Shown here: positions 1 through 47,866 of the stretch, one piece after another
How the letters are laid out: each line of letters opens with the position of its first letter
How positions within the stretch are numbered: position 1 is the stretch's first letter
Assembly (NCBI GenBank): GCA_018304325.1
Contig: JAGVWM010000021.1
Location: 1 to 47,866 of the forward strand
DNA: 47,866 nt
Source: Candidatus Pacearchaeota archaeon
Lineage (GTDB): Archaea; Nanobdellota; Nanobdellia; Pacearchaeales; GW2011-AR1
Reading direction: 5' to 3'
Notes under the pieces: model-generated
What the model was told of the DNA's origin: nothing
Databases searched by the model: none
The model's input: the letters and a program-made list of their open reading frames with translations, nothing else
Translations under genes and position numbers: made by a program

Positions 1-431
1 CTTTGCAAAGTTGTATAAGATGCTTGCTGTCCAACTAAACAACATCCTAAAGAACATTGAGGAATTGAATCAGGAGTGCCTTCATTCCATAAACCATTTG
101 CTTGTTTACAAGCTTCTTCTGGAACATTTTCCATACATAATCCTTCATCACTATCATAACATGTTCCTTTTTGACAAAAACTAGTTGCTTCACAACTTGT
201 TGGGGTGCTTCTTAAACTAGCATCGCAATCTGATAAAGGAGCGTTTTGACAATAAGCTCCATCTTTAGTTCTTTCACAACAATAACTTACCTCTCCAGAA
301 GTTGTACTAGATGTTGTTTGAGCGTAAACAAATGAAACACTTAATGTAAACATTAAAAATACTGATAATGTAATTATACTTAACAATAATCTTTCTTTTT
401 TAATAACCCTCTTTTTATTTTCTTTTTCCAT
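1..431 (-). CDS. Cys-rich secreted/surface protein, N-terminal part (CDS runs off the window edge)
   Basis: The minus-strand frame is open from the ATG at 431-429 to the window edge, so it is absent from the ORF track. It reads MEKENKKRVIKKERLLLSIITLSVFLMFTLSVSFVYAQTTSS... (signal anchor), then Cys-rich sequence ending ...PQCSLGCCLVGQQASYTTLQ. This is colinear with GCCFDT...CELGCCILGQEAQLTTERRC of ORF 4361..5713. Confidence 0.6.
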   Translation of the reverse strand, partial: MEKENKKRVIKKERLLLSIITLSVFLMFTLSVSFVYAQTTSSTTSGEVSYCCERTKDGAYCQNAPLSDCDASLRSTPTSCEATSFCQKGTCYDSDEGLCMENVPEEACKQANGLWNEGTPDSIPQCSLGCCLVGQQASYTTLQ

Positions 432-432
432 G

Positions 433-534
433 TTAAATTAAAGCCCTAATAATACCGTATATCAAGGCTATAGCTGCAATAATCCCAACTGCCCAGGCTA
501 TACAGTACAATATTCTTAGTTTTTTATCTTTCAT
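433..534 (-). CDS. Possible 33-aa single-helix membrane peptide
   Basis: Minus-strand ORF MKDKKLRILYCIAWAVGIIAAIALIYGIIRALI ends 1 nt before the start of the Cys-rich CDS. It is hydrophobic but too short to be sure. Confidence 0.3.
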   Translation of the reverse strand: MKDKKLRILYCIAWAVGIIAAIALIYGIIRALI

Positions 535-590
535 TCTTCCCCCTTTCATTTTTTATCTTTCCCATTTTGTATTTTTTATTTCATTTTGGG

Positions 591-609
591 AACCTTTTTT
601 TAAAAGGTT
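591..609. promoter_or_regulatory. Palindrome AACCTTTTTTTAAAAGGTT upstream of a Cys-rich gene unit (candidate TATA/operator)
   Basis: An identical 19-mer recurs at 5735-5753, again just 5' of a Cys-rich paralogue on the minus strand. Confidence 0.4.
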
Positions 610-884
610 TATTTTAAATCCACAATCTCTTTTTCTTATTTATCTTATTTAATAATCATATTTCCACTTATTTTTAATTTATTATTTATGTCCATAAATC
701 TAAAACCACATTCTTTAGAATGTGGTAGTAACTTTAGGGTTTTAGATTTTGGATCATCCAGAAAACCACTAAACAAACCACACCTTTTAAGGTGTGGTAA
801 ACTCAAGGTTTTCTTGATTTTGACCATTTCTTTTTTATCTTCCTTCATTTTTTATCTTCCTGTTTTTTAAATATTCGTCGCTGT

Positions 885-956
885 TGGACGAGCCGAGATT
901 TGCACCCGGATACCTTAGGCGACGGCTAAGGACATTAACTATTATGTTACTCGCCC
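885..956 (-). tRNA. tRNA-Asp(GTC)-like, non-canonical
   Basis: Hand-folded cloverleaf. Acceptor GGGCGAG/CTCGTCC (one G-U); D stem ACAT/ATGT. Anticodon stem CTTAG/CTAAG with loop CCGTCGC (anticodon GTC). 4-nt variable region; T stem CCGGG/CTCGG with loop TGCAAAT; discriminator A; no encoded CCA. C at position 33 and G at 55 are atypical. Confidence 0.55.
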
Positions 957-1045
957 AACTATGAATAGGAAGTTTTAAATATAAGTTATTATTATAATTA
1001 TAGACGGCTAAGGTATTAGTTATTATGTTACTTTTTCTTTTCATT

Positions 1046-1939
1046 TTAAAATCCATATCCTGGTGGCCATGCCAGACTCCTCACAGCAAACTGAAATTTA
1101 TCATTAGTATTTCTATCAGTTAATATATATACAGTTGTTCCATCTTCTTGTTTATATTTTTCCACTTTTACTCCAGGATATAATATCATATATTGTAAAG
1201 GATCACTATCACCATATCTTGCCTCATAATTTAACAAACTTGTACTTAATCCAACTAATTTGTAAGCATTACTTGGAATGCTTATTTCAAACCCCTCAAA
1301 TCTTTGAGTATTATCTTTTGTAACAGCAAGATCATAATTTATTTTTATTATTACATTTTTATTAGCTAAATTAACCTCAAAATTATAATTTCTACTACTT
1401 AATGTATAACCTTTAGAAGTTAGATCTTCTTGTAATGTCTTAACACAAGAATCAACCTGATCTTTAACTGCTTTTTTTATTTCTGATTCAACATATGAAA
1501 CTAAAAGAGGTTTTTGCATATAACAAGTCTGATAATACTGATTTGTATAGCATAGATATTCTATTTGTTTTCCTTGATACTGATAGTATAACTTTGGTTC
1601 ATTTGTTCCGCCTTGTAATAAAATATTATTAATAGAATTTTTAATATCATCATTTTGTAAACACTCTCTTAAGTTTTGTTCAACATTTATTTCCTGGCTA
1701 CCAAATACTTGTTGAGTTAAATTTTTACCCTGCTGAGTTATAGTAAAAAATAAAACAATTCCAACAACTATCACAATTGCAATGATTACAAATACTGTTA
1801 CTTGCGAGCGCTTTGACTTTACCAAATTATTATTAGAACTAAAAGTCAAAGTGCGAGTTGCTTTTTTATCACCCTTTTTTATCATCTTCATTTTAACGAG
1901 GATTTTATTTATAAACTTAATTACATTTTGTGATGTCAA
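1046..1939 (-). CDS. Pilin-like protein with class III (type IV prepilin-like) signal peptide
   Basis: ...KKATRTLTFSSNNNLVKSKRSQVTVFVIIAIVIVVGIVLFF is a basic stretch, then KRS/Q, then a hydrophobic helix. It is a paralogue of ORF 5779..6606 and shares LCYT..C spacing and the C-terminal FQFAVRS / MQFALRN. The true start is probably the internal MIKKGDKK near 1885. Confidence 0.6.
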   Translation of the reverse strand: MTSQNVIKFINKILVKMKMIKKGDKKATRTLTFSSNNNLVKSKRSQVTVFVIIAIVIVVGIVLFFTITQQGKNLTQQVFGSQEINVEQNLRECLQNDDIKNSINNILLQGGTNEPKLYYQYQGKQIEYLCYTNQYYQTCYMQKPLLVSYVESEIKKAVKDQVDSCVKTLQEDLTSKGYTLSSRNYNFEVNLANKNVIIKINYDLAVTKDNTQRFEGFEISIPSNAYKLVGLSTSLLNYEARYGDSDPLQYMILYPGVKVEKYKQEDGTTVYILTDRNTNDKFQFAVRSLAWPPGYGF

Positions 1940-2061
1940 GATTTTTTTGAAAACTATACATTTTAGTGTCTAGTTAAATCTTGATCATCCAAAAGTCCAA
2001 ATAAACTATACTTGCAAGGTACATTAACATTTAGACTTTTTGATATTTATATCTTGCATTT

Positions 2062-5000
2062 TTATTCAGCAGCCTGATATGGTTTAACAACTGCTGAACA
2101 CTGATCTGGCTCATTACTCCATATATCTTTGCATTTTATGTATGAAATTGATTTTAAGTTCCATACAGTTTTATGAATTTTAGTATTTCCGAAATCCATA
2201 CTTGTGCCATTTGCAAATCTTCATCTGTTTCTATAACTAAATCTCCAAAGTCATAATAAATTCTTGTAATTCCGGGAGGAATTGTGTCTAATTCAAGATT
2301 AAAGTTAGTATTTCCATATGCAAGATTTCCAGCACTATCAATACATCTTACATCTATAGAATAATTTCCTATATTTAGCGATGTAAATGTCTGCTTGTGT
2401 TCATTTGAAAGAGTTTGTGCAAATGTGATATAAGGTTGTGTATTTATAGAATACTGGCACGCTGCTTCACCAGAACTAAAACCTCCGGTTGTACTGACTA
2501 TTAAATCTACTTGAGATGTTTCACTTCCTCTTGTTATTGTTCCAGATGGAGAAATACTACTTATTGTCAAATCAGTTGAAGTTTTTTTCAAAGTATATAC
2601 ATAACCTGCCCCAATATTTCTTTTAGTATCTTCCCCTAACCAAGGCTGATCTCTGCATTTAATATAAAATTTATTTTCATCTTCAGGTAAAGAAAGTCCA
2701 ACTGTGCAAGGATACCCAAGTAGAGTTGCATCATTTAAATTATTTTTACAATTCAATGTTTTAGTCATTTCAAAATATCCGACATCACTTGTATTATATT
2801 TACATTCTGCAGGTTCATTAATAAAAAATGTAGTTATCCATGAAGTTGTATTTTTAGCAACATAAGAATCTGATTTTGGTGCAGTTGCTAAAACAACAGG
2901 AGGAGTTAAATCAGGTCCTGGTTTTACGCAGAAATTTACTTCATATACCCCAGTATTTTCTAAACCATTCATATTCCTACATTTAACATAAAGGTTAATT
3001 TCTCCCGCTTTATCCAGTATTGAATCATAAGCTGTTTGATTATTTTTTATTATTTCACTTGCCTGAGAAAATTCTGCAGGATTATTTGTTTCACCTGCAA
3101 TAATGCTATCAACACTTGGGAAAAATGTTAGTGCAGTATGATTTTTACTTAATACTTCTCCTTCTAAGAAGTTTCCAGACATTTCTTCATATGTTTCTCC
3201 AGATTCTTCTGAATATCTGCAAGATGAAAGAACATTTGTATCAATCCCAATTGTTACTGGGGAAAATGGATTTACACACTCTCCGCTTGAAGTTCTAACT
3301 TCAAATCCATTATTACTTACACTTTGGTATTTATATCCCTCAGTTAAAATTTTTTCATCAGCGCTTAAAATAGGAGGACCATCTTCTCCCTGAATTGAAG
3401 TACACTTATCATAACCTGTTCCTTCATTAACTATTTTACAATTTGATCCTAGAGATTCACATCTATATTTGCTACATGGTTTCTGAGGATCATTATTACA
3501 GAAATCACAATTGCCTCCAGAAGGTTGTGTCCATGCTTTGCATTCAAATGTTATCTCTGTTTCTTCTTGCTTTCCACATCCTAATGCATACATAATTCCA
3601 ACAACAGCCAATGCTCCAATAGCTGCTAACCCTAAAGGAGATATTACAGTAAGGGTGCTTCCTCCAGCAAAGCCAACTCCAACTCCTCCAGTAGCAGCTC
3701 CTATTCCTCCACCAATACCTGCACCAACAGCAGCTCCTCCAACAGTTCCACCTAAATTTGAACCAGAAAACATATTTCCTAACTGATCATCATTAGCGCT
3801 AACCTTTCCAGCAGAAAACATATCTTCAATTCCAAAGTTTTGCAAAAGGTTCATTCCTTGCACATTATTATAAAATCCAGGATCAGCACTTCCAGTTATG
3901 CTTGTTAATCCAGAAGAAAATGCATTTATTGCATACATTTTTTCCAAACCCATAAGTCTTGGAGGTTCTTTTGCCTTGCCCCCTTCTTTTTTTATTGAGT
4001 AACCACCATCAGTTGTTTTTCCAGCAATATTTGTATAAGCTCCGCAATCTCCTAAAGTTCTGCAATAATTATTCATTTGCTGTGTGAACTGTATTTTTTC
4101 ACACTCGCAGTTTTTTACACATTCCCATCCACCAGGACATTTTTTTTCATAAACTACAACACATGTTTTTGTTCCTGCATCACAAATACTTTCACTTCCT
4201 CCACTTCCTAAATTTCCTACATCTCCTAGTGCCCCTCCTCCTAAATTTCCCCCTAATTCACTTCCCACAGCACTTGTTATAGCTCCACCTTGTCCAAATT
4301 CATTTCCGGGAGGATATTGTGGAACACAGGCAGTAAAATAAAAATCCTCATCTATATAAACTACTTTAGGAGTGCAGTCAGGGTTTTGAGAGCATGTAGC
4401 AATATTTCTTCCAGAACAATCTTCCCACATATTAGGTCTGCAAAAAGCTCCACTTTGATCAGGATTTTGAGAAAGACGCTACTACCTCCACCTAATCCAC
4501 CAGTTAATTCTCCTCCCAAATCACCACCAAAAATATCTCCAATTGCATTTCCAGTTAATCCACCAAGCAACCCATTTCCACTTAAAATTTCACTTCCAAA
4601 TCCACCTGTTTCCACACAAATTTCTTTTCTATAATCAGCACATGGTTCTGTTTGTATTTCTCCATTTACACACAACTCTCTAAAATGCCTGCTTCCAACA
4701 ACATCATTTCCATTTCCAACTTTACCATCATAAACACACCAAGATTCTCCGTTTGTCCTGATTTTTAATTTATCTCTGCAATTTAGATCTCTACAAACAT
4801 AATCTCCATCAGTTTTCTTTTTGTCTTGTCCAGACTTATAAGCAGCACATAAACTTCCTTCACCATAATCACAATTCCCACAACCTTGGGATCTTATATT
4901 ATTACTTCCCACTCCACAAGAATTTTCTTTGCTCAAAATTTTTCCATCATTAAAAGATCTATCTTTATTAGAGTCATAAATATTCTCTCTATTTCCACAA

Positions 5001-5713
5001 GAATCAAACCAATAAATTTCATCTTTACCTTCAACACAATTAGTATTAACTTGTTTTTCACAATTAGTTTTCAATTCAGGATTACTACATAAATAATTTT
5101 CATAAAATTCTCCACCTATTGATTGACATTCAGTTTTTGTTCCAAACTTACAAGTATTTTCTCCACCTTCGCTATCAAGAATAACACAAGCACCTTCACT
5201 TTGGCTGTCAGCTAATCCAACACATGTTAATTCATCTTTTACACTTGAATCAAACTTTCCAGGTATTCCATTTAATTCTTCAAGTTTTTCACATCTTCTT
5301 TCGGTTGTTAGCTGAGCTTCTTGCCCAAGAATACAACATCCCAACTCACACTGATTTACTTCACATGATGTTGAAGAAAACCATTGACCATCTTGTTTAG
5401 ATTCACACTGAGTTTTTATAGAGTTTGGGGTACACAATCCTTCATTGGTATCAAAGCAACATCCATTTCCTCCACTTCCACTTAAACTGCTTAAAGAACT
5501 TCCCCCAATACTAGACAAATCTGGAAGTGATTGTGCAGAAACACTAGGAATTAAAATAAAAAAACTATCAACTTCGTTAATTAAATCATTATTTATCTGA
5601 TACCCAGATAAAATAAAACTAAAACCTAATATTGAAGAAACAAATAATATTATTTCAAATACGGCAATATATTTCTTTTCTTTCTCTTGATTTTCCTCTT
5701 TTTTATTTTTCAT
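2062..5713 (-). pseudogene. Giant (~1200 aa) Cys-rich, Gly-rich surface protein, interrupted by two apparent 1-nt frame shifts
   Basis: ORFs 4361..5713 and 2154..4430 overlap. The frame of the second is open from 4478 and reads RLSQNPDQSGAFCRPNMWEDCSGRN, continuing the first after ...GGLGGGSS. A third frame after ...IETDED (about 2225) reads FANGTSMDFGNTKIHKTVWNLKSISYIKCKDIWSNEPDQCSAVVKPYQAAE, with its stop at 2062-2064. There is an N-terminal signal anchor and many C-x-C modules. Confidence 0.55.
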
Positions 5714-5733
5714 TCCTTTTTCATTGTTTTTGA

Positions 5734-5754
5734 GAACCTTTTTTTAAAAGGTTC
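5734..5754. promoter_or_regulatory. Palindrome GAACCTTTTTTTAAAAGGTTC upstream of the giant Cys-rich gene
   Basis: Lies 20-40 nt 5' of the ATG at 5713. It has the same 19-mer core as 591-609. A second partial palindrome, AAGCCTTTTTCTAAAGGTTT, follows. Confidence 0.4.
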
Positions 5755-5778
5755 ATTTGGAAGCCTTTTTCTAAAGGT

Positions 5779-6606
5779 TTATTTAGGTGTAGGTTGTACA
5801 CAATTTCTCAAAGCAAATTGCATTATCTTTCCAGTTTTAGTATCAGTTACAGTGTAAACTTTTTCATCATCTCCTGTTTGATCTTTGGCTATACTAACCC
5901 AAGTATTTGTTCTCATAATTAATGTGTAATCACTATTACAATATATTGCTTCTTGGTAAATTATTTTTTGGATTATTATTGCCATGTCATACAAAGGAGT
6001 AAAAGTTGATATTTCTACTGAACTGAATTTTCTTTGCTCATCAGCTTTTTTTATGTTTATATCTGCATCAATACTAACTTTAGCTTTATCAGGAACTAAA
6101 CTTATTGCAAACCCCTTATAATTAACACTTACTTGATAAGCTTTAGATTCATAATCAGCTTTCATCTGGTTCACACAATTAGATACTTTATTATTCATAT
6201 AAAGATGAATTTCATTTTCTAAATGTTCTATCCAAACAGCTTCCGAAGGATAACATTTTTCCCCAGTATTTCCAGTATAGCATAAATAAGGTAAATCTCG
6301 CCCTTTGTAACTTTTTGTCTTTTGAGGAAGTTGTATATATCCTGAGTTTGTAATAATTTTATCTACAGATTCTTCTAAACTACTTTGGATACAACTTTCC
6401 AAAAAATCTTTAGGATTATCAGAGCTGGTAGGTTTTATAGACAAATCATTTTTCTTGAATAATACAAAAAGGAGTATTATTGCAACAACTATAATTATTG
6501 CTAATATTACAAATATTGTCACTTGCGAGCGCTTTGACTTTACTAAATCATTATTAGAACTGAAAGTAAAAACGCTAGTTGCTTTCTTATTTTGTTTTTT
6601 TAGCAT
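5779..6606 (-). CDS. Pilin-like protein with class III signal peptide (paralogue of 1046..1939)
   Basis: MLKKQNKKATSVFTFSSNNDLVKSKRSQVTIFVILAIIIVVAIILLFVLF, with the same architecture and conserved Cys positions as 1046..1939. Confidence 0.6.
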   Translation of the reverse strand: MLKKQNKKATSVFTFSSNNDLVKSKRSQVTIFVILAIIIVVAIILLFVLFKKNDLSIKPTSSDNPKDFLESCIQSSLEESVDKIITNSGYIQLPQKTKSYKGRDLPYLCYTGNTGEKCYPSEAVWIEHLENEIHLYMNNKVSNCVNQMKADYESKAYQVSVNYKGFAISLVPDKAKVSIDADINIKKADEQRKFSSVEISTFTPLYDMAIIIQKIIYQEAIYCNSDYTLIMRTNTWVSIAKDQTGDDEKVYTVTDTKTGKIMQFALRNCVQPTPK

Positions 6607-6610
6607 TTTC

Positions 6611-6820
6611 TTATTTTACCATCCATAAATTTACACCATCTTTTTTTATTCTTTCTATTTTATTATCTACAACTAACTCTAATAAATACTTGTCGGCAGT
6701 ATTCCAGGATATCTTGAAATGTTTCGCGACTTCAGAACTAGTAACAACTCTACTTTTTTTTATAAATTCTAAAATTTTATTGTTATGAATATTCATATCA
6801 TAAAACATAGTAATAATCAT
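6611..6820 (-). CDS. Small winged-helix DNA-binding protein
   Basis: KILEFIKKSRVVTSSEVAKHFKISWNTADKYLLELVVDNKIERIKK is an HTH-like pattern. It lies 4 nt upstream of the pilin-like gene. Confidence 0.5.
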   Translation of the reverse strand: MIITMFYDMNIHNNKILEFIKKSRVVTSSEVAKHFKISWNTADKYLLELVVDNKIERIKKDGVNLWMVK

Positions 6821-6895
6821 ATTATTATTTATATGAAGATAAATATTACTACTAATATGTATAATAATACAAAGTATTTAAACATTTTTATTGGT

Positions 6896-6916
6896 ATACA
6901 TTGTTACTTTAATTGG
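6896..6916 (+). repeat. Left terminal inverted repeat
   Basis: ATACATTGTTACTTTAATTGG, preceded by TATTGGT. Confidence 0.8.
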
Positions 6917-6980
6917 CCTTTTTGTCTTTTGAGTTTTAGGGTGCCGATATATTTAAAAAGTTCTGGCACCTAATTAATTT

Positions 6981-7139
6981 ATGAAAATAATGAAAGTTTT
7001 GGACAAAAAAATTGGTGATGTGGAGTATATTAAGTTTAGAATTAATCTACCTAAACAAGTTGTTGAAAATTCAGGATTAAAAGAAAAAGAAGTTAAAGTT
7101 AGAGAAGAAAAAGGGAAAATTATAATTGAGAAGGAATAA
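6981..7139 (+). CDS. AbrB/SpoVT-like small DNA-binding protein (52 aa)
   Basis: MKIMKVLDKKIGDVEYIKFRINLPKQVVENSGLKEKEVKVREEKGKIIIEKE fits the swapped-hairpin pattern (x-I-x-I/L-P-K-x-V/I ... G-K-I-I-I). It is below the ORF-track cutoff. TATA-like GATATATTTAAAA lies about 23 nt upstream. Confidence 0.5.
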   Translation: MKIMKVLDKKIGDVEYIKFRINLPKQVVENSGLKEKEVKVREEKGKIIIEKE

Positions 7140-8487
7140 TTCCCTTTACTAAGTATTTGCTTGTCTTTGTTGTTCCTTGATGTTCTAACAACCCTGCACT
7201 AACCAATTCATTTAATATTTTTAAAGCAGTTACTCTTGAAACACCTAGATATTTCATTACATTTGATGAGGTTATTATTTTATTTTTCTTTATCATCGTG
7301 TATAATCTTATCATCTTTATATCTTTAGATATTTTTGAACTCAAGCTTATTTTAACATAGAATGAAGATGGCGAATCTCCAATTACCTTAAATTCAGGCT
7401 CTATTTTACGTAAACGTTCAAGTTCTTCTTTTATTTTCCATATACCTTCTCCTCTACCTTCATATAATTGTTTTGGATTAAGGAATGTATAAAGTCCTTC
7501 ATTAGGATGATATGTAGTATGACTAAATAATATATCTGCCCACATTTTTTCAGAAACTACTGCAGGATTGCTTATATCAAAACAATCTGCAAATATTCTT
7601 ATCCTAATGTGCTCACTACTTCGGTAATTTCTATGAGCTACAGAGTTAGTAATGACTTCACGGATTACACTTACAGGAATTGTTGGGGATTCAATCATCT
7701 TAGCACCCTCGTATCTTCTTTCAATAGGTAAGTTTTGTATAAGTATTTGAGTCGCTTCCTCAATTAAGAGACCTGCAGGTCTTGACAACTTTATTGAAGT
7801 TCCGATTGGAATTGGAGAACTACCCAAAACATTTTCATACTTTTGAATTTCTATAAATGCTCCTTCAACATATTCAACTGGATTTTTAGATAATGCAATT
7901 ACTCCCCGTATAGTAATTGAACCATTATGGGTAATGCTTTCTAGGATATTTTTTTCATCTTTAACCAGAAGTTTGGAATATTTTTTTAATTCATCTTTAT
8001 CAACATCTTCTTTGGTAGCATGAGTTGGTAAATTTTCAATATTAACACCCCCATAAACAATATGATAACGCCTTACTTCTTCAGGTTGCAAAGGTAAACA
8101 TGATTCTCCTTTTCTTTCGTAGAAAGTTTTTTTATAAGCACATGGCTTTAACTCCCCAACATCTCTAACTTCTATAAGACCTAAGTTTTTGCCTTTATAT
8201 AAAATAATCTTAGATTTAGTTAATGGGGAAGGTTTAACATTATTAATAGCTTGAGAAAATGTTCGCTGGAATTCATCTTCATCAACTCCAATTATTTCTC
8301 CCCCTTGTTTCAGGTCTCTTTGCCCAACAAGAATTACGCCACCAATTTTAGTCCCAAAACTTGCTATTCTAATTCCTATATTTTCCTGGTCACAAGTAGT
8401 TCTGTCAAAAGTTTCACTTTCAGAGTATTCTATAAGCTTCTCACTACTTAAATTATAAATCGTGTCTAATGCTACTTTGTCTTCCAT
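7120..8487 (-). CDS. AlbA_2 (Schlafen-like) + HATPase_c_4 + C-terminal wHTH putative regulator / ATP-binding protein
   Basis: N-terminus: ...IASFGTKIGGVILVGQRD...IGV...LIEVRDVG..P..YKKTFYERKGESCLPL (divergent AAA/AlbA_2 pattern). Middle: VIREVITNSVAHRNYRSSEHIRIRIF (HATPase_c_4 pattern). C-terminus: SSNVMKYLGVSRVTALKILNELVSAGLL (wHTH). Confidence 0.6.
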   Translation of the reverse strand: MEDKVALDTIYNLSSEKLIEYSESETFDRTTCDQENIGIRIASFGTKIGGVILVGQRDLKQGGEIIGVDEDEFQRTFSQAINNVKPSPLTKSKIILYKGKNLGLIEVRDVGELKPCAYKKTFYERKGESCLPLQPEEVRRYHIVYGGVNIENLPTHATKEDVDKDELKKYSKLLVKDEKNILESITHNGSITIRGVIALSKNPVEYVEGAFIEIQKYENVLGSSPIPIGTSIKLSRPAGLLIEEATQILIQNLPIERRYEGAKMIESPTIPVSVIREVITNSVAHRNYRSSEHIRIRIFADCFDISNPAVVSEKMWADILFSHTTYHPNEGLYTFLNPKQLYEGRGEGIWKIKEELERLRKIEPEFKVIGDSPSSFYVKISLSSKISKDIKMIRLYTMIKKNKIITSSNVMKYLGVSRVTALKILNELVSAGLLEHQGTTKTSKYLVKGIIPSQL

Positions 8488-8490
8488 AAT

Positions 8491-8534
8491 AATTGTTTAA
8501 TTGTTTAGTATATAAACTTTACTATTAAACAATT
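8491..8534. promoter_or_regulatory. Operator-like inverted repeat around the TATA box of 7120..8487
   Basis: AATTGTTTAAT (8491-8501) and ATTAAACAATT (8524-8534) flank minus-strand AAAGTTTATATA. AATTGTTTA is also tandemly repeated. Confidence 0.4.
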
Positions 8535-8593
8535 AAATATCTTACTATTTCGGGTTCCGAAAGGTTTATATAGTTCGGGTGCCTAATTATTGT

Positions 8594-9505
8594 ATGAAAA
8601 CAGAAATAAAATGTCCAAACTGTAAAAGCCAAGAAGTAGTCAAGCGTGGTTTCTTTCAGACAGAAGTTCATGGAAAGCAACAAAGATATTTCTGTAAGAT
8701 TTGTGGTAAAAAATTCATAGAACAAACTCCTTTTTACAGAATGAGAAATAAATCAGAAAAGATAACACTTTGTTTAGATTTATTCTTTAAGGGAATTTCA
8801 ACAAGACAAGTTCAATCACATCTACAAGCATTTTATCCTCATAATTCAAGTCATAAAACAATTTACTTATGGGTTGTTAAGTATTCTAACTTGATTTCTA
8901 ATTATACTAATAACCTTAAATTGAATGTCGGTAAAGAATTGCAAATTGATGAGATGGAAATAGGAAGCAGAAAGTCAAGGTATAGGGGTTGGTTTATTGA
9001 TAGTATCGATACTGAAACAAGATTTATGGTTAGTTCCGAGTTTAGTAAGAAAAGAGATTTAAAAGAAGTAAAGAGAGTTTTAAGTCAAGCTAAAAAGAAA
9101 ACTGAAAATCAAGTAGAAACTATTACAAGTGATGGGTGGTTAGCATATCCAAAGGCTGTTCAAAAGACCTTTACAATAAAAAAGAAAAGTAATACTAAGA
9201 AATATGGAGTTAATCATCAAGTTCTTAATGCTTCTCAAGGAGATGGTTTTAATATTAAGATTGAAAGATTACATAATTCAGTTAGACATAGAATTAAAAC
9301 ATTCAGAGGATTTCACGGAAGTGTTAATAGTGCAAATTCTATAATGAAAGGTTTTGAAATTCATTATAATTTTATCAGACCACATTTAGCTTTGAAAGGT
9401 AAAACTCCATCAGAGTTAGCTACTGATATAAAATTAATGGAGAGTAATAAATGGTTGGAGTTAATTAATTTATCTTCTCTTAACCCAAAAGAATCCAGCA
9501 ACTAA
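8594..9505 (+). CDS. DDE transposase with IS1-InsA-like N-terminal zinc finger (IS1/IS6-type; family uncertain)
   Basis: CPNCKSQEVVKRGFFQTEVHGKQQRYFCKICGKKF. Candidate D-D-E triad in QIDEMEI, ITSDGWLAYPKA and IERLHNSVRHRIKTFRGF, followed by HYNFIRPHLALKGKTPSELA. The ATG at 8594 is preferred over the GTG at 8579. BRE/TATA GAAAGGTTTATATA lies at 8559-8572. Confidence 0.7.
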   Translation: MKTEIKCPNCKSQEVVKRGFFQTEVHGKQQRYFCKICGKKFIEQTPFYRMRNKSEKITLCLDLFFKGISTRQVQSHLQAFYPHNSSHKTIYLWVVKYSNLISNYTNNLKLNVGKELQIDEMEIGSRKSRYRGWFIDSIDTETRFMVSSEFSKKRDLKEVKRVLSQAKKKTENQVETITSDGWLAYPKAVQKTFTIKKKSNTKKYGVNHQVLNASQGDGFNIKIERLHNSVRHRIKTFRGFHGSVNSANSIMKGFEIHYNFIRPHLALKGKTPSELATDIKLMESNKWLELINLSSLNPKESSN

Positions 9506-9657
9506 TCCAATAATTAAACATCCTGCTCCTATGAAATTAGAAGTTGAATTAGTCATGTTTCCAATAACATTTCCAGTTATATTATTTGATAAAAAAAATA
9601 TGCCTCCTAATAAACCAATAATTGCTGTTGTTGATATGATTAAAGGAACAATAGAAG

Positions 9658-10035
9658 TTAGACTTTTCTTCTTCTTTCTTTAAATCGTTCTATTTCTTTT
9701 TCATCTCCTGCTCTCTCATAACATTGCTCAGCCTTATCTAAATAATGATTCCTAATAGAATCACCTGCAATCCTTGAAAAAGAGTGAACTCTTTTACTTT
9801 TCTGTTCATATAATTCACCAAGAACTTTATAAATACTTTTTCTTGTACCCCTCGAAAAAGGTTTTTTACTTTTATCATAAAAATAAGGTTCATTATGAAA
9901 ACCATCTGGAAATCCCTGAGTTAAAATGTCTGCAAGATAAGTGATTTTAGTATTTGTTGTCGCCTTATTTTTTAGATGCTCTTTTACTTCATCAGTAGTC
10001 ATGTATCCTCTTTTAGCACTTTCTTTTTTCACCAT
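9658..10035 (-). CDS. Hypothetical protein (125 aa), transposon passenger
   Basis: Clean ORF next to the right TIR. No motif recognised. Confidence 0.45.
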   Translation of the reverse strand: MVKKESAKRGYMTTDEVKEHLKNKATTNTKITYLADILTQGFPDGFHNEPYFYDKSKKPFSRGTRKSIYKVLGELYEQKSKRVHSFSRIAGDSIRNHYLDKAEQCYERAGDEKEIERFKERRRKV

Positions 10036-10085
10036 ATTTAATTAAAAAAAAGCCTTTTTAATTATTTCTAGAGTTTACATTTAAG

Positions 10086-10106
10086 CCCAATTAAAGTAAC
10101 AATGTA
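10086..10106 (-). repeat. Right terminal inverted repeat
   Basis: CCAATTAAAGTAACAATGTAT, followed by TATTGGT. Confidence 0.8.
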
Positions 10107-10139
10107 TTATTGGTAATAATAAAACAGGCTTTGCTCGCC

Positions 10140-10865
10140 TTAATCCTCATTTTCAACCCTTGGAGCAAGTATAAATGATAGTTCAAAAGTATCTTTTTTA
10201 AATTCTAATTTTATTGGGCTATCGCTTGAAAAATTAACAAATATCTTATCAGCAAGCTTGCTGGCTTTGATGAATTTTTGAAGATATTCTAAACTATATT
10301 TTGACTTAGAGTTTCCAGATATAATTTTTACCTCATCACCAGAAAATTCAGCCCTTGCTGAATTCAGCCCTTGAGCTTCAATTATAAAATTATCTGGAGT
10401 AGATATCATTGTACATGCATCACTAACTATAAGGCAATCTTCAATAGCATCTACAAAATCACCTGGAGATATTTGAATCTGACTAAGAAATTCTAATTTT
10501 GGAGGATCTTTGTCTTCCGATTCAACTTCTATAAGAGCAAGAGAAAAGCTTCTTTTTATTTTATCTAAAATATCTAAGTCAATTGTAGTTTCATGACTTT
10601 CCATTATTAAACTGCTCCCAGGTTTAGTTCTCCGTAAAACTGCTTTAAAATTATCAAGATTAATTCCTAAAATTTCATGTCCAGACTGATACTCACTAAA
10701 TGAACTTCTTGGTAATTTGAAATAAACCATTGCTACATTTGCAGGATCTATTGCAACTATAGATAACCCATCTTCATTGAATCTTAACTTAACCTCTGTT
10801 ACTAACTCTGAGATTATAGAAACAACCTCAGAAAGTAGTTTAGGATGATCTAGTTTTGCCCTCAT
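10140..10865 (-). CDS. pcn: DNA polymerase sliding clamp (PCNA)
   Basis: 241 aa. ...VSIISELVTEVKLRFNEDGLSIVAIDPANVAMVYFKLP... and the C-terminal ...FILAPRVE are typical of archaeal PCNA. Confidence 0.85.
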   Translation of the reverse strand: MRAKLDHPKLLSEVVSIISELVTEVKLRFNEDGLSIVAIDPANVAMVYFKLPRSSFSEYQSGHEILGINLDNFKAVLRRTKPGSSLIMESHETTIDLDILDKIKRSFSLALIEVESEDKDPPKLEFLSQIQISPGDFVDAIEDCLIVSDACTMISTPDNFIIEAQGLNSARAEFSGDEVKIISGNSKSKYSLEYLQKFIKASKLADKIFVNFSSDSPIKLEFKKDTFELSFILAPRVENED

Positions 10866-10941
10866 TTTAGTCTTTTTTCATAATGGCCGGAAGCTTTTAA
10901 GTATTATTGTTCTAAACTGAACAAAGGTATTTAAAATTACA

Positions 10942-12501
10942 ATGGCTTTTGATAAAATGAAAAAAGAGAAGGTAAGTTCACTATCTCTGCCTTATTATTC
11001 AAGAAAAGACGTTCTTGAGGCTCTTTTTAATTTTTCAAACAAAAGAGAGGTAGCCCCAAGATACTTTGACAGCTTTGGTAAAAGACCGGATAGTTTTCAA
11101 TATCCCTCAGATATAATTGCTTTAGTAAAAAAGGGTGCTTCAAGTTTCCATTGTTCTGAGGAAAGATGGCAAGACCCATTGCAACTTAAGACAGGTATGC
11201 CTGAAACAGAGCTTAGTGAATTAAGGGAAGGTTGGGATTTTATTATTGATATTGACTGTAATTGGATAGATTATAGTAAAAAAGCAGCTATTGCTATAAT
11301 AAAAGCTCTTGAATACAGAGGAGTAAAAAATATTGGAATTAAATTTTCAGGTAGTAAAGGTTTTCATATTATAGTGCCATGGGAAGCTTTTCCAGAAGAT
11401 GTAAACGGAATAAAAACCAGTTCAATGTTTCCAGAATGGCCAAGGGCAATAGTTGGTTATATAAAAGAACTTGCTCGTCCAATTTTAGAAGATTTAATTA
11501 AAGAAACTGAGTCTGACTTTTTAAAAGTTAAAGGTTATTCTGGAGTTAAATGTGAAAATTGTAACAACCTAGCAGATCTTAGATTTGAGGTAACTGTAAG
11601 ATGTGATAAATGCTCTCCACCACATATAGAGATATTCAAAACTTCAAATGAAAATTATAAAAATAAAAAATGCCCCATTCATAATAAAACTGACTTAATT
11701 GAAACAAAAAAACAGAAATTTTATTATTGTCCAAGATGTACTCTTAATTCTTTAGAAAATAAAAAAAATTTTAGTGAAAGGATATCAATTGATATTTTCA
11801 AAGTTTTAGGTTTAGATTTACAGTTAGTTTCTCCAAGGCATTTATTTAGAATGCCTTATTCATTACATGAAAAAACAGCTTTAGCAAGTATTGTGCTTGA
11901 TAAAGATAAAATATCTAATTTTGAGATAACAGATGCAGATCCTCTTAGTGTTGTTGTTAAAGAGTTTATTCCAAAAGTTAAAAAAAATGAAGCTAAAGAA
12001 TTACTTTTAAGCTCAATAGATTGGTATATGTCTCGGAGAAAAGAAGATAAGTTAGATTACTCTCAAGTTGATAGAAAAGATAAAGTATTTGAAATGCCTA
12101 AGATAAAAGTTAAAGATGATTATTTTCCTCCAATTATCCAAAAAATTCTAAAAGGAATGGAAGATGGAAAAAAAAGAGGCTTATTTATTTTGCTTAATTT
12201 TTTCAGATCTTTAGGATTTCCAATTGAAGAAGTGGAAAGTAAAATAGAAGAATGGAATAAAAAAAATAATCCTCCTCTTAAAGATGGTTATATTAAAGCA
12301 CAATTAATCTGGCATGCCCGTCATCCTCCTGTCATGCCACCAAACTTTGATAATGAAATCTATAAAGAAATAGGAGTTTTTGATACAGACAACTTAAGTG
12401 AGAAAATAAAAAATCCAGTTTCTTATGTTATTGCAAAAGAAAAATTAGATAGGAAATTAAGCGGTAAAAAATCAGACAAACAAAAGAATTATAAACTATA
12501 G
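10942..12501 (+). CDS. priS: Archaeo-eukaryotic DNA primase (PriS-like catalytic domain, Zn knuckle and C-terminal helical domain)
   Basis: DFIIDIDC (DxD), FSGSKGFHIIVPWEAF (SGxGxH) and Cys clusters CENCNN...CDKC / CPIH...CPRC. The C-terminal part reads DGKKRGLFILLNFFRSLGFPIEEVESKIEEWNKKNNPPL (PriCT/PriL-like helical module). Confidence 0.75.
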   Translation: MAFDKMKKEKVSSLSLPYYSRKDVLEALFNFSNKREVAPRYFDSFGKRPDSFQYPSDIIALVKKGASSFHCSEERWQDPLQLKTGMPETELSELREGWDFIIDIDCNWIDYSKKAAIAIIKALEYRGVKNIGIKFSGSKGFHIIVPWEAFPEDVNGIKTSSMFPEWPRAIVGYIKELARPILEDLIKETESDFLKVKGYSGVKCENCNNLADLRFEVTVRCDKCSPPHIEIFKTSNENYKNKKCPIHNKTDLIETKKQKFYYCPRCTLNSLENKKNFSERISIDIFKVLGLDLQLVSPRHLFRMPYSLHEKTALASIVLDKDKISNFEITDADPLSVVVKEFIPKVKKNEAKELLLSSIDWYMSRRKEDKLDYSQVDRKDKVFEMPKIKVKDDYFPPIIQKILKGMEDGKKRGLFILLNFFRSLGFPIEEVESKIEEWNKKNNPPLKDGYIKAQLIWHARHPPVMPPNFDNEIYKEIGVFDTDNLSEKIKNPVSYVIAKEKLDRKLSGKKSDKQKNYKL

Positions 12502-12517
12502 TTCATACATATAAATT

Positions 12518-13066
12518 ATGGTTGAGATATATAAACTTGAATTTACAATATTACAGCAAGAGATTTTAAGGTTTTTATTTTTAATGGCTGGGAAGTCATT
12601 TAATGCATATAATTTATCAAAATATCTTGATGTTTCACAAACAGCAGTAGCAAAAGCATTACCATATATAGAGAAAAAAGGCATTATAAAAATAAGCAAG
12701 GATAAAGAGTCTAAAAGATGGTCTATTGAATTAAATAGAGAAAATAAGCATGTACTAAACTTAAAAAGAGCTGAAAATTTAAGGGTTGTTTATGAATCTA
12801 GATTAGTAGAATTTTTATCTGAAAAATTCCCATCATCGACACTAATTTTATTCGGAAGTTATTCTTTTGGAGAAGACACTTTTAATTCAGATATAGACAT
12901 TGCGATAATTGGAGCAAAAGAAAAAAATATTGATCTATCTGAATTCAACAAAAAATTAAAAAGAATAGTTTCAATTAATTTTTACAAAAATTTTAAAGAA
13001 ATAAATAAAAATCTTAGAGAAAATATATTTAATGGAATTATATTAAAAGGGGGAATTGAATTATGA
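12518..13066 (+). CDS. wHTH + minimal nucleotidyltransferase (MNT-type antitoxin-like)
   Basis: LFGSYSFGEDTFNSDIDIAI (GS-x-G...DxD). There is a 4-nt ATGA overlap with the HEPN gene. Confidence 0.65.
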   Translation: MVEIYKLEFTILQQEILRFLFLMAGKSFNAYNLSKYLDVSQTAVAKALPYIEKKGIIKISKDKESKRWSIELNRENKHVLNLKRAENLRVVYESRLVEFLSEKFPSSTLILFGSYSFGEDTFNSDIDIAIIGAKEKNIDLSEFNKKLKRIVSINFYKNFKEINKNLRENIFNGIILKGGIEL

Positions 13067-13497
13067 AAGAGTTCAGAGAATTTCTCAACAAAGGCATAAT
13101 AAAAAAGCAAACAGCCAATAAGTCCAGAGCAAATGATTTAATTGAAGAGTCTGAAAGAAAAGAAAAATCATTGAAGGAAATACTAAATAAAATAGGGTTA
13201 AGTAATAACAATTCAAATGATATACTAGAATACTGTTATGACATACTGATTGGATTAATAAGAGCCAAGCTTTATTTAGACGGGTTTAAGTCTTCAGGAG
13301 AAGGATCTCATGAAGCGGAAATTTCTTATTTGAAAGAGATTGGTTTTTCTGAAACAGAGGCAAAAGTAATGGATGAACTAAGATATTTTAGAAATGGAAT
13401 AAAATACTATGGAAAGAGGTTTGATAGTGAATATGCAAAGAAAATTTTAAAGTTTTCAGGAGAGACTTCTATTAGACTAAAGCATCTTTTTAAATAG
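13063..13497 (+). CDS. HEPN-domain protein (toxin-like partner of MNT)
   Basis: Helical, 144 aa. ELRYFRNGIKYYG resembles the HEPN R-x4-6-H region, but by eye a Tyr sits where His is expected. Confidence 0.55.
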   Translation: MKEFREFLNKGIIKKQTANKSRANDLIEESERKEKSLKEILNKIGLSNNNSNDILEYCYDILIGLIRAKLYLDGFKSSGEGSHEAEISYLKEIGFSETEAKVMDELRYFRNGIKYYGKRFDSEYAKKILKFSGETSIRLKHLFK

Positions 13498-13602
13498 TTA
13501 ATATAGCTAATTTAAGGATTTCTTTATATATTATAGTCCATACATTTAATTATTAAATAAATTAATAGAAAAGTTTATATATTACTTATTATACATTTAA
13601 TA

Positions 13603-14244
13603 ATGATAAAAGGAACTAATAAGTATGAGAAATTAGCAGAATCACTTGAAGGTTATGAAACCATAGAAACTCTTAGTGAAAAACTCAAGATAAATAGAGC
13701 TAAAGCAATTTATGTTATATATCGTTTAAGAAAACTTGGATTTGTTAAAACTTCTTATGTTGTAGGAAAAAAGAGATTTTACTATATATCTTTAAGCAAT
13801 AAGCAGAAAAGAACAAGCTATGCTGAAATAATTAATAAATTTGCTCCAATTGGAATTGCATCTTCTAATCCTTATTATATTCATGGAAGAATTCCTTCTT
13901 ATGAAGAAACTCTTATCTATGCAATAAAAAAGAAAGATATTAGATATTTAATTGCCTCTTTGGTTTTGTTTAGAAAAATAACTAATTGGAGTCTATTATA
14001 TAATTTGGCAAAAAAAGAAGATTTAATAACTGAAGTTGCAGCTCTTTATGAGGTTTCAAGAAGAGTTGTTAAAAAAGTAAAAAGAATGCCCAAGAGATTC
14101 ATAAATCAGGCAAAAAAAAGAAAGACTAAAAAATTTAAATATATGGTTGAGCATTTTTCTTCAGATGATTTTAAAGATATAGAACAAAGATGGAAGATTT
14201 ATATTCCTTTAAATATTGCAGACTTAGAGGAGTATAAAAAATGA
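13603..14244 (+). CDS. wHTH protein, AbiEi-like antitoxin candidate
   Basis: N-terminus TLSEKLKINRAKAIYVIYRLRKLGFVK (wHTH). There is a 4-nt overlap with the downstream NTase-fold gene. Confidence 0.45.
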   Translation: MIKGTNKYEKLAESLEGYETIETLSEKLKINRAKAIYVIYRLRKLGFVKTSYVVGKKRFYYISLSNKQKRTSYAEIINKFAPIGIASSNPYYIHGRIPSYEETLIYAIKKKDIRYLIASLVLFRKITNWSLLYNLAKKEDLITEVAALYEVSRRVVKKVKRMPKRFINQAKKRKTKKFKYMVEHFSSDDFKDIEQRWKIYIPLNIADLEEYKK

Positions 14245-14927
14245 TTAATATAAAGCAGCAGGAAGAGATACTCATTAAAATAGGTAATATTCTTGAGAAG
14301 AAGATAATTGTTTATGCAATAGGCGGAACTGCAATGATGCTTAAAAGTATCAAAGATTCAACACTAGATATTGATTTTGTCTTTGATAAAAAAAATGATA
14401 GAGAGAAATTCATTCTTGTACTTAGAAAGTTAGGGGCTAAAGAGTCAGACACAGCTCTTGTTTATGGCCTGAAGAATAATACTCCTATTATGCTTGAATT
14501 AGATAATGCTCGTTTTGATTTATTCATGAATAAAGTTATTAGCTCAACATTCTCTGAAAAAATGAAAGATAGGGCAAAACAAGTTCATGAGTTTGGTAAA
14601 AATCTTATAATAAAAGTTGCAGATTCTCATGATATTATAATTATGAAAAGTGCAACCTCAAGAATTAAGGATTTAGATGATATCATTACAATTGTTAAGA
14701 AAGATAAAATAAATTGGGAAATTATTATTGAAGAAGCAAAAGAGCAGATTAATCTAGGGAATAATAATTTCGTTCTTTCTTTAGGAGAAAAACTTGAAAA
14801 ACTTAATAATCAAAAAGAAATTGCAATTTCAACTCCAATTCCCAAAACTGTTTTAGATCAGCTATGGAAATTGCTGAAGAAGCAAGTTAAAAACAAAAAT
14901 AAAGATAAAAAGCCAAGAGAAAAATAA
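14241..14927 (+). CDS. Nucleotidyltransferase-fold protein (AbiEii/DUF6036-like toxin candidate)
   Basis: VYAIGGTAMMLKSIKDSTLDIDFVF (G-G-x-A...DxD) and HDIIIMKSATSRIKDLDDI. Confidence 0.45.
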   Translation: MINIKQQEEILIKIGNILEKKIIVYAIGGTAMMLKSIKDSTLDIDFVFDKKNDREKFILVLRKLGAKESDTALVYGLKNNTPIMLELDNARFDLFMNKVISSTFSEKMKDRAKQVHEFGKNLIIKVADSHDIIIMKSATSRIKDLDDIITIVKKDKINWEIIIEEAKEQINLGNNNFVLSLGEKLEKLNNQKEIAISTPIPKTVLDQLWKLLKKQVKNKNKDKKPREK

Positions 14928-14954
14928 AAAATAAGCTCATAAAATAATTATTTA

Positions 14955-16671
14955 TTATTCACATTTATGATCTACACAAGTATTTTTTCCAATTTTAATA
15001 CAATCTTCATCAAATTTACAATTTCCTAAGAAACATTTTCGAGGCTTGTCATATACAGGTTCACCATTAATCATTTGAATATCACAGATATACCCCTTTA
15101 GACAGTCATTATTTCTCCTACATTCATCACATTTCCCAAAAAAGTCATTACAGTATGGTCGTTCTGATGGACAGTCTTCATTTTTAATGCATTCCACACA
15201 TTTCGATCGTGCGGGCAATTTTTGGCATTTGTTTAATCCAGGAAGAACTCCAGAATCACTTAAAAATTTACATTCATTATCAGTTAAACAGACCGAACAT
15301 AGAGCTCCACCCATCCCTCCGGTAACACATACTATCCCTCCATTTTTGTCGAAATTACAGTCGGGATTTCTATATCCTTCAGATGTTTTAGTATTTTTTT
15401 TAGGAGTGCATTCTGAACAAATATTATCAACACAATATTTGTATGTGCCAGAATCTTTACATTCGGAATTTTTTCCAGAGAAGCATGTTGGACCATCTGG
15501 GTACATAGCTACACATTTTTCATTAATACACTCTTTGCCTTCTGGACAGTCACTACTATAAATACATTCAGATATCTCTTCTTCTTCAGCCACACAAGAA
15601 GCTGGAAAATTTGGTTCTTGCTTACATATCTCATTTTTATCACACTCAATATTATTCAAGTAGAAATTTTGATCTTTCTTGCATACTATTTGAAAATCTT
15701 CTTCAGGAGTATCTTCATTGCATTTCTTTGTATTTTTATTACATTTTTTTAATTCATCGTCTTTTGAAATGCAACTTCCCTGACTGCATATTTCACCATT
15801 TTCACAATTCTTTTTTTCCCATCCAAATCCGTTGCTTCTGCATATTTTAAAATCTGTTTTATCCTCAGGTTTAGCTTTAAAATCTGCTTTATTCTCAGTT
15901 TTAGCTATGCATTTAGTTGCTCCAGGAGTGCATCTTATACCTCTTTCATTTCCTCCAGCAACACAAACATTTTCATAATTGCAAATTAATCCTTCGTTAC
16001 AACCTCCTCCGCACTCTCCTCCACAACCATCATTTCCGCATTCTGTTCCAAGGCAGTTCAGCCATGCATTGCATGAGCTTCCTGTACACACACCTGCATT
16101 GCATGTTTCTCCTGTTGAGCACGATCCACAAGTAACATATCCTCCACAACCATCTAACCAAGTACCACATTCATATCCATAAGATGGACATGTTTGCGGA
16201 ACACAATTTCCACCATCATCACTTACACAATCTCCATAATCATTGCAAGTCTCTCCATTATTGCAGTCGTTATTTTCATAACACTCTCCACAATATCCAT
16301 TTTTGCAGTATGGCTCCCTATGTCTTGAGTCATCCCGGCAAAATTCATTAGTTCCATCATGCCTATTATTATCATCTAGTTCTCCATCATCTGAAAGTTC
16401 CCCATCATCTGAATTAAGGGAAACATCACATTCCACGCCCTGAACTACATTACCAGTTATTCCAATAACATTACCTGATATAACTTCTCCAGTTAAACTG
16501 GATTTATTTTTAATTAATAATCCGATAATAATTAATGCAAGAACTAAAATAAAGTTAAACTGGATTTATTTTTAATTAATAATCCGATAATAATTAATGC
16601 AAGAACTAAAATAATAACACAGATAGCAATTAATAATCTTTTATTAAAATTAGTTTTATTTTTGTTCACCA
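14955..16671 (-). pseudogene. Cys-rich surface protein whose signal-anchor is disconnected by a 62-bp tandem duplication
   Basis: The ATG at 16671 gives MVNKNKTNFNKRLLIAICVIILVLALIIIGLLIKNKSSLT, then a frameshift and stop at 16510. Removing one 62-bp copy joins it in frame to ...GEVISGNVIGITGNVVQGVECDVSLNSDDGE (ORF 14955..16436). It is a paralogue of 24677..26359. Confidence 0.65.
16491..16614. repeat. Perfect 62-bp tandem duplication (2 copies)
   Basis: GTTAAACTGGATTTATTTTTAATTAATAATCCGATAATAATTAATGCAAGAACTAAAATAA(A) occurs at 16491-16552 and again at 16553-16614. Confidence 0.85.
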
Positions 16672-16923
16672 TCTTTTTATTATTTAATTTATGGAGTGTT
16701 ATTTAAAAAACTTTGTATAGGTTAATTTCAGACATATTATACTTTATCTTATTTACTTAATTGTAAAACTACAATATCTTTACCTTGTTTATATATATTT
16801 AATTGAAATCCATTTGTTTGTATTACATTTGCTTTATTTATTTTTATTACCCAATATAATTTAGTCTAGTTTGAAAGGTTTATGTGCAACAAACTTTTTA
16901 AACTCCTCAACACTCTATTAAAC

Positions 16924-18789
16924 ATGAATAAAAAAGAAAGATGGATTACTTTTGTAATAGTTCTATCAATTTTATTTTTATCATTACCATTAATTTCTGC
17001 AGCGTCAAATCAATCTAAAATAGACGATGCTTATAAATGTTTAAAAGATCAAATAGGAGATTCATGTTCTAAATTAACCTCAGAAGAACAGATATATGCT
17101 ATTCTTGCATTAGGAAATTATAAAGATTGTAAAAGTAAAGTTTTAGAAAACTCAAGAGACCAAGAGTGCTGGCCAAAGGCTAATTGTAAATTAAAAGATA
17201 CTGCCCTTGCATTGCTTGCTTTAAATCAGGCAAATGCAAACACAGAAAAAGTTGAAAATTGGTTGTTAAATCAGACCAAGGTTGCTGACGATTTAATTTG
17301 GTATTTACAGATTGATACAAATGATGCTTCTTTATGTACAATAAAATACAGCTCAAGTTCTTATCCAGTAAATATACTAAGTACAAAAAAAGTCTCTTCA
17401 GGAGCAGGTTCTTGTTTATCAATAAGTGAAAATGGTTATTGGTTAAAATTCGGTACAGGAAATTGTTTAAACAATGAATACATAATTTCTTGTGATAAAG
17501 AATTTACAACAACTTTGCTTTATAGAAATGCTGAATCATCAACAATACATGTTTCTCAAAATCTCCATTCAGAATCATCCAATGGTGAAACAGCTGAGAA
17601 AATAACATACAAATGTTTTCAACAAGCAGGAGCTTGTAACTATGAAGGTTCTTTATGGGCTACAATATCCCTTAATTCATTAAAACACGATACAAGTTCT
17701 TATTTACCTTATTTATCTGCTTCTGTAGACGAAAATGATAAATATTTCCCAGAATCTTTCTTATATGTTTTAACAAGAGAAGATGATTATCTTTCAAGTA
17801 TATTGCAAGATAATTTTAACGGTAAATTCTGGCAAATAGGAACATATGGCAAATTCAAAAGTACTGCTTTAGCTTTACTTGCACTCCAAGGACAAACTTC
17901 TAATGAAGCAGATAAAGCTATGACATATATCGTAGATGAAACTCAAGGAGCTAATGGATGTTTCAATAGTAATTTTATTGATACAGCTTTTCTTCTTTAT
18001 TCAGGGTGGCAAGATAATTCTGGTGGCGGAGGAGGTACAGGAGAATGTTCATCAGATTTAGACTGTTCTTCAGGTAATGAATGTCTTAATGGAATATGTA
18101 CTCCAATACAAAGTCAAAATTGTGTATCCCAAGGACATTTTTGTGTTCCAAGTTCTTCATGCGCAGGAATTGAATTTTCAGAACTTAATGGATGTTTAAG
18201 TTTTGAAGTTTGTTGTTCAGAAGACCTACCAACATGTTCACAATTAGGTGGAAAAGATTGTGAGTTAAATGAACAGTGTAATGGAGATTTAACAGAAAGT
18301 TCTGAAACTCTTAATTGTTGTATTGGAACTTGTGAACCAAAAGTAAATCCAGAACCTGAAATATACACTTGTGGAGTTGAGTCTAATGAAGCCTGTCAGA
18401 GTAATTGTATAGGTAATGAAGTCCAGGATAGAACTTTAACATGTTCTCCAGGACAAGTTTGTTGTGTAACTTCAAAATCTGGAGGAAGCTCATGGTGGAT
18501 ATGGGTATTATTAATCTTAATACTTATTGTAGTAATTGCAATTATATTTAGAAAAAGACTTAAGTTATTTATATTCAAATTTAAATCTAGATTCAAAAAA
18601 GGACCTGCACCTAACCAAACAAGGCCGCCATTCCCTCCAGGTCCATCATATAGGCCATCATATCCATCTAATACTCATCCTCGTCCAGTTTTTCCAGCAA
18701 ATGCACCTAGACCAATGCCTAGAAAAACAGGTGAAAAAGATAAAGAATTTGAAGAAACTATTAAGAGATTAAAGGAAATGAGTAAGTAA
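16924..18789 (+). CDS. Type I membrane surface protein: alpha/alpha-toroid (prenyltransferase/terpene-cyclase-repeat-like) ectodomain, Cys-rich stalk, TM, Pro-rich tail
   Basis: Signal peptide MNKKERWITFVIVLSILFLSLPLISAAS. Repeated ...ALALLALNQ / TALALLALQGQ motifs. Cys-rich CSQLGGKDCELNEQCNGDL...CCIGTCE. TM WWIWVLLILILIVVIAIIF. Tail ...RPPFPPGPSYRPSYP. Confidence 0.6.
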   Translation: MNKKERWITFVIVLSILFLSLPLISAASNQSKIDDAYKCLKDQIGDSCSKLTSEEQIYAILALGNYKDCKSKVLENSRDQECWPKANCKLKDTALALLALNQANANTEKVENWLLNQTKVADDLIWYLQIDTNDASLCTIKYSSSSYPVNILSTKKVSSGAGSCLSISENGYWLKFGTGNCLNNEYIISCDKEFTTTLLYRNAESSTIHVSQNLHSESSNGETAEKITYKCFQQAGACNYEGSLWATISLNSLKHDTSSYLPYLSASVDENDKYFPESFLYVLTREDDYLSSILQDNFNGKFWQIGTYGKFKSTALALLALQGQTSNEADKAMTYIVDETQGANGCFNSNFIDTAFLLYSGWQDNSGGGGGTGECSSDLDCSSGNECLNGICTPIQSQNCVSQGHFCVPSSSCAGIEFSELNGCLSFEVCCSEDLPTCSQLGGKDCELNEQCNGDLTESSETLNCCIGTCEPKVNPEPEIYTCGVESNEACQSNCIGNEVQDRTLTCSPGQVCCVTSKSGGSSWWIWVLLILILIVVIAIIFRKRLKLFIFKFKSRFKKGPAPNQTRPPFPPGPSYRPSYPSNTHPRPVFPANAPRPMPRKTGEKDKEFEETIKRLKEMSK

Positions 18790-18892
18790 CCATTTTCTTT
18801 GTATCAATACCATTCCCAATTCTTTAACATTGTTACCACTACATAATTTCTCAAAGAGAAAACTTTATAAATAGACCATTTATTAATAAATT

Positions 18893-19585
18893 ATGGAAAG
18901 TGTAGAGTGTGGAATAGTTGATGTAGAACCAAGAAGTTCACTTCCAGAAACAAGATTAGAAACAAGATTACTTAGAGTTCCACACAAAAATGGGATATTG
19001 GTTGTTAGATATCCTGCTTTTGGACCAAATTCTTATTCAAGTAATTTAGAAAGTATGGGAAAAAGATATTTTCATTCAACCCGATTTCCAGATATTTCAT
19101 TCAGACCAGCAACTACACCTGAATCTGTTTCAGCATCTGCTTATAAATTTGGAAAAATAGCAAAGAAAGAAATTTTTAATCCAAATTGTTTACAAGTAGG
19201 ACCTATTGTAAGAACATCAGAAGGAGTTTTTGCAAATACTAAAGAAGTTGATGAATCAGTTCTTAAATTTGCATATACAGAATATGAAACATTTAAGAAT
19301 GGATTTCAAGATTCTAGAGATTTTTCTGAAAGTGGTTTAGCAAGGCTATTAGAGCACACTTGTGAAAGCTCAGCACCAAATCTAAGAGAAATTTCTTCAG
19401 CTGAAAATTATCCAAATGGAGTTAAGGTTTTTGGATTTGATAGTGTTAAGGAACCTGTATTAAGAGTTGCCGGTCTGTATTCCTACGGGAGCGGATTGCG
19501 TGTTGATGGCGGCCTTGGTGACGGGGGCGGTTATGCTTTTGGGGTGCGTAGTACAGACGCCTTAGGCGTCGTCGAAAAAAATTAG
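18893..19585 (+). CDS. DGR target protein (C-terminal variable region)
   Basis: The last ~37 codons (GLYSYGSGLRVDGGLGDGGGYAFGV...) align to the A-rich template at 19840-19914. No signal peptide. Confidence 0.7.
   Translation: MESVECGIVDVEPRSSLPETRLETRLLRVPHKNGILVVRYPAFGPNSYSSNLESMGKRYFHSTRFPDISFRPATTPESVSASAYKFGKIAKKEIFNPNCLQVGPIVRTSEGVFANTKEVDESVLKFAYTEYETFKNGFQDSRDFSESGLARLLEHTCESSAPNLREISSAENYPNGVKVFGFDSVKEPVLRVAGLYSYGSGLRVDGGLGDGGGYAFGVRSTDALGVVEKN
19475..19546 (+). repeat. DGR variable repeat (VR1)
   Basis: CTG TAT TCC TAC GGG AGC GGA TTG CGT GTT GAT GGC GGC CTT GGT GAC GGG GGC GGT TAT GCT TTT GGG GTG, in frame with ORF 18893..19585. Confidence 0.75.
19556..19570 (+). promoter_or_regulatory. 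GC-rich hairpin just 3' of VR1 (candidate DGR target-recognition element)
   Basis: GACGCC-TTA-GGCGTC. It is absent at the equivalent position after the TR. Confidence 0.5.
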
Positions 19586-19839
19586 AAGGTTTTATTAATA
19601 AATAATTCTTGTTCATCTAGTCTTAGTTTGGTATTAATGCCTTTCTAGGGCCACACGCCTATTAACCAGTACATCATTTAAATTTATTTTATGTTATAAA
19701 ATACAATCTTGACATTAAGTAATAATTTTAATAAGAATAAATTATGAAATATGAAAAGATGGTGCTTCCTTTGAGAAAACTCATTGACTAGAAGTCCTTT
19801 TTAGGAAAGGTTAAGAGGCTATGTAGTTCTGTCGCTTAT

Positions 19840-19914
19840 CTGAATTCCAACAGGAACAGATTACATGTTAATGGCAACAACCTTGATAACAGGAACGGCT
19901 TTGCTTTTGGAATG
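19840..19914 (+). repeat. DGR template repeat (TR)
   Basis: CTG AAT TCC AAC AGG AAC AGA TTA CAT GTT AAT GGC AAC AAC CTT GAT AAC AGG AAC GGC TTT GCT TTT GGA ATG. It is non-coding, and 8 of its 25 triplets are AAY. Confidence 0.75.
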
Positions 19915-20027
19915 GCCCTAGTTCTAAGACCTTTTATTTTTTTAATGCTCTATAAAAAGATTACAAAATATCCACCCATAAATTTTCGCATAATTAAATT
20001 TATTAATCCTTATTCTATATTAGTTTA

Positions 20028-21311
20028 ATGAAAAGAGGAATTGCAATATTTTTTATTCTAATATTTAGCTTTACATTAATGTCTGCTTTAAACATAACTC
20101 TTGATAAAAATAGTTTTAACAAAGGAGAAACTCTTATTTCAAGTATTTCTGGTGTTATAACAGAACCTATTGATAAATCAAATATAGGTTTTTATAATGG
20201 TCATGTGCAAATCCCAATAACTTTTGATATTGTTAAAATTAACGAAACATATTACATCTATGGCATATTGCCATTTCAGGAAGGAAATTATTCATTAAGA
20301 GTAAATGAAGTTAATTATAAAGAGTTTAATCAAAATAAAAAACAAGACTTAGATGTTAATTTCACAGTTAGTTCAGGTGTTGCTGATTTTGCAATAAATC
20401 CAGGTGCTTTTATAACAAGTTCAAGCCAGGATTTAACTTTATCTAATTATCTTGATAAACAAATAACTATTTATTATGAAACTGATAACGAGAAAAATAA
20501 ATCATTTACAATTCCACCACAAGAAAATAAAAAGTTTTCACTAAATACACAAGATTTTGATAATACTTATGCAGGAATGGTTATTTTTACATCAAGTACA
20601 GGTTTTGTTTATAATATTCCTGTTTATGTAATAAAAAATGAAACAAATAATGTTATAAACAAAAATGAAACAGAAAGACTTTCTTTTTCTTTAACTAGTG
20701 TTGATGCTCAGCTAAAAAAAGGAGAATCATATGTTTATACATCAAATATAAAGAATAAAGGTAATAACTTGGAAAACATAAGTATTTTCGTTTCTAAAGA
20801 TATTAAAAAGTACGTTAACATTTCAATTTCTAATTTAAGTTTAGATAAGGAAGAAGAAAAAGAAATAAAAATAGGTGTTTTGTTCGATAAAACGGGAAAT
20901 TTTTCAGGAACAATAACTGCTACAACATCTAATTTTTCTGATGTTATTAATTTAGAATTCTCAATTGGAGAAGATACAGTACCTGTAAGTTCAACATTTA
21001 ATAACCGAACATGCTCAAATTTAAATGGGAAAACATGTTCAAGTTCTCAGAAATGTTCTGGGAATATTGAATTTACAAAAGATGGAAGTTGTTGTATAGG
21101 TTCATGTGTTAATAAAAATATTACCCCAGCTACTGGAAGTTCAACAAATTGGATTGCAGTTGTAGTAATTGTTTTAATATTAATTGCTATTGCTGGCTTC
21201 TTTTTTTGGAAAATAAAGAAAACAAAAAAAACTCCAAGAGATGTTTTAAAAGATAAGTCAAAGTCTTTTTCAGATAGATATGAAACTAAGGGTAAATTAA
21301 GAAATTACTAA
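20028..21311 (+). CDS. Surface protein with signal peptide, beta-rich ectodomain, Cys-rich stalk and C-terminal TM anchor
   Basis: MKRGIAIFFILIFSFTLMSA; ...CSNLNGKTCSSSQKCSGNIEFTKDGSCCIGSC...; TM WIAVVVIVLILIAIAGFFFW. Confidence 0.6.
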   Translation: MKRGIAIFFILIFSFTLMSALNITLDKNSFNKGETLISSISGVITEPIDKSNIGFYNGHVQIPITFDIVKINETYYIYGILPFQEGNYSLRVNEVNYKEFNQNKKQDLDVNFTVSSGVADFAINPGAFITSSSQDLTLSNYLDKQITIYYETDNEKNKSFTIPPQENKKFSLNTQDFDNTYAGMVIFTSSTGFVYNIPVYVIKNETNNVINKNETERLSFSLTSVDAQLKKGESYVYTSNIKNKGNNLENISIFVSKDIKKYVNISISNLSLDKEEEKEIKIGVLFDKTGNFSGTITATTSNFSDVINLEFSIGEDTVPVSSTFNNRTCSNLNGKTCSSSQKCSGNIEFTKDGSCCIGSCVNKNITPATGSSTNWIAVVVIVLILIAIAGFFFWKIKKTKKTPRDVLKDKSKSFSDRYETKGKLRNY

Positions 21312-21865
21312 TTTTGCTTTTTCTTTCCAGATTTTTTACTAGTTTTTTCTTCTTTAATTTCATTAGTTTTTTCTTGTTCTGATGAATTACTTATTGATAA
21401 ACCAGTTTGTTCCATCAAACTTTTTAGTTGATTTTCAAGTATTTCTCTATCAACCAAAATCTTTTTAGTTATTTCATCATATCTATGAAGTCTCACTACA
21501 ATTCCTGTAAGTATTCCACTAATATCATTATTTTTTAATATAAAATTCTCAGGAGAGATAATTTCTATATTGGATGGCATATAATTAAATGTAGCCATAA
21601 GTAAATGTTCTACCTCATCAAATTCAACTTCAATATCTGCAAATGTTGTAAAAAGCTTTTGTTTAACACTTATTTTTTTATTCTCATTTTCCCCTTCCAT
21701 ATTGTATTCTACAGGATCATGAACTGTTTTTTGCAATATTTTTGTTCCTTTTTCATTACCCATCCTATCAATTAACTGTTCCATTGTTAATTTAACATGG
21801 TCTGCTGGACGTCCAAGTATCTCTATTATAAATCCAACCTTTATTTTTTGTTTTTCTTGAGCCAT
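21308..21865 (-). CDS. Hypothetical protein (185 aa, Lys/Glu-rich tail)
   Basis: Clean ORF with a 4-nt overlap with the convergent neighbour. No motif recognised. Confidence 0.45.
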   Translation of the reverse strand: MAQEKQKIKVGFIIEILGRPADHVKLTMEQLIDRMGNEKGTKILQKTVHDPVEYNMEGENENKKISVKQKLFTTFADIEVEFDEVEHLLMATFNYMPSNIEIISPENFILKNNDISGILTGIVVRLHRYDEITKKILVDREILENQLKSLMEQTGLSISNSSEQEKTNEIKEEKTSKKSGKKKQN

Positions 21866-21866
21866 T

Positions 21867-22592
21867 TTAAAGTTTTTTTAATATTAGTATTATTAAAATA
21901 AAGACTAAAAAAAGAGTGAATCCATAAAAAGAATACTCTTTTATTTTTTCATTTTTTGATTTACTAACTTCTATTTTACTCTTGTCATCTTGGTTTTTTA
22001 TATCTTGTGGTGATGATTTTAAGTATATAATTTCATTTATTTGGTCATCTTGTGTATGTTCAATTACACTTTCTACATTTATTTCTTCTTGATTTCCAGT
22101 AGTTTGATTTTCTTCTGATTTTTCTTTTGTTACAACTTTATTTTCTTCTTTAATTTCATTTTTGTCTATGGTGTTTGATGTAATAGTATTTATTTCTGAA
22201 GAATAATCTTTAAATGAAAAAGTTTTATCCTTTGAATCTCTTATTTTAACATCAATATTAATCTTACCAATATAACTTTCTGTTAGCTTAAAGATAAAAC
22301 TTTGCCCAATCTCACCATTTTTAATTCCCTTGTCAATATAGTAATAAGTAGACTTATAACCAGATCCAGAGTCGAAAATATTAGCAACCCTTTTCCCATT
22401 TCCAAGTATATCTATTTTAATATCATAATTATCATCTGGAAAATCTTTCAAAGTTAAATTAATACTAAAATCTTCAGTATTTATTATACTAGGGTAATCA
22501 AGATCAATTTCACTAGCATAAACTAAAATAGTTAAATATAAAGTTAAAAAAATTAATGCCAAACACCTGGAATTTTTTTTCCGCAAGTACAT
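21867..22592 (-). CDS. Secreted protein with C-terminal TM anchor
   Basis: N-terminal hydrophobic CLALIFLTLYLTILVYA and C-terminal FYGFTLFLVFILIILILKKL. Confidence 0.5.
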   Translation of the reverse strand: MYLRKKNSRCLALIFLTLYLTILVYASEIDLDYPSIINTEDFSINLTLKDFPDDNYDIKIDILGNGKRVANIFDSGSGYKSTYYYIDKGIKNGEIGQSFIFKLTESYIGKINIDVKIRDSKDKTFSFKDYSSEINTITSNTIDKNEIKEENKVVTKEKSEENQTTGNQEEINVESVIEHTQDDQINEIIYLKSSPQDIKNQDDKSKIEVSKSKNEKIKEYSFYGFTLFLVFILIILILKKL

Positions 22593-23548
22593 TTTCCTTC
22601 TTTTATGTTATTTTCAATTAAATTATTATTTTCCCTAGTAACTAATTTTCTTTTGCATTCAGAACAAAAAGTAGTAACTCCTTCTTCCCATCCAGGTATA
22701 TGTGAGTAAACATATTTCATACCTGCATCCATAGCTATTTTTCTTGCTTTTTTCAAAAGTTGTTCATCAACATAATTTTTAGACACAAAATGTAAAGGGA
22801 CTTCTGAACTAAGATTATTTAATACCCAAGATATAATCTTCCTCACATCATATAAACTATAATGTATCTCAGTTATCACTGGCATATAAATTTCTAGCCA
22901 TACTCCTTCGTCATAGAGAATTTTTGTTGATTTCAGGACAGAATCTAAATTTCCATCCAAGACATTTTTGTAAAAATCTTCAGTCATACCCCTTATTTCA
23001 ACAACAGCCCCATTTAATTTTTTAGATATCTCCTTTAAAGGGTCTTCTTCAATAAAGGCATTTGTTTGTATAACATGTTTCAAGGATTTATTATTCGTAA
23101 TTAAGTCGTCTACAAATTCATATGACATCATAGGTTCATTATAACCATGACAAATTATATTTATCTTTTTTTTCAAAACATCTTTTCCTATTTGGCTTGG
23201 AGTTTGGTTTACAGTGGGAATATTATCTACGTCTTTTCCACTTAATTCGTTTTCATACCACTCTTTATCTAAAATATTTCCTACTGATGAAATCAATAAA
23301 GCTTCATTACCTGGAAGAAAATGGAAAAAGCCTAACTCTTCTATAGAATTTGTTCTGCTCAAGTAAATTTTACCATAATTCATAGCCTTTAATTTACCAT
23401 CAACATTTTGTTTTACTTTACATTTTCCAGTTTCACCATTACCAATTATGCACTTATGAGGACATAACTTACAGTGCACTTTTTTGTCATTTAACTTTTT
23501 GTAAAAAGACGCCTCTTTGAATCTCATGCTTTTTTTAAGAATAAGCAA
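22553..23548 (-). CDS. AmmeMemoRadiSam-type radical SAM enzyme homologue lacking the CxxxCxxC cluster motif
   Basis: N-terminal VHCKLCPHKCIIGNGETGKCKVKQN and C-terminal TTFCSECKRKLV...EGKCTCGKKIPGVW match the family. The expected VGCNxxCxxCQNWEIS region reads VGNILDKEWYENELS. Confidence 0.6.
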   Translation of the reverse strand: MLILKKSMRFKEASFYKKLNDKKVHCKLCPHKCIIGNGETGKCKVKQNVDGKLKAMNYGKIYLSRTNSIEELGFFHFLPGNEALLISSVGNILDKEWYENELSGKDVDNIPTVNQTPSQIGKDVLKKKINIICHGYNEPMMSYEFVDDLITNNKSLKHVIQTNAFIEEDPLKEISKKLNGAVVEIRGMTEDFYKNVLDGNLDSVLKSTKILYDEGVWLEIYMPVITEIHYSLYDVRKIISWVLNNLSSEVPLHFVSKNYVDEQLLKKARKIAMDAGMKYVYSHIPGWEEGVTTFCSECKRKLVTRENNNLIENNIKEGKCTCGKKIPGVWH

Positions 23549-23552
23549 TTTA

Positions 23553-23762
23553 TTAATATTTTTGTTCTGGATTTTTATCTTTTTTTAATTTGAATACTGA
23601 AAAATTGTCATGATTTCTGGTTGTATCTTTAGTCCAGTCTTCATGTTTATCAACATAATTACTAATTGTATCATCTAAATAACTAACAGTTTCACATCCA
23701 CTAGAAGAAATAATCATAACTGAAGATAAAACCATAGCATAAAATCCTCTCCTTATGTCCAT
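23553..23762 (-). CDS. Small putative lipoprotein
   Basis: MDIRRGFYAMVLSSVMIISSSGC is an RR-containing n-region, an h-region and a lipobox-like SSGC. Confidence 0.4.
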   Translation of the reverse strand: MDIRRGFYAMVLSSVMIISSSGCETVSYLDDTISNYVDKHEDWTKDTTRNHDNFSVFKLKKDKNPEQKY

Positions 23763-23804
23763 TTTTTCATTTTGTAATTTATTATTATAAACATTATTGT
23801 AATG

Positions 23805-24191
23805 TTATGATATTAATTGACCAAGTCTTTTACCGCTTTTTTTAGCATCTTCAAGAGAAATAGCCCAATTGTTTCCTGTATCTCTGAGATTCTTAGGTTC
23901 AATAAACAACCAACCTTCTCTTAGAAATTTTAAAGCAATAATTGGTTTTAACCCCATCATACTGGCAAAAACAATAAAATCATTTATCTGATCCTTGCTT
24001 ATATACTGGATATTTTTTCTTGTAGATTTACATTCTATTGCAAGTTTCTTTCCGACTTTTCCAGCAATTATATCACAGGGACTTTCATCATTCACCCCGC
24101 TTCCAGCAACTCTCGCAGCTCTCCATCCGTTTTCAGAAAACATTTTTAATAATTCTCGTTCGTTATTTGACCCTTTGTGTTTGTTGGACAT
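23805..24191 (-). CDS. hjc: Holliday junction resolvase Hjc
   Basis: KGSNNERELLKMFSENGWRAARVAGSG...PCDIIAGK...LAIECKST...IYISKDQINDFIVFASMMGLKPIIALKF. Confidence 0.8.
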   Translation of the reverse strand: MSNKHKGSNNERELLKMFSENGWRAARVAGSGVNDESPCDIIAGKVGKKLAIECKSTRKNIQYISKDQINDFIVFASMMGLKPIIALKFLREGWLFIEPKNLRDTGNNWAISLEDAKKSGKRLGQLIS

Positions 24192-24275
24192 AATTATAGG
24201 TTAAATAGAAAACTTTAAATACTAGTTTAGTCACTTAATAGTAGTTATAAATAAGGTAAAATAGGTAAAAATAAA

Positions 24276-24674
24276 ATGCAAACACGAAGGGATTTTTTAA
24301 AAAGTGCAGGTTTAGGAATTTTAGCTTTAGCTAGTGGATGTACTACAACTGATTATACTAGTAGAGATGATTTTTCAGAGTTTACAAGATATCTTGGAAG
24401 GTCATGGAATAGTTTACCGAATGATAAAAAAAGAGAAACTCTTGAAAAATGGGATGAATATACAGACAAGGAAAGAAATTTTATATTAGAATTTTATAAA
24501 AAACCAGAATTAAAAGACAATGAACTTGATAAAGAAGAAATTGAAGAGCTTAAAGAAATAGTAGATTATTTTCCGTGGATTAATAAAAATGAGTTATCAG
24601 TTAGAGATAAATCTTTTTTATTGAAAGCTTATACAGAAACTATTAATATGTTAGCAATAGTTGATAGATTTTAG
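24276..24674 (+). CDS. Putative Tat-signal lipoprotein
   Basis: MQTRRDFLKSAGLGILALASGC carries a twin-arginine motif plus a lipobox. Confidence 0.5.
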   Translation: MQTRRDFLKSAGLGILALASGCTTTDYTSRDDFSEFTRYLGRSWNSLPNDKKRETLEKWDEYTDKERNFILEFYKKPELKDNELDKEEIEELKEIVDYFPWINKNELSVRDKSFLLKAYTETINMLAIVDRF

Positions 24675-24676
24675 TC

Positions 24677-26359
24677 CTACTGAGTTGGAATATTTACAAA
24701 ATTGCAGAATGGTAATCCTCCTGGATGATTGTCACATACCGCAGTTTTTGGACAACATTGTTTGTATCTTATGTTATCTTTTGTTCCAGAGCATAATCTT
24801 TCATCATCTTGATTTCCAACAATATTATCTATTCCATCTGAATCACAAGAGTTTTCATTTATTGGAACGCATACTGGTAAATTTCCTATAGTTGAAAGTT
24901 CACATTTTTCCACATCATCGGGTGTTCCCTTTATACTATCTGGTCCAACATCACAACAAATATTTTCTCCACTATCTATTGTTCCACAATAGTTTTGAGT
25001 ATTTTTATCGCAAGTTCTACCTTTAGGTACACAAAAACCAACATTACCTGCTGGAGAAGAAGTTATTCCACAAGTATATTCAGCTTTTTCACAGCAAGCA
25101 GCTCTCACAACATTTGCTCCTGTACAAAAGTTATAATTATCTTTAGGTTCAGGACAATATTTGGGAACGCATTTATTTATTCCAGATGTTTCACATATTT
25201 CTCTTGGACTATCACAACAAAAATCAATAGCTCCATTACAATAAATAGTATCAAAACTACATCCACCACAAGTTGTTCCTGAACTAAATGTGGCCTTGCA
25301 ATTATTTCCTTTATTGTTAAGATAGTCCTTACATTCACTATTTTTAACATTTTTTGGATCGTTACAATTTCCTCTAAAACCTTCATTAACCCAGCTACAG
25401 CACCCATAAATTGGATTGTTTTTATCTTCTAAGCAACATGTACTTCCAGATTCTTTACAATAATAATTATCATCTTTATTTTGACAATTTACTTCAGGTT
25501 TACATTCATAAATTGATTTTCCATCATTACTTAATTGTCCTTTAGGGCACAATGGTTTTACATCACATTTCACGCTTCCATCAGTAGATTTTGTACATGT
25601 TGGATGAGATGTACATTTGCCTTTAATACATAATTCATCTTCATTACAATCAAAAGGTCCAGCCCAAAATAAACTATAAGTGCAAACTTCAAATTGTGTA
25701 CTTATGCCATCATTGTCTTTATCAACGCATTTCTTTTTCCCATTTCTTTTGCATTGTCCAAAGCATTTTTCACAATAACTTCCTCCACAATCTATCCCAG
25801 TTTCATCTCTATTTTGTATTCCATCTGAACAAGTTCCTTCATTTGGATCAGGTGTGCATCTTTGTTGTTCTAAAGGCCTTGTGTCAGAATTACAATTGCT
25901 ATTAACATCATTACATGTTCTCCATTGATATCCTTGTAATGAACAAACACTCCAAGGGTCACACAACCATTCACAGCTATTGCCTCCTCCACCACCAGTT
26001 GAAGAAACACAATCTCCATAATAATTACAAGTCTCTCCAGTATTGCAGTCGTTATCTTTATAACACTCTCCACAATATCCATTCTTGCAATATGGTTCAC
26101 TATGGTCAGATTCATCTCGGCAAAATTCATTAACTCCATCATATCTATTATTATCTAGTTCCCCATCATCAGAATTAAGTGAAGGATCGCATTCCTCGCC
26201 TTGAACTACATTACCAGTTATTCCAATAACATCTCCTGTTATTGTATTTGCTGTTAAACCAAACTTATTTTTTATTAATAATCCAACACCAATTAATGCA
26301 AGAACTAAAATAATAACACAGATAGCAATTAATAATTTTTTATTAGAACTGCTTTTCAT
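24677..26359 (-). CDS. Cys-rich surface protein (intact paralogue of 14955..16671)
   Basis: MKSSSNKKLLIAICVIILVLALIGVGLLIKNK...ITGDVIGITGNVVQGEECDPSLNSDDGE...YCKNGYCGECYKDNDCNTGETCNYYGDCVS. The rest is >10% Cys and diverges from the paralogue. Confidence 0.65.
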   Translation of the reverse strand: MKSSSNKKLLIAICVIILVLALIGVGLLIKNKFGLTANTITGDVIGITGNVVQGEECDPSLNSDDGELDNNRYDGVNEFCRDESDHSEPYCKNGYCGECYKDNDCNTGETCNYYGDCVSSTGGGGGNSCEWLCDPWSVCSLQGYQWRTCNDVNSNCNSDTRPLEQQRCTPDPNEGTCSDGIQNRDETGIDCGGSYCEKCFGQCKRNGKKKCVDKDNDGISTQFEVCTYSLFWAGPFDCNEDELCIKGKCTSHPTCTKSTDGSVKCDVKPLCPKGQLSNDGKSIYECKPEVNCQNKDDNYYCKESGSTCCLEDKNNPIYGCCSWVNEGFRGNCNDPKNVKNSECKDYLNNKGNNCKATFSSGTTCGGCSFDTIYCNGAIDFCCDSPREICETSGINKCVPKYCPEPKDNYNFCTGANVVRAACCEKAEYTCGITSSPAGNVGFCVPKGRTCDKNTQNYCGTIDSGENICCDVGPDSIKGTPDDVEKCELSTIGNLPVCVPINENSCDSDGIDNIVGNQDDERLCSGTKDNIRYKQCCPKTAVCDNHPGGLPFCNFVNIPTQ

Positions 26360-26454
26360 ATAGTATTAAGAATAATGACATTTATAAATATTAATGACTT
26401 TTTTATTAAATCTTATTAAGTATTATTTAAAAAGTTTTCTTGTATATTTTCTTA

Positions 26455-27066
26455 ATGAAAAAAGAAGTTATTATCAAAATATTAGGAGTATTTCTTATTA
26501 TTTTTGGATTATTAGCTATGATTCAAGCCATCAGTAAAGGTGAACCAATTTTGATATTTTGGATCTGTTACATAGGAATGATAATAATTGGCATTGGTTG
26601 TTTATTAAATAAAAGCTATTTAATATCAAGCCAACTAAACATAATAACAATTCCTTTGATTTTATGGGATATAGACTTTTTCTCTTTTTTGATGTCAAAA
26701 AGTACTCTATTTGGGCTTGCTGATTATTTTTTTAAGGAACCATCATTAATATCAAGATTAGTAAGTTTAGAACATTTATTTTTAATACCTCTAGGGATAT
26801 TGGCATTTTACTTAGTTAGAGATAAAAAAGACAAAAAACAGAATAATAAAAATTCCTTATTAATTTCAATTTTAGAGGTCACAATTTTGTTTATTATTTT
26901 AAGAATTATAAACATTTCAGACAAAAACATAAATTGTGCATTTTACTCATGTATACCTTATCTAAATCCAGAGCCATATGTGCTATGGTGGTTTGTAATA
27001 GTTTTTCTTCTGATTTTTTTGACTAACATTATTTATAGATTTTTCTTCTGTAGTAAAAATATATGA
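26455..27066 (+). CDS. Polytopic membrane protein
   Basis: Several hydrophobic helices. The ATG at 26455 is preferred over the TTG at 26440. Confidence 0.5.
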   Translation: MKKEVIIKILGVFLIIFGLLAMIQAISKGEPILIFWICYIGMIIIGIGCLLNKSYLISSQLNIITIPLILWDIDFFSFLMSKSTLFGLADYFFKEPSLISRLVSLEHLFLIPLGILAFYLVRDKKDKKQNNKNSLLISILEVTILFIILRIINISDKNINCAFYSCIPYLNPEPYVLWWFVIVFLLIFLTNIIYRFFFCSKNI

Positions 27067-27709
27067 CAAAAATAGCAATAAAACTACCAATCATATTGAA
27101 AACTAAATCTAAAGCAGTGTTATAATATCCTCCAACTCCTGTGCTCGGGAAAGCTACAACTGCAACAAATTCTACAATTTCATTCAAAGCACCAAGACCC
27201 ATAGCAATTGCGATAAGTACAGGGTAAATTATCTTATAATTTGTTTTTGAGTTAAAATAAGGTTTAAGTAAGCTATATGCAACTAAAGTCGTTGTCCCAA
27301 AACCAAAAGCATGTACAAACTGATCAAATTTTAAAACAATTGTATCTCCAATACTAAACAACTTTACTATTTCAAGGCTATACAAAACTCCACTTCCTTT
27401 GAAAATCCAAAATCCATTTCCAATCCATATCCCTCCACCAGCCATGTGTAAAAATCCCCATATACTCAAAAGCCATAAAATAAGATAATCAAAATTTGTT
27501 TTTCTAAGGGTTAAACCAATTAATAAAAAGAAGAAAATTAAAACAACAACATACCATAAAAATTCATAATTTTTTATACTTAAATAATAAAAAGCGAAAG
27601 CTAATATGTAAGCTAAATTGAAAAATACTAAAAACCACTCACCATTTCTTAATCCCAGAAAACCAGTTGGTTTTCTGGACCAAAAATTCTTTGAATTTTG
27701 TGGCTTCAT
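27029..27709 (-). CDS. Polytopic membrane protein (possibly DUF2238/YjdF-like)
   Basis: Six to seven hydrophobic segments. The family guess is weak. Confidence 0.45.
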   Translation of the reverse strand: MKPQNSKNFWSRKPTGFLGLRNGEWFLVFFNLAYILAFAFYYLSIKNYEFLWYVVVLIFFFLLIGLTLRKTNFDYLILWLLSIWGFLHMAGGGIWIGNGFWIFKGSGVLYSLEIVKLFSIGDTIVLKFDQFVHAFGFGTTTLVAYSLLKPYFNSKTNYKIIYPVLIAIAMGLGALNEIVEFVAVVAFPSTGVGGYYNTALDLVFNMIGSFIAIFVIYFYYRRKIYK

Positions 27710-27870
27710 TTTCCCATATATCTATTAGTAATTAATCCAATTGCAATTATTATTAATACTATTGGTATCCAAGGTATATTTATTGTTATTATATTAAGCT
27801 CTGTTAAAAGCCAAATAATACCAACAGCTAATAAAATAGCTGCAAGAGTTGGAAATTTTTTCTTAGACAT
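27706..27870 (-). CDS. Possible 54-aa two-helix membrane peptide
   Basis: MSKKKFPTLAAILLAVGIIWLLTELNIITINIPWIPIVLIIIAIGLITNRYMGK. Its stop overlaps the ATG of 27029..27709 (ATGA). Confidence 0.35.
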   Translation of the reverse strand: MSKKKFPTLAAILLAVGIIWLLTELNIITINIPWIPIVLIIIAIGLITNRYMGK

Positions 27871-27951
27871 TTTTATTTAACCTCCTTTTCTTTTTAATTT
27901 ATATCTTAAAAACAAGTAATATTTATAAAGCCTATCAATTCTCTAAAGATT

Positions 27952-28380
27952 ATGCAAACAAAAATAGTTGCTTTAGATGTTTATGGAACAATTTTAAATA
28001 GCGAAGATATTGAAAATGCTTTGCCACCTATAAAAGGTTTTGGGAAATTTGTTGTAAGTGTAAAACAAAATAATTTAATTCTTGTTACTTCTTCTGACGC
28101 TGACTTAAATAATTTAAGACTAGATTTGGAAGCCACACTTTCTAAAATAGGCTTAGGTTTAGGTATTTTTGATGGGTTTTATAAGCTTGATACTTGTCCG
28201 AAAGACTTTAGAGGGATTATTGATGAATATGGAATTAAACCAGAACAATTATTTGTTGTCGGAGATAACTATTTTAAAGATATAGTTGGTGCAGAAGAGA
28301 TAGGGTGTTCAGTGTTAAGAGTACCAGAATATGGGAGAATTGATTATGGGTTTGATTTTGCAACTGTAGAGATACCATAA
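27952..28380 (+). CDS. HAD-superfamily-like hydrolase
   Basis: VALDVYGTIL is motif I-like, but with DxY rather than DxD. VVGDNYFKDIVGAEEIG is motif IV-like. Confidence 0.45.
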   Translation: MQTKIVALDVYGTILNSEDIENALPPIKGFGKFVVSVKQNNLILVTSSDADLNNLRLDLEATLSKIGLGLGIFDGFYKLDTCPKDFRGIIDEYGIKPEQLFVVGDNYFKDIVGAEEIGCSVLRVPEYGRIDYGFDFATVEIP

Positions 28381-28388
28381 TATTTTAG

Positions 28389-28763
28389 TCACTTTTTCTT
28401 AAACTCAACATTTTTCATATTTTCAAATTCCTTATCTCCTGTAACAAAATAATATCCATTTTTAATAGAAAATATATATCCTACTGCATCAAAAAAAGAA
28501 ATATTTTGTTTTTTATGTTCATACCTGAACTTTACTGCTTCAATTAGGATTTCTATACTAACCTTTTTTGAGTATATCTGCAATTTTTTTAACCATAATT
28601 CAGCTTCATTTTCCCCATATTCCCTTAATAAAATTCCATAATATTCTGCTAAAGTTAAGTCATTTACAATAAACTCTTCATTTAGATAACCAGAAAATTT
28701 TTCATTACCTAAATATATTTCAATAAGAGCATAGGTATCTAAGAATTTGATCATTTTAGCCAT
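28389..28763 (-). CDS. vapC: PIN-domain toxin (VapC-like)
   Basis: FLDTYALIE..., FFDAVGY, VTGDKEF acidic positions. It overlaps the upstream AbrB-type gene by 13 nt. Confidence 0.65.
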   Translation of the reverse strand: MAKMIKFLDTYALIEIYLGNEKFSGYLNEEFIVNDLTLAEYYGILLREYGENEAELWLKKLQIYSKKVSIEILIEAVKFRYEHKKQNISFFDAVGYIFSIKNGYYFVTGDKEFENMKNVEFKKK

Positions 28764-28978
28764 TTACTATCATATTCTTTTCTAAAATCTTCAACCATTT
28801 TTTTAGCAGGTTTTTTAAATTTAGCTTTACCAAACATTTCTTTTAATACATTATTTTTCTTTTCAATGTTTATTATGATTTCTTCTCCAGACTTCAAATT
28901 TAATTTAATAATAGTTTCTATAGGTATAACTACTCCAATTGAATTTCCCCATTTTTTTGTTTTAACTTCAATCGCCAT
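28751..28978 (-). CDS. vapB: AbrB/SpoVT-type antitoxin (VapB-like)
   Basis: KKWGNSIGVVIPIETIIKLNLKSGEEIIINIE. Confidence 0.65.
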   Translation of the reverse strand: MAIEVKTKKWGNSIGVVIPIETIIKLNLKSGEEIIINIEKKNNVLKEMFGKAKFKKPAKKMVEDFRKEYDSKWLK

Positions 28979-29305
28979 TGTATAACTTTAATGTATAACT
29001 ATTATATAAATCTTGCTAATTGTATGTTAAGTATTAAGGTTTACTTAACATAATTCAGAATCTTATATCTTACAAATCCCTTCCAAGCAAAGTTCTCCTG
29101 TTATTTGCCTTTGCCCCTTTTTATTCCATCTTTTAAAATATCTTCAACAACTCTTTCAAGTTATCAAGAAACATCAGCAGAAACACTTGATATAGATTTT
29201 TCTTTATCGAGCTCTTCAATTGCTTTCTTAATATTATTTTCTTTTATTAGTCTGCTCATTTTTATCATTTATATTAAAAATAATTTATTAATAAACTTAA
29301 TAAAT

Positions 29306-29569
29306 TTATTTTATTATGCCCTTTAATTCAGGGAGATTCATTTCTATAAAATATACAATTTCTTGTTTATATTCATTATTTAGTGAAATTCCAGTATAAC
29401 TTGGTTTATTATGTACTATAACCCATCCAATCTTAGAAAGTTCTTTTATTATGTCCTTTAAATTTTGAAATTTCTTAAAATGTTCCATTCTATCATACTT
29501 ACCACCCCAATTACCTTTTCCTCTTGCTAAAATTGACATAAGTTGAGCTTTTTCAAGATCACTTGCCAT
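29306..29569 (-). CDS. Hypothetical small protein (87 aa)
   Basis: Clean ORF. No motif recognised. Confidence 0.4.
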   Translation of the reverse strand: MASDLEKAQLMSILARGKGNWGGKYDRMEHFKKFQNLKDIIKELSKIGWVIVHNKPSYTGISLNNEYKQEIVYFIEMNLPELKGIIK

Positions 29570-29666
29570 AATAATATAAAAATTCCACTTATTTAAATGT
29601 TGCTATTATTGAAATATTAATATACTTAATAGAAAGATTTAAATATCATATAAATATAATACCCAT

Positions 29667-29993
29667 ATGAAACAAAAAGAAAATAAATCATTTTTTTTAA
29701 TGCAATTTGGAGACACTCCCCAGCTTAGAGTTATAGATTTTTTAATAGGATTTCGTTTTTTTGATTATCCTATGACTGAAATAGCTAAAGAAAGCAATGT
29801 AAGTTATAATTCAATTAAATTATTCTTCCAGAATTTTATTGCTTCTGGTTTAGTTATTAAAACAAGAAAAGTAGGAAAATCAGATTATTATAAGTTAAAT
29901 ATGGATAATGATTTTGTAAAAAACCTTGTTAAGTTGGACTGGATGCTTGTAAAGAAAAATGTTCTTTCAGAAATTAAGGAAGCTGCTGTTTAA
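29667..29993 (+). CDS. Winged-helix transcriptional regulator
   Basis: PQLRVIDFLIGFRFFDYPMTEIAKESNVSYNSIKLFFQNFIASGLVIKTRKVGKSDYYKLN. Confidence 0.5.
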   Translation: MKQKENKSFFLMQFGDTPQLRVIDFLIGFRFFDYPMTEIAKESNVSYNSIKLFFQNFIASGLVIKTRKVGKSDYYKLNMDNDFVKNLVKLDWMLVKKNVLSEIKEAAV

Positions 29994-30033
29994 CAGCAGC
30001 TTATTCTGTTACCACTAATAAATTTATATAAAT

Positions 30034-30783
30034 ATGAACACAAAAAAACTGACTGGAAGATTTGAATGGCAAAGGCCAGAAGTAATGCCTTCTTTTGTTA
30101 AAGGTGATGATGCCCAAGAATTATGTTATGCTGTCAAAGAAGGTTTTGGATTTTTTGATTACGATGCTAATGAAAAATTAATGAAAGGAAGCAATCCTTT
30201 CATTTCAGCTAGAATTGACACAGAAGTAAGACCTTTAGGATTAAGGGTTGCTAACTTAAGAGATTTAAGCAGACCAGAAGTTATGGCTATGGTTGAAGGC
30301 AGATATTATTCTGATAGCCCAGTTTTAGTTGTTAGGAGCAATAAAGATTCTAATACAAGAAACCTGCCTCTTATAAAAATAATTTCAGAGCTGACAGAAG
30401 GTGTAGATGGGAGAGTTGAATTTCCTTTTATGCTAACTGGTTATGATGTTGTTAAATTGCCAGAAGATGAAGATGGTTATGGAGTAGATATTGTTAAAAG
30501 AGAGGATTTTAAAGCTGTGCATGATGACAGACTTTCTGGAAAATATAATGGCTGGAAATTTGATAATGTTGATGAAATAGGTTTGCCTTCAGGTTTAAAT
30601 AAATCAAAAGGATCTAGGACTTTATATACAAAGGATGAAGGGCTTGCTGGGTTCTGCTTGGACTGGGACTTAGACTTGGTCTCGGTTGATGGTAACCTTC
30701 AGGGTTCGAATGCTATTGGTCGGGTAGTCGTCGTAAGCGCCTTCAGCGCTTCGCAAAATTTGGATAAATATATAGAAGATTAG
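30034..30783 (+). CDS. Second DGR-target-like protein (VR-like C-terminus), directly abutting the RT remnant
   Basis: The C-terminus LAGFCLDWDLDLVSVDGNLQGSNAIGRVVVV shares the scaffold L-x-V-[DN]-G-x-L...[AF]-[FI]-G with VR1 and the TR. It is A-poor and is followed by a GC hairpin. Confidence 0.55.
   Translation: MNTKKLTGRFEWQRPEVMPSFVKGDDAQELCYAVKEGFGFFDYDANEKLMKGSNPFISARIDTEVRPLGLRVANLRDLSRPEVMAMVEGRYYSDSPVLVVRSNKDSNTRNLPLIKIISELTEGVDGRVEFPFMLTGYDVVKLPEDEDGYGVDIVKREDFKAVHDDRLSGKYNGWKFDNVDEIGLPSGLNKSKGSRTLYTKDEGLAGFCLDWDLDLVSVDGNLQGSNAIGRVVVVSAFSASQNLDKYIED
30658..30723 (+). other. VR2-like segment (no cognate TR in window)
   Basis: TTG GAC TGG GAC TTA GAC TTG GTC TCG GTT GAT GGT AAC CTT CAG GGT TCG AAT GCT ATT GGT CGG. 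The GTT GAT GGT AAC CTT block aligns to TR GTT AAT GGC AAC (AAC) CTT. Confidence 0.4.
30735..30751 (+). promoter_or_regulatory. GC-rich hairpin 3' of VR2-like segment
   Basis: AAGCGC-CTTCA-GCGCTT. Confidence 0.45.
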
Positions 30784-31378
30784 GGGATATTGCTTAAAAG
30801 CAGATATAAAACATTACTTTGAAGAAGTTGATAATGATATTTTATTAGAAATAATAAAGAGAAAAATAAAAGATGAAAAAGTTATATGTCTTATAGAAAA
30901 GATTTTAGGAAACAATTCTGTTGGGAAGCATTCAGACAAAGGAATGCCATTAGGCAATTTAACTTCCCAATTTTTTGCAAATATTTATCTTAATGAATTA
31001 GACTATTTTGTCAAACATAAATTAAAAGCTAAATATTATATAAGATATGTTGATGATTTTATCATTCTCCATAATTCAAAATCACAACTAAAAGAATGGA
31101 AAAATGAAATTAATAACTTTTTAAAAAATGGGCTGAAGTTAGAACTGCATCCAGACAAATCAAAGATTATTTCGCTTTCAAGTGGAGTTGACTTTGTTGG
31201 ATTTATAAATTTTTATTATTTTAAATTACTAAGAAAAAGAAACATAAAAAACATTGAAAGAAAAATTAAAATGTTTAATGAAGGTTTAATTAGCAAGGAT
31301 AAGTTGTTAGAAAGTTTTCAAGGATGGAAGGCATATGCAAAATGGGCAGATAGTTATAAATTTAATAAACAATTTTAA
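30776..31378 (+). pseudogene. DGR-type reverse transcriptase, 5'-truncated (fingers motifs 1-2 missing)
   Basis: The frame is open from 30776: KIRGYCLKADIKHYFEEVDNDILL...GMPLGNLTSQFFANIYLNELD...YIRYVDDFIILH...GVDFVGF. The LGxxxSQ and YVDD motifs are DGR-RT-like. Only ~200 aa are present, and homology starts immediately after the upstream gene's stop. Confidence 0.7.
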
Positions 31379-31386
31379 TAAGTGGA

Positions 31387-32802
31387 TTATAGCTTAATTT
31401 TCTCTTTTTTATTCTCTTCAATTCCTTCAGGTTTCAACAACGGAAATATAACTGTTTCTCTTATAGGCCGATTAACTAAATAAGAAAATAATCTTTCACT
31501 TACTCCAAAACCACAAGTTGGAGGCATTCCATATTTCAAAGCTTCCACAAAACCCTTATCATGATCCATACTTTCACTATCTCCTGCTTTCTTCATCTCC
31601 ATTTGTTTTTTCAACCTTTCATCTTGATCAATAGGGTCATTTAATTCAGAATAACCATTTCCTAATTCAGTTCCAGCAATTATAACCTGGAACTGCTCAA
31701 CTTTTCTCAAGTCTTTAGAATCTCTTTTTGCTAAAGGAGTAATTTCAACAGGCTGTCCAATAAGGAATCCAGGCCCTGAAAGCTTTTTTCTACAATATTT
31801 CCATAAACTATCTACTAGTCTCCATTTTTTCATTTTAGGATCATATTCAACTTTTAACTGATCTAATTTTTTCTTTATTTCAGATTCAGAAGTTTTCCAA
31901 ATATCAACCCCAGTATGTTTCTTAATCAATTTATCATATTCATAAATTTCCCATTTTTTCCCGAGGTCTACTTTATATCCATGAGTTTCAAATTTCAGGG
32001 TGTTTAGAACTTCTTTTGCAACTTTCTTATACATTTCTTCAACTAACTTCATCCCATCTTTATAACTTGCATATGCTAGATAAAATTCCATTTGAGTATA
32101 ATCTTGTAAATGTTCCATATCCATACCTTCATTTCTAAATTGTCTTCCAATTTCAAAAGTTTTTCCATAACCAGCAACCATTAACTTCTTTTGCCATAAT
32201 TCTCCCATTGAAATTCTTAAGTAAACATCTATATCAAGAGCGTTATGATGTGTTTTAAACGGAGTCGCTGCTGCTCCTCCAGCTGAAGTTTCCAACACAG
32301 GAGTTTCTACCTCTAAAAATCCTTTATCTAATAGAAAGCTCCTTATTGTTTGCCAGAACTTTTGTTTTTTAATAAACAGTTCTCTAATTTCCAGATTCAT
32401 TAAAATGTCTAGATATCTTTTTCTTAGCTTTTCTTCATCATCAACTAAACCATGGTACTTTTCAGGAAGTGGAAGTATAGACTTTGTAAGTAATTCAATA
32501 TTCTTAATTAATATAGAAAGTTCACCTGTTTTTGTTCTAAGCATAATTCCTTCCACCCCGATAAAATCCCCAGAATCAATATATTTTTTAAAAAACTCAA
32601 ATTTTTTAGATGGAGTTTCATCTTGTTGGGAGACTAATTGTATTCTTCCAGAAGAATCTTGTAGTGTAGCAAATGATATTTTTCCAAGATCTCTTTTAAT
32701 TATAACTCTTCCAGCAACAGAAACCTTATCTTTAGTTTTCACTTTTCTCAAATCTTCAACTTTCTTAATTCTAGATTCAATGATTTGGTCTTCTCGTCCC
32801 AT
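31387..32802 (-). CDS. lysS: Lysyl-tRNA synthetase, class II
   Basis: OB-fold N-terminus (VSVAGRVIIKRDLGKISFATLQDSSGRIQLV). Motif 2 region FEIGRQFRNEGMDMEHLQDYTQMEFY. Motif 3 region PPTCGFGVSERL. Confidence 0.85.
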   Translation of the reverse strand: MGREDQIIESRIKKVEDLRKVKTKDKVSVAGRVIIKRDLGKISFATLQDSSGRIQLVSQQDETPSKKFEFFKKYIDSGDFIGVEGIMLRTKTGELSILIKNIELLTKSILPLPEKYHGLVDDEEKLRKRYLDILMNLEIRELFIKKQKFWQTIRSFLLDKGFLEVETPVLETSAGGAAATPFKTHHNALDIDVYLRISMGELWQKKLMVAGYGKTFEIGRQFRNEGMDMEHLQDYTQMEFYLAYASYKDGMKLVEEMYKKVAKEVLNTLKFETHGYKVDLGKKWEIYEYDKLIKKHTGVDIWKTSESEIKKKLDQLKVEYDPKMKKWRLVDSLWKYCRKKLSGPGFLIGQPVEITPLAKRDSKDLRKVEQFQVIIAGTELGNGYSELNDPIDQDERLKKQMEMKKAGDSESMDHDKGFVEALKYGMPPTCGFGVSERLFSYLVNRPIRETVIFPLLKPEGIEENKKEKIKL

Positions 32803-32910
32803 ATACTACTTTAGAAAACTGAATTTAAATATCTTCTTGAGTTTAATTAAAAGAAGCTCATAAAATAACCTTGCATTTAAAGGAAAGTTGATAAGAAAAC
32901 CTTGGTGTTC

Positions 32911-33186
32911 TTATATGTGCAGGACTTTAAACTCTTTGAAATCTTGAAAAGGAGATTCATTTATACTTACATTTTTTATTTTAGCATGCCTTGGACCTGT
33001 TTCACATATTTTACATAGTTGATCAACATTTTCAATCTCTCCTTCAGCAAACACTTCAATGTTTCCACTATCTAAATTCCTTATAAATCCTTTAACATCA
33101 AGTTTATCAGCTTCTTCTTTTACAAAATTTCTGAAAAATACTCCCTGAACAGTGCCATTTATCAGCATTTTTATTGCCTTTTTCAT
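32911..33186 (-). CDS. acyP: Acylphosphatase
   Basis: INGTVQGVFFRNFVKEEADKLDVKGFIRNLDSGNIEVFAEG, 91 aa. Confidence 0.8.
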   Translation of the reverse strand: MKKAIKMLINGTVQGVFFRNFVKEEADKLDVKGFIRNLDSGNIEVFAEGEIENVDQLCKICETGPRHAKIKNVSINESPFQDFKEFKVLHI

Positions 33187-33274
33187 AATAAAATAACTCC
33201 TTAGTGTTTTATATAAAAAGACTAGACTATTTATTAATTATTCTATACTTCCTTTTAATCTTTCTTAAGTAAAA

Positions 33275-33994
33275 CTATCTAAAAGAACCACTAGATAAAC
33301 TAGTGTAGAGAAAACCTATCCAAATTAGCATTAAAATAGCTATAACCACTAGCATTGATATAATTGAGATTATAGCTGATTTCCCTGTTTTTATTTTATT
33401 GAAATAACTAGTACTTTTTATTAAAAATGTGAAAAAGTGTACTATTTGTATAATTCCTAATATAAGAAGTATAAGTGCTCCAGGCTGACTAAAGTAAACT
33501 TTGTACAGTTGTGTAATATTTGTTATATCAGAAGTTGCTAGTATCCCTTGCAGATATGACTGATCTATTGGTATTGTAAGCTGTATTATAAATGAAGCTA
33601 CTAAAATTATAAACCCATAAATTACCCATATCATTAATGAATATGAGACAGATTTAACATTTTCTTTATAGTTAGTTTTTGCCCTGCTTAACTTTAAGAG
33701 TAAATGAATAACTCCTGATACTGAAAATAAAACTACTAAGATAACTAAACCTTTTCCAATTATATTCTGTAAAGTTAAAAATAACCAAGATAATATAGCA
33801 ATAGGCTGTACCGCCCCATTATCTTTGAAAAAAACAACTAAGTTAAGAAAAGACTCAATTACTAAATATACAATATAAAACAATATTAATTGAAGTAAGG
33901 CCTTTGTCCATTTACTATCTGACTTTCTACCTAAGAACTTTGAAGGAGAAATATACATTAATTTAATATTATTAAAAAAACTAAGTTCACTCAT
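33275..33994 (-). CDS. Polytopic membrane protein (Yip1-like?)
   Basis: Five hydrophobic helices after a soluble N-terminus. The family guess is weak. Confidence 0.45.
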   Translation of the reverse strand: MSELSFFNNIKLMYISPSKFLGRKSDSKWTKALLQLILFYIVYLVIESFLNLVVFFKDNGAVQPIAILSWLFLTLQNIIGKGLVILVVLFSVSGVIHLLLKLSRAKTNYKENVKSVSYSLMIWVIYGFIILVASFIIQLTIPIDQSYLQGILATSDITNITQLYKVYFSQPGALILLILGIIQIVHFFTFLIKSTSYFNKIKTGKSAIISIISMLVVIAILMLIWIGFLYTSLSSGSFR

Positions 33995-34082
33995 TGTTTA
34001 ACAAGAGAATAGTGTTTTATAAATTTTACCAAGTATAAATTATCATATAAAATCTTATTAATATGCCAATTCAATAAACTTA

Positions 34083-34799
34083 ATGAGGGAAGAAAGGATT
34101 TCTGCAGGATCTTACGATTTGAATAAATGGCTTTTTGGAGGTTATGAAAAAGATATTATAACTACCATATATGGCCCGGCAGGAAGTGGAAAAACAAATT
34201 TCTGTTTACTATCAGCTGTTTCACAAGCTAAAAAAGGAAATAAAGTTATATTTATTGATACAGAAGGAGGTTTTTCAATAGATAGATTTAAGCAGATTTC
34301 TGGAGAAGAAGAGTCATTGAGCAATATTCTTATCCTAAAACCAACAAATTTCGAAGAACAAAAAAAATCATTTGATACTCTTTTGAAAACGATAAAATCA
34401 GACAAACAAGTAAGCCTTATAATTGTAGACAGTATGACTATGCTTTACCGTTTAGAATTATCAGAAAAAGAAGAAAACAAAGTAAAAGAAATGAATTCTG
34501 AGCTTTCAAGACAGCTTAGAACTTTAGCAGAAATTGCAAGAAACAAAAACATACCAATTATCATAACAAATCAAATATATTACTCCTTTTTAAGTGAAGA
34601 AGAATTCCAAAGTGGAAAACAAAGAGATGTTAATATGGTTGGAGGAGATATATTAAGGTACTGGAGCAAATGTTTGATTGAGTTACAGAATAATAATTCT
34701 AGAAGAAAAATTATACTTAGAAAGCATAGAAGTTTGCCAGAAAAAGAAATGGAATTTATAATTGATAATAAAGGAATAAGGAAAAGAGGTTTATTCTGA
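34083..34799 (+). CDS. radB: RecA-family recombinase paralogue RadB
   Basis: LNKWLFGGYEKDIITTIYGPAGSGKTNFCL (Walker A) and LIIVDSMTMLYR (Walker B). Its 238 aa fits RadB rather than RadA. Confidence 0.75.
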   Translation: MREERISAGSYDLNKWLFGGYEKDIITTIYGPAGSGKTNFCLLSAVSQAKKGNKVIFIDTEGGFSIDRFKQISGEEESLSNILILKPTNFEEQKKSFDTLLKTIKSDKQVSLIIVDSMTMLYRLELSEKEENKVKEMNSELSRQLRTLAEIARNKNIPIIITNQIYYSFLSEEEFQSGKQRDVNMVGGDILRYWSKCLIELQNNNSRRKIILRKHRSLPEKEMEFIIDNKGIRKRGLF

Positions 34800-34841
34800 A
34801 TCCATACAAAACTTTATAAGATAATTTTATCTCATTTATAA

Positions 34842-36922
34842 ATGAAAAGAGAGGTTAGAAGTATAATTTATATTAAATTATTATTACTAATATTAGTATC
34901 ATCTTCTGTTTTTTTAATAGCAATATTTTTTTCCCAACCAAGAAATATAAATATTACTGCAAATGCAGTAAGTGATTTTAACAATAACTTAATATCTTAT
35001 TATACATTAGATAACAATGCAAATGATATTATAGGAATTAATAATGGGACGATTAGTGGTGCTACTCAAAACCAGAATGGAGTTTATAATAGGTCTTATC
35101 AATTTGACGGAGTAAATGATTATATTGGAGTGTCTAGTGCAAATTCGCTGAATATTAACAAATATACGGCAAGCGTATGGGTAAAAACCTCTTCTGAACA
35201 AGGAAGAATGACTATTGTTGAATTTACAAAATCTTCTGCAAATGGAAATAATAGGAGAGGTATTGCAATCTCAGGAAATAATAATTTAGGAAAACCAATT
35301 GAAACTGGCACCATATTGTTGTTATTTATGACAGCACTGATTCTAGTATGTATGTTGATGGAGTTAGTGCTACCTTAGGGGCTGAAGATACCACTAATAG
35401 TGGGTCATTTTCCTCACAGTTGAAGATAGGTAATTCTCTTACTAGTCAGGAAAACAGTTATTTTAATGGCACTATTGATGATGTAAGAATATATAATAAG
35501 GCATTAACATCAAATGAAGTTTTAGAATTGTATAACTATGAAATACTAAATTGTATTGATACAGATGTTAACTTAACTTACTCTGATGGCAAAAATTATT
35601 ATTTGCTTGGAAATACAAATGTAACAAGAAATGGTCATTTGTGGAGTTCTAATACAGATCAATGTCCAACAAATACAAAAGTTAAGGAGTTTTTTTGCTC
35701 AAACGGGAATTTTAACAGTATAGATTATGATTGCCCTACTGATTATTCATGCCAGAGTGGCGCCTGTATTAAAAATATCAATGGCTCGGCATGTACGCAA
35801 AATAGTGAATGCGGATCTAAATCTAACTCTTTAGTTTGTTATACAGGTAATATATACAATCAAACAATTACCCCTTCTTGTTCTGGAGGAAGTTGTGATT
35901 CTTCAAATATAACAAGAATATTAAACAAATCATGTTCTTATGGATGTAATCCAACTACTGTAACATGTTTATCACAAACACAATCACAGACTTGTTTAGA
36001 TTCTGATTCAGGCACAGATGGATTTGGAGCAAGTGCATTTGGGCTATATGGTAAAGGTAATGTTTCAGTATTAAATTCAACTTCTTCAACAACATCTTAT
36101 TATTTAGATTCATGTTCAAATTCAACTGCGGTTTTAGAATGGTTTTGCGATTCTTCAGGAGATATTTACAATGTAACCTATAATTGTCCTGCTGGATGTT
36201 CAAATGAAGCCTGTGTTTCAAATCAAAATTATCCAGATGAAATATGTGATGATAGTGATAATGGAAAAAATTATACTTATTCAGGAGTTGTTGATTATAC
36301 TTTAGACTTAATAGATTTATCTTTTCCAGATGAGTGTGAGCAAAATCAAGTTATAGAATACTTTTGTTCTAATGATAACTATGTTGATTTTGTAAAGCAA
36401 TCCTGCGGTTCAACTAAGATATGTTCAAATGGAAAATGTATCCCTCTTTCAAATAATCAAACAGATGGGAATGTAAATGTAAGTTTAGAATGTACTGATG
36501 GTACATCAAGTTGTGATGGATCATATTATATTTATTGTGCAAATGGCCAATGGCTAGATTCTCAGCAGATTCCTGGACAGTGTGATTATCAAAGTAGCAC
36601 TCTTGGTAATAATCTTCAAGGAAGACTGGATAATGCAGGTAGTTCTGCTGAACAAGGCTCAAAATGGCTGTTTTATCTTTTAATAATTTTAATAATTTTA
36701 ATAATAATTGGAGTTATTTCTGTAATTTCTTTTTATATAATAAAAAGAAAGAATAAATCACAAAATACAAAATCACCTCCTTCAAAGTCTTCAACATCTG
36801 GCCCAAAATCTCCACCATTTCCACCATCTTCCGGGAATAGTTCTCAAATGCCTCCGGTGAGAAAAGGATTTGCTTCTTTAAGATTACCAAGTAATATTCA
36901 AAATCCGGGAACTAAGCATTAA
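34842..36922 (+). pseudogene. LamG/concanavalin-like + Cys-repeat surface protein with TM and Pro-rich tail, split by a 1-nt frame shift near 35303
   Basis: ORF 34842..35378 reads ...YYTLDNNANDIIG...SYQFDGVNDYIGV...YTASVWVK. The frame of ORF 35348..36922 is open from 35303 and reads NWHHIVVIYDSTDSSMYVDGVS...GTIDDVRIYNKALT, completing one LamG domain. Three repeats E(F/W/Y)FC...C...C..G.C follow, then a TM and the tail KSPPFPPSSG. Confidence 0.6.
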
Positions 36923-36925
36923 ATT

Positions 36926-39247
36926 TTATTCTTTAGTTTCTTTATTTTTTCTTGATTCACACTCAGGATTAAAACAAAATATCCAAGGCCTCTTACCCTT
37001 TTTTATAGACATTAACATAGGAAAACCACAATACTCACATTTTTTTTCAGATTTCTTTATTAAAGAATTTGGAGGTAATGAATAAGTTTTTTTACATTCA
37101 GGATAATTACTACAACCTAAAAAGTATCTTTTGTACTCTTTAGAATATTTCAAACCTAAAGTCCCCTTTTCACACTCTATACAAGGCATTACCTCATTAT
37201 CTTTTTTTTCAGCTTCCCATAAAGTTTCAGTTGCTTTAACAAGGTCATCTCCTATTTTATTCTTATTTTTTTCAAAATCTTTCCCTATCGAAATAATAAT
37301 CTTTTTTGCTTCATCAAGTATTTTTTCTTCACTTTTATTCGGATTTTTTGAATTTCTTATGTTTTCAAGATTAAGCTCTATATCTCGCGTTAGTTTTTCA
37401 TCAATTATTATCGGAGAATTTTTTTCTAAAGTGTTAATTAAAGATAATCCTAAAGAAGTTGCTTCAATACTTTTTTCTTTTATATAACCTCTTTGATAAA
37501 GTGTTTCAAGAATATTTGCTCTTGTTGCTTTAGTTCCAAGATTTCTTTTTTCAAGCTCAGATATTATAGATGCAGGACTATATCTTTTTGGAGGCTGTGT
37601 CATTTTCTCTTCTATAACACTTTTTTTAATCTCAGCATCTCCATCCATATCAGGTATTTCATTCTCTTTTATTATTATTGGATAAACTTCCACCCAACCT
37701 TTTTTTGCAATTCCAAGGCCTCTTGCATAAAAATTCATTCCATTATATGAAAATGTTATTTTCTTATTGTCAATTATAGCATCTTCACAGAAACAATTAA
37801 CAAATCTTCTTACAATTAATTCGTAGATTCTTTTATCATCTTCTTCTAATTCATGGAACTCTCCAGTAGGATATATAGATGGATGTGCAGGATCTGTTTT
37901 TTTACCTTCTATAGGGGTTTTTCTTTTAGCTTTGTCAACAAATGAAAATCTTTTTTTTAATCGATCTAAAATAACATCATAACCTATTTCTTTAGGTATT
38001 TTCTGGCTTGAGGTTCTTGGATATGAAATAACTCCTCCAAGATAAAGTCTTTGAGCAATTTCAAGTGTTTTATTCGGATTTATTTTATACAATCTATAAG
38101 ATTCTGTTTGTAAACTTGTTAAATCAAATGGGGCATTTGGAGGCATTTCTTGTTTGTTCTTCTCTGTTTTAACAACACCTTTCTTGCCTTCAATACCATT
38201 AAACTTTGAAAGATCTTTTTCATTAGTTATATCTTTTTGGTATTTTACTTTAACATCATTTTTTTTATCACTAATATCTAAAAATACTTGCCAATATTTC
38301 TCAGATTTAAATCTCTGTATTTCTTTTTCTTTTTCTACTATTATATGTAATGCAGGACCCTGAACTCTTCCAATTGACATTAATCTAAATTTACCAGTAG
38401 ACTTTATAGCATCCATTAAAGCTCTAGATAAATTAATGCCATAAAGCCAGTCTAAATAGTGCCTTGTTTCTCCAGCAATTCCCTGCCCCCAATCTAAACT
38501 TTTGCTTCTTTTTTCAAATGCTTCCTGGATTTCTTTAGATGTAAGAGTTGAAAATTTCATTCTCTCAGCATCTTTTTGACCACATATATAACGGACAATA
38601 TTCATGCCAATAACCTCACCTTCTATATCATAATCTGTAGCTACAACGATTTCTGAAGCATTTTTTGATAGTTTTGCTATAACATTATAATACCTTTTTG
38701 TAAAATCATTTTTTCTTACTAAATAATTTGGAGCCCACTGAATATCAAATGTTGGCCATTTATTTCTTGCATTAACCTGTGCAATTGAAAAAAGATGTCC
38801 GACAGCACAAACAACCTGAATATCTTTTCCATTTCTTTGTAAAGTGTAGTAAGGAACATTTCCCAAAGAATTTTTAATTACTTTGCCCTCTGTCAATGCA
38901 TCAGATATTTTCTGAGCTGCTTGGGGTTTTTCAGTTATTATTAAGATATATCCTTTATCTTTTAACTTACTATTCATGGGTTTAAACTTTTCAGTCCATG
39001 ACTTCCCATTTGTTTTTCCAGTTGCCTTTTTCTTTCTATTTTTTATTTTAGTTTTTTTAACTTTCGTTTTGTAAACCTTTTCGTTAAAAGGTTTATTTTC
39101 AATTGTCTCTATGTTATCTCTTGATTTTACAAGTACATCAACAGCTCCAGCTAAATCAGATTCATCTACTGGAACAAAATCCTCTCTTATTGATTGCTCA
39201 CCATAGTGCTTCACAGGATCTTCAACATTTTTCTTCTTTGGAGGCAT
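36926..39247 (-). CDS. topA: DNA topoisomerase, type IA, with C-terminal zinc ribbons
   Basis: Toprim ILIITEKPQAAQKI and ATDYDIEGEVIG; SIGRVQGPAL; active-site region ISYPRTSSQKIP; C-terminal CIECEKG...CSNYPEC, CEYCGF...CFNPEC. Confidence 0.85.
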   Translation of the reverse strand: MPPKKKNVEDPVKHYGEQSIREDFVPVDESDLAGAVDVLVKSRDNIETIENKPFNEKVYKTKVKKTKIKNRKKKATGKTNGKSWTEKFKPMNSKLKDKGYILIITEKPQAAQKISDALTEGKVIKNSLGNVPYYTLQRNGKDIQVVCAVGHLFSIAQVNARNKWPTFDIQWAPNYLVRKNDFTKRYYNVIAKLSKNASEIVVATDYDIEGEVIGMNIVRYICGQKDAERMKFSTLTSKEIQEAFEKRSKSLDWGQGIAGETRHYLDWLYGINLSRALMDAIKSTGKFRLMSIGRVQGPALHIIVEKEKEIQRFKSEKYWQVFLDISDKKNDVKVKYQKDITNEKDLSKFNGIEGKKGVVKTEKNKQEMPPNAPFDLTSLQTESYRLYKINPNKTLEIAQRLYLGGVISYPRTSSQKIPKEIGYDVILDRLKKRFSFVDKAKRKTPIEGKKTDPAHPSIYPTGEFHELEEDDKRIYELIVRRFVNCFCEDAIIDNKKITFSYNGMNFYARGLGIAKKGWVEVYPIIIKENEIPDMDGDAEIKKSVIEEKMTQPPKRYSPASIISELEKRNLGTKATRANILETLYQRGYIKEKSIEATSLGLSLINTLEKNSPIIIDEKLTRDIELNLENIRNSKNPNKSEEKILDEAKKIIISIGKDFEKNKNKIGDDLVKATETLWEAEKKDNEVMPCIECEKGTLGLKYSKEYKRYFLGCSNYPECKKTYSLPPNSLIKKSEKKCEYCGFPMLMSIKKGKRPWIFCFNPECESRKNKETKE

Positions 39248-39248
39248 T

Positions 39249-40061
39249 TTATAAACTATCTAAAGGAGATTTAATATTCTGTAACTGGAAATTAGAAACA
39301 TGGGTATATATTTGTGTTGTTTCTAGCTTATTATGCCCTAAAAGTTTTTGGATAATTCTAATATCAACCCCATTTTCAAGCAGATGTGTTGCAAAACTAT
39401 GCCTTAATGTGTGGCAGCTTGCTTTTTTATTAATTGCAGATTTTTTAAGTGCACTTTCAAAAATTTTCTGAATAGTTTTTATTGTAATTTTTCCATTTCT
39501 ACCTTCAAATACATATTTACTATTATTTAGGGAAATATAATTTTTTAGTTCATTAGACAAACTTTCAGGGAGATTTACATATCTGTCTTTTTTACCTTTA
39601 GCTTCTTTGATTAATGCAATTTTCCTCTCAAAATTAACATCCTGTACCTTCAAATTTTGCAGTTCACTTACTCTTAAACCTAGTCCATATATTGTTTGAA
39701 GAATTAATCTATGTTTGGGATTATCTAAAGAATAAATTATTTTTTTTACTTCTTCTTTTGATAAAACAGAAGGTAGCCTTTTTTCTTTAGTTGGCCTTTT
39801 AATATCAAGCTTACTATTATAAATTCCAAAAGCAAATTTTAACGCACTAATTACAACATTTAAAGATATATTTGTCTGCCCTTTTTCATTTAAATAAGCC
39901 AAATATTTTTTCACATCTTCCTCATTTGAGAAAGATAAATCTTTATTGCTGAATTTAACAAAGTTTTCAATTATATTGGTATAAGATTTCTTAGTTTTAG
40001 GGCTAAAACCTCTTGCACTCATTTCTATTTTAAGTTTTTCAATACCATTTAGTTCACCCAT
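39249..40061 (-). CDS. Tyrosine recombinase, XerA/XerC/D-like (no IntI-type insertion seen)
   Basis: LGLRVSELQNLKVQDV...KGKKDRYVNLP...CHTLRHSFATHLLENGVDIRIIQKLLGHNKLETTQIYTHV. The start is taken at MGELNGIEK (40061), which has TTTATATACTTTATATGG upstream. The track's TTG start at 40214 reads through GC-rich non-coding DNA. Confidence 0.75.
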   Translation of the reverse strand: MGELNGIEKLKIEMSARGFSPKTKKSYTNIIENFVKFSNKDLSFSNEEDVKKYLAYLNEKGQTNISLNVVISALKFAFGIYNSKLDIKRPTKEKRLPSVLSKEEVKKIIYSLDNPKHRLILQTIYGLGLRVSELQNLKVQDVNFERKIALIKEAKGKKDRYVNLPESLSNELKNYISLNNSKYVFEGRNGKITIKTIQKIFESALKKSAINKKASCHTLRHSFATHLLENGVDIRIIQKLLGHNKLETTQIYTHVSNFQLQNIKSPLDSL

Positions 40062-40326
40062 ACAGGGAAATAACCATATAAAGTATATAAAATTATCTTT
40101 ATATGGAGTTGCTTGGCTTCGCCCAAATTGAGATTTCGCCCTTCTGGTTACTTGCTTTCCCCTTTTTTTCCGACATGGTGTTTTTGTCCCTGCTCCCTGC
40201 CCTTTAGGTTGCAAGTAATTCTCAGCCTTTTGATTTCTCGCTCAGTTTAACCTCACAAAAAGAAAACAGAAAAGAAATGCTTCGCACTTCTCATAACAAA
40301 GGTTAAACTAAATTGCTGAAACAGAC

Positions 40327-40713
40327 TTAATCTTCTCTCCAAACTTTTCTACAATGTTGGTCATAAATTACCCGTGCCGATTTGTATAATCTTTTTATTC
40401 CTTCAGAGTCAAATTCGCCTTTGGTAAATCTACGATAATGTCTTTGTATTGTTCTTTGTGAGACATTATCCAAATAAACTCCAAGCAGTTCTCTTTCCCC
40501 ATCATACATCGAGCTTTTGCTTTCCATACCAAAGGCTTTTTGTAAGAGAACATATTTCATCTCATCTAAGGTCGGATGTTCTTTTCTCATAATCTCTTCT
40601 AATCTTTGCCTTTCTTCTTCATACATTTTTAACATCCTCCCGATTGGACTATTTTCATGTTCTCTTCTTAACTCTTCAGTCATTTTTTCTATTGAACTTT
40701 TCCTTTTTGCCAT
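40327..40713 (-). CDS. Small basic protein with HTH-like segment (128 aa)
   Basis: LGVYLDNVSQRTIQRHYRRF is HTH-like. The ORF is bracketed by short nested inverted repeats. Confidence 0.45.
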   Translation of the reverse strand: MAKRKSSIEKMTEELRREHENSPIGRMLKMYEEERQRLEEIMRKEHPTLDEMKYVLLQKAFGMESKSSMYDGERELLGVYLDNVSQRTIQRHYRRFTKGEFDSEGIKRLYKSARVIYDQHCRKVWRED

Positions 40714-40979
40714 ATATTTTTGCGTTATGACCTGTATTTAAACTTTTGTTTGGGGTTTCAGCAACTACGCTACGAAATCGGCTGAGAACGAAATCTCAAC
40801 TCTCGGGGCACTTCGTGTGCCAGCCCGAGCCTTCCGCTTCGCTTCAGGTCAAGCAACAGCAGATTAAGAGGTAATTTCTTTTTGCTCCGCAAATCGCTTT
40901 CGTAGCGACCAGAAATTAGCCCAAATTTTTCAGTCATTTCTATTTTCAAATTAGCTGAAAAACTTCTTTTACCCCCAAT

Positions 40980-41150
40980 GTTAGTTTCAATTGCAAATTC
41001 TCTATACTTTGAAATAAAAACTGAAAATTAAGAGAGGACACTTCAATTCCCCAGACCACCCGCCCCTAAATTGTAGAAATTGTTGTAAATAAAAAGTGAG
41101 CCGCCTTGGTGCTTCGCACATTTTGTCTTGACTTCGTCAAGCAGAAAAAC
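40980..41150 (+). repeat. Long direct repeat, copy 1 (~171 bp)
   Basis: GTTAGTTTCAATTGCAAATTCTCTATAC...GGTGCTTCGCACATT has 7 mismatches in 143 nt against 47276-47418 by hand. It is followed by hairpin CTTGAC-TTC-GTCAAG and CAGAAAAAC. Confidence 0.8.
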
Positions 41151-41186
41151 AAAAGCTTTTATTAGTAGGTTTTATTTATTTCTATT

Positions 41187-42686
41187 ATGAGCAAAACATC
41201 TAAAAAACAAATAGTTGTTGGTTATCATCCTATTGCTAATCGCATTGGAGAAAAAATTTTGAATTCTGGCGGAAACGCTTTTGACGCTTTTGTAGCAACA
41301 ACTGCCGCCGAATGTGTATTGGGTGAAGGGGTAACAAGTCTTGCAGGTCCTTTAGGGGCTTTGCTTTATGGTTCAAAATCAAAAAAGTGTTATTATCTTG
41401 ATGCTGGTTTTAACACGCCTCTGAATATTGGTAAAAAAGATAAAATTGGTGCAAGAGTTCCCGGAGCACCGGCAGGTCTTGAAGCTATTTCTAAAAAATT
41501 TGGAAAATTGCCTTTTCACAAAGTTCTTGAGCCGGCAATCCAACTTGCACGTAATGGTTTTAAGTTAAATAATTTGTATGCAGATTTAATTTTCTTCAAC
41601 AAAGAAAAATTGAAAAAAAGCCAATACGGGAAACAAAAATTTTTTCAAAATAATAAACCTCTTGCAAAAGGAAAGATTTTAAAGTTTCCAGAAGTTGCAG
41701 TTGTTCTTGAATCTCTTGCTAAAAAAGGCTCAAAATATATGTATGAAGGGGAATGGGCTAAAAAAGTTGTTAAAGAAGTGCAAAAGAAAGGCGGAATTCT
41801 TACTATGAAAGATTTTTCTCAATATGAAATAAAATGGAGAAATCCAATCAAAATAAATTATAGAGATTATAAAATATATTCTACATCTGGAAGAACATTT
41901 GGAGGACTAGCGGTTTGTTTAGCATTAAAAGCTTTGGAGAATTTAGATATTTCTTCCTTTAAGAATCATTATTCAAATGATGCCACGGCTCTTGAAATTT
42001 TAATAAGGATTAACAATGAAGCAGAAAAAGTCGTGAATAATTTTAAACCTAAAGAACTCGATAATAATTTCCTTATCCAAAAATTAATTAATAAGAAAGC
42101 GCATGAAATATTGGAAAAAGTGCAAAAGGAAATAAAAATAAATAAATCTGTTCATGGAAACCATAGTTATCAAGTTTCTATTATAGATAAAGAAGGAAAT
42201 GCAATCACAGGAACAAATTCTATTCAATCTCTTCCTTGGGGAGAAGGGATTTTTGTTGAAGGAATTCCCTTAACTGCAAGCGGAATAGTAACTCCTTTTA
42301 GTACAAATTCCGGAGAAAGAGAATTATCTGCTTTATCAATGCACATGGGAATGAAGAGTTCAAAAGTTGCTTTCATAAGCGGAGCATTTGGTTCTTCATT
42401 AATTCCTGCCGAATTTCAGTTTCTAGTTAATATCATAGATTATAAACTTTCTGCGAAAAAAGCAACAACTCTTCCTAGATTTGGGACAACAGCATGGGAA
42501 ATGAAAAATAAAAAATATATACAAAAAGGAATTTGGCTAGATACGCGAATTAAAAAAAGCATAATCAATACCTTAAATAAACGAGGTTTAAAATTTGAAC
42601 AAGAAGGTTGGGTTGATACAGGATTCGGTTCCATTATACTTGTTAAACCTGATGGTTCTGTTGAGGGTTCAATTGCACCTGTTTAA
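41187..42686 (+). CDS. ggt: Gamma-glutamyltransferase-family protein (no signal peptide)
   Basis: HPIANRIGEKILNSGGNAFDAFVATTAAECV...; processing-site region GNHSYQVSIIDKEGNAITGTNSI. Confidence 0.7.
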   Translation: MSKTSKKQIVVGYHPIANRIGEKILNSGGNAFDAFVATTAAECVLGEGVTSLAGPLGALLYGSKSKKCYYLDAGFNTPLNIGKKDKIGARVPGAPAGLEAISKKFGKLPFHKVLEPAIQLARNGFKLNNLYADLIFFNKEKLKKSQYGKQKFFQNNKPLAKGKILKFPEVAVVLESLAKKGSKYMYEGEWAKKVVKEVQKKGGILTMKDFSQYEIKWRNPIKINYRDYKIYSTSGRTFGGLAVCLALKALENLDISSFKNHYSNDATALEILIRINNEAEKVVNNFKPKELDNNFLIQKLINKKAHEILEKVQKEIKINKSVHGNHSYQVSIIDKEGNAITGTNSIQSLPWGEGIFVEGIPLTASGIVTPFSTNSGERELSALSMHMGMKSSKVAFISGAFGSSLIPAEFQFLVNIIDYKLSAKKATTLPRFGTTAWEMKNKKYIQKGIWLDTRIKKSIINTLNKRGLKFEQEGWVDTGFGSIILVKPDGSVEGSIAPV

Positions 42687-42695
42687 ATCTTTTAC

Positions 42696-42725
42696 CTTCT
42701 TTTTTAGAAAAAAAGAAGCAAAAAA
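42696..42725. terminator. T/A-rich palindrome CTTCTTTTTTAGAAAAAAAGAAG + CAAAAAA after ggt
   Basis: Lies 10 nt after the ggt stop, between convergent genes. Related copies are at 43471-43500 and 46914-46940. Confidence 0.4.
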
Positions 42726-42742
42726 TTAAGTGCACTTTTCCC

Positions 42743-43147
42743 TTATTTGATCAACAGCAATGCTTCTTCAGGGCTAACAATCTTTATTCCTTGATATTCT
42801 TTTAATTTTAATAGATGTTTATCTTGACTTATAATTAAATCTGCATTTCCGCTTATTCCAGCTTCAAGAAATTTATTATCGTCAGGATCTTCCTTTATGA
42901 CATTAAGTTTTATTTTTGGATTAATAATAACAGAACTTTCGATGATTAAATTTCTCCATTCTTCAATCATTTCATCAGACATTTGAATTTTGAAATTTCT
43001 TAATGTTTCTGCAAATTCTTTTAAAATATCCATAGAACTGACTAACTCAAATTTCTTATTTTTCCATTTGTCTATTATTTGGGAACAAAAATTTCCCTCC
43101 CAGAAAATTCCAGAGACAAAAACATTAGTATCAATGATTGCTCTCAT
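42743..43147 (-). CDS. PIN-domain toxin
   Basis: AIIDTNVFVSG...; DPDDNKFLEAGISGNADLIISQDKHL. Confidence 0.65.
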   Translation of the reverse strand: MRAIIDTNVFVSGIFWEGNFCSQIIDKWKNKKFELVSSMDILKEFAETLRNFKIQMSDEMIEEWRNLIIESSVIINPKIKLNVIKEDPDDNKFLEAGISGNADLIISQDKHLLKLKEYQGIKIVSPEEALLLIK

Positions 43148-43404
43148 TTTTTCCGAGTCTGTTTGATTGCATTCTCTACATCAGGCTCTTTTATTCCTTT
43201 CTTTTTAGCAAAATCTCTTGTTTTTTTGAGTAGTTTATCTATTCCGCTAAAAGAAGGCATTTCCAACTTTTTCAATACAATTGTACTATCTTCCCCAATA
43301 ACAACAAACTTTTCTCCCTCGTGAATTTTCATTTTATCTCTTAAACTCTGGGGAATTACAACTTGCCCTCTTGAACTTACGCTTGTTATTTCAACTTTTT
43401 CCAT
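43144..43404 (-). CDS. AbrB/SpoVT-type antitoxin
   Basis: VSSRGQVVIPQSLRDKMKIHEGEKFVVIGEDSTIVLKK, with a 4-nt overlap with the PIN gene. Confidence 0.65.
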   Translation of the reverse strand: MEKVEITSVSSRGQVVIPQSLRDKMKIHEGEKFVVIGEDSTIVLKKLEMPSFSGIDKLLKKTRDFAKKKGIKEPDVENAIKQTRKK

Positions 43405-43470
43405 TTTTACCTCCTGATAAGTTTATATGATTGGTAAGATTATCTTATTTATAAATCTTTCGTTTAGAGT

Positions 43471-43500
43471 CTTCTTTCCCTAAAAAAAGAAACAAAAAAA
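43471..43500. repeat. Degenerate copy of the T/A-rich palindrome
   Basis: CTTCTTTCCCTAAAAAAAGAAACAAAAAAA. Together with 42696-42725 it brackets the PIN/AbrB module as imperfect direct repeats. Confidence 0.5.
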
Positions 43501-43732
43501 GCGCGCGCTTCCGTCCCCCACCCTAAAATAGTGCAGGTTCTCAAACTCTCTCCGCTTCGCTCCGAGCCACGACTTGCAGGCTCTCACTTTGTTCTAGGCG
43601 TTGAACAGACATTAAAAGGAAAATCCTTGCAGGATTTTGCCCAAATTTCTTGCTTATTGATAAGCTTTTAGTTAGGCAAGAAACATCTTTTAATGTCATA
43701 TGTTCTATTCAATAATTTCAGGGGCTAACGAA

Positions 43733-43774
43733 AGGGGCAATTTTAACTAAACGAAACGACGGGGGGAATTCCGT
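43733..43774 (+). repeat. Inverted repeat, left arm, flanking the AsnB-fusion gene
   Basis: AGGGGCAATTTT-(16 nt)-GGGGGGAATTCCGT. The outer 12 nt and inner 14 nt are exact reverse complements of 46944-46985. Confidence 0.75.
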
Positions 43775-43831
43775 AACGACGACTTTAAAAATAGCAATGT
43801 TTATAATTAAATTAGATAATATTATATTAAG

Positions 43832-46800
43832 ATGTGCGGAATAACTGCTATATTTGGAAATTATAAAGAAAAAGAGGATTTCGTAAAGATTTCTCTAGAT
43901 AAAATTCAACATAGAGGAACGAGCATATTTGAATATAAAATATTTAGTAATGGCGCTCTTGGTGCAAATAGGTTGCCTATTGTTGATAGAGAACACGGAC
44001 AACAACCTCTATCAAATGAAGATAATACTATTTTTGCAGTTCAGAATGGGGAGATATTTAATTATATTTCAATAAAAGAAATGCTTCAAAAGAAAGGTCA
44101 TAAATTTAAGACTAATTGTGATACTGAAGTTCTTGCTCATCTCTATGAAGAGTTTGGAGAAAAACTAATTGATTATATTGATTCAGAGATGTTTTCTTTT
44201 GTAATTTATGACTCAAAAAAAGATAAATTCTTTGTCGCTCGAGATAGATTTGGAGTAAAACCCTTATTTTATGCCATTGATAAAAACAATTTCTATTTTG
44301 GTTCTGAATTAAAACAGCTAGTTCAATTTGACTTTATCAAAGAAGTGAAAATCTTTCCAAAAGGGCATTATATGGCTGATGGGAAACTAAAAAAGTATTA
44401 CGATTTAAAGTATGATAATTCTATTAAAAACTTAGAGCATGCCAAAACTAAATTAACGAATTTAATCGTAGAAGCAGTTAAAAAAAGAGTAGATACGGAT
44501 TTACCTATTGCTGTTTTGCTAAGCGGTGGAGTGGACAGCAGTTTAATTATGGAAATAGCCACAAGATTCCATAAAGATGTTACTGCTTTTATATTGGGTA
44601 TGCCTGGTTCTTCTGATTATGAAGCCGCAGTTAAGTTATGTAAAGATAATAAATACAAACATAAAATAGTTTACCCTAATGTTGATTATGCCAAAGAATT
44701 TGAGAAATTGATTTATCATTTAGAATTGTATGAGGCACAAGTAATCAGACAATCTTTTGCGTTGGATATTCTCGCAAAAGAAGTAGTAAGAACAGGTTAT
44801 AGAATTGCTTTAGTTGGTGAAGCATCAGACGAAATATTTGGAGGATATAATGAGTTTTCTCGTTTGAATAATGAAAATATCAATAAAGGATGTTTCATGA
44901 TTACTGATGATTTAGAAAAAAGTCATAATGTTAGAGTGGATAGAATGAGTATGAAACATGCTCTAGAAACAAGAGCACCTTTCTTTGATACAAAAGTTGT
45001 TGAATTTGCTATGAAAATTGATGGAAAACTTAAAGTAAAAAGAGAAAATCATCAAATAACAACAAAATATATTTTAAGAAAAGTTGCTGAACAATTTTTG
45101 CCTGATTATATAACTTGGAGGTACAAGGTTCCTTTTGCAAATGGTGCTGGGATGAATGTTGGATATAATTTTAGGTCTCAAGATGGAGATGTTGCAAAAG
45201 AAATATTATCCTATAAAAAGGCAAGTTTAGACAAAAAAACTAAAGAAAAGTATGGGTTTCTAACTGATGAAGAATTAGTTTATTTTGATGCATACAAAAC
45301 TTTCAAATTCGACAAACTTTTCAATAACTGGCAGAGAATTATCACAAAGGAAACACTTAGCAAAATAGATGAAAACACTAATGAAATCAGAATTCTTGTT
45401 GCAGAATTTGGGAGACTTCCTCTTTATTTCCCAGTTTATCTTGCTTCTAGAGTAAAAATATACAAAAAACATAAGTTAGATGTAGATTTTATTACTTCTG
45501 GCGGTGATGATTTAACTTATAATTCCTTATTATCTGGTTCTGCTCAGATAGGAATAGCAGACCCAATTTTTACATTTACAGAGAATTTTTCCACTAAGGG
45601 GAAGATTATCGGACAATTGGTTGGAAAAGTGCCTATTGTTGCTGTAACTTTGAATCCTTCAATAAAAGTAACTCAAATAAATGATTTAGAAAAATATAGG
45701 ATTGGAACATTTCAAGAATATTCAACAACTAATACTTTAATGAAAGAACTGCTTCCAACTAAAGAATTAATCCCAATAAAGTATTCTGAAATTACTCAGG
45801 CATTAAAAGATAGAAAAATTGACATAGGAATTATGACTCCTGATCTGGCGTATGACTTAATAGGGAAAGGCGGCCATATTATATACAAATTTGAAGAGAA
45901 ATTTGGAGATTATCTATTTACAGGCGTAACAATATGTGATAATCTAGACCCGAGATTTCATCCCGCCATTAAATCATTCTTAGCATCTATTAAAGAATCT
46001 GTAAATCTTATAAAAAAGAATAAGAAGGAAGCATTTGCCCAGTTTAAAATGGAATTCCCAGAAATGCTTAATCATGAAGAAATGTTTGATTATCTGATTC
46101 ATTTTTGGAATAAAAAACTTACTATATCTGAAAGTGGAATAAAGAGAGCAAAACATACGTGGCAAAAAGTATATCCTTGGTTAATAAAATCTAATATGCC
46201 TCAATTCATAAAACCACGACCAGAAGATGAAATCTTAAGAATCCTAAGCGATAGAGATATATCTAGAGATATTCCTTATATGGAAGATAAAATGGCAGAT
46301 ATTATATGCCAGAATATAAAAGAGAAAACTCCAATATCTCTAGTTGGATTTTGGGGTGCTTCTGACAAGCATAAATTCGATGAAAAAGATAATAATGCAA
46401 TAAACAAGCTTAAGAGCCTAAATTCTGAAATTAAGAATTTGCATAAGCCAGGAATTGAATTTACTTTTATTTTAGCAGATGAACACGCAAGATTAAATAA
46501 ATGTAATAAAGAAGCATATAGCCTATATTTAAAAGAAATTGAAAAAAAACTTAAAGAAGCGGGATTCAAAACTATTTTCTTAAGCGAAATCTGGAAGAAA
46601 TATAAAATCTCTGACGAGTTAATCTACGCAAAACTAAAGAAATTAAAAGATTCTGAATGGAGAGACGTAATAAATCATAAAGAATTAGAAAAGTCATCAA
46701 GAAACAGGGAATTAAAAGATTATAAGCAAGAAGCGAAACGATACTTTATTTGCAGAAAGATGGAATCAGAAGCTCTGCTCAAAGAATTTCCAAATATGAT

Positions 46801-46912
46801 ATTTAACACATATGGAGAAGATATACACCAAAATCTATTCCCTGATTGCCCAATCATTTACTTTTGGGTAACTAACCGAGGATATACGATTTCACCTTGG
46901 TTGGATAAATGA
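43832..46912 (+). CDS. Three-part fusion: asparagine synthetase (glutamine-hydrolysing) + periplasmic-binding-protein-like (NMT1/SsuA-type) domain + unknown C-terminal domain
   Basis: The N-terminal MCGI (Ntn Cys2), SGGVDSS PP-loop and EASDEIFGGY match AsnB. The middle, RILVAEFGRLPLYFPVYLASRVKIYKKHKLDVDFITSGG...GIADP, looks like a type 2 PBP. The last ~230 aa (LVGFWGASDK...ILADEHARLN...TISPWL) are unassigned. Confidence 0.7.
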   Translation: MCGITAIFGNYKEKEDFVKISLDKIQHRGTSIFEYKIFSNGALGANRLPIVDREHGQQPLSNEDNTIFAVQNGEIFNYISIKEMLQKKGHKFKTNCDTEVLAHLYEEFGEKLIDYIDSEMFSFVIYDSKKDKFFVARDRFGVKPLFYAIDKNNFYFGSELKQLVQFDFIKEVKIFPKGHYMADGKLKKYYDLKYDNSIKNLEHAKTKLTNLIVEAVKKRVDTDLPIAVLLSGGVDSSLIMEIATRFHKDVTAFILGMPGSSDYEAAVKLCKDNKYKHKIVYPNVDYAKEFEKLIYHLELYEAQVIRQSFALDILAKEVVRTGYRIALVGEASDEIFGGYNEFSRLNNENINKGCFMITDDLEKSHNVRVDRMSMKHALETRAPFFDTKVVEFAMKIDGKLKVKRENHQITTKYILRKVAEQFLPDYITWRYKVPFANGAGMNVGYNFRSQDGDVAKEILSYKKASLDKKTKEKYGFLTDEELVYFDAYKTFKFDKLFNNWQRIITKETLSKIDENTNEIRILVAEFGRLPLYFPVYLASRVKIYKKHKLDVDFITSGGDDLTYNSLLSGSAQIGIADPIFTFTENFSTKGKIIGQLVGKVPIVAVTLNPSIKVTQINDLEKYRIGTFQEYSTTNTLMKELLPTKELIPIKYSEITQALKDRKIDIGIMTPDLAYDLIGKGGHIIYKFEEKFGDYLFTGVTICDNLDPRFHPAIKSFLASIKESVNLIKKNKKEAFAQFKMEFPEMLNHEEMFDYLIHFWNKKLTISESGIKRAKHTWQKVYPWLIKSNMPQFIKPRPEDEILRILSDRDISRDIPYMEDKMADIICQNIKEKTPISLVGFWGASDKHKFDEKDNNAINKLKSLNSEIKNLHKPGIEFTFILADEHARLNKCNKEAYSLYLKEIEKKLKEAGFKTIFLSEIWKKYKISDELIYAKLKKLKDSEWRDVINHKELEKSSRNRELKDYKQEAKRYFICRKMESEALLKEFPNMIFNTYGEDIHQNLFPDCPIIYFWVTNRGYTISPWLDK

Positions 46913-46913
46913 T

Positions 46914-46940
46914 CTTCTTTTTGTAAAAAGAAGCAAAAAC
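46914..46940. terminator. T/A-rich palindrome CTTCTTTTTGTAAAAAGAAG + CAAAAAC after the AsnB fusion
   Basis: Starts 2 nt after the stop codon and belongs to the same family as 42696-42725. Confidence 0.4.
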
Positions 46941-46943
46941 ACG

Positions 46944-46985
46944 ACGGAATTCCCCCCTACGAAACGACGACTGAAAATTGCCCCT
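46944..46985 (-). repeat. Inverted repeat, right arm
   Basis: ACGGAATTCCCCCC-(16 nt)-AAAATTGCCCCT. Confidence 0.75.
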
Positions 46986-47275
46986 TGATACTTATTCTTG
47001 ATGGCTCACTGTGTTCGCTTGATTGAATACGCCCCTGAAATTACTTTGATTTTTTGCTCTTCGAGCATCGTTGCACTAAAATTCAAGTCCTAACGGACGA
47101 GTTTAACAGGGCTTAACCGACTACGAAACCTTGCAGGTTTCTCCGTCCAAATTTTGCCCCATCTCTGAAAATTTCTCCAGCTCTGTTCTGATTTTCCAGC
47201 TCTGAACTGTGGTTCGAGGGAAAATCCTCACGAGGTCGAAATTTTCGAGGGGTCAAAACTTCGTATATCCCTGAC

Positions 47276-47447
47276 GTTAGTTTCAATTGCAAATTCTCTA
47301 TACTTTAAAATAAAATCCAAAAATTAAGAGAGGGCACTTCAATTCCCCCGACCACCCGCCCCTAAATTGTAGAAATTGTTGTAAATAAAAGGTGAGCCGC
47401 CTTGGTGCTTCGCACATTTACTCTCGCTTTCAGCGAGGCAGAAAAAC
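47276..47447 (+). repeat. Long direct repeat, copy 2 (~172 bp)
   Basis: Same core as 40980-41122. It is followed by a different-sequence hairpin CTCGC-TTTCA-GCGAG and CAGAAAAAC. Confidence 0.8.
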
Positions 47448-47532
47448 TTCTTTTATCCGACCAACGAAAAACTCACGAAATTAAAATTTCGTCCAACAAA
47501 GGATAAAAGGCTTCGCCCAAATTTTTTTGATA

Positions 47533-47866
47533 TTATTGGGGAGTTTTCTTAATATCCTTTTTCATTTCCTTTAATAAATCTAATAATGAATCTCCTAAAT
47601 CATTACGATAAAATGTTTCTTCTTTAAGTCCTGTTTTTGTATGAGAATAAATTTTCCATCCAACCCCTTTATTAGAATCAATAAAAGAATCTGCCAATCC
47701 ATCATATAGAGTTTTATCCTTTCCTGCTTTTTGGAATTTGGCTAAAGGAACTCTGACTTTTGTAAAGGTAGTTAAAACTTCATTAAGTTTTAGTTTGGTA
47801 TTTTCACTCAATGAATTTCTTTTTTTATCAATATCGTTTAGAAATCTAATTAATTCATAAGCTCCT
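47533..47866 (-). CDS. Hypothetical protein, C-terminal part (frame open to window edge)
   Basis: The track starts at a TTG. The same frame continues upstream (AYELIRFLNDIDKKRNSLSENTK...) to the end of the window. Confidence 0.45.
   Translation of the reverse strand, partial: GAYELIRFLNDIDKKRNSLSENTKLKLNEVLTTFTKVRVPLAKFQKAGKDKTLYDGLADSFIDSNKGVGWKIYSHTKTGLKEETFYRNDLGDSLLDLLKEMKKDIKKTPQ

What the first reader, a model, noticed from the sequence alone, without database searches (positions are those of the whole stretch)
6889..10113. 3.2-kb cargo-carrying transposon with perfect 21-bp TIRs and a 7-bp target-site duplication
ATACATTGTTACTTTAATTGG (6896-6916) is exactly reverse-complementary to 10086-10106, and both ends are flanked by the direct repeat TATTGGT. 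The element is far larger than a simple IS. Besides a zinc-finger DDE transposase it carries an AbrB-like ORF, an AlbA_2/HATPase_c_4/wHTH protein and a 125-aa unknown. It sits between a pilin-gene operon and PCNA. The inferred empty site is ...CATTTTTATTGGTAATAATAAAAC.... Passenger-bearing transposons are poorly documented in small archaeal genomes.
Basis: seen in the sequence. Interest (0 to 1): 0.7.

Follow-up and report, generated by a model that had tools for sequence, protein, structure and literature searches.

The report
Cargo-carrying IS6-like transposon in a DPANN archaeon
This is a real 3.2-kb transposon in a tiny-genome (Pacearchaeota-type) archaeon, and it belongs to a large, apparently undescribed family of IS6-related elements that carry a small regulator gene and swappable passenger genes, often DNA-methylase or defence-type genes.

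Summary
The repeat is real and the transposon reading holds, with corrections. Comparison with 46 related bounded elements shows the true parse is a 3210-bp element at 6897-10106. It has 20-bp perfect TIRs (23/24 over 24 bp) and a 9-bp target-site duplication TTATTGGTA, not 21 bp plus 7 bp. The 303-aa transposase has a zinc ribbon and an IS240-type DDE domain. It is a divergent branch of the zinc-finger IS6-like group and scores below NCBIfam's IS6 and IS1 cut-offs. It has more than 800 relatives, almost all in DPANN archaea. Bounded family members measure 2.0-6.9 kb, so none is a bare IS. The 52-aa AbrB/MazE-like ORF is a recurrent core gene, not cargo. Its promoter and the transposase promoter share a box-TATA-box layout, and the boxes co-vary within elements (permutation p = 3.5e-4), which suggests an element-specific repressor. 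The AlbA_2/GHKL-ATPase/wHTH gene (DIP2311-like) is long-term cargo: abrB-AlbA_2-tnp recurs at other sites with other 9-bp duplications. The "125-aa unknown" is a frameshifted 188-aa membrane protein. A sister strain with an identical PCNA protein lacks the insertion. No exact empty site and no second identical copy were found, so current activity is unproven. I rate it a new variant of a known kind, of moderate interest.

The parts
6888..6896 (.). Left copy of the 9-bp target-site duplication TTATTGGTA
   Evidence: Identical to 10107-10115. The 9-bp length is fixed by 46 related elements with exact 9-bp TSDs. All same-site contigs show the same TSD.
6897..6920 (+). Left terminal inverted repeat (IRL): TACATTGTTACTTTAATTGG perfect, 23/24 over 24 bp
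   Evidence: It matches the family consensus T-R-C-A-T-T-G-T-T-A-C/A-N-T-T-A-A-N-G-G-K-T-S-T-T.
6936..6980 (+). abrB promoter: distal box TTAGGGTGCC (6936-6945), TATA region GATATATTTAAAAAG (6946-6960), proximal box TTCTGGCACC (6961-6970), TAATTAATTT, then the ATG. The mRNA is probably leaderless.
   Evidence: The layout recurs only at 8549-8593 in the window ([D1], 42, 43). It is conserved, and its boxes co-vary, across AbrB-type family members.
6981..7139 (+). 52-aa AbrB/MazE-like small DNA-binding protein; putative repressor and core gene of this element type
   Evidence: PF04014 at E = 0.002 here, sub-threshold in 9/12 homologues. hhalign against PF04014-positive small ORFs of sister elements gives E = 3e-4. 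The AF2 model has pLDDT 92.7 and beta-beta-alpha-beta-beta topology. Seven of the top 7 PDB fold hits are MazE, AbrB or C56-pSSVi, but at E = 0.6-2. There are 246 homologues. The gene is present in 19 of 80 genome loci, usually as the first gene inside IRL.
7120..8487 (-). 455-aa cargo gene: AlbA_2 (Schlafen-like) + GHKL-type HATPase_c_4 + C-terminal wHTH (DIP2311-like). It is convergent with abrB and overlaps it by 20 nt.
   Evidence: Pfam. AF2 pLDDT 82. Foldseek gives full-length hits to 3lmm DIP2311 at E = 5e-20, plus 2kyy and histidine-kinase CA domains. phrog_12156 at 8.8e-33. About 90 DPANN homologues. Every homologue context examined has an overlapping 52-aa AbrB ORF, and an IS240-type tnp or its remnant.
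8490..8535 (.). 46-nt palindrome (two 23-nt arms, 83% complementary, no spacer) just upstream of the AlbA_2 start codon; candidate operator/promoter of the cargo gene
   Evidence: I9. Its function is inferred only.
8549..8593 (+). Transposase promoter: distal box TTCGGGTTCC (8549-8558), TATA region GAAAGGTTTATATAG (8559-8573), proximal box TTCGGGTGCC (8574-8583), TAATTATTGT, then the ATG
   Evidence: (D1). The same architecture sits upstream of tnp in L035, L040, L048, L051, L053, L054 and others.
8594..9505 (+). 303-aa transposase: N-terminal CxxC...CxxC zinc ribbon, predicted HTH, and a DDE_Tnp_IS240 catalytic core (D119, D180, E224, R231 invariant)
   Evidence: Pfam and NCBIfam. Alignment A2. 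824 homologues at 58-99% identity, nearly all DPANN. 259 hits in GTDB species representatives.
9470..10035 (-). Second cargo gene, here a pseudogene or short allele. The 125-aa ORF (9658-10035) is the N-terminal part of a 188-aa protein with two C-terminal TM helices. The frameshift is in the T4 run at 9664-9667 (T5 in other assemblies). The full-length 3' end overlaps the tnp 3' end.
   Evidence: There is no solid family hit; the only match is a weak PHROG holin hit, E = 0.004.
10083..10106 (-). Right terminal inverted repeat (IRR)
10107..10115 (.). Right copy of the 9-bp target-site duplication TTATTGGTA

Best explanation
Window 6897-10106 is one copy of a unit transposon ('transporter IS'). 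It belongs to a family specific to DPANN archaea whose transposase is a divergent zinc-finger member of the IS6-like DDE group.

Shown by sequence: the element is bounded by 20-24-bp TIRs and a 9-bp target duplication. It interrupts the roughly 100-bp spacer between PCNA and a small wHTH gene, which is uninterrupted in a sister strain. The same TIR and TSD signature bounds 46 other elements of 2.0-6.9 kb.

Inferred mechanism: the transposase binds the TIRs through its zinc ribbon and HTH. It cleaves the 3' ends and joins them to target DNA with a 9-bp stagger, and repair then makes the duplication. Whether this runs by IS6-style copy-in (cointegrate, then resolution) or by cut-and-paste is not determined. 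I lean slightly to copy-in, by homology.

Inferred regulation: the 52-aa AbrB/MazE-fold protein encoded just inside IRL binds two about 10-bp boxes that bracket the TATA box of both its own promoter and the transposase promoter. That would hold transposition down, in the manner of IS1 InsA.

Cargo: two slots hold exchangeable genes, one between abrB and tnp and one between tnp and IRR. In this element they hold a DIP2311-like AlbA_2/GHKL-ATPase/wHTH protein of unknown function and a small membrane protein that is frameshifted in this allele. Across the family, the cargo is most often DNA methyltransferases or restriction genes, Fic proteins and ATPases, so I think a conflict or defence role for the AlbA_2 protein is the most likely one.
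For: - TIR and TSD.
- Family re-parse and 47 bounded elements with exact 9-bp TSDs, median size 3.5 kb.
- Unoccupied site in strain L011 (identical PCNA protein, 95.5% nt identity in PCNA/primase).
- Transposase domains and invariant DDE residues.
- Nearest outgroup proteins pass the NCBIfam IS6 cut-off and carry the zinc finger.
- TIR positions 6-11, TGTT(A/G)C, match the IS6/IS26 consensus GGTTCTGTTGCAAA (PMC6807381).
- abrB recurs and sits first inside IRL.
- AbrB/MazE fold support.
- Twin-box promoters are unique to the two genes in the window and co-vary within elements (p = 3.5e-4).
- Cargo moves with the element. abrB-AlbA_2-tnp occurs at other sites with TSDs CTCTTCAAA (L119) and GAAAAATAG (L115). 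abrB-Fic-tnp and abrB-DUF4325/HATPase_c_2-tnp each occur in three species at different sites.
- A transposase 90% identical carries entirely different cargo (L111).
- Cargo census.
Against: - No second identical copy and no exact empty site were found for this strain. Every contig carrying the identical wHTH gene has the insertion. The only exact 24-mer 'empty-site' hits in JGI metagenomes are unrelated chance matches. Recent activity is therefore unproven.
- The sister strain's spacer is too diverged to confirm the 9-bp target base for base.
- The AbrB assignment rests on several weak signals, none significant alone.
- Repressor binding to the boxes is untested. The boxes could instead be bound by the transposase or by a host factor.
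- Four TIR pairs lack a TSD (L066, L081, L086, L111).
- ISfinder could not be queried, so the family may already have a name there.
Confidence: 0.8

Rival explanations
1. The AlbA_2/GHKL-ATPase/wHTH protein is not a passenger. It would be an accessory component of the transposition machinery, for example an ATP-dependent regulator or target selector, as IstB, MuB or TnsC are for other DDE transposons.
For: In every context examined it stays linked to abrB, and to an IS240-type tnp or its remnant. In the one intact case with a family tnp (L119), the transposases have diverged to 62% identity and AlbA_2 to 81%; AlbA_2 is 78-87% identical across the set. It has an ATPase domain and a DNA-binding wHTH. 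Several other slot-1 genes are also NTP-using proteins: ATPase_2/DUF234, an ORC/AAA-like protein, HATPase_c_2 and Fic.
Against: The slot holds non-homologous genes in close relatives. A transposase 90% identical has ATPase_2/DUF234 instead. Minimal 2.0-kb members (L051, L089) have no such gene yet carry TIRs and a TSD. The gene is transcribed convergently from its own promoter. DIP2311-like proteins are widespread outside transposons, including a PHROG family and a Corynebacterium structure.
Confidence: 0.12
2. The copy in this window is an immobile relic. It inserted once in an ancestor of this strain, became fixed and is decaying. On this view it documents past mobility, not present mobility.
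For: All of about 20 independent assemblies of this strain carry it at the same site, at 99.8-100% identity. No second copy of the identical transposase was found, apart from the possibly chimeric L008. One cargo gene carries a frameshift allele. Relatives include a tnp-truncated derivative and decayed copies.
Against: The TIRs are perfect over 20 bp and the TSD is perfect. The transposase ORF is intact, with all invariant family residues including the DDE triad. Both promoters are intact. The absence of other copies in fragmented metagenome assemblies is weak evidence.
Confidence: 0.3
3. The mobile unit is only the transposase gene, as a simple IS. The outer repeat would then bound a region of host genes by coincidence, or through a composite of two elements.
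For: Classical IS6 and IS1 elements are 0.7-1.5 kb with one or two transposition ORFs (PMC7986276).
Against: No inner TIRs flank tnp, and only two TIR copies exist in the window. There is only one transposase gene. In 47 elements the family TIRs with a 9-bp TSD always enclose 2.0-6.9 kb. The unoccupied allele lacks the whole 3.2 kb, not just tnp.
Confidence: 0.03
4. The inverted repeat plus direct repeat is a coincidental or regulatory duplication and not a transposon end.
For: The genome is AT-rich, so short repeats are common (one search lists many).
Against: Shuffles gave 0 matches for the 21-mer even with 3 mismatches. The same end sequence is conserved at element boundaries in dozens of other genomes.
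Confidence: 0.01

Closest known systems
IS6/IS26 family, especially the long zinc-finger-bearing group (ISfinder clade h; Harmer & Hall clades VII/VIII, e.g. ISCpe7) and the archaeal IS6-like elements
   Same: It has a DDE_Tnp_IS240 catalytic core (Pfam above cut-off). IS6 is the best NCBIfam hit for all 30 family members tested, and the nearest outgroup proteins pass the IS6 cut-off and have the N-terminal zinc ribbon. TIR positions 6-11, TGTT(A/G)C, and the invariant G7 match the IS6 consensus GGTTCTGTTGCAAA. As reported for archaeal and long bacterial IS6-like elements, the TIR consensus is longer than 14 bp and does not start with GG (PMC6807381).
   Different: The TSD is 9 bp, not 8. The ends start T-R-C, not GG. 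The score of 87.9 bits is below the IS6 equivalog cut-off of 125. The elements are 2.0-6.9 kb and multi-gene, whereas IS6 elements are 0.7-1.8 kb and only one tIS (ISDsp3) is recorded (PMC7986276). There is a separate small regulator gene. Cointegrate formation is untested.
IS1 family (and the IS1/IS1595 zinc-finger N-terminus)
   Same: It has an InsA-type N-terminal zinc ribbon (NF050000 hits 28 of 30 members; PF03811 weak). IS1 is the second-best NCBIfam hit for all members. A 9-bp TSD is the classical IS1 value (my knowledge). The idea of a small element-encoded repressor of transposase expression parallels InsA (my knowledge).
   Different: It scores 59.6 bits against an IS1 cut-off of 100. 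The catalytic core fits IS6 better. There is no InsA-InsB frameshift fusion. The regulator here has an AbrB/MazE fold and is a separate gene with its own promoter. From memory, ISfinder lists an archaeal IS1 subgroup (ISMhu11) with members up to about 4.6 kb. I could not check this: a literature search for the name returned nothing.
Transporter IS (tIS) / unit transposons with defence or R-M cargo, e.g. Tn7-like cargo carriers and R-M genes linked to transposases
   Same: It has IS-like ends and a single transposase, plus passenger genes that are exchanged between close relatives. The family cargo is enriched in DNA methyltransferases and restriction enzymes, Fic proteins and ATPases. This parallels what is reported for Tn7-like elements (PMC8649781) and for mobile R-M units (PMC2853133), both cited from title and abstract only.
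   Different: The transposase family is different and the elements are much smaller. There is no target-selection module or resolvase. The hosts are ultra-small DPANN archaea.
DIP2311-like proteins (PDB 3lmm; Pfam AlbA_2 + HATPase_c_4 + DIP2311-like_C), often mis-annotated as 'RecG-like helicase'
   Same: The cargo protein matches over its full length in fold (Foldseek E = 5e-20) and in domain order.
   Different: Sequence identity is only about 15%. No function is known for either protein.

Membership tests
IS6/IS26 family | DDE transposase of the IS240/IS6 type | tested here: inconclusive
   Pfam PF13610 scores 39.3 bits against a cut-off of 27, so it is met. The NCBIfam IS6 equivalog scores 87.9 bits against a cut-off of 125, so it is not met, although IS6 is the best family for 30/30 members. 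Next-nearest relatives do pass, at 148 bits.
IS6/IS26 family | 8-bp target-site duplication | tested here: not met
   An exact 9-bp TSD in the window and in 46 related elements. The IS6 value of 8 bp is from PMC7986276 and PMC6807381.
IS6/IS26 family | About 14-bp TIRs beginning GG, with G at position 7 (GGTTCTGTTGCAAA) | tested here: inconclusive
   G7 and T6 are invariant and TGTT(A/G)C is shared. Position 1 is T in 90 of 94 ends, and the conserved TIR is 24 bp. The paper notes the same deviation for archaeal and long IS6-like elements.
IS6/IS26 family | Small single-gene IS (0.7-1.8 kb); passenger genes exceptional | tested here: not met
   This element is 3210 bp. The family ranges from 2013 to 6924 bp, and every member has additional ORFs.
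IS6/IS26 family | Transposition through cointegrates (copy-in) | not testable with these tools
   The only indirect hint is that 4 TIR pairs lack a TSD.
IS1 family | IS1-type transposase (InsAB') with an N-terminal zinc finger | tested here: not met
   The NCBIfam IS1 equivalog scores 59.6 bits against a cut-off of 100. The zinc-domain model NF050000 scores 26.5 against 28 for the window protein and matches 28/30 members.
IS1 family | 8-9-bp TSD | tested here: met
   9 bp. The IS1 value is from my own knowledge.
IS1 family | Two overlapping ORFs joined by programmed frameshift | tested here: not met
   A single uninterrupted 303-aa ORF.
Transporter IS / unit transposon (descriptive class) | One transposase, terminal IRs and a TSD enclosing genes not needed for transposition | tested here: met
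   Cargo differs between close relatives, and the same cargo sets are found at different sites.
SpoVT/AbrB (MazE) superfamily (52-aa ORF) | Swapped-hairpin beta-beta-alpha-beta-beta domain with a match to PF04014 | tested here: inconclusive
   PF04014 is below the cut-off (18.5 against 24.7 bits) but hits 9/12 homologues. hhalign gives E = 3e-4 with probability 39%. The AF2 topology fits, and the top PDB fold hits are MazE, AbrB, C56 and VapB at non-significant E = 0.6-2.
DIP2311-like AlbA_2/HATPase_c_4 proteins (455-aa ORF) | AlbA_2 + HATPase_c_4 + C-terminal wHTH domains | tested here: met
   PF04326 scores 29.7 against 25.3 and PF13749 scores 35.4 against 26. The DIP2311-like_C match is weak. 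Foldseek hit to 3lmm at E = 5e-20.
Known anti-phage defence systems (PADLOC) | A significant match of any element gene to a defence-system model | tested here: not met
   Only weak partial hits of the AlbA_2 protein to the pAgo, Aga and SoFic models (best E = 4e-7, partial). The other three proteins have no hits.

The most novel reading that the evidence does not exclude
DPANN archaea (Pacearchaeota, Woesearchaeota, Nanoarchaeota) host a so-far unnamed family of IS6-related transposons that never occur as bare IS. Each carries an element-specific small repressor (AbrB-, Zn-ribbon- or RHH-type). In the AbrB type, matching twin operators sit on the repressor and transposase promoters, which would create 'immunity groups'. 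On this reading these elements are a main vehicle moving R-M and defence genes, and even housekeeping-like genes (CDP-archaeol synthase, an aaRS), between ultra-small archaeal genomes.
Probability: 0.4. Interest if true: 0.7.

Novelty: new variant of a known kind. Interest (0 to 1): 0.55.

Why it matters
DPANN archaea have very small genomes and depend on hosts, and little is known about how they gain and lose genes. This window holds a clean, intact example of a transposon family that is widespread in them: 259 hits in GTDB species representatives and more than 800 protein clusters. The family systematically carries passenger genes, most often DNA methyltransferases or restriction enzymes, Fic proteins and ATPases. 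That gives a concrete mechanism for exchange of defence and accessory genes in these lineages.

It also provides a compact, testable regulatory module: a 52-aa repressor candidate with co-varying operators on two leaderless promoters. For IS classification, it adds a well-populated group combining an IS6-like catalytic core, an IS1-like zinc finger and a 9-bp TSD. That bears on the published question of whether the zinc-finger and archaeal 'IS6' elements belong in that family at all.

Tried and rejected
1. Exact empty site. The 24-mer CATTTTTATTGGTAATAATAAAAC was scanned against JGI metagenome contigs and gave two hits (L122, L123). They share nothing else with the window and are chance matches in AT-rich DNA.
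2. Exact look-up of the flanking 69-aa wHTH protein. Every contig carrying it has the insertion, so there is no empty allele in this strain.
3. Other copies in the window. None were found. A TIR-like 20-mer at 21780 lies inside an ORF, is judged a chance match, and has no partner.
4. Polymorphism of abrB (49 vs 52 aa). This is only the gene-callers' choice of start codon; the DNA is identical.
5. Solved structures. The transposase profile gives only a marginal Mutator-family hit (6xg8, E = 0.005). The AlbA_2 protein and the AbrB profile give nothing by sequence.
6. Rfam on 6000-11000: nothing.
7. PADLOC: no convincing defence-system assignment.
8. Literature. No paper in the held library describes this family or 'ISMhu11'. 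A 2026 archaeal IS survey (PMC13343696) does not discuss passenger-bearing elements in these lineages.
9. L008 as proof of a second insertion site of the identical element. I rejected this as proof. The contig is 60-80% identical over the left 650 bp and then 100% identical, at 3x coverage, so it may be an assembly chimera.
10. L111, whose transposase is 90% identical, has TIRs but no TSD. I did not use it as TSD evidence.

Full report
**1. Observation**

The 21-mer ATACATTGTTACTTTAATTGG occurs exactly twice in the 47,866-bp window: at 6896-6916 on the plus strand and 10087-10107 on the minus strand. No further matches appear with up to 3 mismatches, and 100 dinucleotide-preserving shuffles gave none. 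The finding's right-arm coordinates are off by one. TATTGGT flanks both arms. The repeat is therefore real and far beyond chance.

**2. Boundaries, re-parsed with relatives**

The transposase has 824 homologues at 58-99% identity in the 5.8-billion-protein collection. It also has 259 tblastn-confirmed loci among GTDB species representatives. Nearly all are labelled Pacearchaeota, Woesearchaeota or Nanoarchaeota.

In the 80 loci fetched I searched for inverted repeats around the transposase gene.
- Together with two loci reached through the cargo gene (L115, L119), 46 loci have a conserved about 24-bp TIR flanked by an exact 9-bp direct repeat.
- The TIR consensus is T-R-C-A-T-T-G-T-T-A-C/A-N-T-T-A-A-N-G-G-K-T-S-T-T, with T6 and G7 invariant in 94 ends.
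- With the window, that makes 47 bounded elements.
- One more locus has 8/9 matching bases, one has 1 mismatch, and four TIR pairs have no TSD.

Applied to the window, the element is 6897-10106 (3210 bp). Its TIR is TACATTGTTACTTTAATTGG, 20/20 and 23/24 over 24 bp. Its TSD is TTATTGGTA at 6888-6896 and 10107-10115. The predicted empty site is unchanged.

**3. Evidence that the segment is an insertion**

An exact-protein look-up of the window's PCNA returned two kinds of contig.
- About 20 contigs carry the same insertion at the same place.
- A 147-kb contig (L011, plus 9 similar places) has PCNA followed after 84 bp by the 69-aa wHTH gene, with nothing in between.

That strain has an identical PCNA protein. 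It is 95.5% identical in DNA over PCNA/primase, but only 74-88% identical on the other side, where gene content also differs. The spacer has diverged too far to check the 9-bp target base by base.

All contigs carrying the window's exact wHTH protein have the insertion. Across assemblies the element is 99.8-100% identical, with the same TSD. A scan of JGI metagenome contigs for the exact 24-nt empty site found two contigs that are unrelated chance matches. So there is an unoccupied allele in a close relative, but no evidence of recent gain, loss or extra copies in this strain.

**4. Gene content**

- **6981-7139 (+), 52 aa.** PF04014 (MazE/AbrB) at E = 0.002, below the cut-off.
- **7120-8487 (-), 455 aa.** AlbA_2 and HATPase_c_4 above the cut-off, plus a weak C-terminal wHTH.
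- **8594-9505 (+), 303 aa.** Zinc ribbon plus DDE_Tnp_IS240.
- **9658-10035 (-), 125 aa.** No family hit. Other assemblies of the same insertion have one more T in the T4 run at 9664-9667 and encode 188 aa with two C-terminal TM helices. The window allele is therefore a truncation.

No Rfam family matches.

**5. The transposase**

Alignment of 30 family members shows invariant CxxC...CxxC, D119, D180, E224 and R231. I read these as the zinc ribbon and the DDE(K/R) motif; the HTH between them is inferred.

NCBIfam gives IS6 as the best hit and IS1 as the second for all 30 members, both below their curated cut-offs (87.9 against 125 and 59.6 against 100 for the window protein). The IS1/IS1595 zinc domain also matches.

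In the 50%-identity representative library, the family collapses to three full-length representatives (411-499 bits). There is then a gap to 230 bits or less, with 275 proteins at E <= 1e-30. Several of those next relatives pass the IS6 cut-off and carry the zinc finger.

The TIR shares TGTT(A/G)C at positions 6-11 and the invariant G7 with the IS6/IS26 consensus GGTTCTGTTGCAAA, but it lacks the initial GG and is longer. Harmer and Hall describe the same deviations for archaeal and long zinc-finger 'IS6' elements, and argue that those do not belong in the family proper (PMC6807381).

IS6 elements make 8-bp duplications, and only one carries a passenger gene (PMC7986276). This family makes 9-bp duplications, and every bounded member is 2.0-6.9 kb. 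I therefore file it as IS6-related, not as an IS6 member. NCBI's own names for these proteins are generic ('DDE-type integrase/transposase/recombinase'). I found no paper in the held library that describes the family. ISfinder could not be queried.

**6. The small ORF is a core gene and probable repressor**

*Distribution.* tblastn finds the 52-aa protein in 19 of the 80 loci. It is on the same strand as tnp and is usually the first gene 70-85 bp inside IRL. Most other elements have a different small DNA-binding ORF instead: a longer PF04014-positive protein, a 45-60-aa zinc ribbon encoded divergently from tnp, or an RHH protein.

*Fold.* The evidence is consistent but individually weak.
- PF04014 is sub-threshold in 9 of 12 homologues.
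- hhalign against the PF04014-positive group gives E = 3e-4.
- An AlphaFold model built on 68 homologues has pLDDT 92.7 and beta-beta-alpha-beta-beta topology.
- The seven best PDB fold matches are MazE, AbrB and the AbrB-like C56 of the Sulfolobus element pSSVi, at E = 0.6-2.

*Promoters.* The sequences upstream of abrB and of tnp have the same layout.
- abrB: TTAGGGTGCC - GATATATTTAAAAAG - TTCTGGCACC - TAATTAATTT - ATG.
- tnp: TTCGGGTTCC - GAAAGGTTTATATAG - TTCGGGTGCC - TAATTATTGT - ATG.

This layout occurs nowhere else in the window (the pattern was derived from these two sites). The TATA-to-ATG distance implies leaderless mRNAs, which is an inference.

The same architecture is found in other AbrB-type elements, and the box sequence changes from element to element while staying alike between the two promoters of one element. 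Examples are TTCAGGTACC in L048 and L034, TTCATGTAC in L045 and L051, and TTAGATACC or TAGGTATC in L036, L061 and L083. The longest shared substring between the two promoters averages 8.9 nt within elements against 6.5 nt between elements, with permutation p = 3.5e-4.

My reading is that the AbrB-like protein binds the two boxes that bracket the TATA box and represses both itself and the transposase. This is inferred, not shown.

**7. Cargo**

*Recurrent cargo sets.* The AlbA_2 gene and the 188-aa gene are absent from the 80 genome loci. However, the AlbA_2 protein has about 90 close homologues in DPANN. In every context examined it is followed by an overlapping convergent 52-aa AbrB ORF, and it has an IS240-type transposase or its remnant on the other side.
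- L119-L121 is a 3444-bp element beside a ribosomal-protein operon. Its TSD is CTCTTCAAA, its Tnp is 62% identical, and a Peptidase_S51 gene sits in the second slot.
- L115-L118 is a 2454-bp derivative. Its tnp is cut down to 77 codons, but the TIRs and the TSD GAAAAATAG are intact.

The abrB-AlbA_2-tnp unit has therefore moved as a whole more than once. Two other sets, abrB-Fic-tnp (L032, L040, L048) and abrB-DUF4325/HATPase_c_2-tnp (L034, L045, L054), each occur in three species at different targets.

*Exchange of cargo.* A transposase 90% identical to the window's, from the same sample, sits between entirely different genes: ATPase_2/DUF234 and a 432-aa ORF (L111). There are thus two exchangeable slots.

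*Census.* Of 89 cargo ORFs of at least 100 aa in 36 elements, 14 are DNA methyltransferases (N6_N4 8, D12 3, C5 2, N6_Mtase 1). There are also 2 MjaI-type restriction enzymes and 3 Fic proteins, plus SAM and SpoU methylases, NUDIX and scattered housekeeping-like genes.

*The window's cargo protein.* The AlphaFold model (pLDDT 82) matches the uncharacterised DIP2311 protein over its full length (3lmm, E = 5e-20). Its middle domain resembles histidine-kinase ATP-binding domains. It also matches phrog_12156. PADLOC gives only weak partial hits. Its function is unknown. From the company it keeps I guess a conflict or defence or regulatory role, at low confidence.

**8. Mechanism, and what is shown versus inferred**

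- *Shown:* TIRs, a 9-bp TSD, an unoccupied allele in a relative, an intact DDE transposase, family-wide conservation of the ends, recurrence of cargo sets at different sites, and co-varying twin-box promoters.
- *Inferred:* the transposase acts on the TIRs with a 9-bp staggered target cut. The AbrB-like protein is the box-binding repressor. The transcripts are leaderless. The cargo is conflict-related.
- *Undetermined:* copy-in versus cut-and-paste, and whether this copy is still active.

**9. Verdict**

The finding is a genuine cargo-carrying transposon. Its wider significance lies in the family behind it: an abundant IS6-related group restricted to DPANN archaea, with a 9-bp TSD, an element-encoded small regulator and obligatory passenger genes. 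As far as the available literature shows, it has not been described. I rate it a new variant of a known kind, interest about 0.55.

Noticed in passing
window 9664-9667 (within 9470-10035, minus strand): A T4/T5 length polymorphism. The window allele (T4) truncates a 188-aa membrane protein to 125 aa. The T5 allele occurs in several independent assemblies of the same insertion (L001, L002, L005, L010).
   Followed up: partly
L008:8286-10944 (ERZ4902915 NODE_3851): A mosaic contig. It has a different host flank (DHH, prenyltransferase, deoxyhypusine synthase) and a diverged left end with its own TIR (TACATTGTTAAGTTAGAGGTTGG), 60-80% identical. It then becomes 100% identical to the window from about 7550 to the contig end. 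This is either recombination between two related elements or an assembly chimera at 3x coverage.
   Followed up: partly
L115:4644-7097 (also L116-L118; 24 contigs): A 2454-bp non-autonomous relative. The TIRs and the 9-bp TSD GAAAAATAG are intact and abrB and AlbA_2 are intact, but the transposase is reduced to its first 77 codons, directly abutting one TIR.
   Followed up: partly
L042, L062, L063, L065, L067, L075, L076, L084, L090, L102, L107, L110 (upstream of tnp): Family members that lack the AbrB gene (most carry a zinc-ribbon small ORF instead) lack the twin-box promoter. In its place a GC-rich hairpin (e.g. GCCCCGAAGGGC) followed by a conserved GTTACCCACG-like motif sits immediately before the tnp ATG. 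This suggests a different, possibly RNA-level, control.
   Followed up: no
window 8490-8535: A 46-nt palindrome (23-nt arms, no spacer) centred on the likely TATA box of the AlbA_2 gene. It could be an operator for that protein's own wHTH.
   Followed up: no
L065, L073, L078, L084 (elements of 5.5-6.9 kb): The largest TIR- and TSD-bounded family members appear to be the ones carrying the housekeeping-like genes seen in the pooled cargo census: CDP-archaeol synthase, CDP-alcohol phosphatidyltransferase, a class-I (Trp/Tyr-type) aminoacyl-tRNA synthetase, a thioredoxin-reductase-like protein and inositol monophosphatase. The census did not assign hits to individual loci.
   Followed up: partly
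window 1-6820 versus 10140-12500, compared with L011: The insertion lies at the border between a conserved block (PCNA/primase, 95.5% nt identity to the sister strain) and a variable block of large secreted or membrane proteins (74-88% identity, with different gene content). It is 67 bp upstream of the wHTH gene's start codon, just beyond that gene's probable TATA box.
   Followed up: partly
AbrB-type elements in window, L032, L034, L040, L048, L054: abrB and the first cargo gene are always convergent, with stop regions overlapping by 4-20 nt whatever the cargo is (AlbA_2, Fic, DUF4325). The two genes could therefore be coupled by antisense transcription or transcriptional interference.
   Followed up: no
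L111:56-4131; also L066, L081, L086: TIR pairs of the family without any target-site duplication. This would fit inter-copy recombination, or intramolecular replicative events as in IS6/IS26, but collapsed repeat flanks in the assembly could also explain it.
   Followed up: no
window 6614-6778 versus AlbA_2 residues 394-448: Weak similarity (34% over 55 aa, E = 0.005) between the cargo protein's C-terminal wHTH and the neighbouring host 69-aa wHTH protein. This is probably just a shared fold.
   Followed up: no

What the first reader, a model, noticed from the sequence alone, without database searches (positions are those of the whole stretch)
19475..19914. Adenine-specific template/variable repeat pair: a diversity-generating retroelement in an archaeal context
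The non-coding segment 19840-19914 aligns to the last codons of ORF 18893..19585 (19475-19546). By hand I count 19 substitutions. Seventeen of them are at template adenines (mostly A to G, two A to T) and only 2 are at non-A positions. 8 of 25 template triplets are AAY, the codon bias typical of DGR templates. Adenine-restricted TR/VR divergence is the defining DGR signature. DGRs are known in DPANN archaea but are rare elsewhere in archaea. This target has no signal peptide and no obvious C-type-lectin motif that I can recognise.
Basis: partly seen in the sequence, partly recalled or inferred. Interest (0 to 1): 0.85.

Follow-up and report, generated by a model that had tools for sequence, protein, structure and literature searches.

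The report
Archaeal DGR cassette with truncated RT
This is a real diversity-generating retroelement template/variable repeat pair in a DPANN (Pacearchaeota) archaeon, but it is of a type described since 2015, and the only reverse transcriptase on this contig is a truncated remnant, so this copy is probably decaying.

Summary
Segment 19840-19914 (TR) aligns to 19475-19546 (VR, the 3' end of ORF 18893-19585) with 19 substitutions. Seventeen are at template adenines (15 A>G, 2 A>T) and 2 are elsewhere (Fisher p=1e-9). Eight of 25 template codons are AAY. The VR also lacks one codon.

The contig is from Candidatus Pacearchaeota (DPANN), where such elements are common. Every cis feature matches the published Nanoarchaeota DGR type:
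- IMH TGGGGT and IMH* TGGAAT;
- a GC hairpin inside the target gene;
- a target whose only significant PDB fold match is AvpA (5IOO, C-type lectin fold).

The Rfam RT-16 RNA (19621-19827) sits directly 5' of the TR.

No intact RT is present. The only RT (30785-31378) lacks about 133 N-terminal residues. A roughly 0.8-kb deletion, seen in four other assemblies, fused it to a second target gene (30034-30783, VR2) and removed that gene's TR.

Relatives of target 1 never have an adjacent RT, so these cassettes are served in trans. This copy shows decay: non-A mismatches, a VR indel, a mutated hairpin loop and a 24-aa deletion in the target.

Verdict: a new member of a known kind, of modest interest.

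The parts
18893..19585 (+). Target gene 1 (230 aa), an AvpA-like variable protein. It carries an in-frame 72-nt (24-aa) internal deletion at 19267|19268 relative to all homologues.
   Evidence: 148 homologues, all unnamed and without Pfam hits, from Pacearchaeota/Nanoarchaeota. The deletion is seen in the protein and DNA alignments. The AF2 model of the intact homologue P0003 has pLDDT 92.4, and its only significant PDB fold hit is 5IOO_A, AvpA.
19463..19546 (+). VR1, the variable repeat (core 19475-19546). It ends in the IMH motif TGGGGT at 19540-19545.
   Evidence: The TGGGGT/TGGAAT motifs are described for DUSEL4 Nanoarchaeota DGRs in PMC4372165.
19556..19570 (+). GC hairpin downstream of VR1, inside the coding sequence: GACGCC-TTA-GGCGTC. 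The loop is TTA rather than the family's GAA.
   Evidence: DNA fold gives -6.7 kcal/mol and a 6-bp stem. Sister loci L009 and L003 have a GAA loop. A GRA loop is reported as highly constrained in PMC4372165.
19621..19827 (+). RT-16 RNA motif (Rfam RF03019), lying between VR1 and TR1 and abutting the TR.
   Evidence: 81.1 bits against a gathering score of 50, with the full model matched. The same element occupies the same position in L009, L003, L010, L011 and L012. It is also found in 18 of 20 RT loci of other DPANN genomes, and in most of those with a usable RT start call it ends about 80-130 nt upstream of the RT start.
19828..19914 (+). TR1, the template repeat (core 19840-19914). It has 25 adenines, 8 AAY codons, and the IMH* motif TGGAAT at 19908-19913.
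   Evidence: It is 94/94 identical to the TR of L098 and differs at 2 positions from the TRs of L009, L097 and L099.
19914..19943 (+). Post-TR tail GGCCCTAG-TT-CTAAGAC. It is complementary to the 5' strand of RT-16 (GTCTTAG at 19620-19626) and to CTAGGGCC (19645-19652). An oligo-T run follows at 19932-19943, which I infer to be an archaeal terminator.
   Evidence: Motif positions are. The complementarity covaries across 23 loci: the longest helix averages 7.4 bp for cognate pairs against 5.5 bp for non-cognate pairs, p=5e-7.
30034..30783 (+). Target gene 2 (249 aa), from a different family. It has a G+C-rich, A-poor VR2 (about 30640-30733) and a hairpin AAGCGC-CTTCA-GCGCTT (30735-30751). No cognate TR is present in the window.
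   Evidence: VR2 is 14% A against 35% in the rest of the gene. The family alignment shows hypervariable C-terminal positions. The model has pLDDT 91.6, with only weak C-type-lectin fold hits.
30785..31381 (+). 5'-truncated DGR-type reverse transcriptase remnant, covering residues about 134-326 of a roughly 335-aa enzyme. It retains ADIKHYF, LGNLTSQ and YVDD.
   Evidence: Pfam RVT_1 positions 69-204 of 205 only. The same junction occurs in L001, L002, L004 and L005. Sister allele L003 has target-RT-16-TR-RT at the same site.

Best explanation
Segments 19463-19546 and 19828-19914 are the variable and template repeats of a DPANN-type diversity-generating retroelement cassette in a Pacearchaeota chromosome.

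Inferred mechanism, from established DGR biology. An RNA comprising the RT-16 element, TR1 and a short 3' tail is transcribed. A DGR reverse transcriptase copies the TR and misincorporates opposite adenines. The cDNA then replaces VR1 at the 3' end of an AvpA-like C-type-lectin-fold gene. Targeting uses the IMH (TGGGGT, against TGGAAT in the TR) and the GC hairpin just downstream.

In this target family the cassette never has its own RT, so the enzyme must act in trans.

In this strain the only RT on the contig was destroyed. A microhomology (AGAAG) deletion of about 0.8 kb removed its first ~133 codons together with the neighbouring RT-16 and TR2. Cassette 1 has also accumulated damage since it was last rewritten.

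I therefore think VR1 records past mutagenic homing and is most likely no longer being diversified in this strain. My confidence that this is a DGR TR/VR pair is about 0.95. My confidence that it is currently inactive is about 0.6.
For: What is shown:
- Adenine specificity: 17/23 A against 2/49 non-A, p=1e-9.
- IMH/IMH* motifs and hairpin, matching PMC4372165.
- RT-16 RNA abuts the TR here and in 5 RT-less cassettes, and lies upstream of the RT (with the TR in between, where resolved) in 18 of 20 RT loci.
- Target fold matches AvpA, 5IOO.
- Three VR alleles at this locus differ at 26 columns, 20 of them at TR adenines.
- Sister cassettes are cleaner: L009 13 A / 0 non-A, L010 16/1, L003 17/1.
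- No RT motif within 9-21 kb in five target-1-family loci.
- The RT remnant matches residues 134-326 only.
- The deletion allele was assembled independently in four other samples.

Signs of decay in this copy:
- 5 non-A mismatches and a 3-nt VR gap over 84 nt.
- Two substitutions in TR1 itself.
- Hairpin loop TTA instead of GAA.
- A 24-aa deletion removing the end of a helix and two strands, modelled at about pLDDT 98.
- VR1 is identical in three assemblies.
Against: - The rest of the genome is not available; it is not among the GTDB representatives. An intact RT elsewhere cannot be excluded, and DPANN genomes often carry several (PMC4372165).
- TR1 keeps all its adenines and an intact RT-16.
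- L098 carries an identical TR1 with a different VR.
- VR2 differs between two carriers of the deletion allele at three putative AAT codons.
- The last two points hint at recent activity in the population.
- The three assemblies with identical VR1 may sample a single clonal population.
- L011 has a similarly 'dirty' pair (12 A / 5 non-A plus an indel), so the damage may be tolerable.
Confidence: 0.8

Rival explanations
1. The cassette is still active. An intact DGR RT encoded elsewhere in this Pacearchaeota genome uses the RT-16/TR1 RNA in trans and continues to rewrite VR1, and possibly VR2 from a remote TR.
For: - All relatives of target 1 lack an adjacent RT, yet several have clean A-only TR/VR pairs.
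- Several DPANN genomes hold 2-3 RT loci.
- TR1 is identical in L098, which has a different VR.
- VR2 differs at putative AAT codons between two carriers of the deletion allele.
- RT-less partial DGRs were also left open as 'remotely diversified' in PMC4372165.
Against: - VR1 is identical in window, L095 and L096.
- The pair carries non-A mismatches, a VR indel and TR substitutions that one round of homing would erase.
- The hairpin loop is not GRA.
- Both alleles of the only known RT locus in this population are defective: a deletion in one, and a frameshift shared by four assemblies in the other.
- The VR difference in L098 is confounded by recombination of the whole gene body, which is 87-88% identical to the window upstream of the VR.
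Confidence: 0.35
2. The similarity is an ordinary decayed duplication, or a chance match in an AT-rich genome, and the A-bias is compositional.
For: The genome is 30% G+C and A-rich. A-tolerant scans give many spurious matches to poly-A-rich DNA.
Against: - Fisher p=1e-9, with TR composition taken into account.
- The direction is A in the non-coding copy to G/T in the coding copy.
- The same architecture, with RT-16 and IMH/IMH*, recurs in many genomes.
Confidence: 0.02
3. The A>G excess (15 of 17) reflects adenosine-deaminase-type editing or hypermutation rather than reverse transcription.
For: There is a strong A>G bias in this allele.
Against: - Two A>T changes occur here.
- Sister alleles have roughly equal A>G and A>T: L009 7/6 and L098 7/7.
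- The TR/VR repeat architecture, the RT remnant and the RT-16 RNA are all DGR features.
Confidence: 0.02
4. The truncated RT and the fusion to target 2 are a mis-assembly of this contig.
For: Repeats such as TR/VR often break or mis-join short-read assemblies. L005 starts inside VR2.
Against: The same junction appears in four independent assemblies from other samples (L001, L002, L004, L005), with only a 6-nt TAGGGG indel between them.
Confidence: 0.03

Closest known systems
DUSEL4 Nanoarchaeota DGRs and their RT-less 'partial DGRs' (Paul et al. 2015, PMC4372165)
   Same: - IMH TGGGGT and IMH* TGGAAT.
- The hairpin lies inside the target gene.
- Orphan target proteins.
- TR/VR sites without an RT.
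- The RT of SCGC AAA011-G17 is 67% identical to the window's remnant (L047).
   Different: - The hairpin loops here are TTA and CTTCA rather than GRA.
- The only RT is truncated.
- One TR codon (AGA) can mutate to a stop, whereas the paper reports no nonsense risk.
AvpA, archaeal variable protein A (PDB 5IOO; Handa et al. 2016, PMC5006420)
   Same: It is the only significant PDB fold match of the target-1 family model (E=1.3e-4, probability 1.00, TM 0.45/0.54, 221 columns). It is a C-terminal VR on a C-type-lectin fold, in nanosized archaea.
   Different: - Sequence identity is 18%.
- There is no sequence-level hit, even with a 44-sequence profile.
- RMSD is 9.2 A, so this is a distant relative.
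- The window's copy lacks 24 residues of the fold.
Bordetella phage BPP-1 DGR (mtd / avd / TR / brt)
   Same: The logic is the same: adenine-mutagenic reverse transcription of a TR RNA, homing to a VR marked by an IMH and a hairpin/cruciform, and a CLec target. A structured RNA next to the TR is needed there too (Rfam RT-10, in the TR-RT spacer; PMC5737381).
   Different: - No Avd homologue was found.
- The structured RNA (RT-16) lies 5' of the TR rather than 3' of it.
- The RT is not adjacent.
- The target has no evident secretion signal, judging by eye from the N-terminal sequence; this was not tested with a predictor.
RT-16 RNA motif (Rfam RF03019; Weinberg et al. 2017, PMC5737381)
   Same: There is a full-length match above the gathering score at 19621-19827.
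   Different: The motif was published only as 'near RT genes', with no assigned role. Here it sits between VR and TR, even where no RT is adjacent.

Membership tests
Diversity-generating retroelement (DGR) | Two near-repeats whose differences fall at adenines of one copy (the TR) | tested here: met
   17 of 19 substitutions are at TR adenines, p=1e-9. Over the full 84 nt the tally is 18 against 5.
Diversity-generating retroelement (DGR) | VR at the 3' end of a protein-coding gene; TR outside it | tested here: met
   The VR occupies codons 191-218 of the 230-codon ORF 18893-19585. The TR is intergenic.
Diversity-generating retroelement (DGR) | An intact DGR-clade reverse transcriptase in the element or genome | tested here: inconclusive
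   The window has one RT, with the DGR motif LGNLTSQ and YVDD, but it covers only residues about 134-326. The rest of the genome could not be retrieved.
Diversity-generating retroelement (DGR) | IMH at the VR 3' end, differing from IMH* at the TR 3' end | tested here: met
   TGGGGT at 19540 against TGGAAT at 19908, as in PMC4372165.
Diversity-generating retroelement (DGR) | Inverted repeat (hairpin/cruciform) just downstream of the VR | tested here: met
   GACGCC-TTA-GGCGTC at 19556-19570, -6.7 kcal/mol.
Nanoarchaeota/DPANN DGR subtype | Hairpin loop is a GRA trinucleotide | tested here: not met
   The loop is TTA at VR1 and CTTCA at VR2. Sisters L009 and L003 have GAA.
Diversity-generating retroelement (DGR) | Accessory protein Avd | tested here: not met
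   No Pfam or NCBIfam hit of that kind among the ORFs flanking either cassette. The intact sister locus L003 has only RT-16 and the TR between target and RT. Avd is not universal.
Diversity-generating retroelement (DGR) | VR hypervariable in populations while the TR is constant | tested here: inconclusive
   Between assemblies there are three VR alleles, and 20 of 26 variable columns are at TR adenines. However, VR1 is identical in three assemblies and recombination confounds the comparison. No reads are available.
AvpA-like C-type-lectin-fold variable proteins | CLec fold carrying the VR at the C-terminus | tested here: met
   The Foldseek top hit, and the only significant one, is 5IOO_A, on a pLDDT-92 model. 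There is no sequence-level match.
RT-16 RNA (RF03019) | Covariance-model score above Rfam's gathering threshold | tested here: met
   81.1 bits against 50, model positions 1-158 of 158.

The most novel reading that the evidence does not exclude
RT-16 is the dedicated RNA scaffold of Avd-less DPANN DGRs. It abuts the TR, and its 5' strand pairs with a covarying tail just 3' of IMH*. The TR would then be presented as a closed loop, with its 3' end (the cDNA start) held next to the RT-16 core. Because each target carries its own RT-16/TR module, one RT could serve several dispersed cassettes in trans. In this picture, flipped hairpin loops (GAA to TTA/TTC) and RT loss would be the ways a lineage freezes its variable proteins.
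Probability: 0.4. Interest if true: 0.55.

Novelty: new member of a known kind. Interest (0 to 1): 0.3.

Why it matters
As a DGR in a DPANN archaeon it adds little. Such elements, their AvpA-like targets and their RT-less fragments have been described since 2015-2017.

Its value is as a worked example of how these cassettes are built and how they die:
- It links a curated RNA motif of unknown function (RT-16) to the position immediately 5' of the TR.
- It shows that a whole target family keeps its own RT-16/TR module without a local RT.
- It documents, across independent assemblies, a deletion that destroyed the RT and one TR while leaving the targets behind.

These points give concrete constructs for testing how Avd-less archaeal DGRs prime and target cDNA.

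Tried and rejected
- A whole-window, ungapped scan for further A- or T-specific repeat pairs (60-nt windows, direct orientation) found only noise and a tandem duplication. It also missed TR1/VR1 because of the indel.
- An A-tolerant search for a TR matching VR2, on both strands, gave only matches to poly-A-rich DNA. There is no TR2 in the window.
- Pfam and NCBIfam gave nothing for either target protein.
- A 44-sequence profile of the target-1 family and the single target-2 sequence found no sequence relative in the PDB.
- Profile-profile comparison of the two target families was negative.
- The target-2 model has no significant PDB fold match, only weak C-type-lectin hits.
- The genome-contig scan did not contain this genome, so I could not look for a second RT.
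- The single metagenome scan, using an anchor between VR and RT-16, returned only one extra contig, of the L009 lineage.
- I first read L098's VR codon TTT as proof that the present TR1 was used recently. I rejected this because A>T mutagenesis of the ancestral TAT gives the same result.
- Paul et al. 2017 (Nature Microbiology) could not be opened.

Full report
**1. Observation**

The sequence is as described. With a single 3-nt gap, TR 19840-19914 aligns to VR 19475-19546 with 19 substitutions: 15 A>G, 2 A>T, 1 C>T and 1 T>A. Seventeen of 23 aligned template adenines are changed, against 2 of 49 other bases (Fisher p=1.0e-9). Eight of 25 template codons are AAY. Each segment's only significant match in the window is the other (E=1e-6). 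The VR is 60% G+C and 10% A, in a gene that is otherwise 33% G+C and 36% A.

Homology also runs 12 nt further 5'. Over the full 84 nt the count is 18 adenine-site and 5 other mismatches.

**2. Host and setting**

ORF 18893-19585 is identical to an NCBI protein from 'Candidatus Pacearchaeota archaeon' on a 47,866-bp contig, which is this window. The neighbours are chromosomal genes: PCNA, primase, Hjc resolvase, a class II aminoacyl-tRNA synthetase, RadA and a PIN/MazE pair. The region is syntenic with another archaeal MAG contig (L011). The host is therefore DPANN, the archaeal group in which DGRs are already known to be frequent. Relatives of the RT fragment were found at 333 places in species-representative genomes, nearly all labelled Pacearchaeota, Woesearchaeota or Nanoarchaeota, and several genomes had two or three copies.

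**3. Anatomy of cassette 1**

In order along the + strand:
- target gene 18893-19585;
- VR1 19463-19546, ending in TGGGGT (19540);
- a 6-bp GC hairpin GACGCC-TTA-GGCGTC (19556-19570), still inside the ORF;
- the stop codon at 19583;
- the Rfam RT-16 RNA at 19621-19827 (81 bits, gathering score 50, full-length);
- TR1 19828-19914, ending in TGGAAT (19908);
- a tail GGCCCTAG-TT-CTAAGAC;
- an oligo-T run at 19932-19943.

TGGGGT/TGGAAT as IMH/IMH*, and a hairpin lying inside the target gene, are exactly the features reported for DUSEL4 Nanoarchaeota DGRs (PMC4372165). That paper reports 'highly constrained GRA' loops. Sister loci have GAA, but this window has TTA.

**4. The target protein**

The family has 148 detectable members. 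None has a functional name (the few with a source name are 'hypothetical protein') or a Pfam hit, and the named ones come from Pacearchaeota or Nanoarchaeota. An AlphaFold model of P0003, built on a 44-sequence alignment, has mean pLDDT 92.4. P0003 is 99% identical to the window protein except for one indel. Its only significant PDB fold match is 5IOO_A, AvpA, 'Accommodation of massive sequence variation in Nanoarchaeota by the C-type lectin fold' (E=1.3e-4, probability 1.00, TM 0.45/0.54). A sequence profile finds nothing in the PDB. The expected fold is therefore present but invisible at sequence level.

The window's copy alone lacks 24 residues (SLLNKCEKVNGIWLYQDNEPELID) that its closest homologues carry and that are matched by a segment in every other family member aligned. 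This is a 72-nt in-frame deletion at 19267|19268. In the model those residues form the end of a helix and two strands, at about pLDDT 98.

**5. The reverse transcriptase**

A motif scan finds one RT in the window, with the DGR signature GMPLGNLTSQFFAN...YVDD. In its frame the open stretch starts at 30785 and corresponds to residues 134-326 of a 335-aa relative. It covers Pfam RVT_1 positions 69-204 of 205. Upstream in that frame there are only stop codons. Full-length relatives are 320-345 aa.

Directly upstream, ending at 30783, lies a second target gene. Contig L003, from a sister strain at the same chromosomal site, shows the complete layout: target (VR), RT-16, TR, RT. Its TR/VR pair has 17 A-site mismatches and 1 other. 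The window allele is a deletion of about 0.8 kb between AGAAG microhomologies. It removed the tail of target 2, the RT-16, TR2 and the first ~133 RT codons. Consistent with this, the whole window has only one RT-16. The same junction occurs in four other assemblies (L001, L002, L004, L005), so it is not a mis-assembly. The alternative allele (L003, L006-L008) carries a frameshift shared by all four assemblies, between residues 177 and 186. Both known alleles of this RT locus therefore look defective.

**6. Target 2**

ORF 30034-30783 (249 aa) belongs to a different family, with no profile similarity to target 1. Its C-terminal region is A-poor (14% against 35%). It is followed by a hairpin AAGCGC-CTTCA-GCGCTT. 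Its homologues vary at the corresponding positions. The model has pLDDT 91.6 but only weak, non-significant C-type-lectin matches. No TR for it exists in the window.

L005 begins inside VR2. It differs from the window at five bases, which are the first two positions of three codons (GGT/AAT, AAT/TAT, ATT/GAT). This is what three AAT template codons would produce.

**7. Is cassette 1 alive?**

Relatives of target 1 never have an RT nearby. There is no RT motif in 9-21 kb around five loci. Yet they keep RT-16 and a TR with clean pairs: L009 13 A / 0 other, and L010 16/1. Service in trans is therefore the normal state for this family. PMC4372165 left the same question open for its RT-less fragments. 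Across three VR alleles at this locus, 20 of 26 variable columns lie at TR adenines.

Evidence that this particular copy has not been rewritten for some time:
- It has 5 non-A mismatches and an indel.
- There are two substitutions in TR1 itself, where the VR keeps the ancestral TR state.
- The hairpin loop is non-GRA.
- The target gene carries the 24-aa deletion.
- VR1 is identical in three assemblies.
- There is no working RT at the only known locus.

Evidence for possible recent activity in the population:
- L098 has an identical TR1 (94/94) and a different VR. However, its gene body is recombinant, which confounds the comparison.
- VR2 differs between two carriers of the deletion allele.
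- The rest of the genome is unavailable.

I put the probability that VR1 is currently not being diversified at about 0.6.

**8. RT-16**

The motif was published only as one of 19 RNAs found near RT genes. Only RT-10 was tied to a DGR (PMC5737381). No paper in the library assigns RT-16 a role.

Here it lies between VR and TR in every cassette examined. It was detected in 18 of 20 RT loci from other genomes, and in most of those with a usable RT start call it ends roughly 80-130 nt before the RT start codon, with a TR in between.

The 5' strand of its first stem is complementary to a short tail 10-25 nt after IMH*, and the pairing covaries. Examples are GTCTTGGTAT/ATACCAAGAC, TCCTGGCCATT/AATGGCCAGGA, GTCCTGGA/TCCAGGAC and CCTAGCCATTT/AAATGGCTAGG, with GTCTTAG/CTAAGAC in this window. 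The longest perfect helix averages 7.4 bp for cognate pairs against 5.5 bp for non-cognate pairs over 23 loci (p=5e-7).

From this I infer, but have not shown, that the TR is held as a loop closed by this helix.

**9. Comparison and novelty**

This is a member of the DPANN/Nanoarchaeota DGR type (PMC4372165), with an AvpA-like target (PMC5006420). It works like the Bordetella phage BPP-1 paradigm in logic. It differs in lacking Avd, in having its structured RNA 5' of the TR, and in separating the RT from the cassette. It is a new member of a known kind.

The RT-16 link and the documented decay path are modest additions.

Noticed in passing
window 19620-19626 and 19914-19930; loci L015, L017, L025, L027, L030, L036, L047 and others: The 5' strand of the first RT-16 stem is complementary to a tail just 3' of the TR's IMH*, and the pairing covaries between loci. 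The cognate longest helix averages 7.4 bp against 5.5 bp for non-cognate pairs, p=5e-7 over 23 loci. In the window the tail GGCCCTAG-TT-CTAAGAC can pair with both strands of that stem.
   Followed up: partly
L095, roughly 1090-1218 (aligned to window 19828-19919): This contig has the same VR1 as the window, but its 'TR' carries 13 adenine-site changes and 1 other change relative to TR1. Half of the changes are shared with VR1 and half with the VR of L098. It is either mutagenic homing or gene conversion into the TR itself, or a chimeric short-read assembly. The contig ends right there.
   Followed up: partly
window 19562-19564 and 30741-30745: Both VR-proximal hairpins in this genome have lost the family's GAA loop, which encodes the conserved E of DAEGV / SAEGA. 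They now read TTA and (C)TTC(A). TTC is the reverse complement of GAA, which suggests loop inversion. Three other target-2-family members also encode L (P0255, P0261) or V (P0265) at this position instead of E.
   Followed up: partly
window 30703-30716 against L005 1-20: VR2 differs between two carriers of the same RT-deletion allele at five bases. These are the first two positions of three codons and are consistent with AAT template codons. L005 starts inside VR2. L004 and L005 also lack 6 nt (TAGGGG, 30781-30786) at the deletion junction.
   Followed up: partly
L003 2330-2393; L006, L007, L008: The non-deleted RT allele carries a frameshift shared by four independent assemblies, between RT residues about 177 and 186, next to an (AG)n run (AGAGAGAGAGA). 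It is either a pseudogene or a slippage-prone switch.
   Followed up: no
window 19267|19268: There is a 72-nt in-frame deletion in target gene 1, unique to this contig among more than 120 homologues. It removes a well-ordered helix end and a beta-hairpin of the predicted fold.
   Followed up: yes
window 19858-19860 (TR1 codon AGA): One template codon (AGA) can mutate to TGA, so this TR is not free of nonsense risk, unlike the TRs described in PMC4372165. The theoretical repertoire is about 1.3e13 protein variants, counting the TGA outcome of the AGA codon as one of the states.
   Followed up: yes
L098 about 1290-1314 (aligned to window 19540-19552): The VR of L098 has a 1-nt insertion inside the IMH (TGGGGTT). 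It truncates the target protein to 240 aa, before the hairpin-encoded residues.
   Followed up: no
window 16491-16614: There is a perfect 62-bp tandem duplication (2.0 copies, 100% identity) at the 5' end of the minus-strand cysteine-rich gene 14955-16436. Its length is not a multiple of 3, so it probably disrupts the gene's N-terminus, or it is an assembly artefact.
   Followed up: partly
window 20028-21311: The gene immediately downstream of TR1 encodes a 427-aa protein with a hydrophobic N-terminal stretch (judged by eye, not run through a predictor) and an LPXTG-like C-terminal anchor match (NCBIfam TIGR01167, E=2.7e-5). It is probably a cell-surface protein. It is not conserved next to the cassette in all relatives.
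   Followed up: no
window 28389-28978: A PIN-domain toxin and a MazE/AbrB-type antitoxin pair lie on the minus strand, between the two DGR remnants.
   Followed up: no

What the first reader, a model, noticed from the sequence alone, without database searches (positions are those of the whole stretch)
30034..31378. 5'-truncated DGR reverse transcriptase fused end-to-end to a second target-like gene, 11 kb from the TR
RT homology (CLKADIKHYFEEVD..., PLGNLTSQFFANIYL, YVDDFIIL, GVDFVGF) begins within a few nucleotides of the stop of ORF 30034..30783. The roughly 100+ residues carrying fingers motifs 1-2 are absent, and no ORF nearby supplies them. The usual accessory gene and TR between target and RT are also missing. 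This looks like a deletion from the end of VR2 into the RT, leaving an orphan target. The only TR in the window sits 11 kb away beside a different target. Either the element is dead, or another RT acts in trans.
Basis: partly seen in the sequence, partly recalled or inferred. Interest (0 to 1): 0.75.

Follow-up and report, generated by a model that had tools for sequence, protein, structure and literature searches.

The report
Deletion-killed archaeal DGR with orphan target
A roughly 0.8-kb deletion in a groundwater Pacearchaeota genome removed the template repeat, its RNA element and the front third of the reverse transcriptase of a diversity-generating retroelement, leaving a frozen target gene fused to a dead enzyme stub; this is an ordinary case of retroelement decay.

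Summary
The window is a whole contig of a Candidatus Pacearchaeota MAG. ORF 30034-30783 belongs to a small family of DGR target proteins. Its variable repeat (VR2, 30641-30727) still carries the adenine-mutagenesis signature when compared with the template repeat (TR) of the closest intact relative.

The RT frame opens at 30776 and matches only the C-terminal ~200 of ~350 residues, from motif 3 onward. No N-terminal piece exists anywhere in the window.

Intact relatives are organised target – RT-16 RNA – TR – RT. Here about 0.8 kb is gone: the last ~27 target codons, the RT-16 RNA, the TR and ~137 RT codons. Fourteen independently assembled contigs share the junction, so it is not an assembly artefact.

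VR2 is identical in 13 of 13 contigs that span it. Its downstream hairpin has lost the conserved GAA loop. The cassette 11 kb upstream (target1, RT-16 RNA, TR1, no RT) is also decaying.

I conclude the element is dead. Rescue in trans is unlikely but not excluded, because the rest of the genome could not be searched.

Side findings: RT-16 RNA abuts the TR in all eight cassettes examined, and RT-less target–RT-16–TR cassettes with clean adenine-only TR/VR pairs recur in relatives.

The parts
30034..30783 (+). target2: DGR variable-protein gene (249 aa), C-terminally truncated. Identical to MBS3066744.1 (J4205_02870).
   Evidence: It belongs to a family of 35 proteins. Members sit in intact target–RT-16–TR–RT cassettes. 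The alignment shows the tail is lost after 'NLDKYI' compared with the long forms. The AF2 model has pLDDT 91.8; Foldseek gives only weak hits, enriched in C-type lectins.
30641..30727 (+). VR2, a frozen variable repeat
   Evidence: Against the TR of L009 it aligns over 87 nt without gaps, with 20 mismatches. Sixteen fall at TR adenines, which make up 27 of the 87 TR positions. It is identical at nucleotide level in 13 of 13 contigs that span it.
30736..30750 (+). Hairpin downstream of VR2 with an altered loop (AGCGC-CTTCA-GCGCT)
   Evidence: Seven other cassettes carry GCC-GAA-GGC with a GAA loop. Here the sequence looks like the loop flipped plus one mismatch. GRA loops are described as highly constrained in nanoarchaeal DGRs (PMC4372165), and loop sequence and size are critical in phage BPP-1 (PMC3240598).
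30761..30786 (.). Deletion junction zone. Target-frame and RT-frame homologies overlap here, so the exact breakpoint is ambiguous (possible microhomology at TGGATAAAT or AGATTA).
   Evidence: Homology to the sister haplotype starts at 30787. Three of 14 contigs lack the 6 nt TAGGGG at 30781-30786.
30776..31378 (+). 5'-truncated DGR-type RT remnant: motifs 3-7 plus thumb, 200 codons and a stop. The only ATG-initiated ORF is 30944-31378 (144 aa). GenBank annotates it as MBS3066745.1 (199 aa).
18893..19585 (+). target1: a second, unrelated DGR variable-protein gene carrying a 24-aa in-frame deletion after residue 125 (J4205_02785)
   Evidence: It shows no similarity to target2.
19473..19563 (+). 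VR1, frozen and slightly decayed
   Evidence: Against TR1 there are 20 adenine mismatches, 6 non-adenine mismatches and 5 gap columns, including a 3-nt deletion. Its protein sequence is identical in the window and seven type-a relatives, whereas sister type-b genes show 4 alleles.
19556..19570 (+). Hairpin downstream of VR1 with loop TTA instead of GAA
19621..19827 (+). RT-16 RNA (Rfam RF03019), immediately 5' of TR1
   Evidence: 81 bits against a gathering score of 50. It has the same position relative to the TR in L003, L009, L012, L016, L017, L034 and L035.
19838..19933 (+). TR1, the only template repeat in the window. It is cognate to VR1, not to VR2.
   Evidence: It differs at 2 positions from the nearly identical TR of L016.

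Best explanation
This is the relic of a chromosomal diversity-generating retroelement (DGR) of the nanoarchaeal/Pacearchaeota type. The normal layout is target gene (VR plus GAA-loop hairpin) – RT-16 RNA – TR – RT.

A single deletion of about 0.8 kb removed the last ~27 codons of the target, the RT-16 RNA, the TR and the first ~137 codons of the RT. The breakpoints lie within 30761-30786, possibly at a short microhomology. This step is shown by comparison with intact relatives.

The target ORF now reads into RT-derived sequence in another frame and stops at TAG 30781-30783. In a derived variant that lost 6 nt, it stops 11 codons later.

The RT stub lacks the fingers motifs. It has no start codon upstream of the motif-3 aspartate, so only a 144-aa C-terminal piece could be translated. 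Catalytic inactivity is inferred from this.

Without a TR or an RT, mutagenic retrohoming into VR2 has stopped, and VR2 is a fixed allele in the population. The invariance is shown; the causal link is inferred.

The cassette 11 kb upstream (target1 – RT-16 – TR1) has no RT of its own. It probably depended on this RT in trans, and it is now decaying as well. That dependence is inferred.
For: Truncation:
- Pfam RVT_1 covers profile positions 69-204 of 205 only.
- The fragment aligns to 8ub7_A residues 133-314 of 328.
- Homologues are 335-352 aa.
- No N-terminal fragment is present in the window.

Canonical layout in relatives:
- L009, L011, L012 and L003 carry an RT-16 RNA abutting a TR, followed by a full-length RT.
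- Neither element is present at 29000-32000.

Target truncation and VR identity:
- The family alignment shows the lost tail.
- VR2 has 16 of 20 mismatches at adenines of the L009 TR.

The junction is real: 14 contigs from different samples and assemblers share it.

Inactivity:
- VR2 is identical in 13 of 13 contigs, although SNPs exist elsewhere in the gene.
- The hairpin loop is changed from the conserved GAA (PMC4372165, PMC3240598).
- TR1 does not match VR2.

System-wide decay:
- target1 has a 24-aa deletion.
- VR1/TR1 carry an indel and non-adenine mismatches, and VR1 is invariant.
- By contrast, sister cassettes have clean adenine-only pairs and several VR alleles.
Against: One low-coverage contig (L005) starts inside VR2. 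It carries 5 differences that look like genuine DGR products: the codons are AAT/TAT/GAT where the window has GGT/AAT/ATT. It also carries the derived 6-nt-deleted junction. This could mean diversification after the deletion, or recombination with an intact strain.

RT-less cassettes with pristine TR/VR pairs exist in relatives (L016/L019, L034). Trans-acting RTs are therefore plausible in this group.

The other contigs of this MAG could not be searched. The strains compared are nearly clonal (0-4 differences per kb), so an invariant VR2 reflects only a short evolutionary time.
Confidence: 0.8

Rival explanations
1. target2 is an orphan (remote) target that is still diversified in trans, by a full-length RT and a cognate TR encoded on another contig of the same genome.
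For: Relatives carry RT-less target–RT-16–TR cassettes with clean adenine-only mismatches and no RT within up to 10 kb (L016/L019, L034). One variant VR2 allele (L005) carries the truncated junction. Trans action of DGR components is documented (PMC5758913, PMC10907252).
Against: No TR matching VR2 is present in the window. VR2 is identical in 13 of 13 contigs. The hairpin loop no longer fits the GRA consensus, which is critical in BPP-1 and constrained in nanoarchaeal DGRs (PMC3240598, PMC4372165). The second cassette of the same contig, which has its own TR, is also frozen and decaying, which argues that no active RT is present.
Confidence: 0.1
2. The RT stub (144-200 aa: palm motifs 4-7 plus thumb) is retained as a functional, domesticated protein rather than being a pseudogene.
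For: The frame is open for 201 codons in a 30% GC genome. Segment 30944-31375 differs by only 2 nt from the sister haplotype, although the preceding 156 nt differ at 44 positions.
Against: Both differences are non-synonymous. The near-identity equals that of the flanking core genes, so it reflects recent common ancestry and a recombination boundary rather than constraint. The fingers motifs are missing, and the motif-3 Asp lies upstream of the only start codon. In the sister haplotype the upstream part of the RT is out of frame with this same 144-aa C-terminal ORF (frameshift just before GMPLGN).
Confidence: 0.05
3. The truncation is an assembly or sequencing artefact, or the RT is a split gene whose N-terminal half is encoded elsewhere.
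For: VR/TR repeats can break or mis-join metagenome assemblies. Split genes are known in Nanoarchaeota (general knowledge).
Against: The same junction appears in 14 contigs from MEGAHIT, SPAdes, IDBA-type scaffolds and JGI assemblies of different samples. No repeat spans the junction. The target's own tail is truncated at the same point, as expected for a deletion. No N-terminal RT fragment is present in the window. Relatives encode the RT as one ORF.
Confidence: 0.03

Closest known systems
Nanoarchaeota/DPANN DGRs, including the 'fragmentary DGRs' of DUSEL4 single-cell genomes (Paul et al. 2015, PMC4372165)
   Same: The targets are orphan proteins of ~250 aa. The IMH pair is TGGGGT (VR) versus TGGAAT (TR), as seen in VR1/TR1. 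A trinucleotide GRA-loop hairpin lies inside the target gene. No Avd gene is evident. Incomplete cassettes scattered in the genome were already noted there.
   Different: Here the lesion can be reconstructed base by base against intact relatives. The hairpin loops are non-GRA (TTA; CTTCA). A curated RNA family (RT-16) is shown to sit 5' of the TR.
Bordetella phage BPP-1 DGR (mtd–avd–TR–brt), the prototype
   Same: The RT is related: the best PDB match of full-length homologues is the 328-aa chain 8ub7_A at E 3.7e-41. I believe this chain is bRT, from memory. Both show adenine-specific TR-to-VR differences and a GC-rich hairpin downstream of the VR.
   Different: There is no avd. The structured RNA lies 5' of the TR, not in a spacer between TR and RT. 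The host is an archaeon. This copy lacks the TR and the RT fingers domain.
Incomplete or disrupted DGR loci of Thiohalocapsa PB-PSB1 (Doré et al. 2024, PMC10907252)
   Same: A population contains DGR loci with disrupted RT or TR alongside structural variants, and there are remote targets that may or may not be serviced in trans. One locus there (DGR 1) is not diversified.
   Different: Disruption there is linked to transposons. Here it is a simple internal deletion, and a frameshift in the sister haplotype, with no mobile element at the junction.
Rfam RT-16 RNA (RF03019; Weinberg et al. 2017, PMC5737381)
   Same: It is an RNA motif found near RT genes. The authors speculated that some RT motifs belong to DGRs.
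   Different: Here its position is defined. Its 3' end lies within 0-12 nt of the TR start in 8 of 8 cassettes. It also occurs in cassettes that have no RT gene.

Membership tests
Diversity-generating retroelement (DGR) | RT of the DGR clade, with the motif-4 signature [LIV]GxxxSQ | tested here: met
   PLGNLTSQ is present. The best solved-structure match of full-length homologues is 8ub7_A at E 3.7e-41, against about 1e-17 for group II and retron-type RTs. Homologues sit next to adenine-biased TR/VR pairs. None of the libraries available here holds a DGR-specific RT profile.
Diversity-generating retroelement (DGR) | Complete, catalytically competent RT (motifs 1-7) | tested here: not met
   Only RVT_1 profile positions 69-204 of 205 and 8ub7_A residues 133-314 are covered. 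No start codon lies before 30944. No N-terminal piece is in the window.
Diversity-generating retroelement (DGR) | Cognate TR whose differences from the VR fall at adenines | tested here: not met
   No sequence in the window matches VR2, even when mismatches at adenines are allowed. VR2 does show 16 of 20 mismatches at adenines of the TR of relative L009, so it was once a VR.
Diversity-generating retroelement (DGR) | GC-rich hairpin downstream of the VR with a GRA/GRNA loop | tested here: not met
   A hairpin is present at 30736-30750, but with a 5-bp stem and a CTTCA loop. Seven other cassettes have a GAA loop.
Diversity-generating retroelement (DGR) | Ongoing VR diversification in the population | tested here: not met
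   VR2 is identical in 13 of 13 contigs that span it. One partial variant exists (L005). This was tested on assembled contigs only, not on reads.
Diversity-generating retroelement (DGR) | Accessory protein (Avd) | tested here: inconclusive
   No ORF lies between target and RT in the intact relatives L009, L012 and L003. Avd therefore appears not to be part of this clade's cassette. Small ORFs elsewhere were not examined by structure.
Group II intron RT/maturase | Score above the TIGR04416 cut-off, plus flanking intron RNA domains | tested here: not met
   Scores are 114-153 bits against a cut-off of 300. No group II intron RNA was found by Rfam.
Retron RT / defence-associated RTs (DRT, UG, Abi) | Score above the curated family cut-offs, plus msr/msd or effector context | tested here: not met
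   retron_St85 scores 50-54 against 235, Drt3a 75-79 against 200 and AbiA 42 against 250. PADLOC hits are generic RT similarities. No retron ncRNA was found by Rfam.
Rfam RT-16 RNA (RF03019) | Covariance-model score above the gathering threshold (50 bits) | tested here: met
   Window 19621-19827 scores 81 bits. The motif is absent from 29000-32000 at E <= 1.

The most novel reading that the evidence does not exclude
These Pacearchaeota may run a modular DGR network. One RT gene would serve several self-contained target–RT-16 RNA–TR modules scattered around the chromosome, each with its own template. The truncated RT beside lysS would have been the hub, and its loss silenced both modules on this contig.

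Such RT-less modules would be missed by RT-anchored DGR detection. A linked possibility is that the GAA-to-TTN change of the hairpin loop at both frozen VRs is a target-side off switch that preceded loss of the RT.
Probability: 0.35. Interest if true: 0.55.

Novelty: new member of a known kind. Interest (0 to 1): 0.33.

Why it matters
On its own this is a textbook case of retroelement decay. Its value is as a well-resolved natural knockout. Near-clonal groundwater populations carry the deletion, a secondary 6-nt deletion, or a frameshifted sister cassette, and the variable regions are frozen where the RT is broken but variable in sister cassettes.

This gives three things:
- A population-genomic control for DGR activity calls in DPANN archaea.
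- A defined place for the orphan Rfam motif RT-16, immediately 5' of the TR.
- A pointer to RT-less template modules that current RT-centred DGR surveys would overlook.

Tried and rejected
- An ungapped scan of the window for a TR matching VR2, tolerating mismatches at adenines, returned only AT-rich chance hits.
- A gapped alignment of TR1 against VR2 found no match.
- A scan of genome contigs with a VR2/TR2 pattern gave 0 hits, so this MAG is not in that collection and its other contigs could not be searched.
- The same pattern in metagenome contigs found only the L009/L010 contig.
- A PDB sequence search with target2 found nothing meaningful.
- A Foldseek search of a confident model found no significant match, only weak hits enriched in C-type lectins and DGR variable proteins. 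The fold assignment stays open.
- An exact look-up of target1 returned no contig, although the protein is on record as P0162.
- The Paul et al. 2017 paper on CPR/DPANN DGRs is not held.
- A tRNA in the GC-rich VR2 (GGTTCGAAT) was considered and rejected: ARAGORN and Rfam found none.
- A split RT gene and an assembly artefact were considered and rejected.
- The exact breakpoint could not be fixed. Two placements fit, at the TGGATAAAT or the AGATTA microhomology.

Full report
WHAT IS THERE

The window has 30% GC. It is a complete 47,866-nt contig of a Candidatus Pacearchaeota MAG. Target1 is J4205_02785, target2 is MBS3066744.1 (J4205_02870), and the RT stub is annotated MBS3066745.1, 199 aa.

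ORF 30034-30783 encodes 249 aa and ends at TAG 30781-30783. In another frame, an open stretch runs from 30776 to 31378 and reads KIRGYCLKADIKHYFEEVD...PLGNLTSQ...YVDDF...GVDFVGF. Its first start codon is the ATG at 30944, which gives a 144-aa ORF.

THE RT IS TRUNCATED

- Pfam RVT_1 matches at E 4.5e-19, but only to profile positions 69-204 of 205.
- Thousands of homologues exist. The best are 335-352 aa, 66-78% identical, and match only over their last ~200 residues.
- Against solved structures, a full-length homologue (P0002) matches the 328-aa chain 8ub7_A end to end at E 3.7e-41. Group II and 'retron-type' RTs reach only about 1e-17. I believe 8ub7 is the Bordetella DGR RT, but that is from memory.
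- The window fragment aligns to 8ub7_A residues 133-314.
- NCBIfam and PADLOC profiles for group II, retron, Abi and DRT RTs all score below their cut-offs, and the matches start at profile positions of about 110-130.
- tblastn with about 100 full-length RTs finds no N-terminal piece anywhere in the window. The three forward frames upstream of 30776 hold nothing RT-like.

About 130-145 residues, carrying motifs 1-2, are therefore absent.

WHAT THE INTACT ELEMENT LOOKS LIKE

Target2 belongs to a small family of 35 proteins with no Pfam domain. Its closest intact relative, P0122 (62% identical), lies in L009. There the order is target (6001-6831), Rfam RT-16 RNA (6878-7030), TR (7031-7126) and a 352-aa RT (7156-8214).

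L012 and L003 have the same order. Their TR/VR pairs differ almost only at TR adenines: 14-18 adenine mismatches against 0-2 others. These are bona fide DGR cassettes, and none has an ORF between target and RT.

THE LESION

VR2 (30641-30727) aligns without gaps to the L009 TR. It has 20 mismatches, 16 of them at adenines, which make up 27 of the 87 TR positions. VR2 is therefore a former recipient of mutagenic homing from a closely related TR.

Target-frame homology continues through the hairpin and '...SQNLDKYI' to about 30775, where the long-form relatives go on for ~27 more codons.

RT-frame homology begins at about 30761. 'W I N I * K I R G Y C L K A D' compares with 'W I N V N Q I K G Y C L K A D' in P0002 and 'W L N N N Q V K G Y C' in L009, which is about RT codon 137.

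The two homologies overlap by 10-20 nt, so the breakpoint lies within 30761-30786. It may sit at a microhomology (TGGATAAAT or AGATTA), but I could not decide which.

Relative to L009, about 0.8 kb is missing: the target tail, the RT-16 RNA, the TR and ~137 RT codons. Rfam finds no RT-16 in 29000-32000 even at E <= 1.

NOT AN ARTEFACT

Look-ups of the 144-aa product returned 18 contigs from different samples and assemblers. Fourteen carry the same target2–RT junction (L001, L002, L004, L005, L024-L033).

Three of the 14 lack the 6 nt TAGGGG (30781-30786). In those the target ORF runs 11 codons further, giving 260 aa. The 6 nt correspond to the 'R G' codons of the RT frame, which match K G in intact RTs. 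The longer form is therefore ancestral, and the target's stop codon lies within the 30761-30786 junction zone.

A SISTER HAPLOTYPE

Contigs L003 and L006-L008 share the lysS side, but homology to the window begins only at 30787. They carry a different, complete-looking cassette: a 267-aa target, RT-16, a TR and an RT.

Their RT has a frameshift just before GMPLGN in all four assemblies, and L003 has an extra deletion in motif 1.

Between the haplotypes, 30944-31375 differs at 2 nt but 30788-30943 differs at 44 of 156 nt. A recombination boundary therefore lies inside the RT gene, where the frameshift sits. The RT at this locus is broken in two independent ways.

IS VR2 STILL DIVERSIFIED?

All 13 contigs that span VR2 are identical across its 87 nt, while SNPs occur elsewhere in the gene and its flanks. 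TR1 does not match VR2.

The hairpin after VR2 reads AGCGC-CTTCA-GCGCT. Seven other cassettes have GCC-GAA-GGC. Nanoarchaeal DGR hairpins are reported to have highly constrained GRA loops (PMC4372165). In phage BPP-1, replacing loop GAAA with CTTT, or enlarging the loop by 2 nt, reduces homing to near background (PMC3240598).

The one exception is L005, a 2.4x-coverage contig that begins inside VR2. It has five differences that look like real DGR products: codons AAT/TAT/GAT where the window has GGT/AAT/ATT. I cannot tell whether this reflects diversification after the deletion, recombination, or a chimeric contig end.

The strains compared are nearly clonal, so the invariance covers only a short time span.

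THE OTHER CASSETTE (11 KB UPSTREAM)

It consists of target1 (18893-19585), RT-16 RNA (19621-19827, 81 bits) and TR1 (about 19838-19933). A membrane protein gene follows, not an RT.

This RT-less layout recurs:
- L017 is syntenic with the window at 37-55% protein identity.
- L016/L019 and L034 have the same module in other genomic contexts, with no RT within up to 10 kb.
- Those modules have pristine adenine-only TR/VR pairs: 13 and 15 adenine mismatches, 0 others.
- Sister 'type-b' target1 genes show four VR alleles.

Such modules seem to work with an RT supplied in trans.

In the window's lineage, by contrast:
- VR1 is identical in the window and seven related type-a sequences.
- VR1/TR1 carry a 3-nt indel and non-adenine mismatches.
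- The hairpin loop is TTA.
- The window's target1 has a 24-aa in-frame deletion of conserved residues.

This fits loss of the servicing RT, most simply the one truncated 11 kb away. That link is an inference.

VERDICT

The element is a deletion-inactivated DGR with an orphaned, frozen target. Trans rescue is unlikely but not excluded, because the rest of the MAG could not be searched.

Fragmentary and disrupted DGRs are already documented in nanoarchaea (PMC4372165) and in Thiohalocapsa (PMC10907252). This is therefore a new member of a known kind and of modest interest.

The more useful by-products are the consistent placement of RT-16 RNA directly 5' of the TR (8 of 8 cassettes), the recurrent RT-less template modules, and the non-GRA hairpin loops at both frozen VRs.

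Noticed in passing
window 19621-19827; L003 1574-1729; L009 6878-7030; L012 4702-4874; L016 4792-4998; L017 4836-5084; L034 10804-11042; L035 10808-10962: The Rfam RT-16 RNA ends 0-12 nt before the TR starts in all 8 cassettes examined. The discovery paper assigned it no specific role (PMC5737381). It looks like the 5' element of the DGR template RNA in this archaeal clade.
   Followed up: partly
L016 4001-5085; L019 10001-11085; L034 10001-11137; L017 4001-5186; window 18893-19933: RT-less target–RT-16–TR modules recur in different genomic contexts. L016/L019 and L034 have pristine adenine-only TR/VR pairs and no RT within up to 10 kb, which implies RTs acting in trans on remote templates.
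   Followed up: partly
window 19556-19570 and 30736-30750: Both VR-proximal hairpins of this contig have lost the conserved GAA loop (TTA; CTTCA). Each looks like a flipped loop (GAA to TTC) plus one further change. Seven other cassettes keep GAA.
   Followed up: partly
window 19267/19268 (within target1, 18893-19585): An in-frame 72-nt (24-aa) deletion of conserved residues (SLLNKCEKVNGIWLYQDNEPELID) compared with 99%-identical sister sequences P0163, P0164 and P0293.
   Followed up: yes
L003 1835-2818; L006, L007, L008 (sister haplotype of window 30787-31378): A different DGR cassette sits at the same lysS-adjacent site. Its RT is frameshifted just before GMPLGN in four independent assemblies. 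The frameshift coincides with a sharp identity boundary at window 30944: 44 of 156 differences upstream against 2 of 432 downstream.
   Followed up: partly
L005 1-29 (= window 30699-30727): A single low-coverage contig end carries a different VR2 allele (5 changes, all consistent with AAT-codon mutagenesis) on the truncated-junction background. This is unexplained.
   Followed up: partly
window 18831-18873 and ~29972-30014; L003 ~680-700: A shared motif of about 40 nt (core TGTTACCACTA..TAA) lies upstream of the start codons of the unrelated target genes. It may be a common promoter or regulatory element of DGR targets.
   Followed up: no
L035 11062-12182: Another relative has its RT broken into 224-, 58- and 48-aa ORFs next to a pristine TR/VR pair (19 adenine-only mismatches). 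RT pseudogenisation therefore seems recurrent in this group.
   Followed up: no
window 32741-32744 (lysS, 31387-32802, minus strand): The window's lysyl-tRNA synthetase ORF is 471 aa. All related contigs carry about 84 extra nt here and encode 500 aa.
   Followed up: no
window 14955-16436 (-) and 24677-26359 (-): Two large Cys-rich proteins share repeats of 83-87% identity at their N-terminal coding ends. They are paralogues flanking the first DGR cassette.
   Followed up: no

What the first reader, a model, noticed from the sequence alone, without database searches (positions are those of the whole stretch)
39249..47866. Cassette-like gene array beside a tyrosine recombinase, separated by anomalously GC-rich, hairpin-dense blocks
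To the right of the minus-strand recombinase, each gene or gene pair is separated from the next by 200-600 bp of non-coding DNA. In order these are a small HTH ORF, ggt, a PIN/AbrB TA pair in reverse orientation, the 1026-aa AsnB fusion, and the next ORF. The composition of these spacers is foreign to the genome: I hand-count about 59 G+C in 43501-43600, against roughly 25-32% in coding DNA. The blocks share modules. These are a 171-bp direct repeat, 42-nt inverted repeats, stem-loops with conserved loops, the 9-mer GCCCAAATT four times, and a T/A palindrome at gene 3' ends. A recombinase facing an array of promiscuous genes, including a reverse-oriented TA module and separated by structured repeats, recalls sedentary integrons. 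However, neither the recombinase nor the repeats are canonical. It may be a different gene-capture platform, a MITE-saturated island, or horizontally acquired DNA carrying its native flanks.
Basis: partly seen in the sequence, partly recalled or inferred. Interest (0 to 1): 0.75.

Follow-up and report, generated by a model that had tools for sequence, protein, structure and literature searches.

The report
Integron-like gene cassette array beside archaeal XerA
The GC-rich, hairpin-dense spacers are integron-type attC recombination sites bounding mobile gene cassettes in a DPANN (Pacearchaeota) archaeon, and in about 30 related loci the array starts next to a XerA-type recombinase that lacks the domain thought to define integron integrases.

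Summary
Each large GC-rich block holds an attC-like imperfect palindrome: R'' (RYYYAAC-like), L'' (GCGATTAAGAG), two variable hairpins around CCAAATT, L' (CTCTTAATCGC), a 2-nt bulge, then R' (T|GTTRRRY). All sites point the same way. A covariance model built only from other DPANN genomes finds them solely right of the recombinase. Compensatory changes keep the closing helix. The same attC precedes up to nine different downstream units, and the switch is always at GAT|GTT. In 13 of 26 cassettes R'' is perfectly complementary to the R' at that cassette's own 5' end, the signature of integron-type crossover at G|TT. In 20 of 21 genome loci and 4 of 26 metagenome loci a xerA homologue sits left of the array, divergently, next to a GTTN5NAAT site. 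The recombinase passes the archaeal XerA model, fails the integron-integrase model and lacks the IntI-specific domain. Verdict: a sedentary integron-like cassette platform. The attC arrays are a known kind (archaeal clusters without an integrase, Ghaly 2022); the XerA linkage appears unreported. That XerA is the integrase is inferred, not shown.

The parts
36926..39247 (-). topA (type IA topoisomerase). It lies 1 nt downstream of the recombinase gene and is probably co-transcribed. Context only, not part of the cassette array.
   Evidence: Pfam Topoisom_bac, Toprim and Zn_ribbon_Top1. The same xerA-topA pair occurs in relatives L011 and L160.
39249..40061 (-). XerA-type tyrosine recombinase (270 aa), the candidate integrase of the platform. 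It lacks the IntI-specific additional domain.
   Evidence: NCBIfam NF040815 recomb_XerA_Arch scores 238.7 bits against a cutoff of 220. TIGR02249 integron integrase scores 215 against a cutoff of 265 and the match is split in two. Best PDB match is P. abyssi XerA 4a8e. Against VchIntIA 2a3v, query residues 182-195 correspond to chain residues 187-245, so about 45 residues are missing.
40074..40110 (+). attI-like site next to the recombinase start: palindrome CCATATAAAG-N13-CTTTATATGG, then A, then GTT (G at 40108).
   Evidence: Read from the sequence. Homologous sites in close relatives end ...TTATATGGA|GTTAGTTTCAAT (L012) and ...TTATATGGA|GTTAAACTCAAT (L013). 27 of 29 xerA loci have GTTN5NAAT within 260 nt upstream of xerA; chance is 0.14 per locus.
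40256..40321 (+). Remnant of module e, a hairpin with stem GTTTAACC/GGTTAAAC.
   Evidence: 82% identical to L039 80-145. e-type modules directly follow the xerA-proximal site in at least 7 other loci.
40327..40713 (-). 128-aa ORF of unknown function in the first array position.
   Evidence: ORF list. No Pfam or NCBIfam hit. Called as a gene in contigs L002-L006.
40855..40986 (+). attC1, a degenerate attC-like site. R''-L'' (AACAGCAGATTAAGAGG) is intact and L' has decayed. R' is GTTAGTT, with G at 40980.
   Evidence: Covariance model R1 gives 21.6 bits, E 0.057. Junction HMM E 3.7e-06. The closing helix is not formed in the single-strand DNA fold.
40980..41150 (+). Module b, copy 1: a conserved non-coding unit that starts exactly at R', at the 5' end of the ggt cassette.
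   Evidence: 144 nt are 95% identical to 47276-47419. Its core CACCCGCCCCTAAATTGTAG is present in 26 metagenome contigs. Homology between loci begins 0-2 nt from the R' GTT.
41187..42686 (+). ggt (gamma-glutamyltransferase), a cassette gene.
   Evidence: Pfam G_glu_transpept. An identical protein is named in NCBI as Candidatus Pacearchaeota archaeon. Homologues 74% and 56% identical in L164 and L165 lie among core genes without attC.
42696..42725 (+). T/A palindrome CTTCTTTTTTAGAAAAAAAGAAGCAAAAAA between the convergent ggt and PIN genes. It places oligo-T on both strands and is inferred to be a bidirectional archaeal terminator.
   Evidence: A 30/30 identical copy lies at L001 14815-14844. The motif occurs at 0.112 per kb on the attC strand and 0.004 per kb on the other strand.
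42743..43404 (-). PIN toxin (42743-43147) and MazE/AbrB antitoxin (43144-43404), reverse-oriented, in the same attC-bounded unit as ggt.
   Evidence: Pfam PIN_3 and MazE_antitoxin.
43472..43498 (+). Degenerate T/A palindrome at the left edge of the attC2 block.
   Evidence: 74% match to the reference copy.
43603..43708 (+). attC2, an intact attC-like site: R'' GTTGAAC, L'' GACATTAAAAG, hairpin, CCCAAATT, hairpin, L' CTTTTAATGTC, bulge, R' GTTCTAT (G at 43702).
   Evidence: Covariance model R1 gives 59.8 bits, E 2.7e-10, + strand only. The single-strand DNA fold is -20.6 kcal/mol with z -6.0 and the predicted closing helix and bulge. The L boxes covary with the family consensus.
43732..43774 (+). 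Left arm of the cassette-specific inverted repeat, at the 5' end of the asnB cassette.
   Evidence: 43 nt, 77% complementary to 46944-46986. z = 7.6 for the cassette's 5' part against its own 3' block.
43832..46912 (+). AsnB fusion (1026 aa), a cassette gene.
   Evidence: Pfam GATase_7, Asn_synthase and weak NMT1. NCBIfam asn_synth_AEB. The identical protein occurs in 12 contigs with the same neighbours.
46913..46939 (+). T/A palindrome directly after the asnB stop codon, at the left edge of the attC3 block.
46944..46986 (+). Right arm of the inverted repeat around asnB.
   Evidence: Contig L005 diverges from the window inside this arm, after 46953.
47043..47100 (+). Module d, a conserved hairpin unit (TTGATTTTTTGC.CTTCG.GCATCGTTGCACTAAAA.TCAA) lying 5' of R''.
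   Evidence: 93% identical to L001 14946-14987. It recurs in front of R'' in many loci.
47104..47282 (+). attC3, a long attC-like site: R''-L'' TAACAGGGCTTAACCG, an extended variable region, L' CGTATATCC, CTGAC, R' GTTAGTT (G at 47276). The L''/L' pair is mismatched, so the site is a hybrid.
   Evidence: Junction HMM E 3.2e-07. Covariance model R1 gives partial hits at 47201-47287 (21.1 bits) and 47101-47192 (19 bits).
47276..47431 (+). Module b, copy 2, at the 5' end of the next cassette (186-aa ORF, R.HinP1I, C5 methylase).
   Evidence: It is weakly complementary to L001 14845-14935 on the far side of that cassette, z 3.6.
47438..47530 (+). Module e: stem CTTCTTTTATCC/GGATAAAAGG enclosing GACCAAC-hairpin-GTCCAAC, ending in GCCCAAATT.
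   Evidence: Conserved with compensatory stem changes in many contigs. Function unknown.
47533..47866 (-). 3' part of a 186-aa ORF, the first gene of a restriction-modification cassette that continues beyond the window.
   Evidence: L001 12373-12933 is followed by R-HINP1I and DNA_methylase genes, then an attC at L001 15009-15097.

Best explanation
The region is the recombinase-proximal end of a sedentary, integron-type gene cassette array in a Pacearchaeota (DPANN) archaeon.

Each cassette is organised as follows:
- the distal part of an R' box (TTRRRY...CAAT);
- optional leader modules;
- one to three genes in either orientation, each with its own AT-rich promoter;
- often a T/A palindrome;
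- conserved hairpins;
- an attC-like imperfect palindrome ending in G.

Cassettes are excised as circles and re-inserted by site-specific recombination between the G and TT of R'. The folded attC hairpin is most likely the substrate. New cassettes enter at the attI-like site (hairpin plus GTT) directly upstream of the recombinase gene.

The XerA-type tyrosine recombinase encoded divergently next to that site is the most likely integrase, although it lacks the IntI-specific domain.

Shown here:
- the attC architecture and its covariation;
- co-orientation of the sites;
- shuffling of units exactly at GAT|GTT;
- complementarity of R'' to the cassette's own 5' R';
- the conserved xerA-attI-array layout.

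Inferred:
- that XerA is the catalyst;
- that the substrate is single-stranded;
- that the T/A palindromes act as bidirectional terminators;
- that the cassettes have their own promoters.
For: 1. attC architecture.
- 85% of cells are paired in the R''L''/L'R' helix over 40 distinct sites, against 36-41% when the partner is slid.
- 8 of 16 pairs show changes on both sides.
- The covariation score is 0.208 against 0.117 in shuffles, reached by 0 of 500 shuffles.
- R'' is within one mismatch of RYYYAAC in 89 of 95 sites. R' is within one mismatch of GTTRRRY in 105 of 124 sites.
- Site length is 67-189 nt, median 105.
- Single-strand DNA folds have z of about -6.

2. Independent covariance model. 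A model built from GTDB DPANN sites only hits window 43600-43713 (E 2.7e-10), L001 15009-15097 (E 1.6e-12) and L001 16454-16559 (E 2.7e-08). All are on the + strand. Nothing reaches E<1 in window 1-39000.

3. Mobility.
- One downstream unit follows 5 different attCs, and one attC precedes 9 different units. The switch is always at GAT|GTT.
- L029 and L038 share 4060 nt at 99.9% identity starting at the R' site, although their xerA genes are only 77% identical. L029 has an extra unit (a gene plus an attC) between xerA and the shared part.

4. Crossover position. R'' is perfectly complementary to the R' at the cassette's own left end in 13 of 26 cassettes from 21 loci. The mean is 2.77 of 4 matches, against 1.92 for the right end and 1.88 for background. 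Permutation p is 0.00045.

5. Link to the recombinase.
- A xerA homologue lies within 8 kb in 21 of 120 genome loci (92 of which have a junction-HMM hit at E<0.01). In 20 of the 21 it is to the left and on the opposite strand.
- All 124 junction sites are co-oriented.
- 4 of 26 metagenome loci show the same layout.
- Starting from XerA instead, 27 of 29 loci have GTTN5NAAT upstream of xerA.
- Contigs of close relatives break 50-170 nt upstream of xerA.

6. Cassette content is accessory: toxin-antitoxin and restriction-modification genes, Mrr, GNAT, hisD, an extra class I tRNA synthetase, a TrmB regulator and hypothetical proteins.
Against: - No recombination product (excised circle or empty site) was observed. 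Ten contigs of this population show the same cassette order.
- The recombinase lacks the domain that in IntI contacts the extrahelical bases of attC, so activity on folded attC is unproven.
- It passes the equivalog model for the housekeeping XerA.
- A canonical IntI elsewhere in the genome cannot be excluded, because only 54 kb of this genome was available.
- Cassettes here are large (median 1.2 kb, up to 5.5 kb in the sample) and often hold several genes. ORF orientation is 38 on + and 36 on -, unlike canonical integrons.
- Two of the three attC sites inside the window are degenerate or hybrid.
- Extra conserved modules (b, d, e, T/A palindrome) have no counterpart in integrons.
- Contig tails of L003 and L005 diverge at module boundaries that are not R'.
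Confidence: 0.7

Rival explanations
1. The array is a true attC cassette array but an orphan (a cluster of attC sites lacking an integrase). Cassettes are moved by a canonical IntI encoded elsewhere or by another organism. xerA lies beside the array only because cassettes accumulate at or next to the chromosomal dif site, which in these archaea would sit beside xerA (as with elements that exploit Xer). On this reading XerA either acts only at dif or is irrelevant to attC recombination.
For: - The recombinase is an ordinary-looking XerA: it passes NF040815, its best structural relative is P. abyssi XerA, and it has no IntI domain.
- Some xerA-proximal sites look like dif: 12-6-12 ATCATATCATAA ATAAAC TTATGATATGAT in L106 and 11-8-11 in L065.
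- Ghaly et al. found Pacearchaeales and Woesearchaeales genomes with 2-12 attCs and no IntI.
Against: - The xerA-proximal site carries the same extended motif (TTAAT...GTTN5NAAT) as the cassette junctions.
- Homology between L029 and L038 starts at that GTT, so cassettes are inserted exactly there.
- The palindromes vary in sequence and in spacer length (3-19 nt) between genomes. A protein-read dif site of a conserved XerA should not vary in this way.
- No IntI-like gene was seen in any of the roughly 150 loci fetched. This was not searched systematically.
Confidence: 0.18
2. The blocks are mosaic intergenic repeats (of the MITE, REP/BIME or BOX kind) that pile up in a gene-poor accessory island. 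The genes between them are ordinary residents, not mobile cassettes.
For: - The blocks are mosaics of modules (b, d, e, T/A palindrome) with sharp boundaries that recur in different combinations.
- Contig tails diverge at module boundaries that are not R'.
- Strict strand polarity is also known for elements that transpose as single strands (own knowledge).
Against: - Gene-containing units move together with their attC: a 4-kb segment holding three genes lies in two different contexts, with a boundary at R'.
- Complementarity of R'' to the cassette's own 5' R' spans the genes.
- No copies occur in the 39 kb to the left, despite six large spacers there.
- The link to xerA and its orientation is conserved.
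- No transposase partner is present and the elements have no terminal inverted repeats.
Confidence: 0.04
3. The blocks are structured RNAs, either non-coding RNA genes or leader/trailer elements, conserved for an RNA-level function. GC-rich hairpins in an AT-rich genome would fit this.
For: - Hairpins with compensatory changes and UUCG- or UUGC-type loops.
- Very high conservation of some modules: 95-98% between contigs whose genes do not align.
- T-rich palindromes lie at one edge of the blocks.
Against: - No Rfam family matches.
- Orientation is independent of the neighbouring genes.
- The conserved features are those of recombination sites: AAC/GTT boxes, exchange of flanks exactly at GTT, and R'' pairing with a sequence kilobases away at the cassette's 5' end.
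- An RNA role for the extra modules is not excluded and could coexist with the recombination sites.
Confidence: 0.04
4. The genes were acquired horizontally and the GC-rich spacers are their native flanks from a GC-richer donor.
For: The spacers are 10-30 percentage points richer in G+C than the rest of the genome.
Against: - The coding sequences between the blocks have host-like composition, 27-34% G+C.
- The same blocks flank unrelated genes in many DPANN genomes of about 30% G+C.
- ggt homologues in relatives have flanks of 23% G+C, and the homology stops at the ORF ends.
Confidence: 0.01

Closest known systems
Sedentary chromosomal integrons of Bacteria (e.g. the Vibrio superintegron): intI, attI, and cassettes each ending in attC
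   Same: - A divergently oriented tyrosine recombinase gene with an insertion site at its 5' side.
- Co-oriented attC-like imperfect palindromes with R'' RYYYAAC, L'', a variable region, L' and R' GTTRRRY, of comparable length (median 105 nt).
- Crossover at G|TT, inferred from the complementarity of R'' to the cassette's own 5' R'.
- Reverse-oriented toxin-antitoxin cassettes, accessory gene content, and attCs that resemble each other within a lineage.
   Different: - The recombinase lacks the IntI-specific additional domain and scores as XerA.
- There is only a 2-3-nt bulge between the R and L boxes.
- Two conserved hairpins around CCAAATT replace a free variable loop.
- Extra conserved modules and a T/A palindrome make the inter-gene blocks 200-600 nt long.
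- Cassettes are often multi-gene, ORFs run in either orientation at about 50:50, and each cassette appears to have its own promoter. No common Pc promoter is evident.
Archaeal integrons and clusters of attC sites lacking an integrase, reported by Ghaly et al. 2022 (PMC9668308)
   Same: - attC arrays in archaeal metagenome-assembled genomes, including Pacearchaeales and Woesearchaeales genomes with 2-12 attCs and no IntI.
- The arrays here are very probably the same kind of object.
   Different: - That study accepted as integrases only proteins with the IntI-specific domain: six in 75 genomes, none in Nanoarchaeota in the part of Data S1 that was read. It attributed the missing integrases to fragmented assemblies.
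- Here the arrays are physically linked to a XerA-type gene in about 30 loci.
- Whether IntegronFinder's attC model detects these sites could not be tested.
Archaeal XerA/dif chromosome dimer resolution (Cortez et al. 2010, PMC2958812)
   Same: The recombinase is a member by sequence: it passes the NF040815 equivalog and scores 175 bits against P. abyssi XerA.
   Different: - In Thermococcales, dif is an 11-6-11 palindrome in the terminus region and is not next to xerA.
- Here xerA is followed by a variable hairpin plus GTT site and a cassette array.
- No role in dimer resolution was tested.
Mobile elements that exploit Xer recombination (IMEX) and the dif modules of Acinetobacter plasmids. 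Own knowledge; one related preprint was listed but not read.
   Same: Accessory genes, including toxin-antitoxin systems, are bounded by sites for a Xer-family recombinase and accumulate next to a Xer site.
   Different: - Those use double-stranded dif-like 11-6-11 sites, which alternate in orientation in the Acinetobacter dif modules.
- Here the sites are co-oriented attC-type hairpins with R/L boxes, and exchange occurs at GTT outside any 11-6-11 core.
Mosaic intergenic repeats (REP/BIME of E. coli, BOX of pneumococcus). Own knowledge.
   Same: Modular, hairpin-rich, GC-rich intergenic blocks built from a small set of modules.
   Different: Those are scattered genome-wide and are not linked to a recombinase gene, and the genes between them are not exchanged as units.

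Membership tests
Integron (canonical definition) | Integrase of the IntI family: a tyrosine recombinase with the IntI-specific additional domain near patch III | tested here: not met
   TIGR02249 scores 215 bits against a cutoff of 265, in two stretches. NF011946 scores 150.8 against a cutoff of 435. In the alignment to VchIntIA (2a3v), 12 query residues stand opposite 57 residues of the chain.
Integron (canonical definition) | attC sites: imperfect palindromes with R'' (RYYYAAC), L'', L' and R' (GTTRRRY), conserved in structure more than in sequence, about 57-141 nt | tested here: met
   The helix is 85% paired with compensatory changes. The R boxes are within one mismatch of consensus in 89/95 and 105/124 sites. 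Median length is 105 nt (range 67-189). The geometry of the extrahelical bases differs: a 2-3-nt bulge.
Integron (canonical definition) | Recombination between G and TT of R', so that a cassette carries the distal R' at its 5' end and its own attC at its 3' end | tested here: met
   R'' is complementary to the cassette's own left-end R' in 13/26 cassettes, and never perfectly to the right-end R'. Permutation p is 0.00045. Flank exchange occurs exactly at GAT|GTT. This is inference from sequence; no product was observed.
Integron (canonical definition) | attI insertion site adjacent to the integrase gene, which is divergent from the cassettes | tested here: met
   Window 40074-40110. 27/29 xerA loci have GTTN5NAAT within 260 nt upstream. 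The layout is conserved in 20/21 genome loci. In L038 a cassette begins at this site.
Integron (canonical definition) | Mostly promoterless single-ORF cassettes, co-oriented and expressed from a common Pc promoter | tested here: not met
   19 of 38 units have one ORF and 17 have two to six. Orientation is 38 on + and 36 on -. TATA-like boxes upstream of ggt, asnB and the antitoxin gene were read from the sequence. No Pc promoter was identified.
Cluster of attC sites lacking an integrase (CALIN) | At least two attC sites less than 4 kb apart, with no IntI nearby | tested here: met
   Junctions lie at 40980, 43702 and 47276, and in L001 (window coordinate minus 35160) at the equivalents of 50246, 51708 and 52285. 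No IntI-type protein is present. By the formal IntegronFinder definition the locus would be filed here.
Archaeal XerA (chromosome dimer resolvase) | Sequence membership of the XerA equivalog family | tested here: met
   NF040815 scores 238.7 against a cutoff of 220. P. abyssi XerA 4a8e matches at E 1.2e-50 in one stretch. The catalytic RHSFATH...LGH...Y motifs are aligned.
Archaeal XerA (chromosome dimer resolvase) | Acts at a single conserved 11-6-11 dif site in the replication terminus | not testable with these tools
   Only 54 kb of this genome was available, so neither the terminus nor a dif site could be located. The xerA-proximal palindromes vary in arm sequence and in spacer length, 3-19 nt.
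MITE or other interspersed mosaic repeat | Many copies scattered through the genome, independent of any recombinase gene, without co-mobilised genes | tested here: not met
   There is no copy in window 1-39000. All sites are co-oriented and linked to xerA. Genes move together with the sites. A full-genome census was not possible.
Known structured RNA families (Rfam 15) | A match at the family's gathering score | tested here: not met
   No hit in 39900-47866 at gathering score. The best sub-threshold hit is 23.6 bits against a gathering score of 61.5.

The most novel reading that the evidence does not exclude
In Pacearchaeota, Woesearchaeota and related DPANN archaea, the XerA recombinase itself is the integrase of a native integron-like system. 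On this reading a Xer-type enzyme without the IntI-specific domain captures and shuffles attC-bounded cassettes at a hairpin-plus-GTT site beside its own gene, and that site may double as dif. Integron-type cassette capture would then not depend on the IntI domain. The DPANN system would be either an ancestral-grade form of integrons or an independently evolved one, rather than a bacterial import.
Probability: 0.4. Interest if true: 0.9.

Novelty: new variant of a known kind. Interest (0 to 1): 0.72.

Why it matters
Integrons are defined by an integrase with a special extra domain, believed necessary to recognise folded attC DNA. Archaeal attC arrays have so far mostly been reported as orphans with no integrase.

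If the XerA-type enzyme beside these arrays is their integrase, three things follow:
1. The many orphan archaeal arrays gain a cognate enzyme.
2. The extra domain is not essential for attC recombination.
3. The evolutionary step from Xer dimer resolvases to integron integrases becomes directly testable with a natural intermediate.

It would also identify a main route of gene gain for the tiny, host-dependent DPANN genomes. The cassettes seen here carry defence systems (restriction-modification, toxin-antitoxin) and metabolic genes (ggt, asnB, hisD). Finally, surveys based on IntegronFinder would be shown to under-count archaeal integrons.

Tried and rejected
- Rfam, at gathering score and at E up to 5: no family explains the blocks.
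- UUCG/GNRA tetraloop reading of the hairpins. An exact-stem scan showed most loops are 3 or 5 nt, so it gave no strand assignment.
- Reading the junction as a double-stranded Xer core (11-6-11). The arms around TCGCGA are not inverted repeats of each other, and the exchange point lies outside the xerA-proximal palindromes. Rejected by inspection.
- Cassette-wide inverted arms as a general rule. They are significant only for the asnB cassette (z 7.6) and weakly for the restriction-modification cassette (z 3.6), and absent in three others.
- IS200/IS605-type single-strand transposon remnants. These were considered because of the strict polarity and the hairpins. No transposase or TnpB partner is present, and genes move with the sites. 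Not pursued further.
- The contig tails of L003 and L005 as evidence of alternative cassette order. They diverge at module boundaries that are not R', and could be assembly path switches at repeats. They were not used as evidence.
- A search of Ghaly et al.'s supplementary text for the junction sequence: no match. The attC sequences may not be in the text that is held.
- ggt origin. The homologue list carries too few taxon names to decide between bacterial and archaeal origin. The context of the two closest long contigs is archaeal core genes.
- The complete genome CP061211.1 (locus L045). Only 8 kb could be read, so the number of arrays and of xerA paralogues per genome remains unknown.

Full report
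**Observation**

The window is 30.0% G+C. To the right of the minus-strand recombinase gene the spacers 40062-40326, 40714-41186, 43405-43831 and 46913-47532 are 36-41% G+C, with 100-nt peaks of 50-59%. The stretch 43501-43600 holds exactly 59 G+C. The coding sequences between them are 27-34% G+C, and the six large spacers in window 1-39000 are 21-29%.

- a 177-nt direct repeat (40959-41135 / 47255-47431, 90% identity; 144 nt at 95%);
- a 43-nt inverted repeat around asnB (43732-43774 / 46944-46986);
- GCCCAAATT four times;
- a T/A palindrome at 42696, 43472 and 46913.

The short motifs are strictly polar. GCTTCGC occurs 9 times on + and never on -. CTTGCAGG occurs 7 times on + and never on -. 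GCCCAAATT occurs 4 times in the window, all on +. This holds whatever the orientation of the neighbouring genes. Gene calls are confirmed by Pfam, except that 'HTH' for the 128-aa ORF has no support. No Rfam family matches the blocks.

**Organism and extension**

PCNA, primase and Hjc genes lie in the window. Sources name the recombinase homologues as Nanoarchaeota, Pacearchaeota or Aenigmarchaeota. The identical GGT is named Candidatus Pacearchaeota archaeon in NCBI. The window therefore comes from a DPANN archaeon.

The exact AsnB protein occurs on 12 contigs, 10 of which were fetched (Rifle aquifer and other assemblies). All have the same gene order at 99.6-100% identity.

Contig L001 extends the region 6.4 kb to the right (window coordinate = L001 coordinate + 35160). 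It carries a 186-aa ORF with R.HinP1I and a C5 methylase, a VTT-domain gene, small ORFs, a 278-aa ORF and a RelE-like pair. These are again separated by GC-rich blocks that share modules with those in the window. None of the modules occurs in window 1-39000.

**Finding the family**

A 20-nt core of the 171-nt repeat was found in 26 metagenome contigs of about 30% G+C. Aligning them showed that whole blocks are conserved with apparent compensatory changes and that several blocks occur per contig, always co-oriented.

Four of these contigs carry a xerA homologue immediately left of the blocks, on the opposite strand, as in the window.

L029 and L038 share 4060 nt at 99.9% identity although their xerA genes are only 77% identical:
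- In L038 the shared segment abuts the xerA-proximal site.
- In L029 an extra 1002-aa gene plus a block lies in between.
- Homology starts at ...|TATGTTATATG in both.

This led to a junction motif...AACTTCTCTTAATCGCGAT|GTTANNNNCAAT. It is present at 40980, 43702 and 47276, and in L001 at the equivalents of 50246, 51708 and 52285. It is always on + and never occurs in window 1-39000. Many homology segments between contigs begin within 0-2 nt of this GTT.

**Distribution**

They come overwhelmingly from Woesearchaeota, Pacearchaeota, Nanoarchaeota and Aenigmatarchaeota genomes, including the complete genome CP061211.1. About 15 hits appear to be chance hits in GC-richer bacteria.
- 92 loci have a junction-HMM hit at E<0.01.
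- All 124 hits are co-oriented within their loci, with up to six in 8 kb.
- In 21 loci a xerA homologue (37-46% identical) lies within the 8-kb locus. In 20 of these it is left of the sites and on the opposite strand.
- An 8-kb window of a genome of about 1 Mb would contain a given gene in under 1% of cases.

**What the sites are**

Upstream of the junction the alignment of 124 distinct sites shows (A/T)TAAC-A-GCGATTAAGAG, a hairpin, CCAAATT, a second hairpin, then CTCTTAATCGC-GA-T|GTTA. The first element is the reverse complement of the last, apart from a two-base bulge.

This is the architecture of integron attC sites:
- R'' (RYYYAAC), L'', a variable region, L' and R' (GTTRRRY).
- Typical boxes are GTATAAC/GTTATAC, ATATAAC/GTTATAT, AACTAAC/GTTAGTT, GTTGAAC/GTTCAAC and even the classical GCCTAAC/GTTAGGC.
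- R'' is within one mismatch of RYYYAAC in 89/95 sites, and R' is within one mismatch of GTTRRRY in 105/124 sites.
- The span is 67-189 nt, median 105.

The 5' halves were located by sequence alone. On 40 distinct sites anchored this way the closing helix is 85% paired, against 36-41% when the partner is slid. Eight of 16 pairs show changes on both sides. Examples are GACATTAAAAG/CTTTTAATGTC in the window's attC2, GCGATTATCTG/CAGATAATCGC and GGATTTAGAG/CTCTAAATCC. The covariation score exceeds all 500 shuffles.

As single-stranded DNA, window 43599-43708 and L001 15008-15092 fold into exactly this shape with z of about -6 on either strand.

A covariance model was built only from 30 GTDB sites and scored with filters off:

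| Site | Bits | E-value |
|---|---|---|
| window 43600-43713 | 59.8 | 2.7e-10 |
| L001 15009-15097 | 69.9 | 1.6e-12 |
| L001 16454-16559 | 50.6 | 2.7e-08 |
| window 40851-40991 (degenerate) | 21.6 | 0.057 |
| window 47201-47287 (over-long site) | 21.1 | 0.073 |

Nothing scores below E = 1 in window 1-39000 or on the minus strand.

**Evidence that the units are cassettes**

1. Combinatorial exchange. The unit beginning GTTATACGCAATTAAATTTTCACTAGTC... follows five different attC variants in five genomes. One attC variant precedes nine different units. The switch is always at GAT|GTT.

2. The integron model predicts that the distal part of R' travels with the downstream cassette. A cassette's R'' should therefore match the R' at its own 5' end, not the one that closes its attC in the array.
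   - In 26 cassettes from 21 loci with both ends available, R'' is perfectly complementary (4 of 4 distal positions) to the left-end R' in 13 cases and to the right-end R' in none.
   - The means are 2.77, 1.92 and 1.88 (background). Permutation p is 0.00045 for the mean, and no permutation in 20,000 reached 13 perfect matches.

3. Content is accessory and varied: toxin-antitoxin and restriction-modification genes, Mrr, an N6/N4 methylase, GNAT, histidinol dehydrogenase, an extra class I tRNA synthetase, a TrmB regulator and hypothetical proteins.

4. ggt itself is not foreign DNA with native flanks. Its 74% and 56% identical homologues in relatives sit among core archaeal genes, with flanks of 23% G+C and no attC, and homology stops at the ORF ends.

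**The recombinase and its site**

The 270-aa protein passes the archaeal XerA equivalog model (238.7 bits, cutoff 220). It fails the integron-integrase model (215 bits, cutoff 265, split in two).

Its best solved relative is P. abyssi XerA, followed by VchIntIA. Against VchIntIA, 12 query residues face 57 residues of the chain, so the IntI-specific additional domain is absent.

Directly upstream of its start codon lies CCATATAAAG-N13-CTTTATATGG-A-GTT (40074-40110). Close relatives have ...TTATATGGA|GTTAGTTTCAAT and ...TTATATGGA|GTTAAACTCAAT, and their contigs end 50-170 nt upstream of xerA.

Starting from XerA homologues rather than from the sites, 27 of 29 loci have GTTN5NAAT within 260 nt upstream of xerA, against a chance rate of 0.14 per locus. 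It is usually preceded by a genome-specific palindrome containing TTAAT, with arms up to 12 nt and spacers of 3-19 nt. One more distant homologue, beside Cdc6 and PolD, has none.

**Mechanism proposed**

Cassettes are excised as circles and inserted by recombination at G|TT between folded attC hairpins and the hairpin-plus-GTT site beside xerA. The XerA-type enzyme is the proposed catalyst.

The following are read from the sequence and from general knowledge of archaeal transcription, and are inferences:
- the T/A palindrome puts oligo-T on both strands and probably terminates transcription at cassette ends;
- AT-rich TATA-like boxes precede ggt, asnB and the antitoxin gene, so cassettes appear to be self-expressed.

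**Differences from canonical integrons**
- The integrase lacks the IntI domain.
- There is only a 2-3-nt bulge between the R and L boxes.
- The variable region is structured and conserved.
- Extra modules are present (b, d, e, the T/A palindrome).
- Cassettes have a median length of 1.2 kb and are often multi-gene.
- ORF orientation is 38 on + and 36 on -.

**Comparison with the literature**

Ghaly et al. 2022 reported integrons in Archaea. They found 75 genomes, 539 attCs and six IntIs that have the additional domain. Most of the arrays lacked an integrase, and these include Pacearchaeales and Woesearchaeales genomes with 2-12 attCs and no IntI. The arrays here are very likely the same kind of object. 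By the formal definition this locus is a cluster of attC sites lacking an integrase.

Searches found no paper that links such arrays to XerA. In Thermococcales, dif is not next to xerA.

**Limits**
- No recombination product was seen.
- Only 54 kb of this genome was available.
- A canonical IntI elsewhere cannot be excluded.
- IntegronFinder's own attC model could not be run.
- The functions of modules b, d and e, of the inverted repeat around asnB, and of the divergent contig tails of L003 and L005 remain unexplained.

Noticed in passing
window 19621-19827 (+), with ORFs 18893-19585 and 20028-21311; also 30944-31378: A match to the Rfam RT-16 RNA (81 bits, gathering score 50) lies between two ORFs that have no Pfam hits. 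A 144-aa RVT_1 fragment ORF lies 11 kb away. Together they may be a retroelement or a diversity-generating retroelement, or its remains.
   Followed up: no
window 36926-40061: xerA and topA are separated by 1 nt and are probably co-transcribed. The same pair occurs in relatives L011 and L160, but not in L013, where a diphthamide synthase gene follows xerA.
   Followed up: partly
window 47438-47530 and 40256-40321; L016, L023, L039, L050, L080, L139: Module e looks like an attC turned inside out: L'-GAC-CAAC...hairpin...GTCCAAC-AAA-L''. Its stem covaries, and it is often the first element after the xerA-proximal site. Its function is unknown.
   Followed up: partly
window 8579-9505: An ORF encodes a DDE transposase (DDE_Tnp_IS240 / rve_3) in the left part of the window. 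It is unrelated to the cassette array.
   Followed up: no
window 12518-13497 and 13603-14927; 28389-28763: Gene pairs encoding nucleotidyltransferases (NTP_transf_2/Polbeta; DUF6036), and a solitary PIN gene. These are probable toxin-antitoxin modules lying outside the array and without attC sites.
   Followed up: no
window 35216-35300 (upstream end of ORF 35348-36922, Laminin_G_3): Contigs L001 and L003-L005 match 35216-35300 with their first 85 nt, but then resume at 35298 after 52 unmatched bases. This is an internal repeat or an assembly variant in the gene for a surface-protein-like product.
   Followed up: no
L029 4327-8386 = L038 3821-7880: A 4-kb segment is 99.9% identical in two genomes whose xerA genes are 77% identical. 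It carries a GNAT gene, a 389-aa ORF and a class I (Trp/Tyr-type) tRNA synthetase gene, which suggests recent transfer of a multi-gene cassette that includes an aminoacyl-tRNA synthetase.
   Followed up: partly
loci L048, L063, L073, L085 and several loci titled 'Methanosarcinales': Contigs of about 30% G+C carry the DPANN-type attC flank but are filed under bacterial or Methanosarcinales genome bins. This is probably mis-binning or mis-labelling in the public records.
   Followed up: no

Follow-up and report, generated by a model that had tools for sequence, protein, structure and literature searches.

Direct repeats as probable cassette leaders in an integron-like, XerA-linked array at the end of an archaeal contig

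The recombinase gene, the repeats and the features around them

We analysed a 47,866-nt contig of a Candidatus Pacearchaeota archaeon (the window), towards the 3' end of which a tyrosine recombinase gene is followed by a pair of 171-bp direct repeats. The features of this region, in order, are:

39249..40061, minus strand: XerA-type tyrosine recombinase gene, 270 aa from the ATG at 40061 (NCBIfam, Pfam)
40074..40110, unstranded: palindrome CCATATAAAG-(13 nt)-CTTTATATGG, then AGTT, 13 nt upstream of the xerA start codon
40108..40350, plus strand: U0, a degenerate 'type II' unit, the type that normally adjoins xerA (alignment to four xerA-adjacent units)
40851..40986, plus strand: attC-like site a, R'' AAGCAAC, AG, L'' CAGATTAAGAGG ... 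L' TTCTTTTACCC, CCAAT, R' GTTAGTT (halves homologous to sites of relatives)
40980..41150, plus strand: repeat copy 1, a probable 'type I' cassette leader (repeat search, in-register comparison), with R' GTTAGTT (40980-86), GC core (41031-41067), hairpin P0 GTGC-TTC-GCAC (41109-41119), hairpin H1 (41127-41141) and CAGAAAAAC
40981-43702: cassette 1, ggt and a toxin-antitoxin pair
41187..42686, plus strand: gamma-glutamyltranspeptidase-family gene, cargo of cassette 1 (Pfam G_glu_transpept, E 1e-69)
42695..42725, unstranded: T1 palindrome CTTCTTTTTT-AG-AAAAAAAGAAG at the 3' end of ggt (repeat family D2); further copies at 43472-43498 and 46913-46939
42743..43404, minus strand: PIN / AbrB-MazE toxin-antitoxin pair (Pfam)
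43601..43708, plus strand: attC-like site c, well formed, R'' GTTGAAC, AG, L'' ACATTAAAAG(G), two inner hairpins, L' CTTTTAATGT, CATAT, R' GTTCTAT
43832..46912, plus strand: cargo of cassette 2, a 1026-aa asparagine-synthase fusion protein (Pfam Asn_synthase, GATase_7, NMT1; NCBIfam asn_synth_AEB)
47101..47282, plus strand: attC-like site b, R'' GTTTAAC, AG, L'' GGCTTAACCGA ... L' TTCGTATATCCC, TGAC, R' GTTAGTT (halves homologous to relatives)
47276..47447, plus strand: repeat copy 2, a probable 'type I' leader with hairpin H2 at 47423-47437 (repeat search, comparison)
From 47277: cassette 3, which reaches the contig end; its first gene, 47533..47865, is on the minus strand
47404..47530, plus strand: complete structured module (covariance model R1, 150.3 bits; covariation; RNA fold), with P0, H, box AGAAAAACTTC, P1 (47451-58 with 47501-08), P2 (47476-91), P3 GGC-TTC-GCC (47509-17) and CAAATTTTTTT

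The recombinase scored 237.9 bits on the equivalog-level NCBIfam model NF040815 (recomb_XerA_Arch; cut-off 220), and its Pfam matches were Phage_integrase and SAM_4. Its closest solved relative is XerA of P. abyssi (4A8E, E 1e-50), to which it aligns end to end. In the alignment with IntI4 of V. cholerae (2A3V), residues 182-195 of the query stand opposite IntI4 residues 187-245, and the IntI-specific domain is therefore absent from the recombinase. TIGR02249 matched it in two stretches with 213.9 bits, below the cut-off of 265. The linkage of such genes to the repeat unit (leader and module) was directly observed in relatives: a XerA homologue adjoins the unit in 16 of 79 loci, divergent from it in all 16, and five further loci have a XerA homologue beside leader-only copies. 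The genome with the closest xerA orthologue (G010, 86%) has only one other sequence in common with the window, a 60-nt piece of U0.

The palindrome at 40074-40110 is a candidate for a double-stranded core site resembling attI or dif. At the same place beside xerA, relatives have two inverted arms of 10-12 bp, perfectly matched around a 6-bp spacer, 2-4 nt before ATGTT (for example, GATTATCAATA-ATAAAC-TATTGATAATC). The xerA-proximal palindrome is followed by (A/G)(T/G)GTT and may have the role of attI. When U0 is aligned with four units that adjoin xerA in other genomes, GTTGCTTGGCTTCGCCCAAATT proves invariant; P2, TAAC and P1b survive in U0 as recognisable remnants, and nhmmer gave a weak match at 40262-40353.

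A repeat search gave the pair as one family, at 40959-41135 and 47255-47431 (177 nt, 90% identity ungapped, spacing 6296). In register, the cores 40980-41122 and 47276-47418 match at 136 of 143 positions, which bears out the seven differences counted in a preliminary description of this DNA; they fall at 41011, 41020, 41022, 41023, 41038, 41053 and 41095 (copy 1 numbering). The elements that it placed around the cores are likewise present: the hairpins CTTGAC-TTC-GTCAAG in copy 1 (41127-41141) and CTCGC-TTTCA-GCGAG in copy 2 (47423-47437), CAGAAAAAC after both (41142-41150 and 47439-47447), and GAAAAACTTCTTTTA(C/T)CC upstream of copy 1 (40956-40974) and downstream of copy 2 (47440-47458). Searched for with up to 3 mismatches, GAAAAACTTCTTTTA(C/T)CC gave two matches in the window, against 0.18 expected from shuffles, and the GAAAAACTTCTTTTAYCC motif is a recurring half-site, being the L' arm both of attC-like sites and of helix P1. 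The leader core has the sequence CCCCCGACCACCCGCCCC. The left edge of both repeats is exactly the G of a conserved GTT, at 40980 and 47276. The organism's own assembly (663 kb in 39 contigs, 75% complete) contains no copies other than these two, and comparison of the two revealed no coding or flanking DNA duplicated along with them.

Hairpin alleles, the structured module and its distribution

The two copies differ in their 3' parts. Copy 1 is truncated right after CAGAAAAAC and is without helices P1, P2 and P3, its match to model R1 being weak (36 bits, 41108-41164), whereas copy 2 runs on into the five-helix structured module. A full-form leader leads into a five-helix element whose 3' end is a BRE/TATA-like CCAAATTTTT box.

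We aligned 83 units with a covariance model fitted to a structure supplied to it by hand; in this alignment 90.8% of the cells were paired, compared with 77.0% in shuffles (none of 500 reached 90.8%), 265 cells were changed on both sides against 68.9 expected, and the covariation score was 0.307, compared with 0.106 for shuffles and 0.04-0.075 for slid controls. Helix P1 was also recovered by RNAalifold on a plain MAFFT alignment and by anchor-based extraction. At the position of hairpin H the 83 units nearly always have a hairpin, yet with at least 10 unrelated stem sequences. The preliminary description had read the two hairpins of the window as a fold preserved while its sequence changed. 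Selection for structure stands for the post-core hairpin across the 83 units, but not compensatory divergence between the two copies, since H1 and H2 did not arise from each other: each, with its own flanks, is present in other genomes. They are, therefore, alternative alleles of a family-wide covarying hairpin and not the outcome of drift between the copies.

The proposed covariance-model search brought no known family: with Rfam 15, neither copy had a match at the gathering threshold or at E values up to 10. The whole 171-bp repeat folds no better than shuffles (RNA, both strands; z +0.7 and +0.6). The module as RNA has a fold z of -2.6 on the plus strand compared with -0.8 on the minus strand. 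In the 83 units CTTCG occurs 141 times and CGAAG 6 times, with about 6 expected. Their stems contain 72 A.C mismatches against 41 G.T, where A.C would be wobble pairs on the minus strand; two columns contribute most of this excess.

Pieces of the repeat turned up in 18 of the 61 relatives searched; across the order to which the organism belongs, 109 of 401 genomes have them. The unit model matches 74 of 294 genomes of the family (25%), with 1-8 copies in each and few matches in the window's own genus. The units are arrayed on one strand with a spacing of 1-9 kb; in one relative (G220, contig C17), four strong units lie on the same strand, 2.1-2.6 kb apart, adjoining xerA. Truncated copies, which lie directly before genes, stop variously at the end of the core, of the G module or of H, and in some 60% of cases a gene in the same direction begins 45-100 nt 3' of the unit. 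Between units, cassettes have 80-92% identity across genera while their neighbours are different, which is a direct observation of cassette exchange between genera. The unit is thus an accessory, arrayed element, and the leader is a module common to unrelated cassettes in many related genomes.

attC-like sites, cassettes and homology edges

Upstream of each leader lies an attC-like imperfect palindrome of the form ..AAC-AG-L''...L'-CGAT-GTT.., whose arms covary. By manual criteria we judged 26 sites in relatives to be well formed, with four covarying arm types: GGCT/AGCC (8), GGGA/TCCC (7), CGAT/ATCG (6) and GCAT/ATGC (1). Complementarity of the arms was 7.70 of 11, compared with 5.99±0.22 for shuffled partners (the highest of 1000 shuffles was 6.81), and AAC and GTT are invariant while the arms covary. 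The best fold among the attC-like sites has a z of -6.6.

Site c of the window, with arms of a fifth type (ACAT/ATGT), folds as single-stranded DNA with a base stem of GAACA/TGTTC, a bulge of 3 nt and an L stem of 10 bp (z -4.45 for the plus and -4.29 for the minus strand). It was the sole 10/10 match in a generic AAC...GTT palindrome scan of the genome. That scan gave 13 matches, and shuffled genomes gave 9-22; by itself, then, the pattern lacks significance in this genome, and we do not count it as evidence. The sites of the window are significant because they are homologous to the family and suitably positioned. The arms of site a no longer match, and it is therefore a hybrid or decayed site, with a DNA fold z of -4.1 against shuffles and no R/L stem predicted. 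Site b also has mismatched arms (z -3.8), and its base stem is not predicted.

Judged by its sequence, site c is the boundary of cassettes 1 and 2. The preliminary description had seen the repeats as bracketing a 6.1-kb segment, but this is not a single mobile segment: two cassettes lie between the copies, split by the site at 43601-43708. The interval 41151-47275 codes only for the gamma-glutamyltranspeptidase (GGT), the PIN/AbrB pair and the asparagine-synthase (AsnB) fusion, and for no integrase. The window cassettes are 2.7 and 3.6 kb long and have genes on both strands, as is also the case in G220. For ggt, a DNA search matched one other genome of 400 in the family; this sole homologue is partial and lies at a contig start, and is therefore uninformative on the cassette edges. 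The PIN/AbrB pair has 80% DNA identity to a xerA-adjacent pair on contig C14 of another genome (G003), the homology spanning 42765-43466. The first gene of cassette 3 had no match in Pfam or NCBIfam.

Edges of homology between relatives fall at the proposed junctions. A 1.76-kb stretch common to two genomes (G216 and G110; 91% identical) begins exactly at GTTCAAC, with unrelated upstream halves, and several more edges lie no more than 4 nt from GATGTT. Edges also cluster at the border of hairpin H and AGAAAAAC, directly after CCCAAAT, and at T1 palindromes, beside which the edges of shared segments often lie; a 30-nt stretch of T1 is 100% identical in G003 and a third genome, G034. Homologous recombination between conserved modules could yield the same pattern of edges without a site-specific step.

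Interpretation, alternatives and known systems

Taken together, we consider it probable that the 171-bp repeats are cassette leaders in an integron-like, XerA-linked array. An att site, one of the possibilities raised for them, they are not: each starts at the att-like crossover triplet GTT and continues as a leader. The suggestion that they mark cassette boundaries fared better, as they do so beside a gene for a tyrosine recombinase. The array would occupy the final 8.6 kb of the contig: after the recombinase gene on the minus strand would come, on the plus strand, a palindromic core site ending in GTT, the decayed unit U0, and cassettes separated by attC-like sites. A 'type I' leader would head cassettes 1 and 3, each of which would begin at G/TT, where integron-type recombination would join cassettes. 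We propose that attC-like sites fold as single strands, which the recombinase then joins to each other and to the xerA-adjacent site, so that circular cassettes could be inserted, excised and shuffled. The folded strand would more likely be the bottom (minus) one, because its loops read as stable C(GAA)G DNA mini-hairpins. As to the function of the leader, our guess is a promoter with structural hairpins and possibly a small RNA. On this interpretation, an unexplained repeat pair becomes two cassette heads with a precise proposed junction.

The unit might instead be chiefly a small-RNA gene family, its position in a variable region being incidental, with the two copies as paralogues, copy 2 intact and copy 1 truncated. 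Transcription would start at a TATA-like box upstream of CCCACCC / CCACCCGCCCC and end at the T-run after P3. The five covarying helices, the better RNA fold on the plus strand, the A/T-rich boxes upstream, the T-run at the end of the element and the genes that begin 45-100 nt downstream, in the same direction, in some 60% of cases all fit such genes. We nevertheless regard this as unlikely, given the lack of a matching Rfam family, the patchy presence in 25% of family genomes with few in the window's genus, the arrangement in arrays linked to a recombinase gene, the triloops of C(GAA)G type on the opposite strand, and the variously truncated copies directly before genes. It is also compatible with the cassette-leader interpretation, since a cassette can carry an RNA gene. 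Less likely still is tandem accretion at an RNA-gene target, as at tRNA and tmRNA genes and in tycheposons. In that case, integrative elements that bring along a copy of the unit's 5' part would enter at the CAGAAAAAC box; on one flank a shortened 5' copy (copy 1) would remain, and on the other the full gene would be restored (copy 2). Copy 1 does end right after CAGAAAAAC while copy 2 continues, different hairpin alleles are expected if the sources differ, and homology edges lie between H and AGAGAAAAAC in three relatives (G220, G109 and G131). However, the 6.1-kb interval has no integrase and contains an internal attC-like site, other truncated copies stop at many different points, and the left edges of the repeats are at GTT and not at the CAGAAAAAC box.

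Equally improbable, in our view, is an island without site-specific recombination, in which the modules would serve a hypervariable region as regulatory or terminator-promoter blocks, its genes being swapped by ordinary homologous recombination between them. Homology edges at the borders of several different modules, the mismatched arms of sites a and b, and the palindrome scan that did not exceed chance are consistent with it; it is countered by the covarying arms of the attC-like sites with their invariant AAC and GTT, by the adjacent and divergent XerA-type gene in 16 of 16 loci, and by the core-type palindromes before GTT beside xerA. A recent local segmental duplication without function would explain why the genome has only two copies, 95% identical, yet the distribution among relatives, with homologues in over 100 genomes, already contradicts it; the hairpin alleles, moreover, are both old, and neither flanking nor coding DNA was duplicated. 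We give it hardly any weight.

Several other identities were rejected. ARAGORN found only tRNA-Asp at 883-957, which excludes a tRNA or split tRNA, and the RNase P and SRP RNAs, degenerate forms of which had been considered, are both located elsewhere in the genome. A housekeeping RNA was rejected because the distribution is patchy. H/ACA or C/D guide RNAs, transposon-end guide RNA (omegaRNA) and bridge RNA were rejected on anatomical grounds: by eye, the sequence showed no ACA or C/D boxes and no K-turn, and the neighbours scanned contained no transposase genes. Replication-origin boxes were set aside; we noticed no gene for Orc1/Cdc6 in our scan of neighbouring ORFs.

IntI is the defining component of integrons, which are considered to have branched off from Xer-like recombinases. 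The array resembles them in its tyrosine recombinase gene, divergent from a one-directional array; in its imperfect palindromes with an AAC...GTT base, in which the spacer or bulge is asymmetric, the L arms covary and the inner part varies; and in its cassette edges at GTT, toxin-antitoxin cargo, patchy distribution and cassettes common to several taxa. It differs in that the recombinase is XerA-type and lacks the domain by which IntI is defined, and in that the recombinase-adjacent site is a dif-like palindrome with a 6-bp spacer. Moreover, the regions between cassettes are 300-600 nt long, with a long conserved leader and the five-helix module, and the cassettes are 2.7-3.6 kb, multigene and in both directions, in contrast to the short, mostly single-ORF, co-directional cassettes of classical integrons. 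The array is linked to a plain XerA-type protein and points to gene capture without the classical integron integrase. The broader proposition, to which we give roughly even chances, is that a XerA-type recombinase without the extra domain of IntI runs true gene capture in small-genome archaea, with folded attC-like sites, a dif-like docking palindrome and leader-bearing cassettes, as an independent or ancestral form of the integron.

Archaeal integrons and CALINs came to be reported only in 2022, for the most part as arrays that have no integrase (Ghaly et al. 2022, PMC9668308), and this was the only paper that our literature search for a XerA-linked cassette system in DPANN archaea returned. 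If our reading of the array is right, it would provide a candidate recombinase for such orphan arrays, suggest a route from Xer/dif to integron-type recombination, and explain gene exchange between genera in very small, host-dependent archaea. A widespread type of attC-like array, in about a quarter of one DPANN-type family, with a plain XerA-type enzyme would change the picture of integrons.

With archaeal Xer/dif systems the array shares an equivalog-level XerA (NF040815) and, in relatives, palindromes beside the gene that have a 6-bp spacer between arms of about 11 bp. In Thermococcales, dif is not located beside xerA (Cortez et al. 2010, PMC2958812). By contrast, another XerA homologue of this genome lies in an ordinary context (contig C28), while the array-linked xerA travels with the array, and no dif site (11-6-11) was found within either repeat copy. 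Tycheposons and islands at tRNA genes are similar in their accretion and in direct repeats of part of an RNA-gene-like sequence, the complete copy of which lies at one end; here, however, the interval contains no integrase, the target is not a tRNA, and the repeat edges are at an attC-like GTT.

The folded single-stranded attP of IMEX of the CTX-phi type is a precedent for a folded single-stranded Xer substrate, and pdif modules of Acinetobacter are gene modules, often toxin-antitoxin, bounded by short Xer-type palindromes. Both systems use the housekeeping XerC/D of the host and dif-like sites of 28 bp, in contrast to the dedicated, linked recombinase gene and long attC-like hairpins here. 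What they have in common with the array is a Xer-family recombinase associated with mobile DNA and, for the toxin-antitoxin pair of cassette 1, flanking palindromes, in this case of the T1 type. A dif-like shape occurs in the window only in the T1 palindrome (11-5/7-11, 9/11 matching) and in the xerA-proximal palindrome.

The repeat pair and its structured module

We compared the two 171-bp direct repeats of the window, copy 1 (40980-41150) and copy 2 (47276-47447). A repeat search of the window matched 40959-41135 with 47255-47431 (177 nt, 90% identical, spacing 6296), and the core reported in the preliminary description (40980-41122 and 47276-47418) indeed agrees at 136 of 143 bases in register. 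Each core is followed by a hairpin:

41127-41141, hairpin H1 of copy 1, after the shared core, CTTGAC-TTC-GTCAAG
47423-47437, hairpin H2 of copy 2, after the shared core, CTCGC-TTTCA-GCGAG

As had been described, CAGAAAAAC lies directly 3' of both hairpins, and the motif GAAAAACTTCTTTTAYCC precedes copy 1 and follows copy 2 (2 matches with up to 3 mismatches, versus 0.18 expected). The genome's own assembly (663 kb, 39 contigs, 75% complete, 29% G+C) holds only these two copies, and no coding DNA lies within the repeat. The proposed Rfam search of both copies matched no family; RNase P RNA and SRP RNA were detected at other places in the genome. Folding of the whole repeat was no better than that of shuffles on either strand (z +0.70, +0.63). 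The bottom strand of the core (41031-41067 and 47327-47363, minus) reads GGGGCGGGTGGTC(G/T)GGGG, a string of G-tracts; an akin motif, CCCACCC...ATAG..GAGAG, recurs in other leader types and upstream of attC-like sites. It may be a protein-binding or structural element.

Copy 2 continues into a structured module that is missing from copy 1; in the fetched loci, nhmmer detected about 90 instances of this module. Its elements are, from 5' to 3':

hairpin P0, stem-TTC-stem
between P0 and H, ACAGATAG
hairpin H
3' of H, the box AGAAAAACTTC
helix P1, TTTTATCC with GGATAAAA, enclosing GACCAAC, hairpin P2 and TAAC
hairpin P3, GGC-TTC-GCC
at the 3' end, CAAATTTTT

Helix P1 is supported in three ways. 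RNAalifold recovered it from a plain MAFFT alignment, with both sides changed in 8, 17 and 12 sequences at three pairs. Anchor-based extraction gave fully paired variants (TTTTACCC/GGGTAAAA, TTTTATCG/CGATAAAA and TCTTAACC/GGTTAAGA). Finally, 83 units were aligned with a covariance model of the module, R1; in this alignment, which is fitted to the structure that we supplied, 90.8% of cells were paired (77.0% for shuffles), 265 were changed on both sides (68.9 expected) and the covariation score was 0.307, whereas shuffles scored 0.106 (none of 500 as high) and slid controls 0.04-0.075. In many loci a conserved GGGG(A)GTT stands 12-18 nt past the CAAATTTTT box (47539-47546 in the window), and it is also kept at loci where that strand carries no gene downstream.

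Hairpin H has at least 10 unrelated stem sequences and yet almost always pairs, which supports the earlier suggestion that the fold is preserved while the sequence changes. The two hairpins of the window, however, do not reflect compensatory drift between them: H1 and H2 are old alternative alleles, because each occurs in other genomes (H1 in G003:C11, G187, G110 and G329; H2 in G003:C14, G034, G216 and G305).

Distribution and strand of the units

Of 61 relatives, 18 carry pieces of the repeat; across the order the count is 109 of 401 genomes, with 63 of 153 genera represented. Contigs end within a few hundred bases of many of these matches. In alignments, a near-invariant core, AGAGGRCACTTYAAWWCCCCCGACCACCCGCCCCT, is linked to varying left parts. 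Within the family, R1 matched only 74 of 294 genomes (26 of the 81 of high quality), with 1-8 copies per genome; this patchy distribution rules out a housekeeping RNA. Units are frequently co-stranded, at a spacing of 1-9 kb.

The 83 units contain 141 instances of CTTCG and 6 of CGAAG (about 6 expected), so most loops are C(TTC)G on the plus strand, that is, C(GAA)G on the minus strand. C(GAA)G is the very stable DNA mini-hairpin of the d(GCGAAGC) type. Stem mismatches comprise 72 A.C, which would form wobble pairs on the minus strand, versus 41 G.T, the excess coming mostly from two columns. We lean towards a role of the units as folded bottom-strand DNA. They may also act as leader RNA or promoter, the two roles not being exclusive. 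The plus strand folds better as RNA (z -2.6 versus -0.8 for the minus strand), and the terminal T-run of the module doubles as a BRE/TATA-like box; about 60% of these boxes have a co-directional gene 45-100 nt further downstream.

attC-like sites and cassettes

An imperfect palindrome, nnnnAAC-AG-[L'', 11 nt]-(40-130 nt)-AACT[L', 11 nt]-CGAT-GTTnnnn, directly precedes the leaders. It shares the architecture of integron attC sites, which have R''/L''/L'/R' boxes, basal AAC and GTT, an asymmetric spacer and an inner part that varies (PMC9668308). We found 26 well-formed sites, with four covarying arm types (GGCT/AGCC 8, GGGA/TCCC 7, CGAT/ATCG 6, GCAT/ATGC 1). Mean arm complementarity was 7.70 of 11, versus 5.99 ± 0.22 with shuffled partners (1000 shuffles, highest 6.81). 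Within L'', a bulge or mismatch regularly affects one position. The DNA fold of one site, L102:1264-1397, has z -6.6. A generic palindrome scan of the genome gave 13 matches, not above chance (9-22 in shuffled genomes). The window has three such sites:

40851-40986, site a, halves right, arms mismatched
43601-43708, site c, well formed, GTTGAAC-AG-ACATTAAAAG...CTTTTAATGT-CATAT-GTTCTAT, folding as expected (z -4.45, -4.29)
47101-47282, site b, halves right, arms mismatched

The G of GTT in sites a and b is the exact first base of the repeat copies. In other genomes, 1.76 kb common to G216 and G110 (91% identical) opens exactly at GTTCAAC, the upstream halves being unrelated, and GATGTT lies within 4 nt of several other homology edges. 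Because of the attC-like sites and the repeat edges at GTT, the 6.1 kb between the copies, previously taken as a single segment, is probably two cassettes (40981-43702 and 43703-47276) with site c inside, and the repeats would be a leader common to cassettes 1 and 3. Homology edges also gather at the border between H and AGAAAAAC, which is also the end point of copy 1, after CCCAAAT, and at T1 palindromes; homologous recombination of the ordinary type between modules may therefore play a part, as may another kind of site.

T1, CTTCTTTTTT-AG-AAAAAAAGAAG, lies at gene 3' ends (42695-42725, 43472-43498 and 46913-46939). It includes a 30-nt stretch 100% identical in other genera, borders the toxin-antitoxin pair, is frequent at edges of segments common to genomes, and is loosely dif-like in shape (11-5/7-11, 9/11 matching).

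Cassette cargo has moved between genomes. The toxin-antitoxin pair of the window is 80% identical to that of G003, which occupies the opposite side of xerA, and ggt, carried by cassette 1, occurs in one other genome among 400. In cassette 2, 43-nt inverted repeats (43732-43774 and 46944-46986, 77% complementary) flank the 1026-aa AsnB-fusion gene; this asparagine-synthase gene (43832-46912) has a fused NMT1/THI5-like domain and a C-terminal stretch of some 330 aa that matched no family.

The XerA-type recombinase and comparison with integrons

A XerA homologue adjoins the unit in 16 of 79 unit loci, divergent from it in 16 of 16, and lies beside leader-only copies in five further loci. In the window, xerA (39249-40061, minus strand) exceeds the cut-off of the NCBIfam XerA equivalog (237.9 versus 220 bits), can be aligned with P. 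abyssi XerA over its whole length and directly adjoins a decayed unit, U0 (about 40108-40350). Its closest orthologue, in G010, is 86% identical in DNA; beyond xerA, only a 60-nt piece of U0 is common to both. A second XerA homologue of this genome (G000:C28:13116-13985, about 44-47% identical), in a compact ordinary gene context without modules, is probably the housekeeping one.

In relatives, the stretch from xerA to the first GTT contains perfect inverted arms, 10-12 bp long, around a 6-bp spacer (for example, GATTATCAATA-ATAAAC-TATTGATAATC, ATCATATCAGAA-CATTAT-TTCTGATATGAT and GGTATCATGA-GTTAAT-TCATGATACC). The window has:

40074-40106, palindrome, CCATATAAAG-(13 nt)-CTTTATATGG

Matching a Xer core-type site in shape and an integron attI in position, these palindromes are candidate docking sites.

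The array system appears to work like an integron. Archaeal integrons have been described by Ghaly et al. 2022 (PMC9668308), who defined the integrase by its IntI-specific domain and found most archaeal arrays without an integrase. The recombinase of our array, in contrast, fails this defining test: residues 187-245 of V. cholerae IntI4, which hold the integron-specific domain, have no counterpart in it. Also unlike integrons, the array has a long structured leader, and cassette size and gene orientation differ. The literature searched contained no account of XerA-linked arrays from DPANN archaea.

In G220:C17 a XerA-type gene directly adjoins four strong units spaced 2.1-2.6 kb, and the cassettes are 80-92% identical in DNA to those of other genera, with differing neighbours. 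This model array (L139, G220:C17:20001-36257, at 3527-16257) runs on one strand throughout, xerA being followed by the four strong units and weaker matches; its cargo includes winged-helix, NYN, DsbA-like and membrane proteins, several cassettes being 82-92% identical to those of other genera. Far from the window's array, an RT-16 RNA lies at 19621-19827 on the plus strand (Rfam RF03019, 81.1 bits, gathering score 50).
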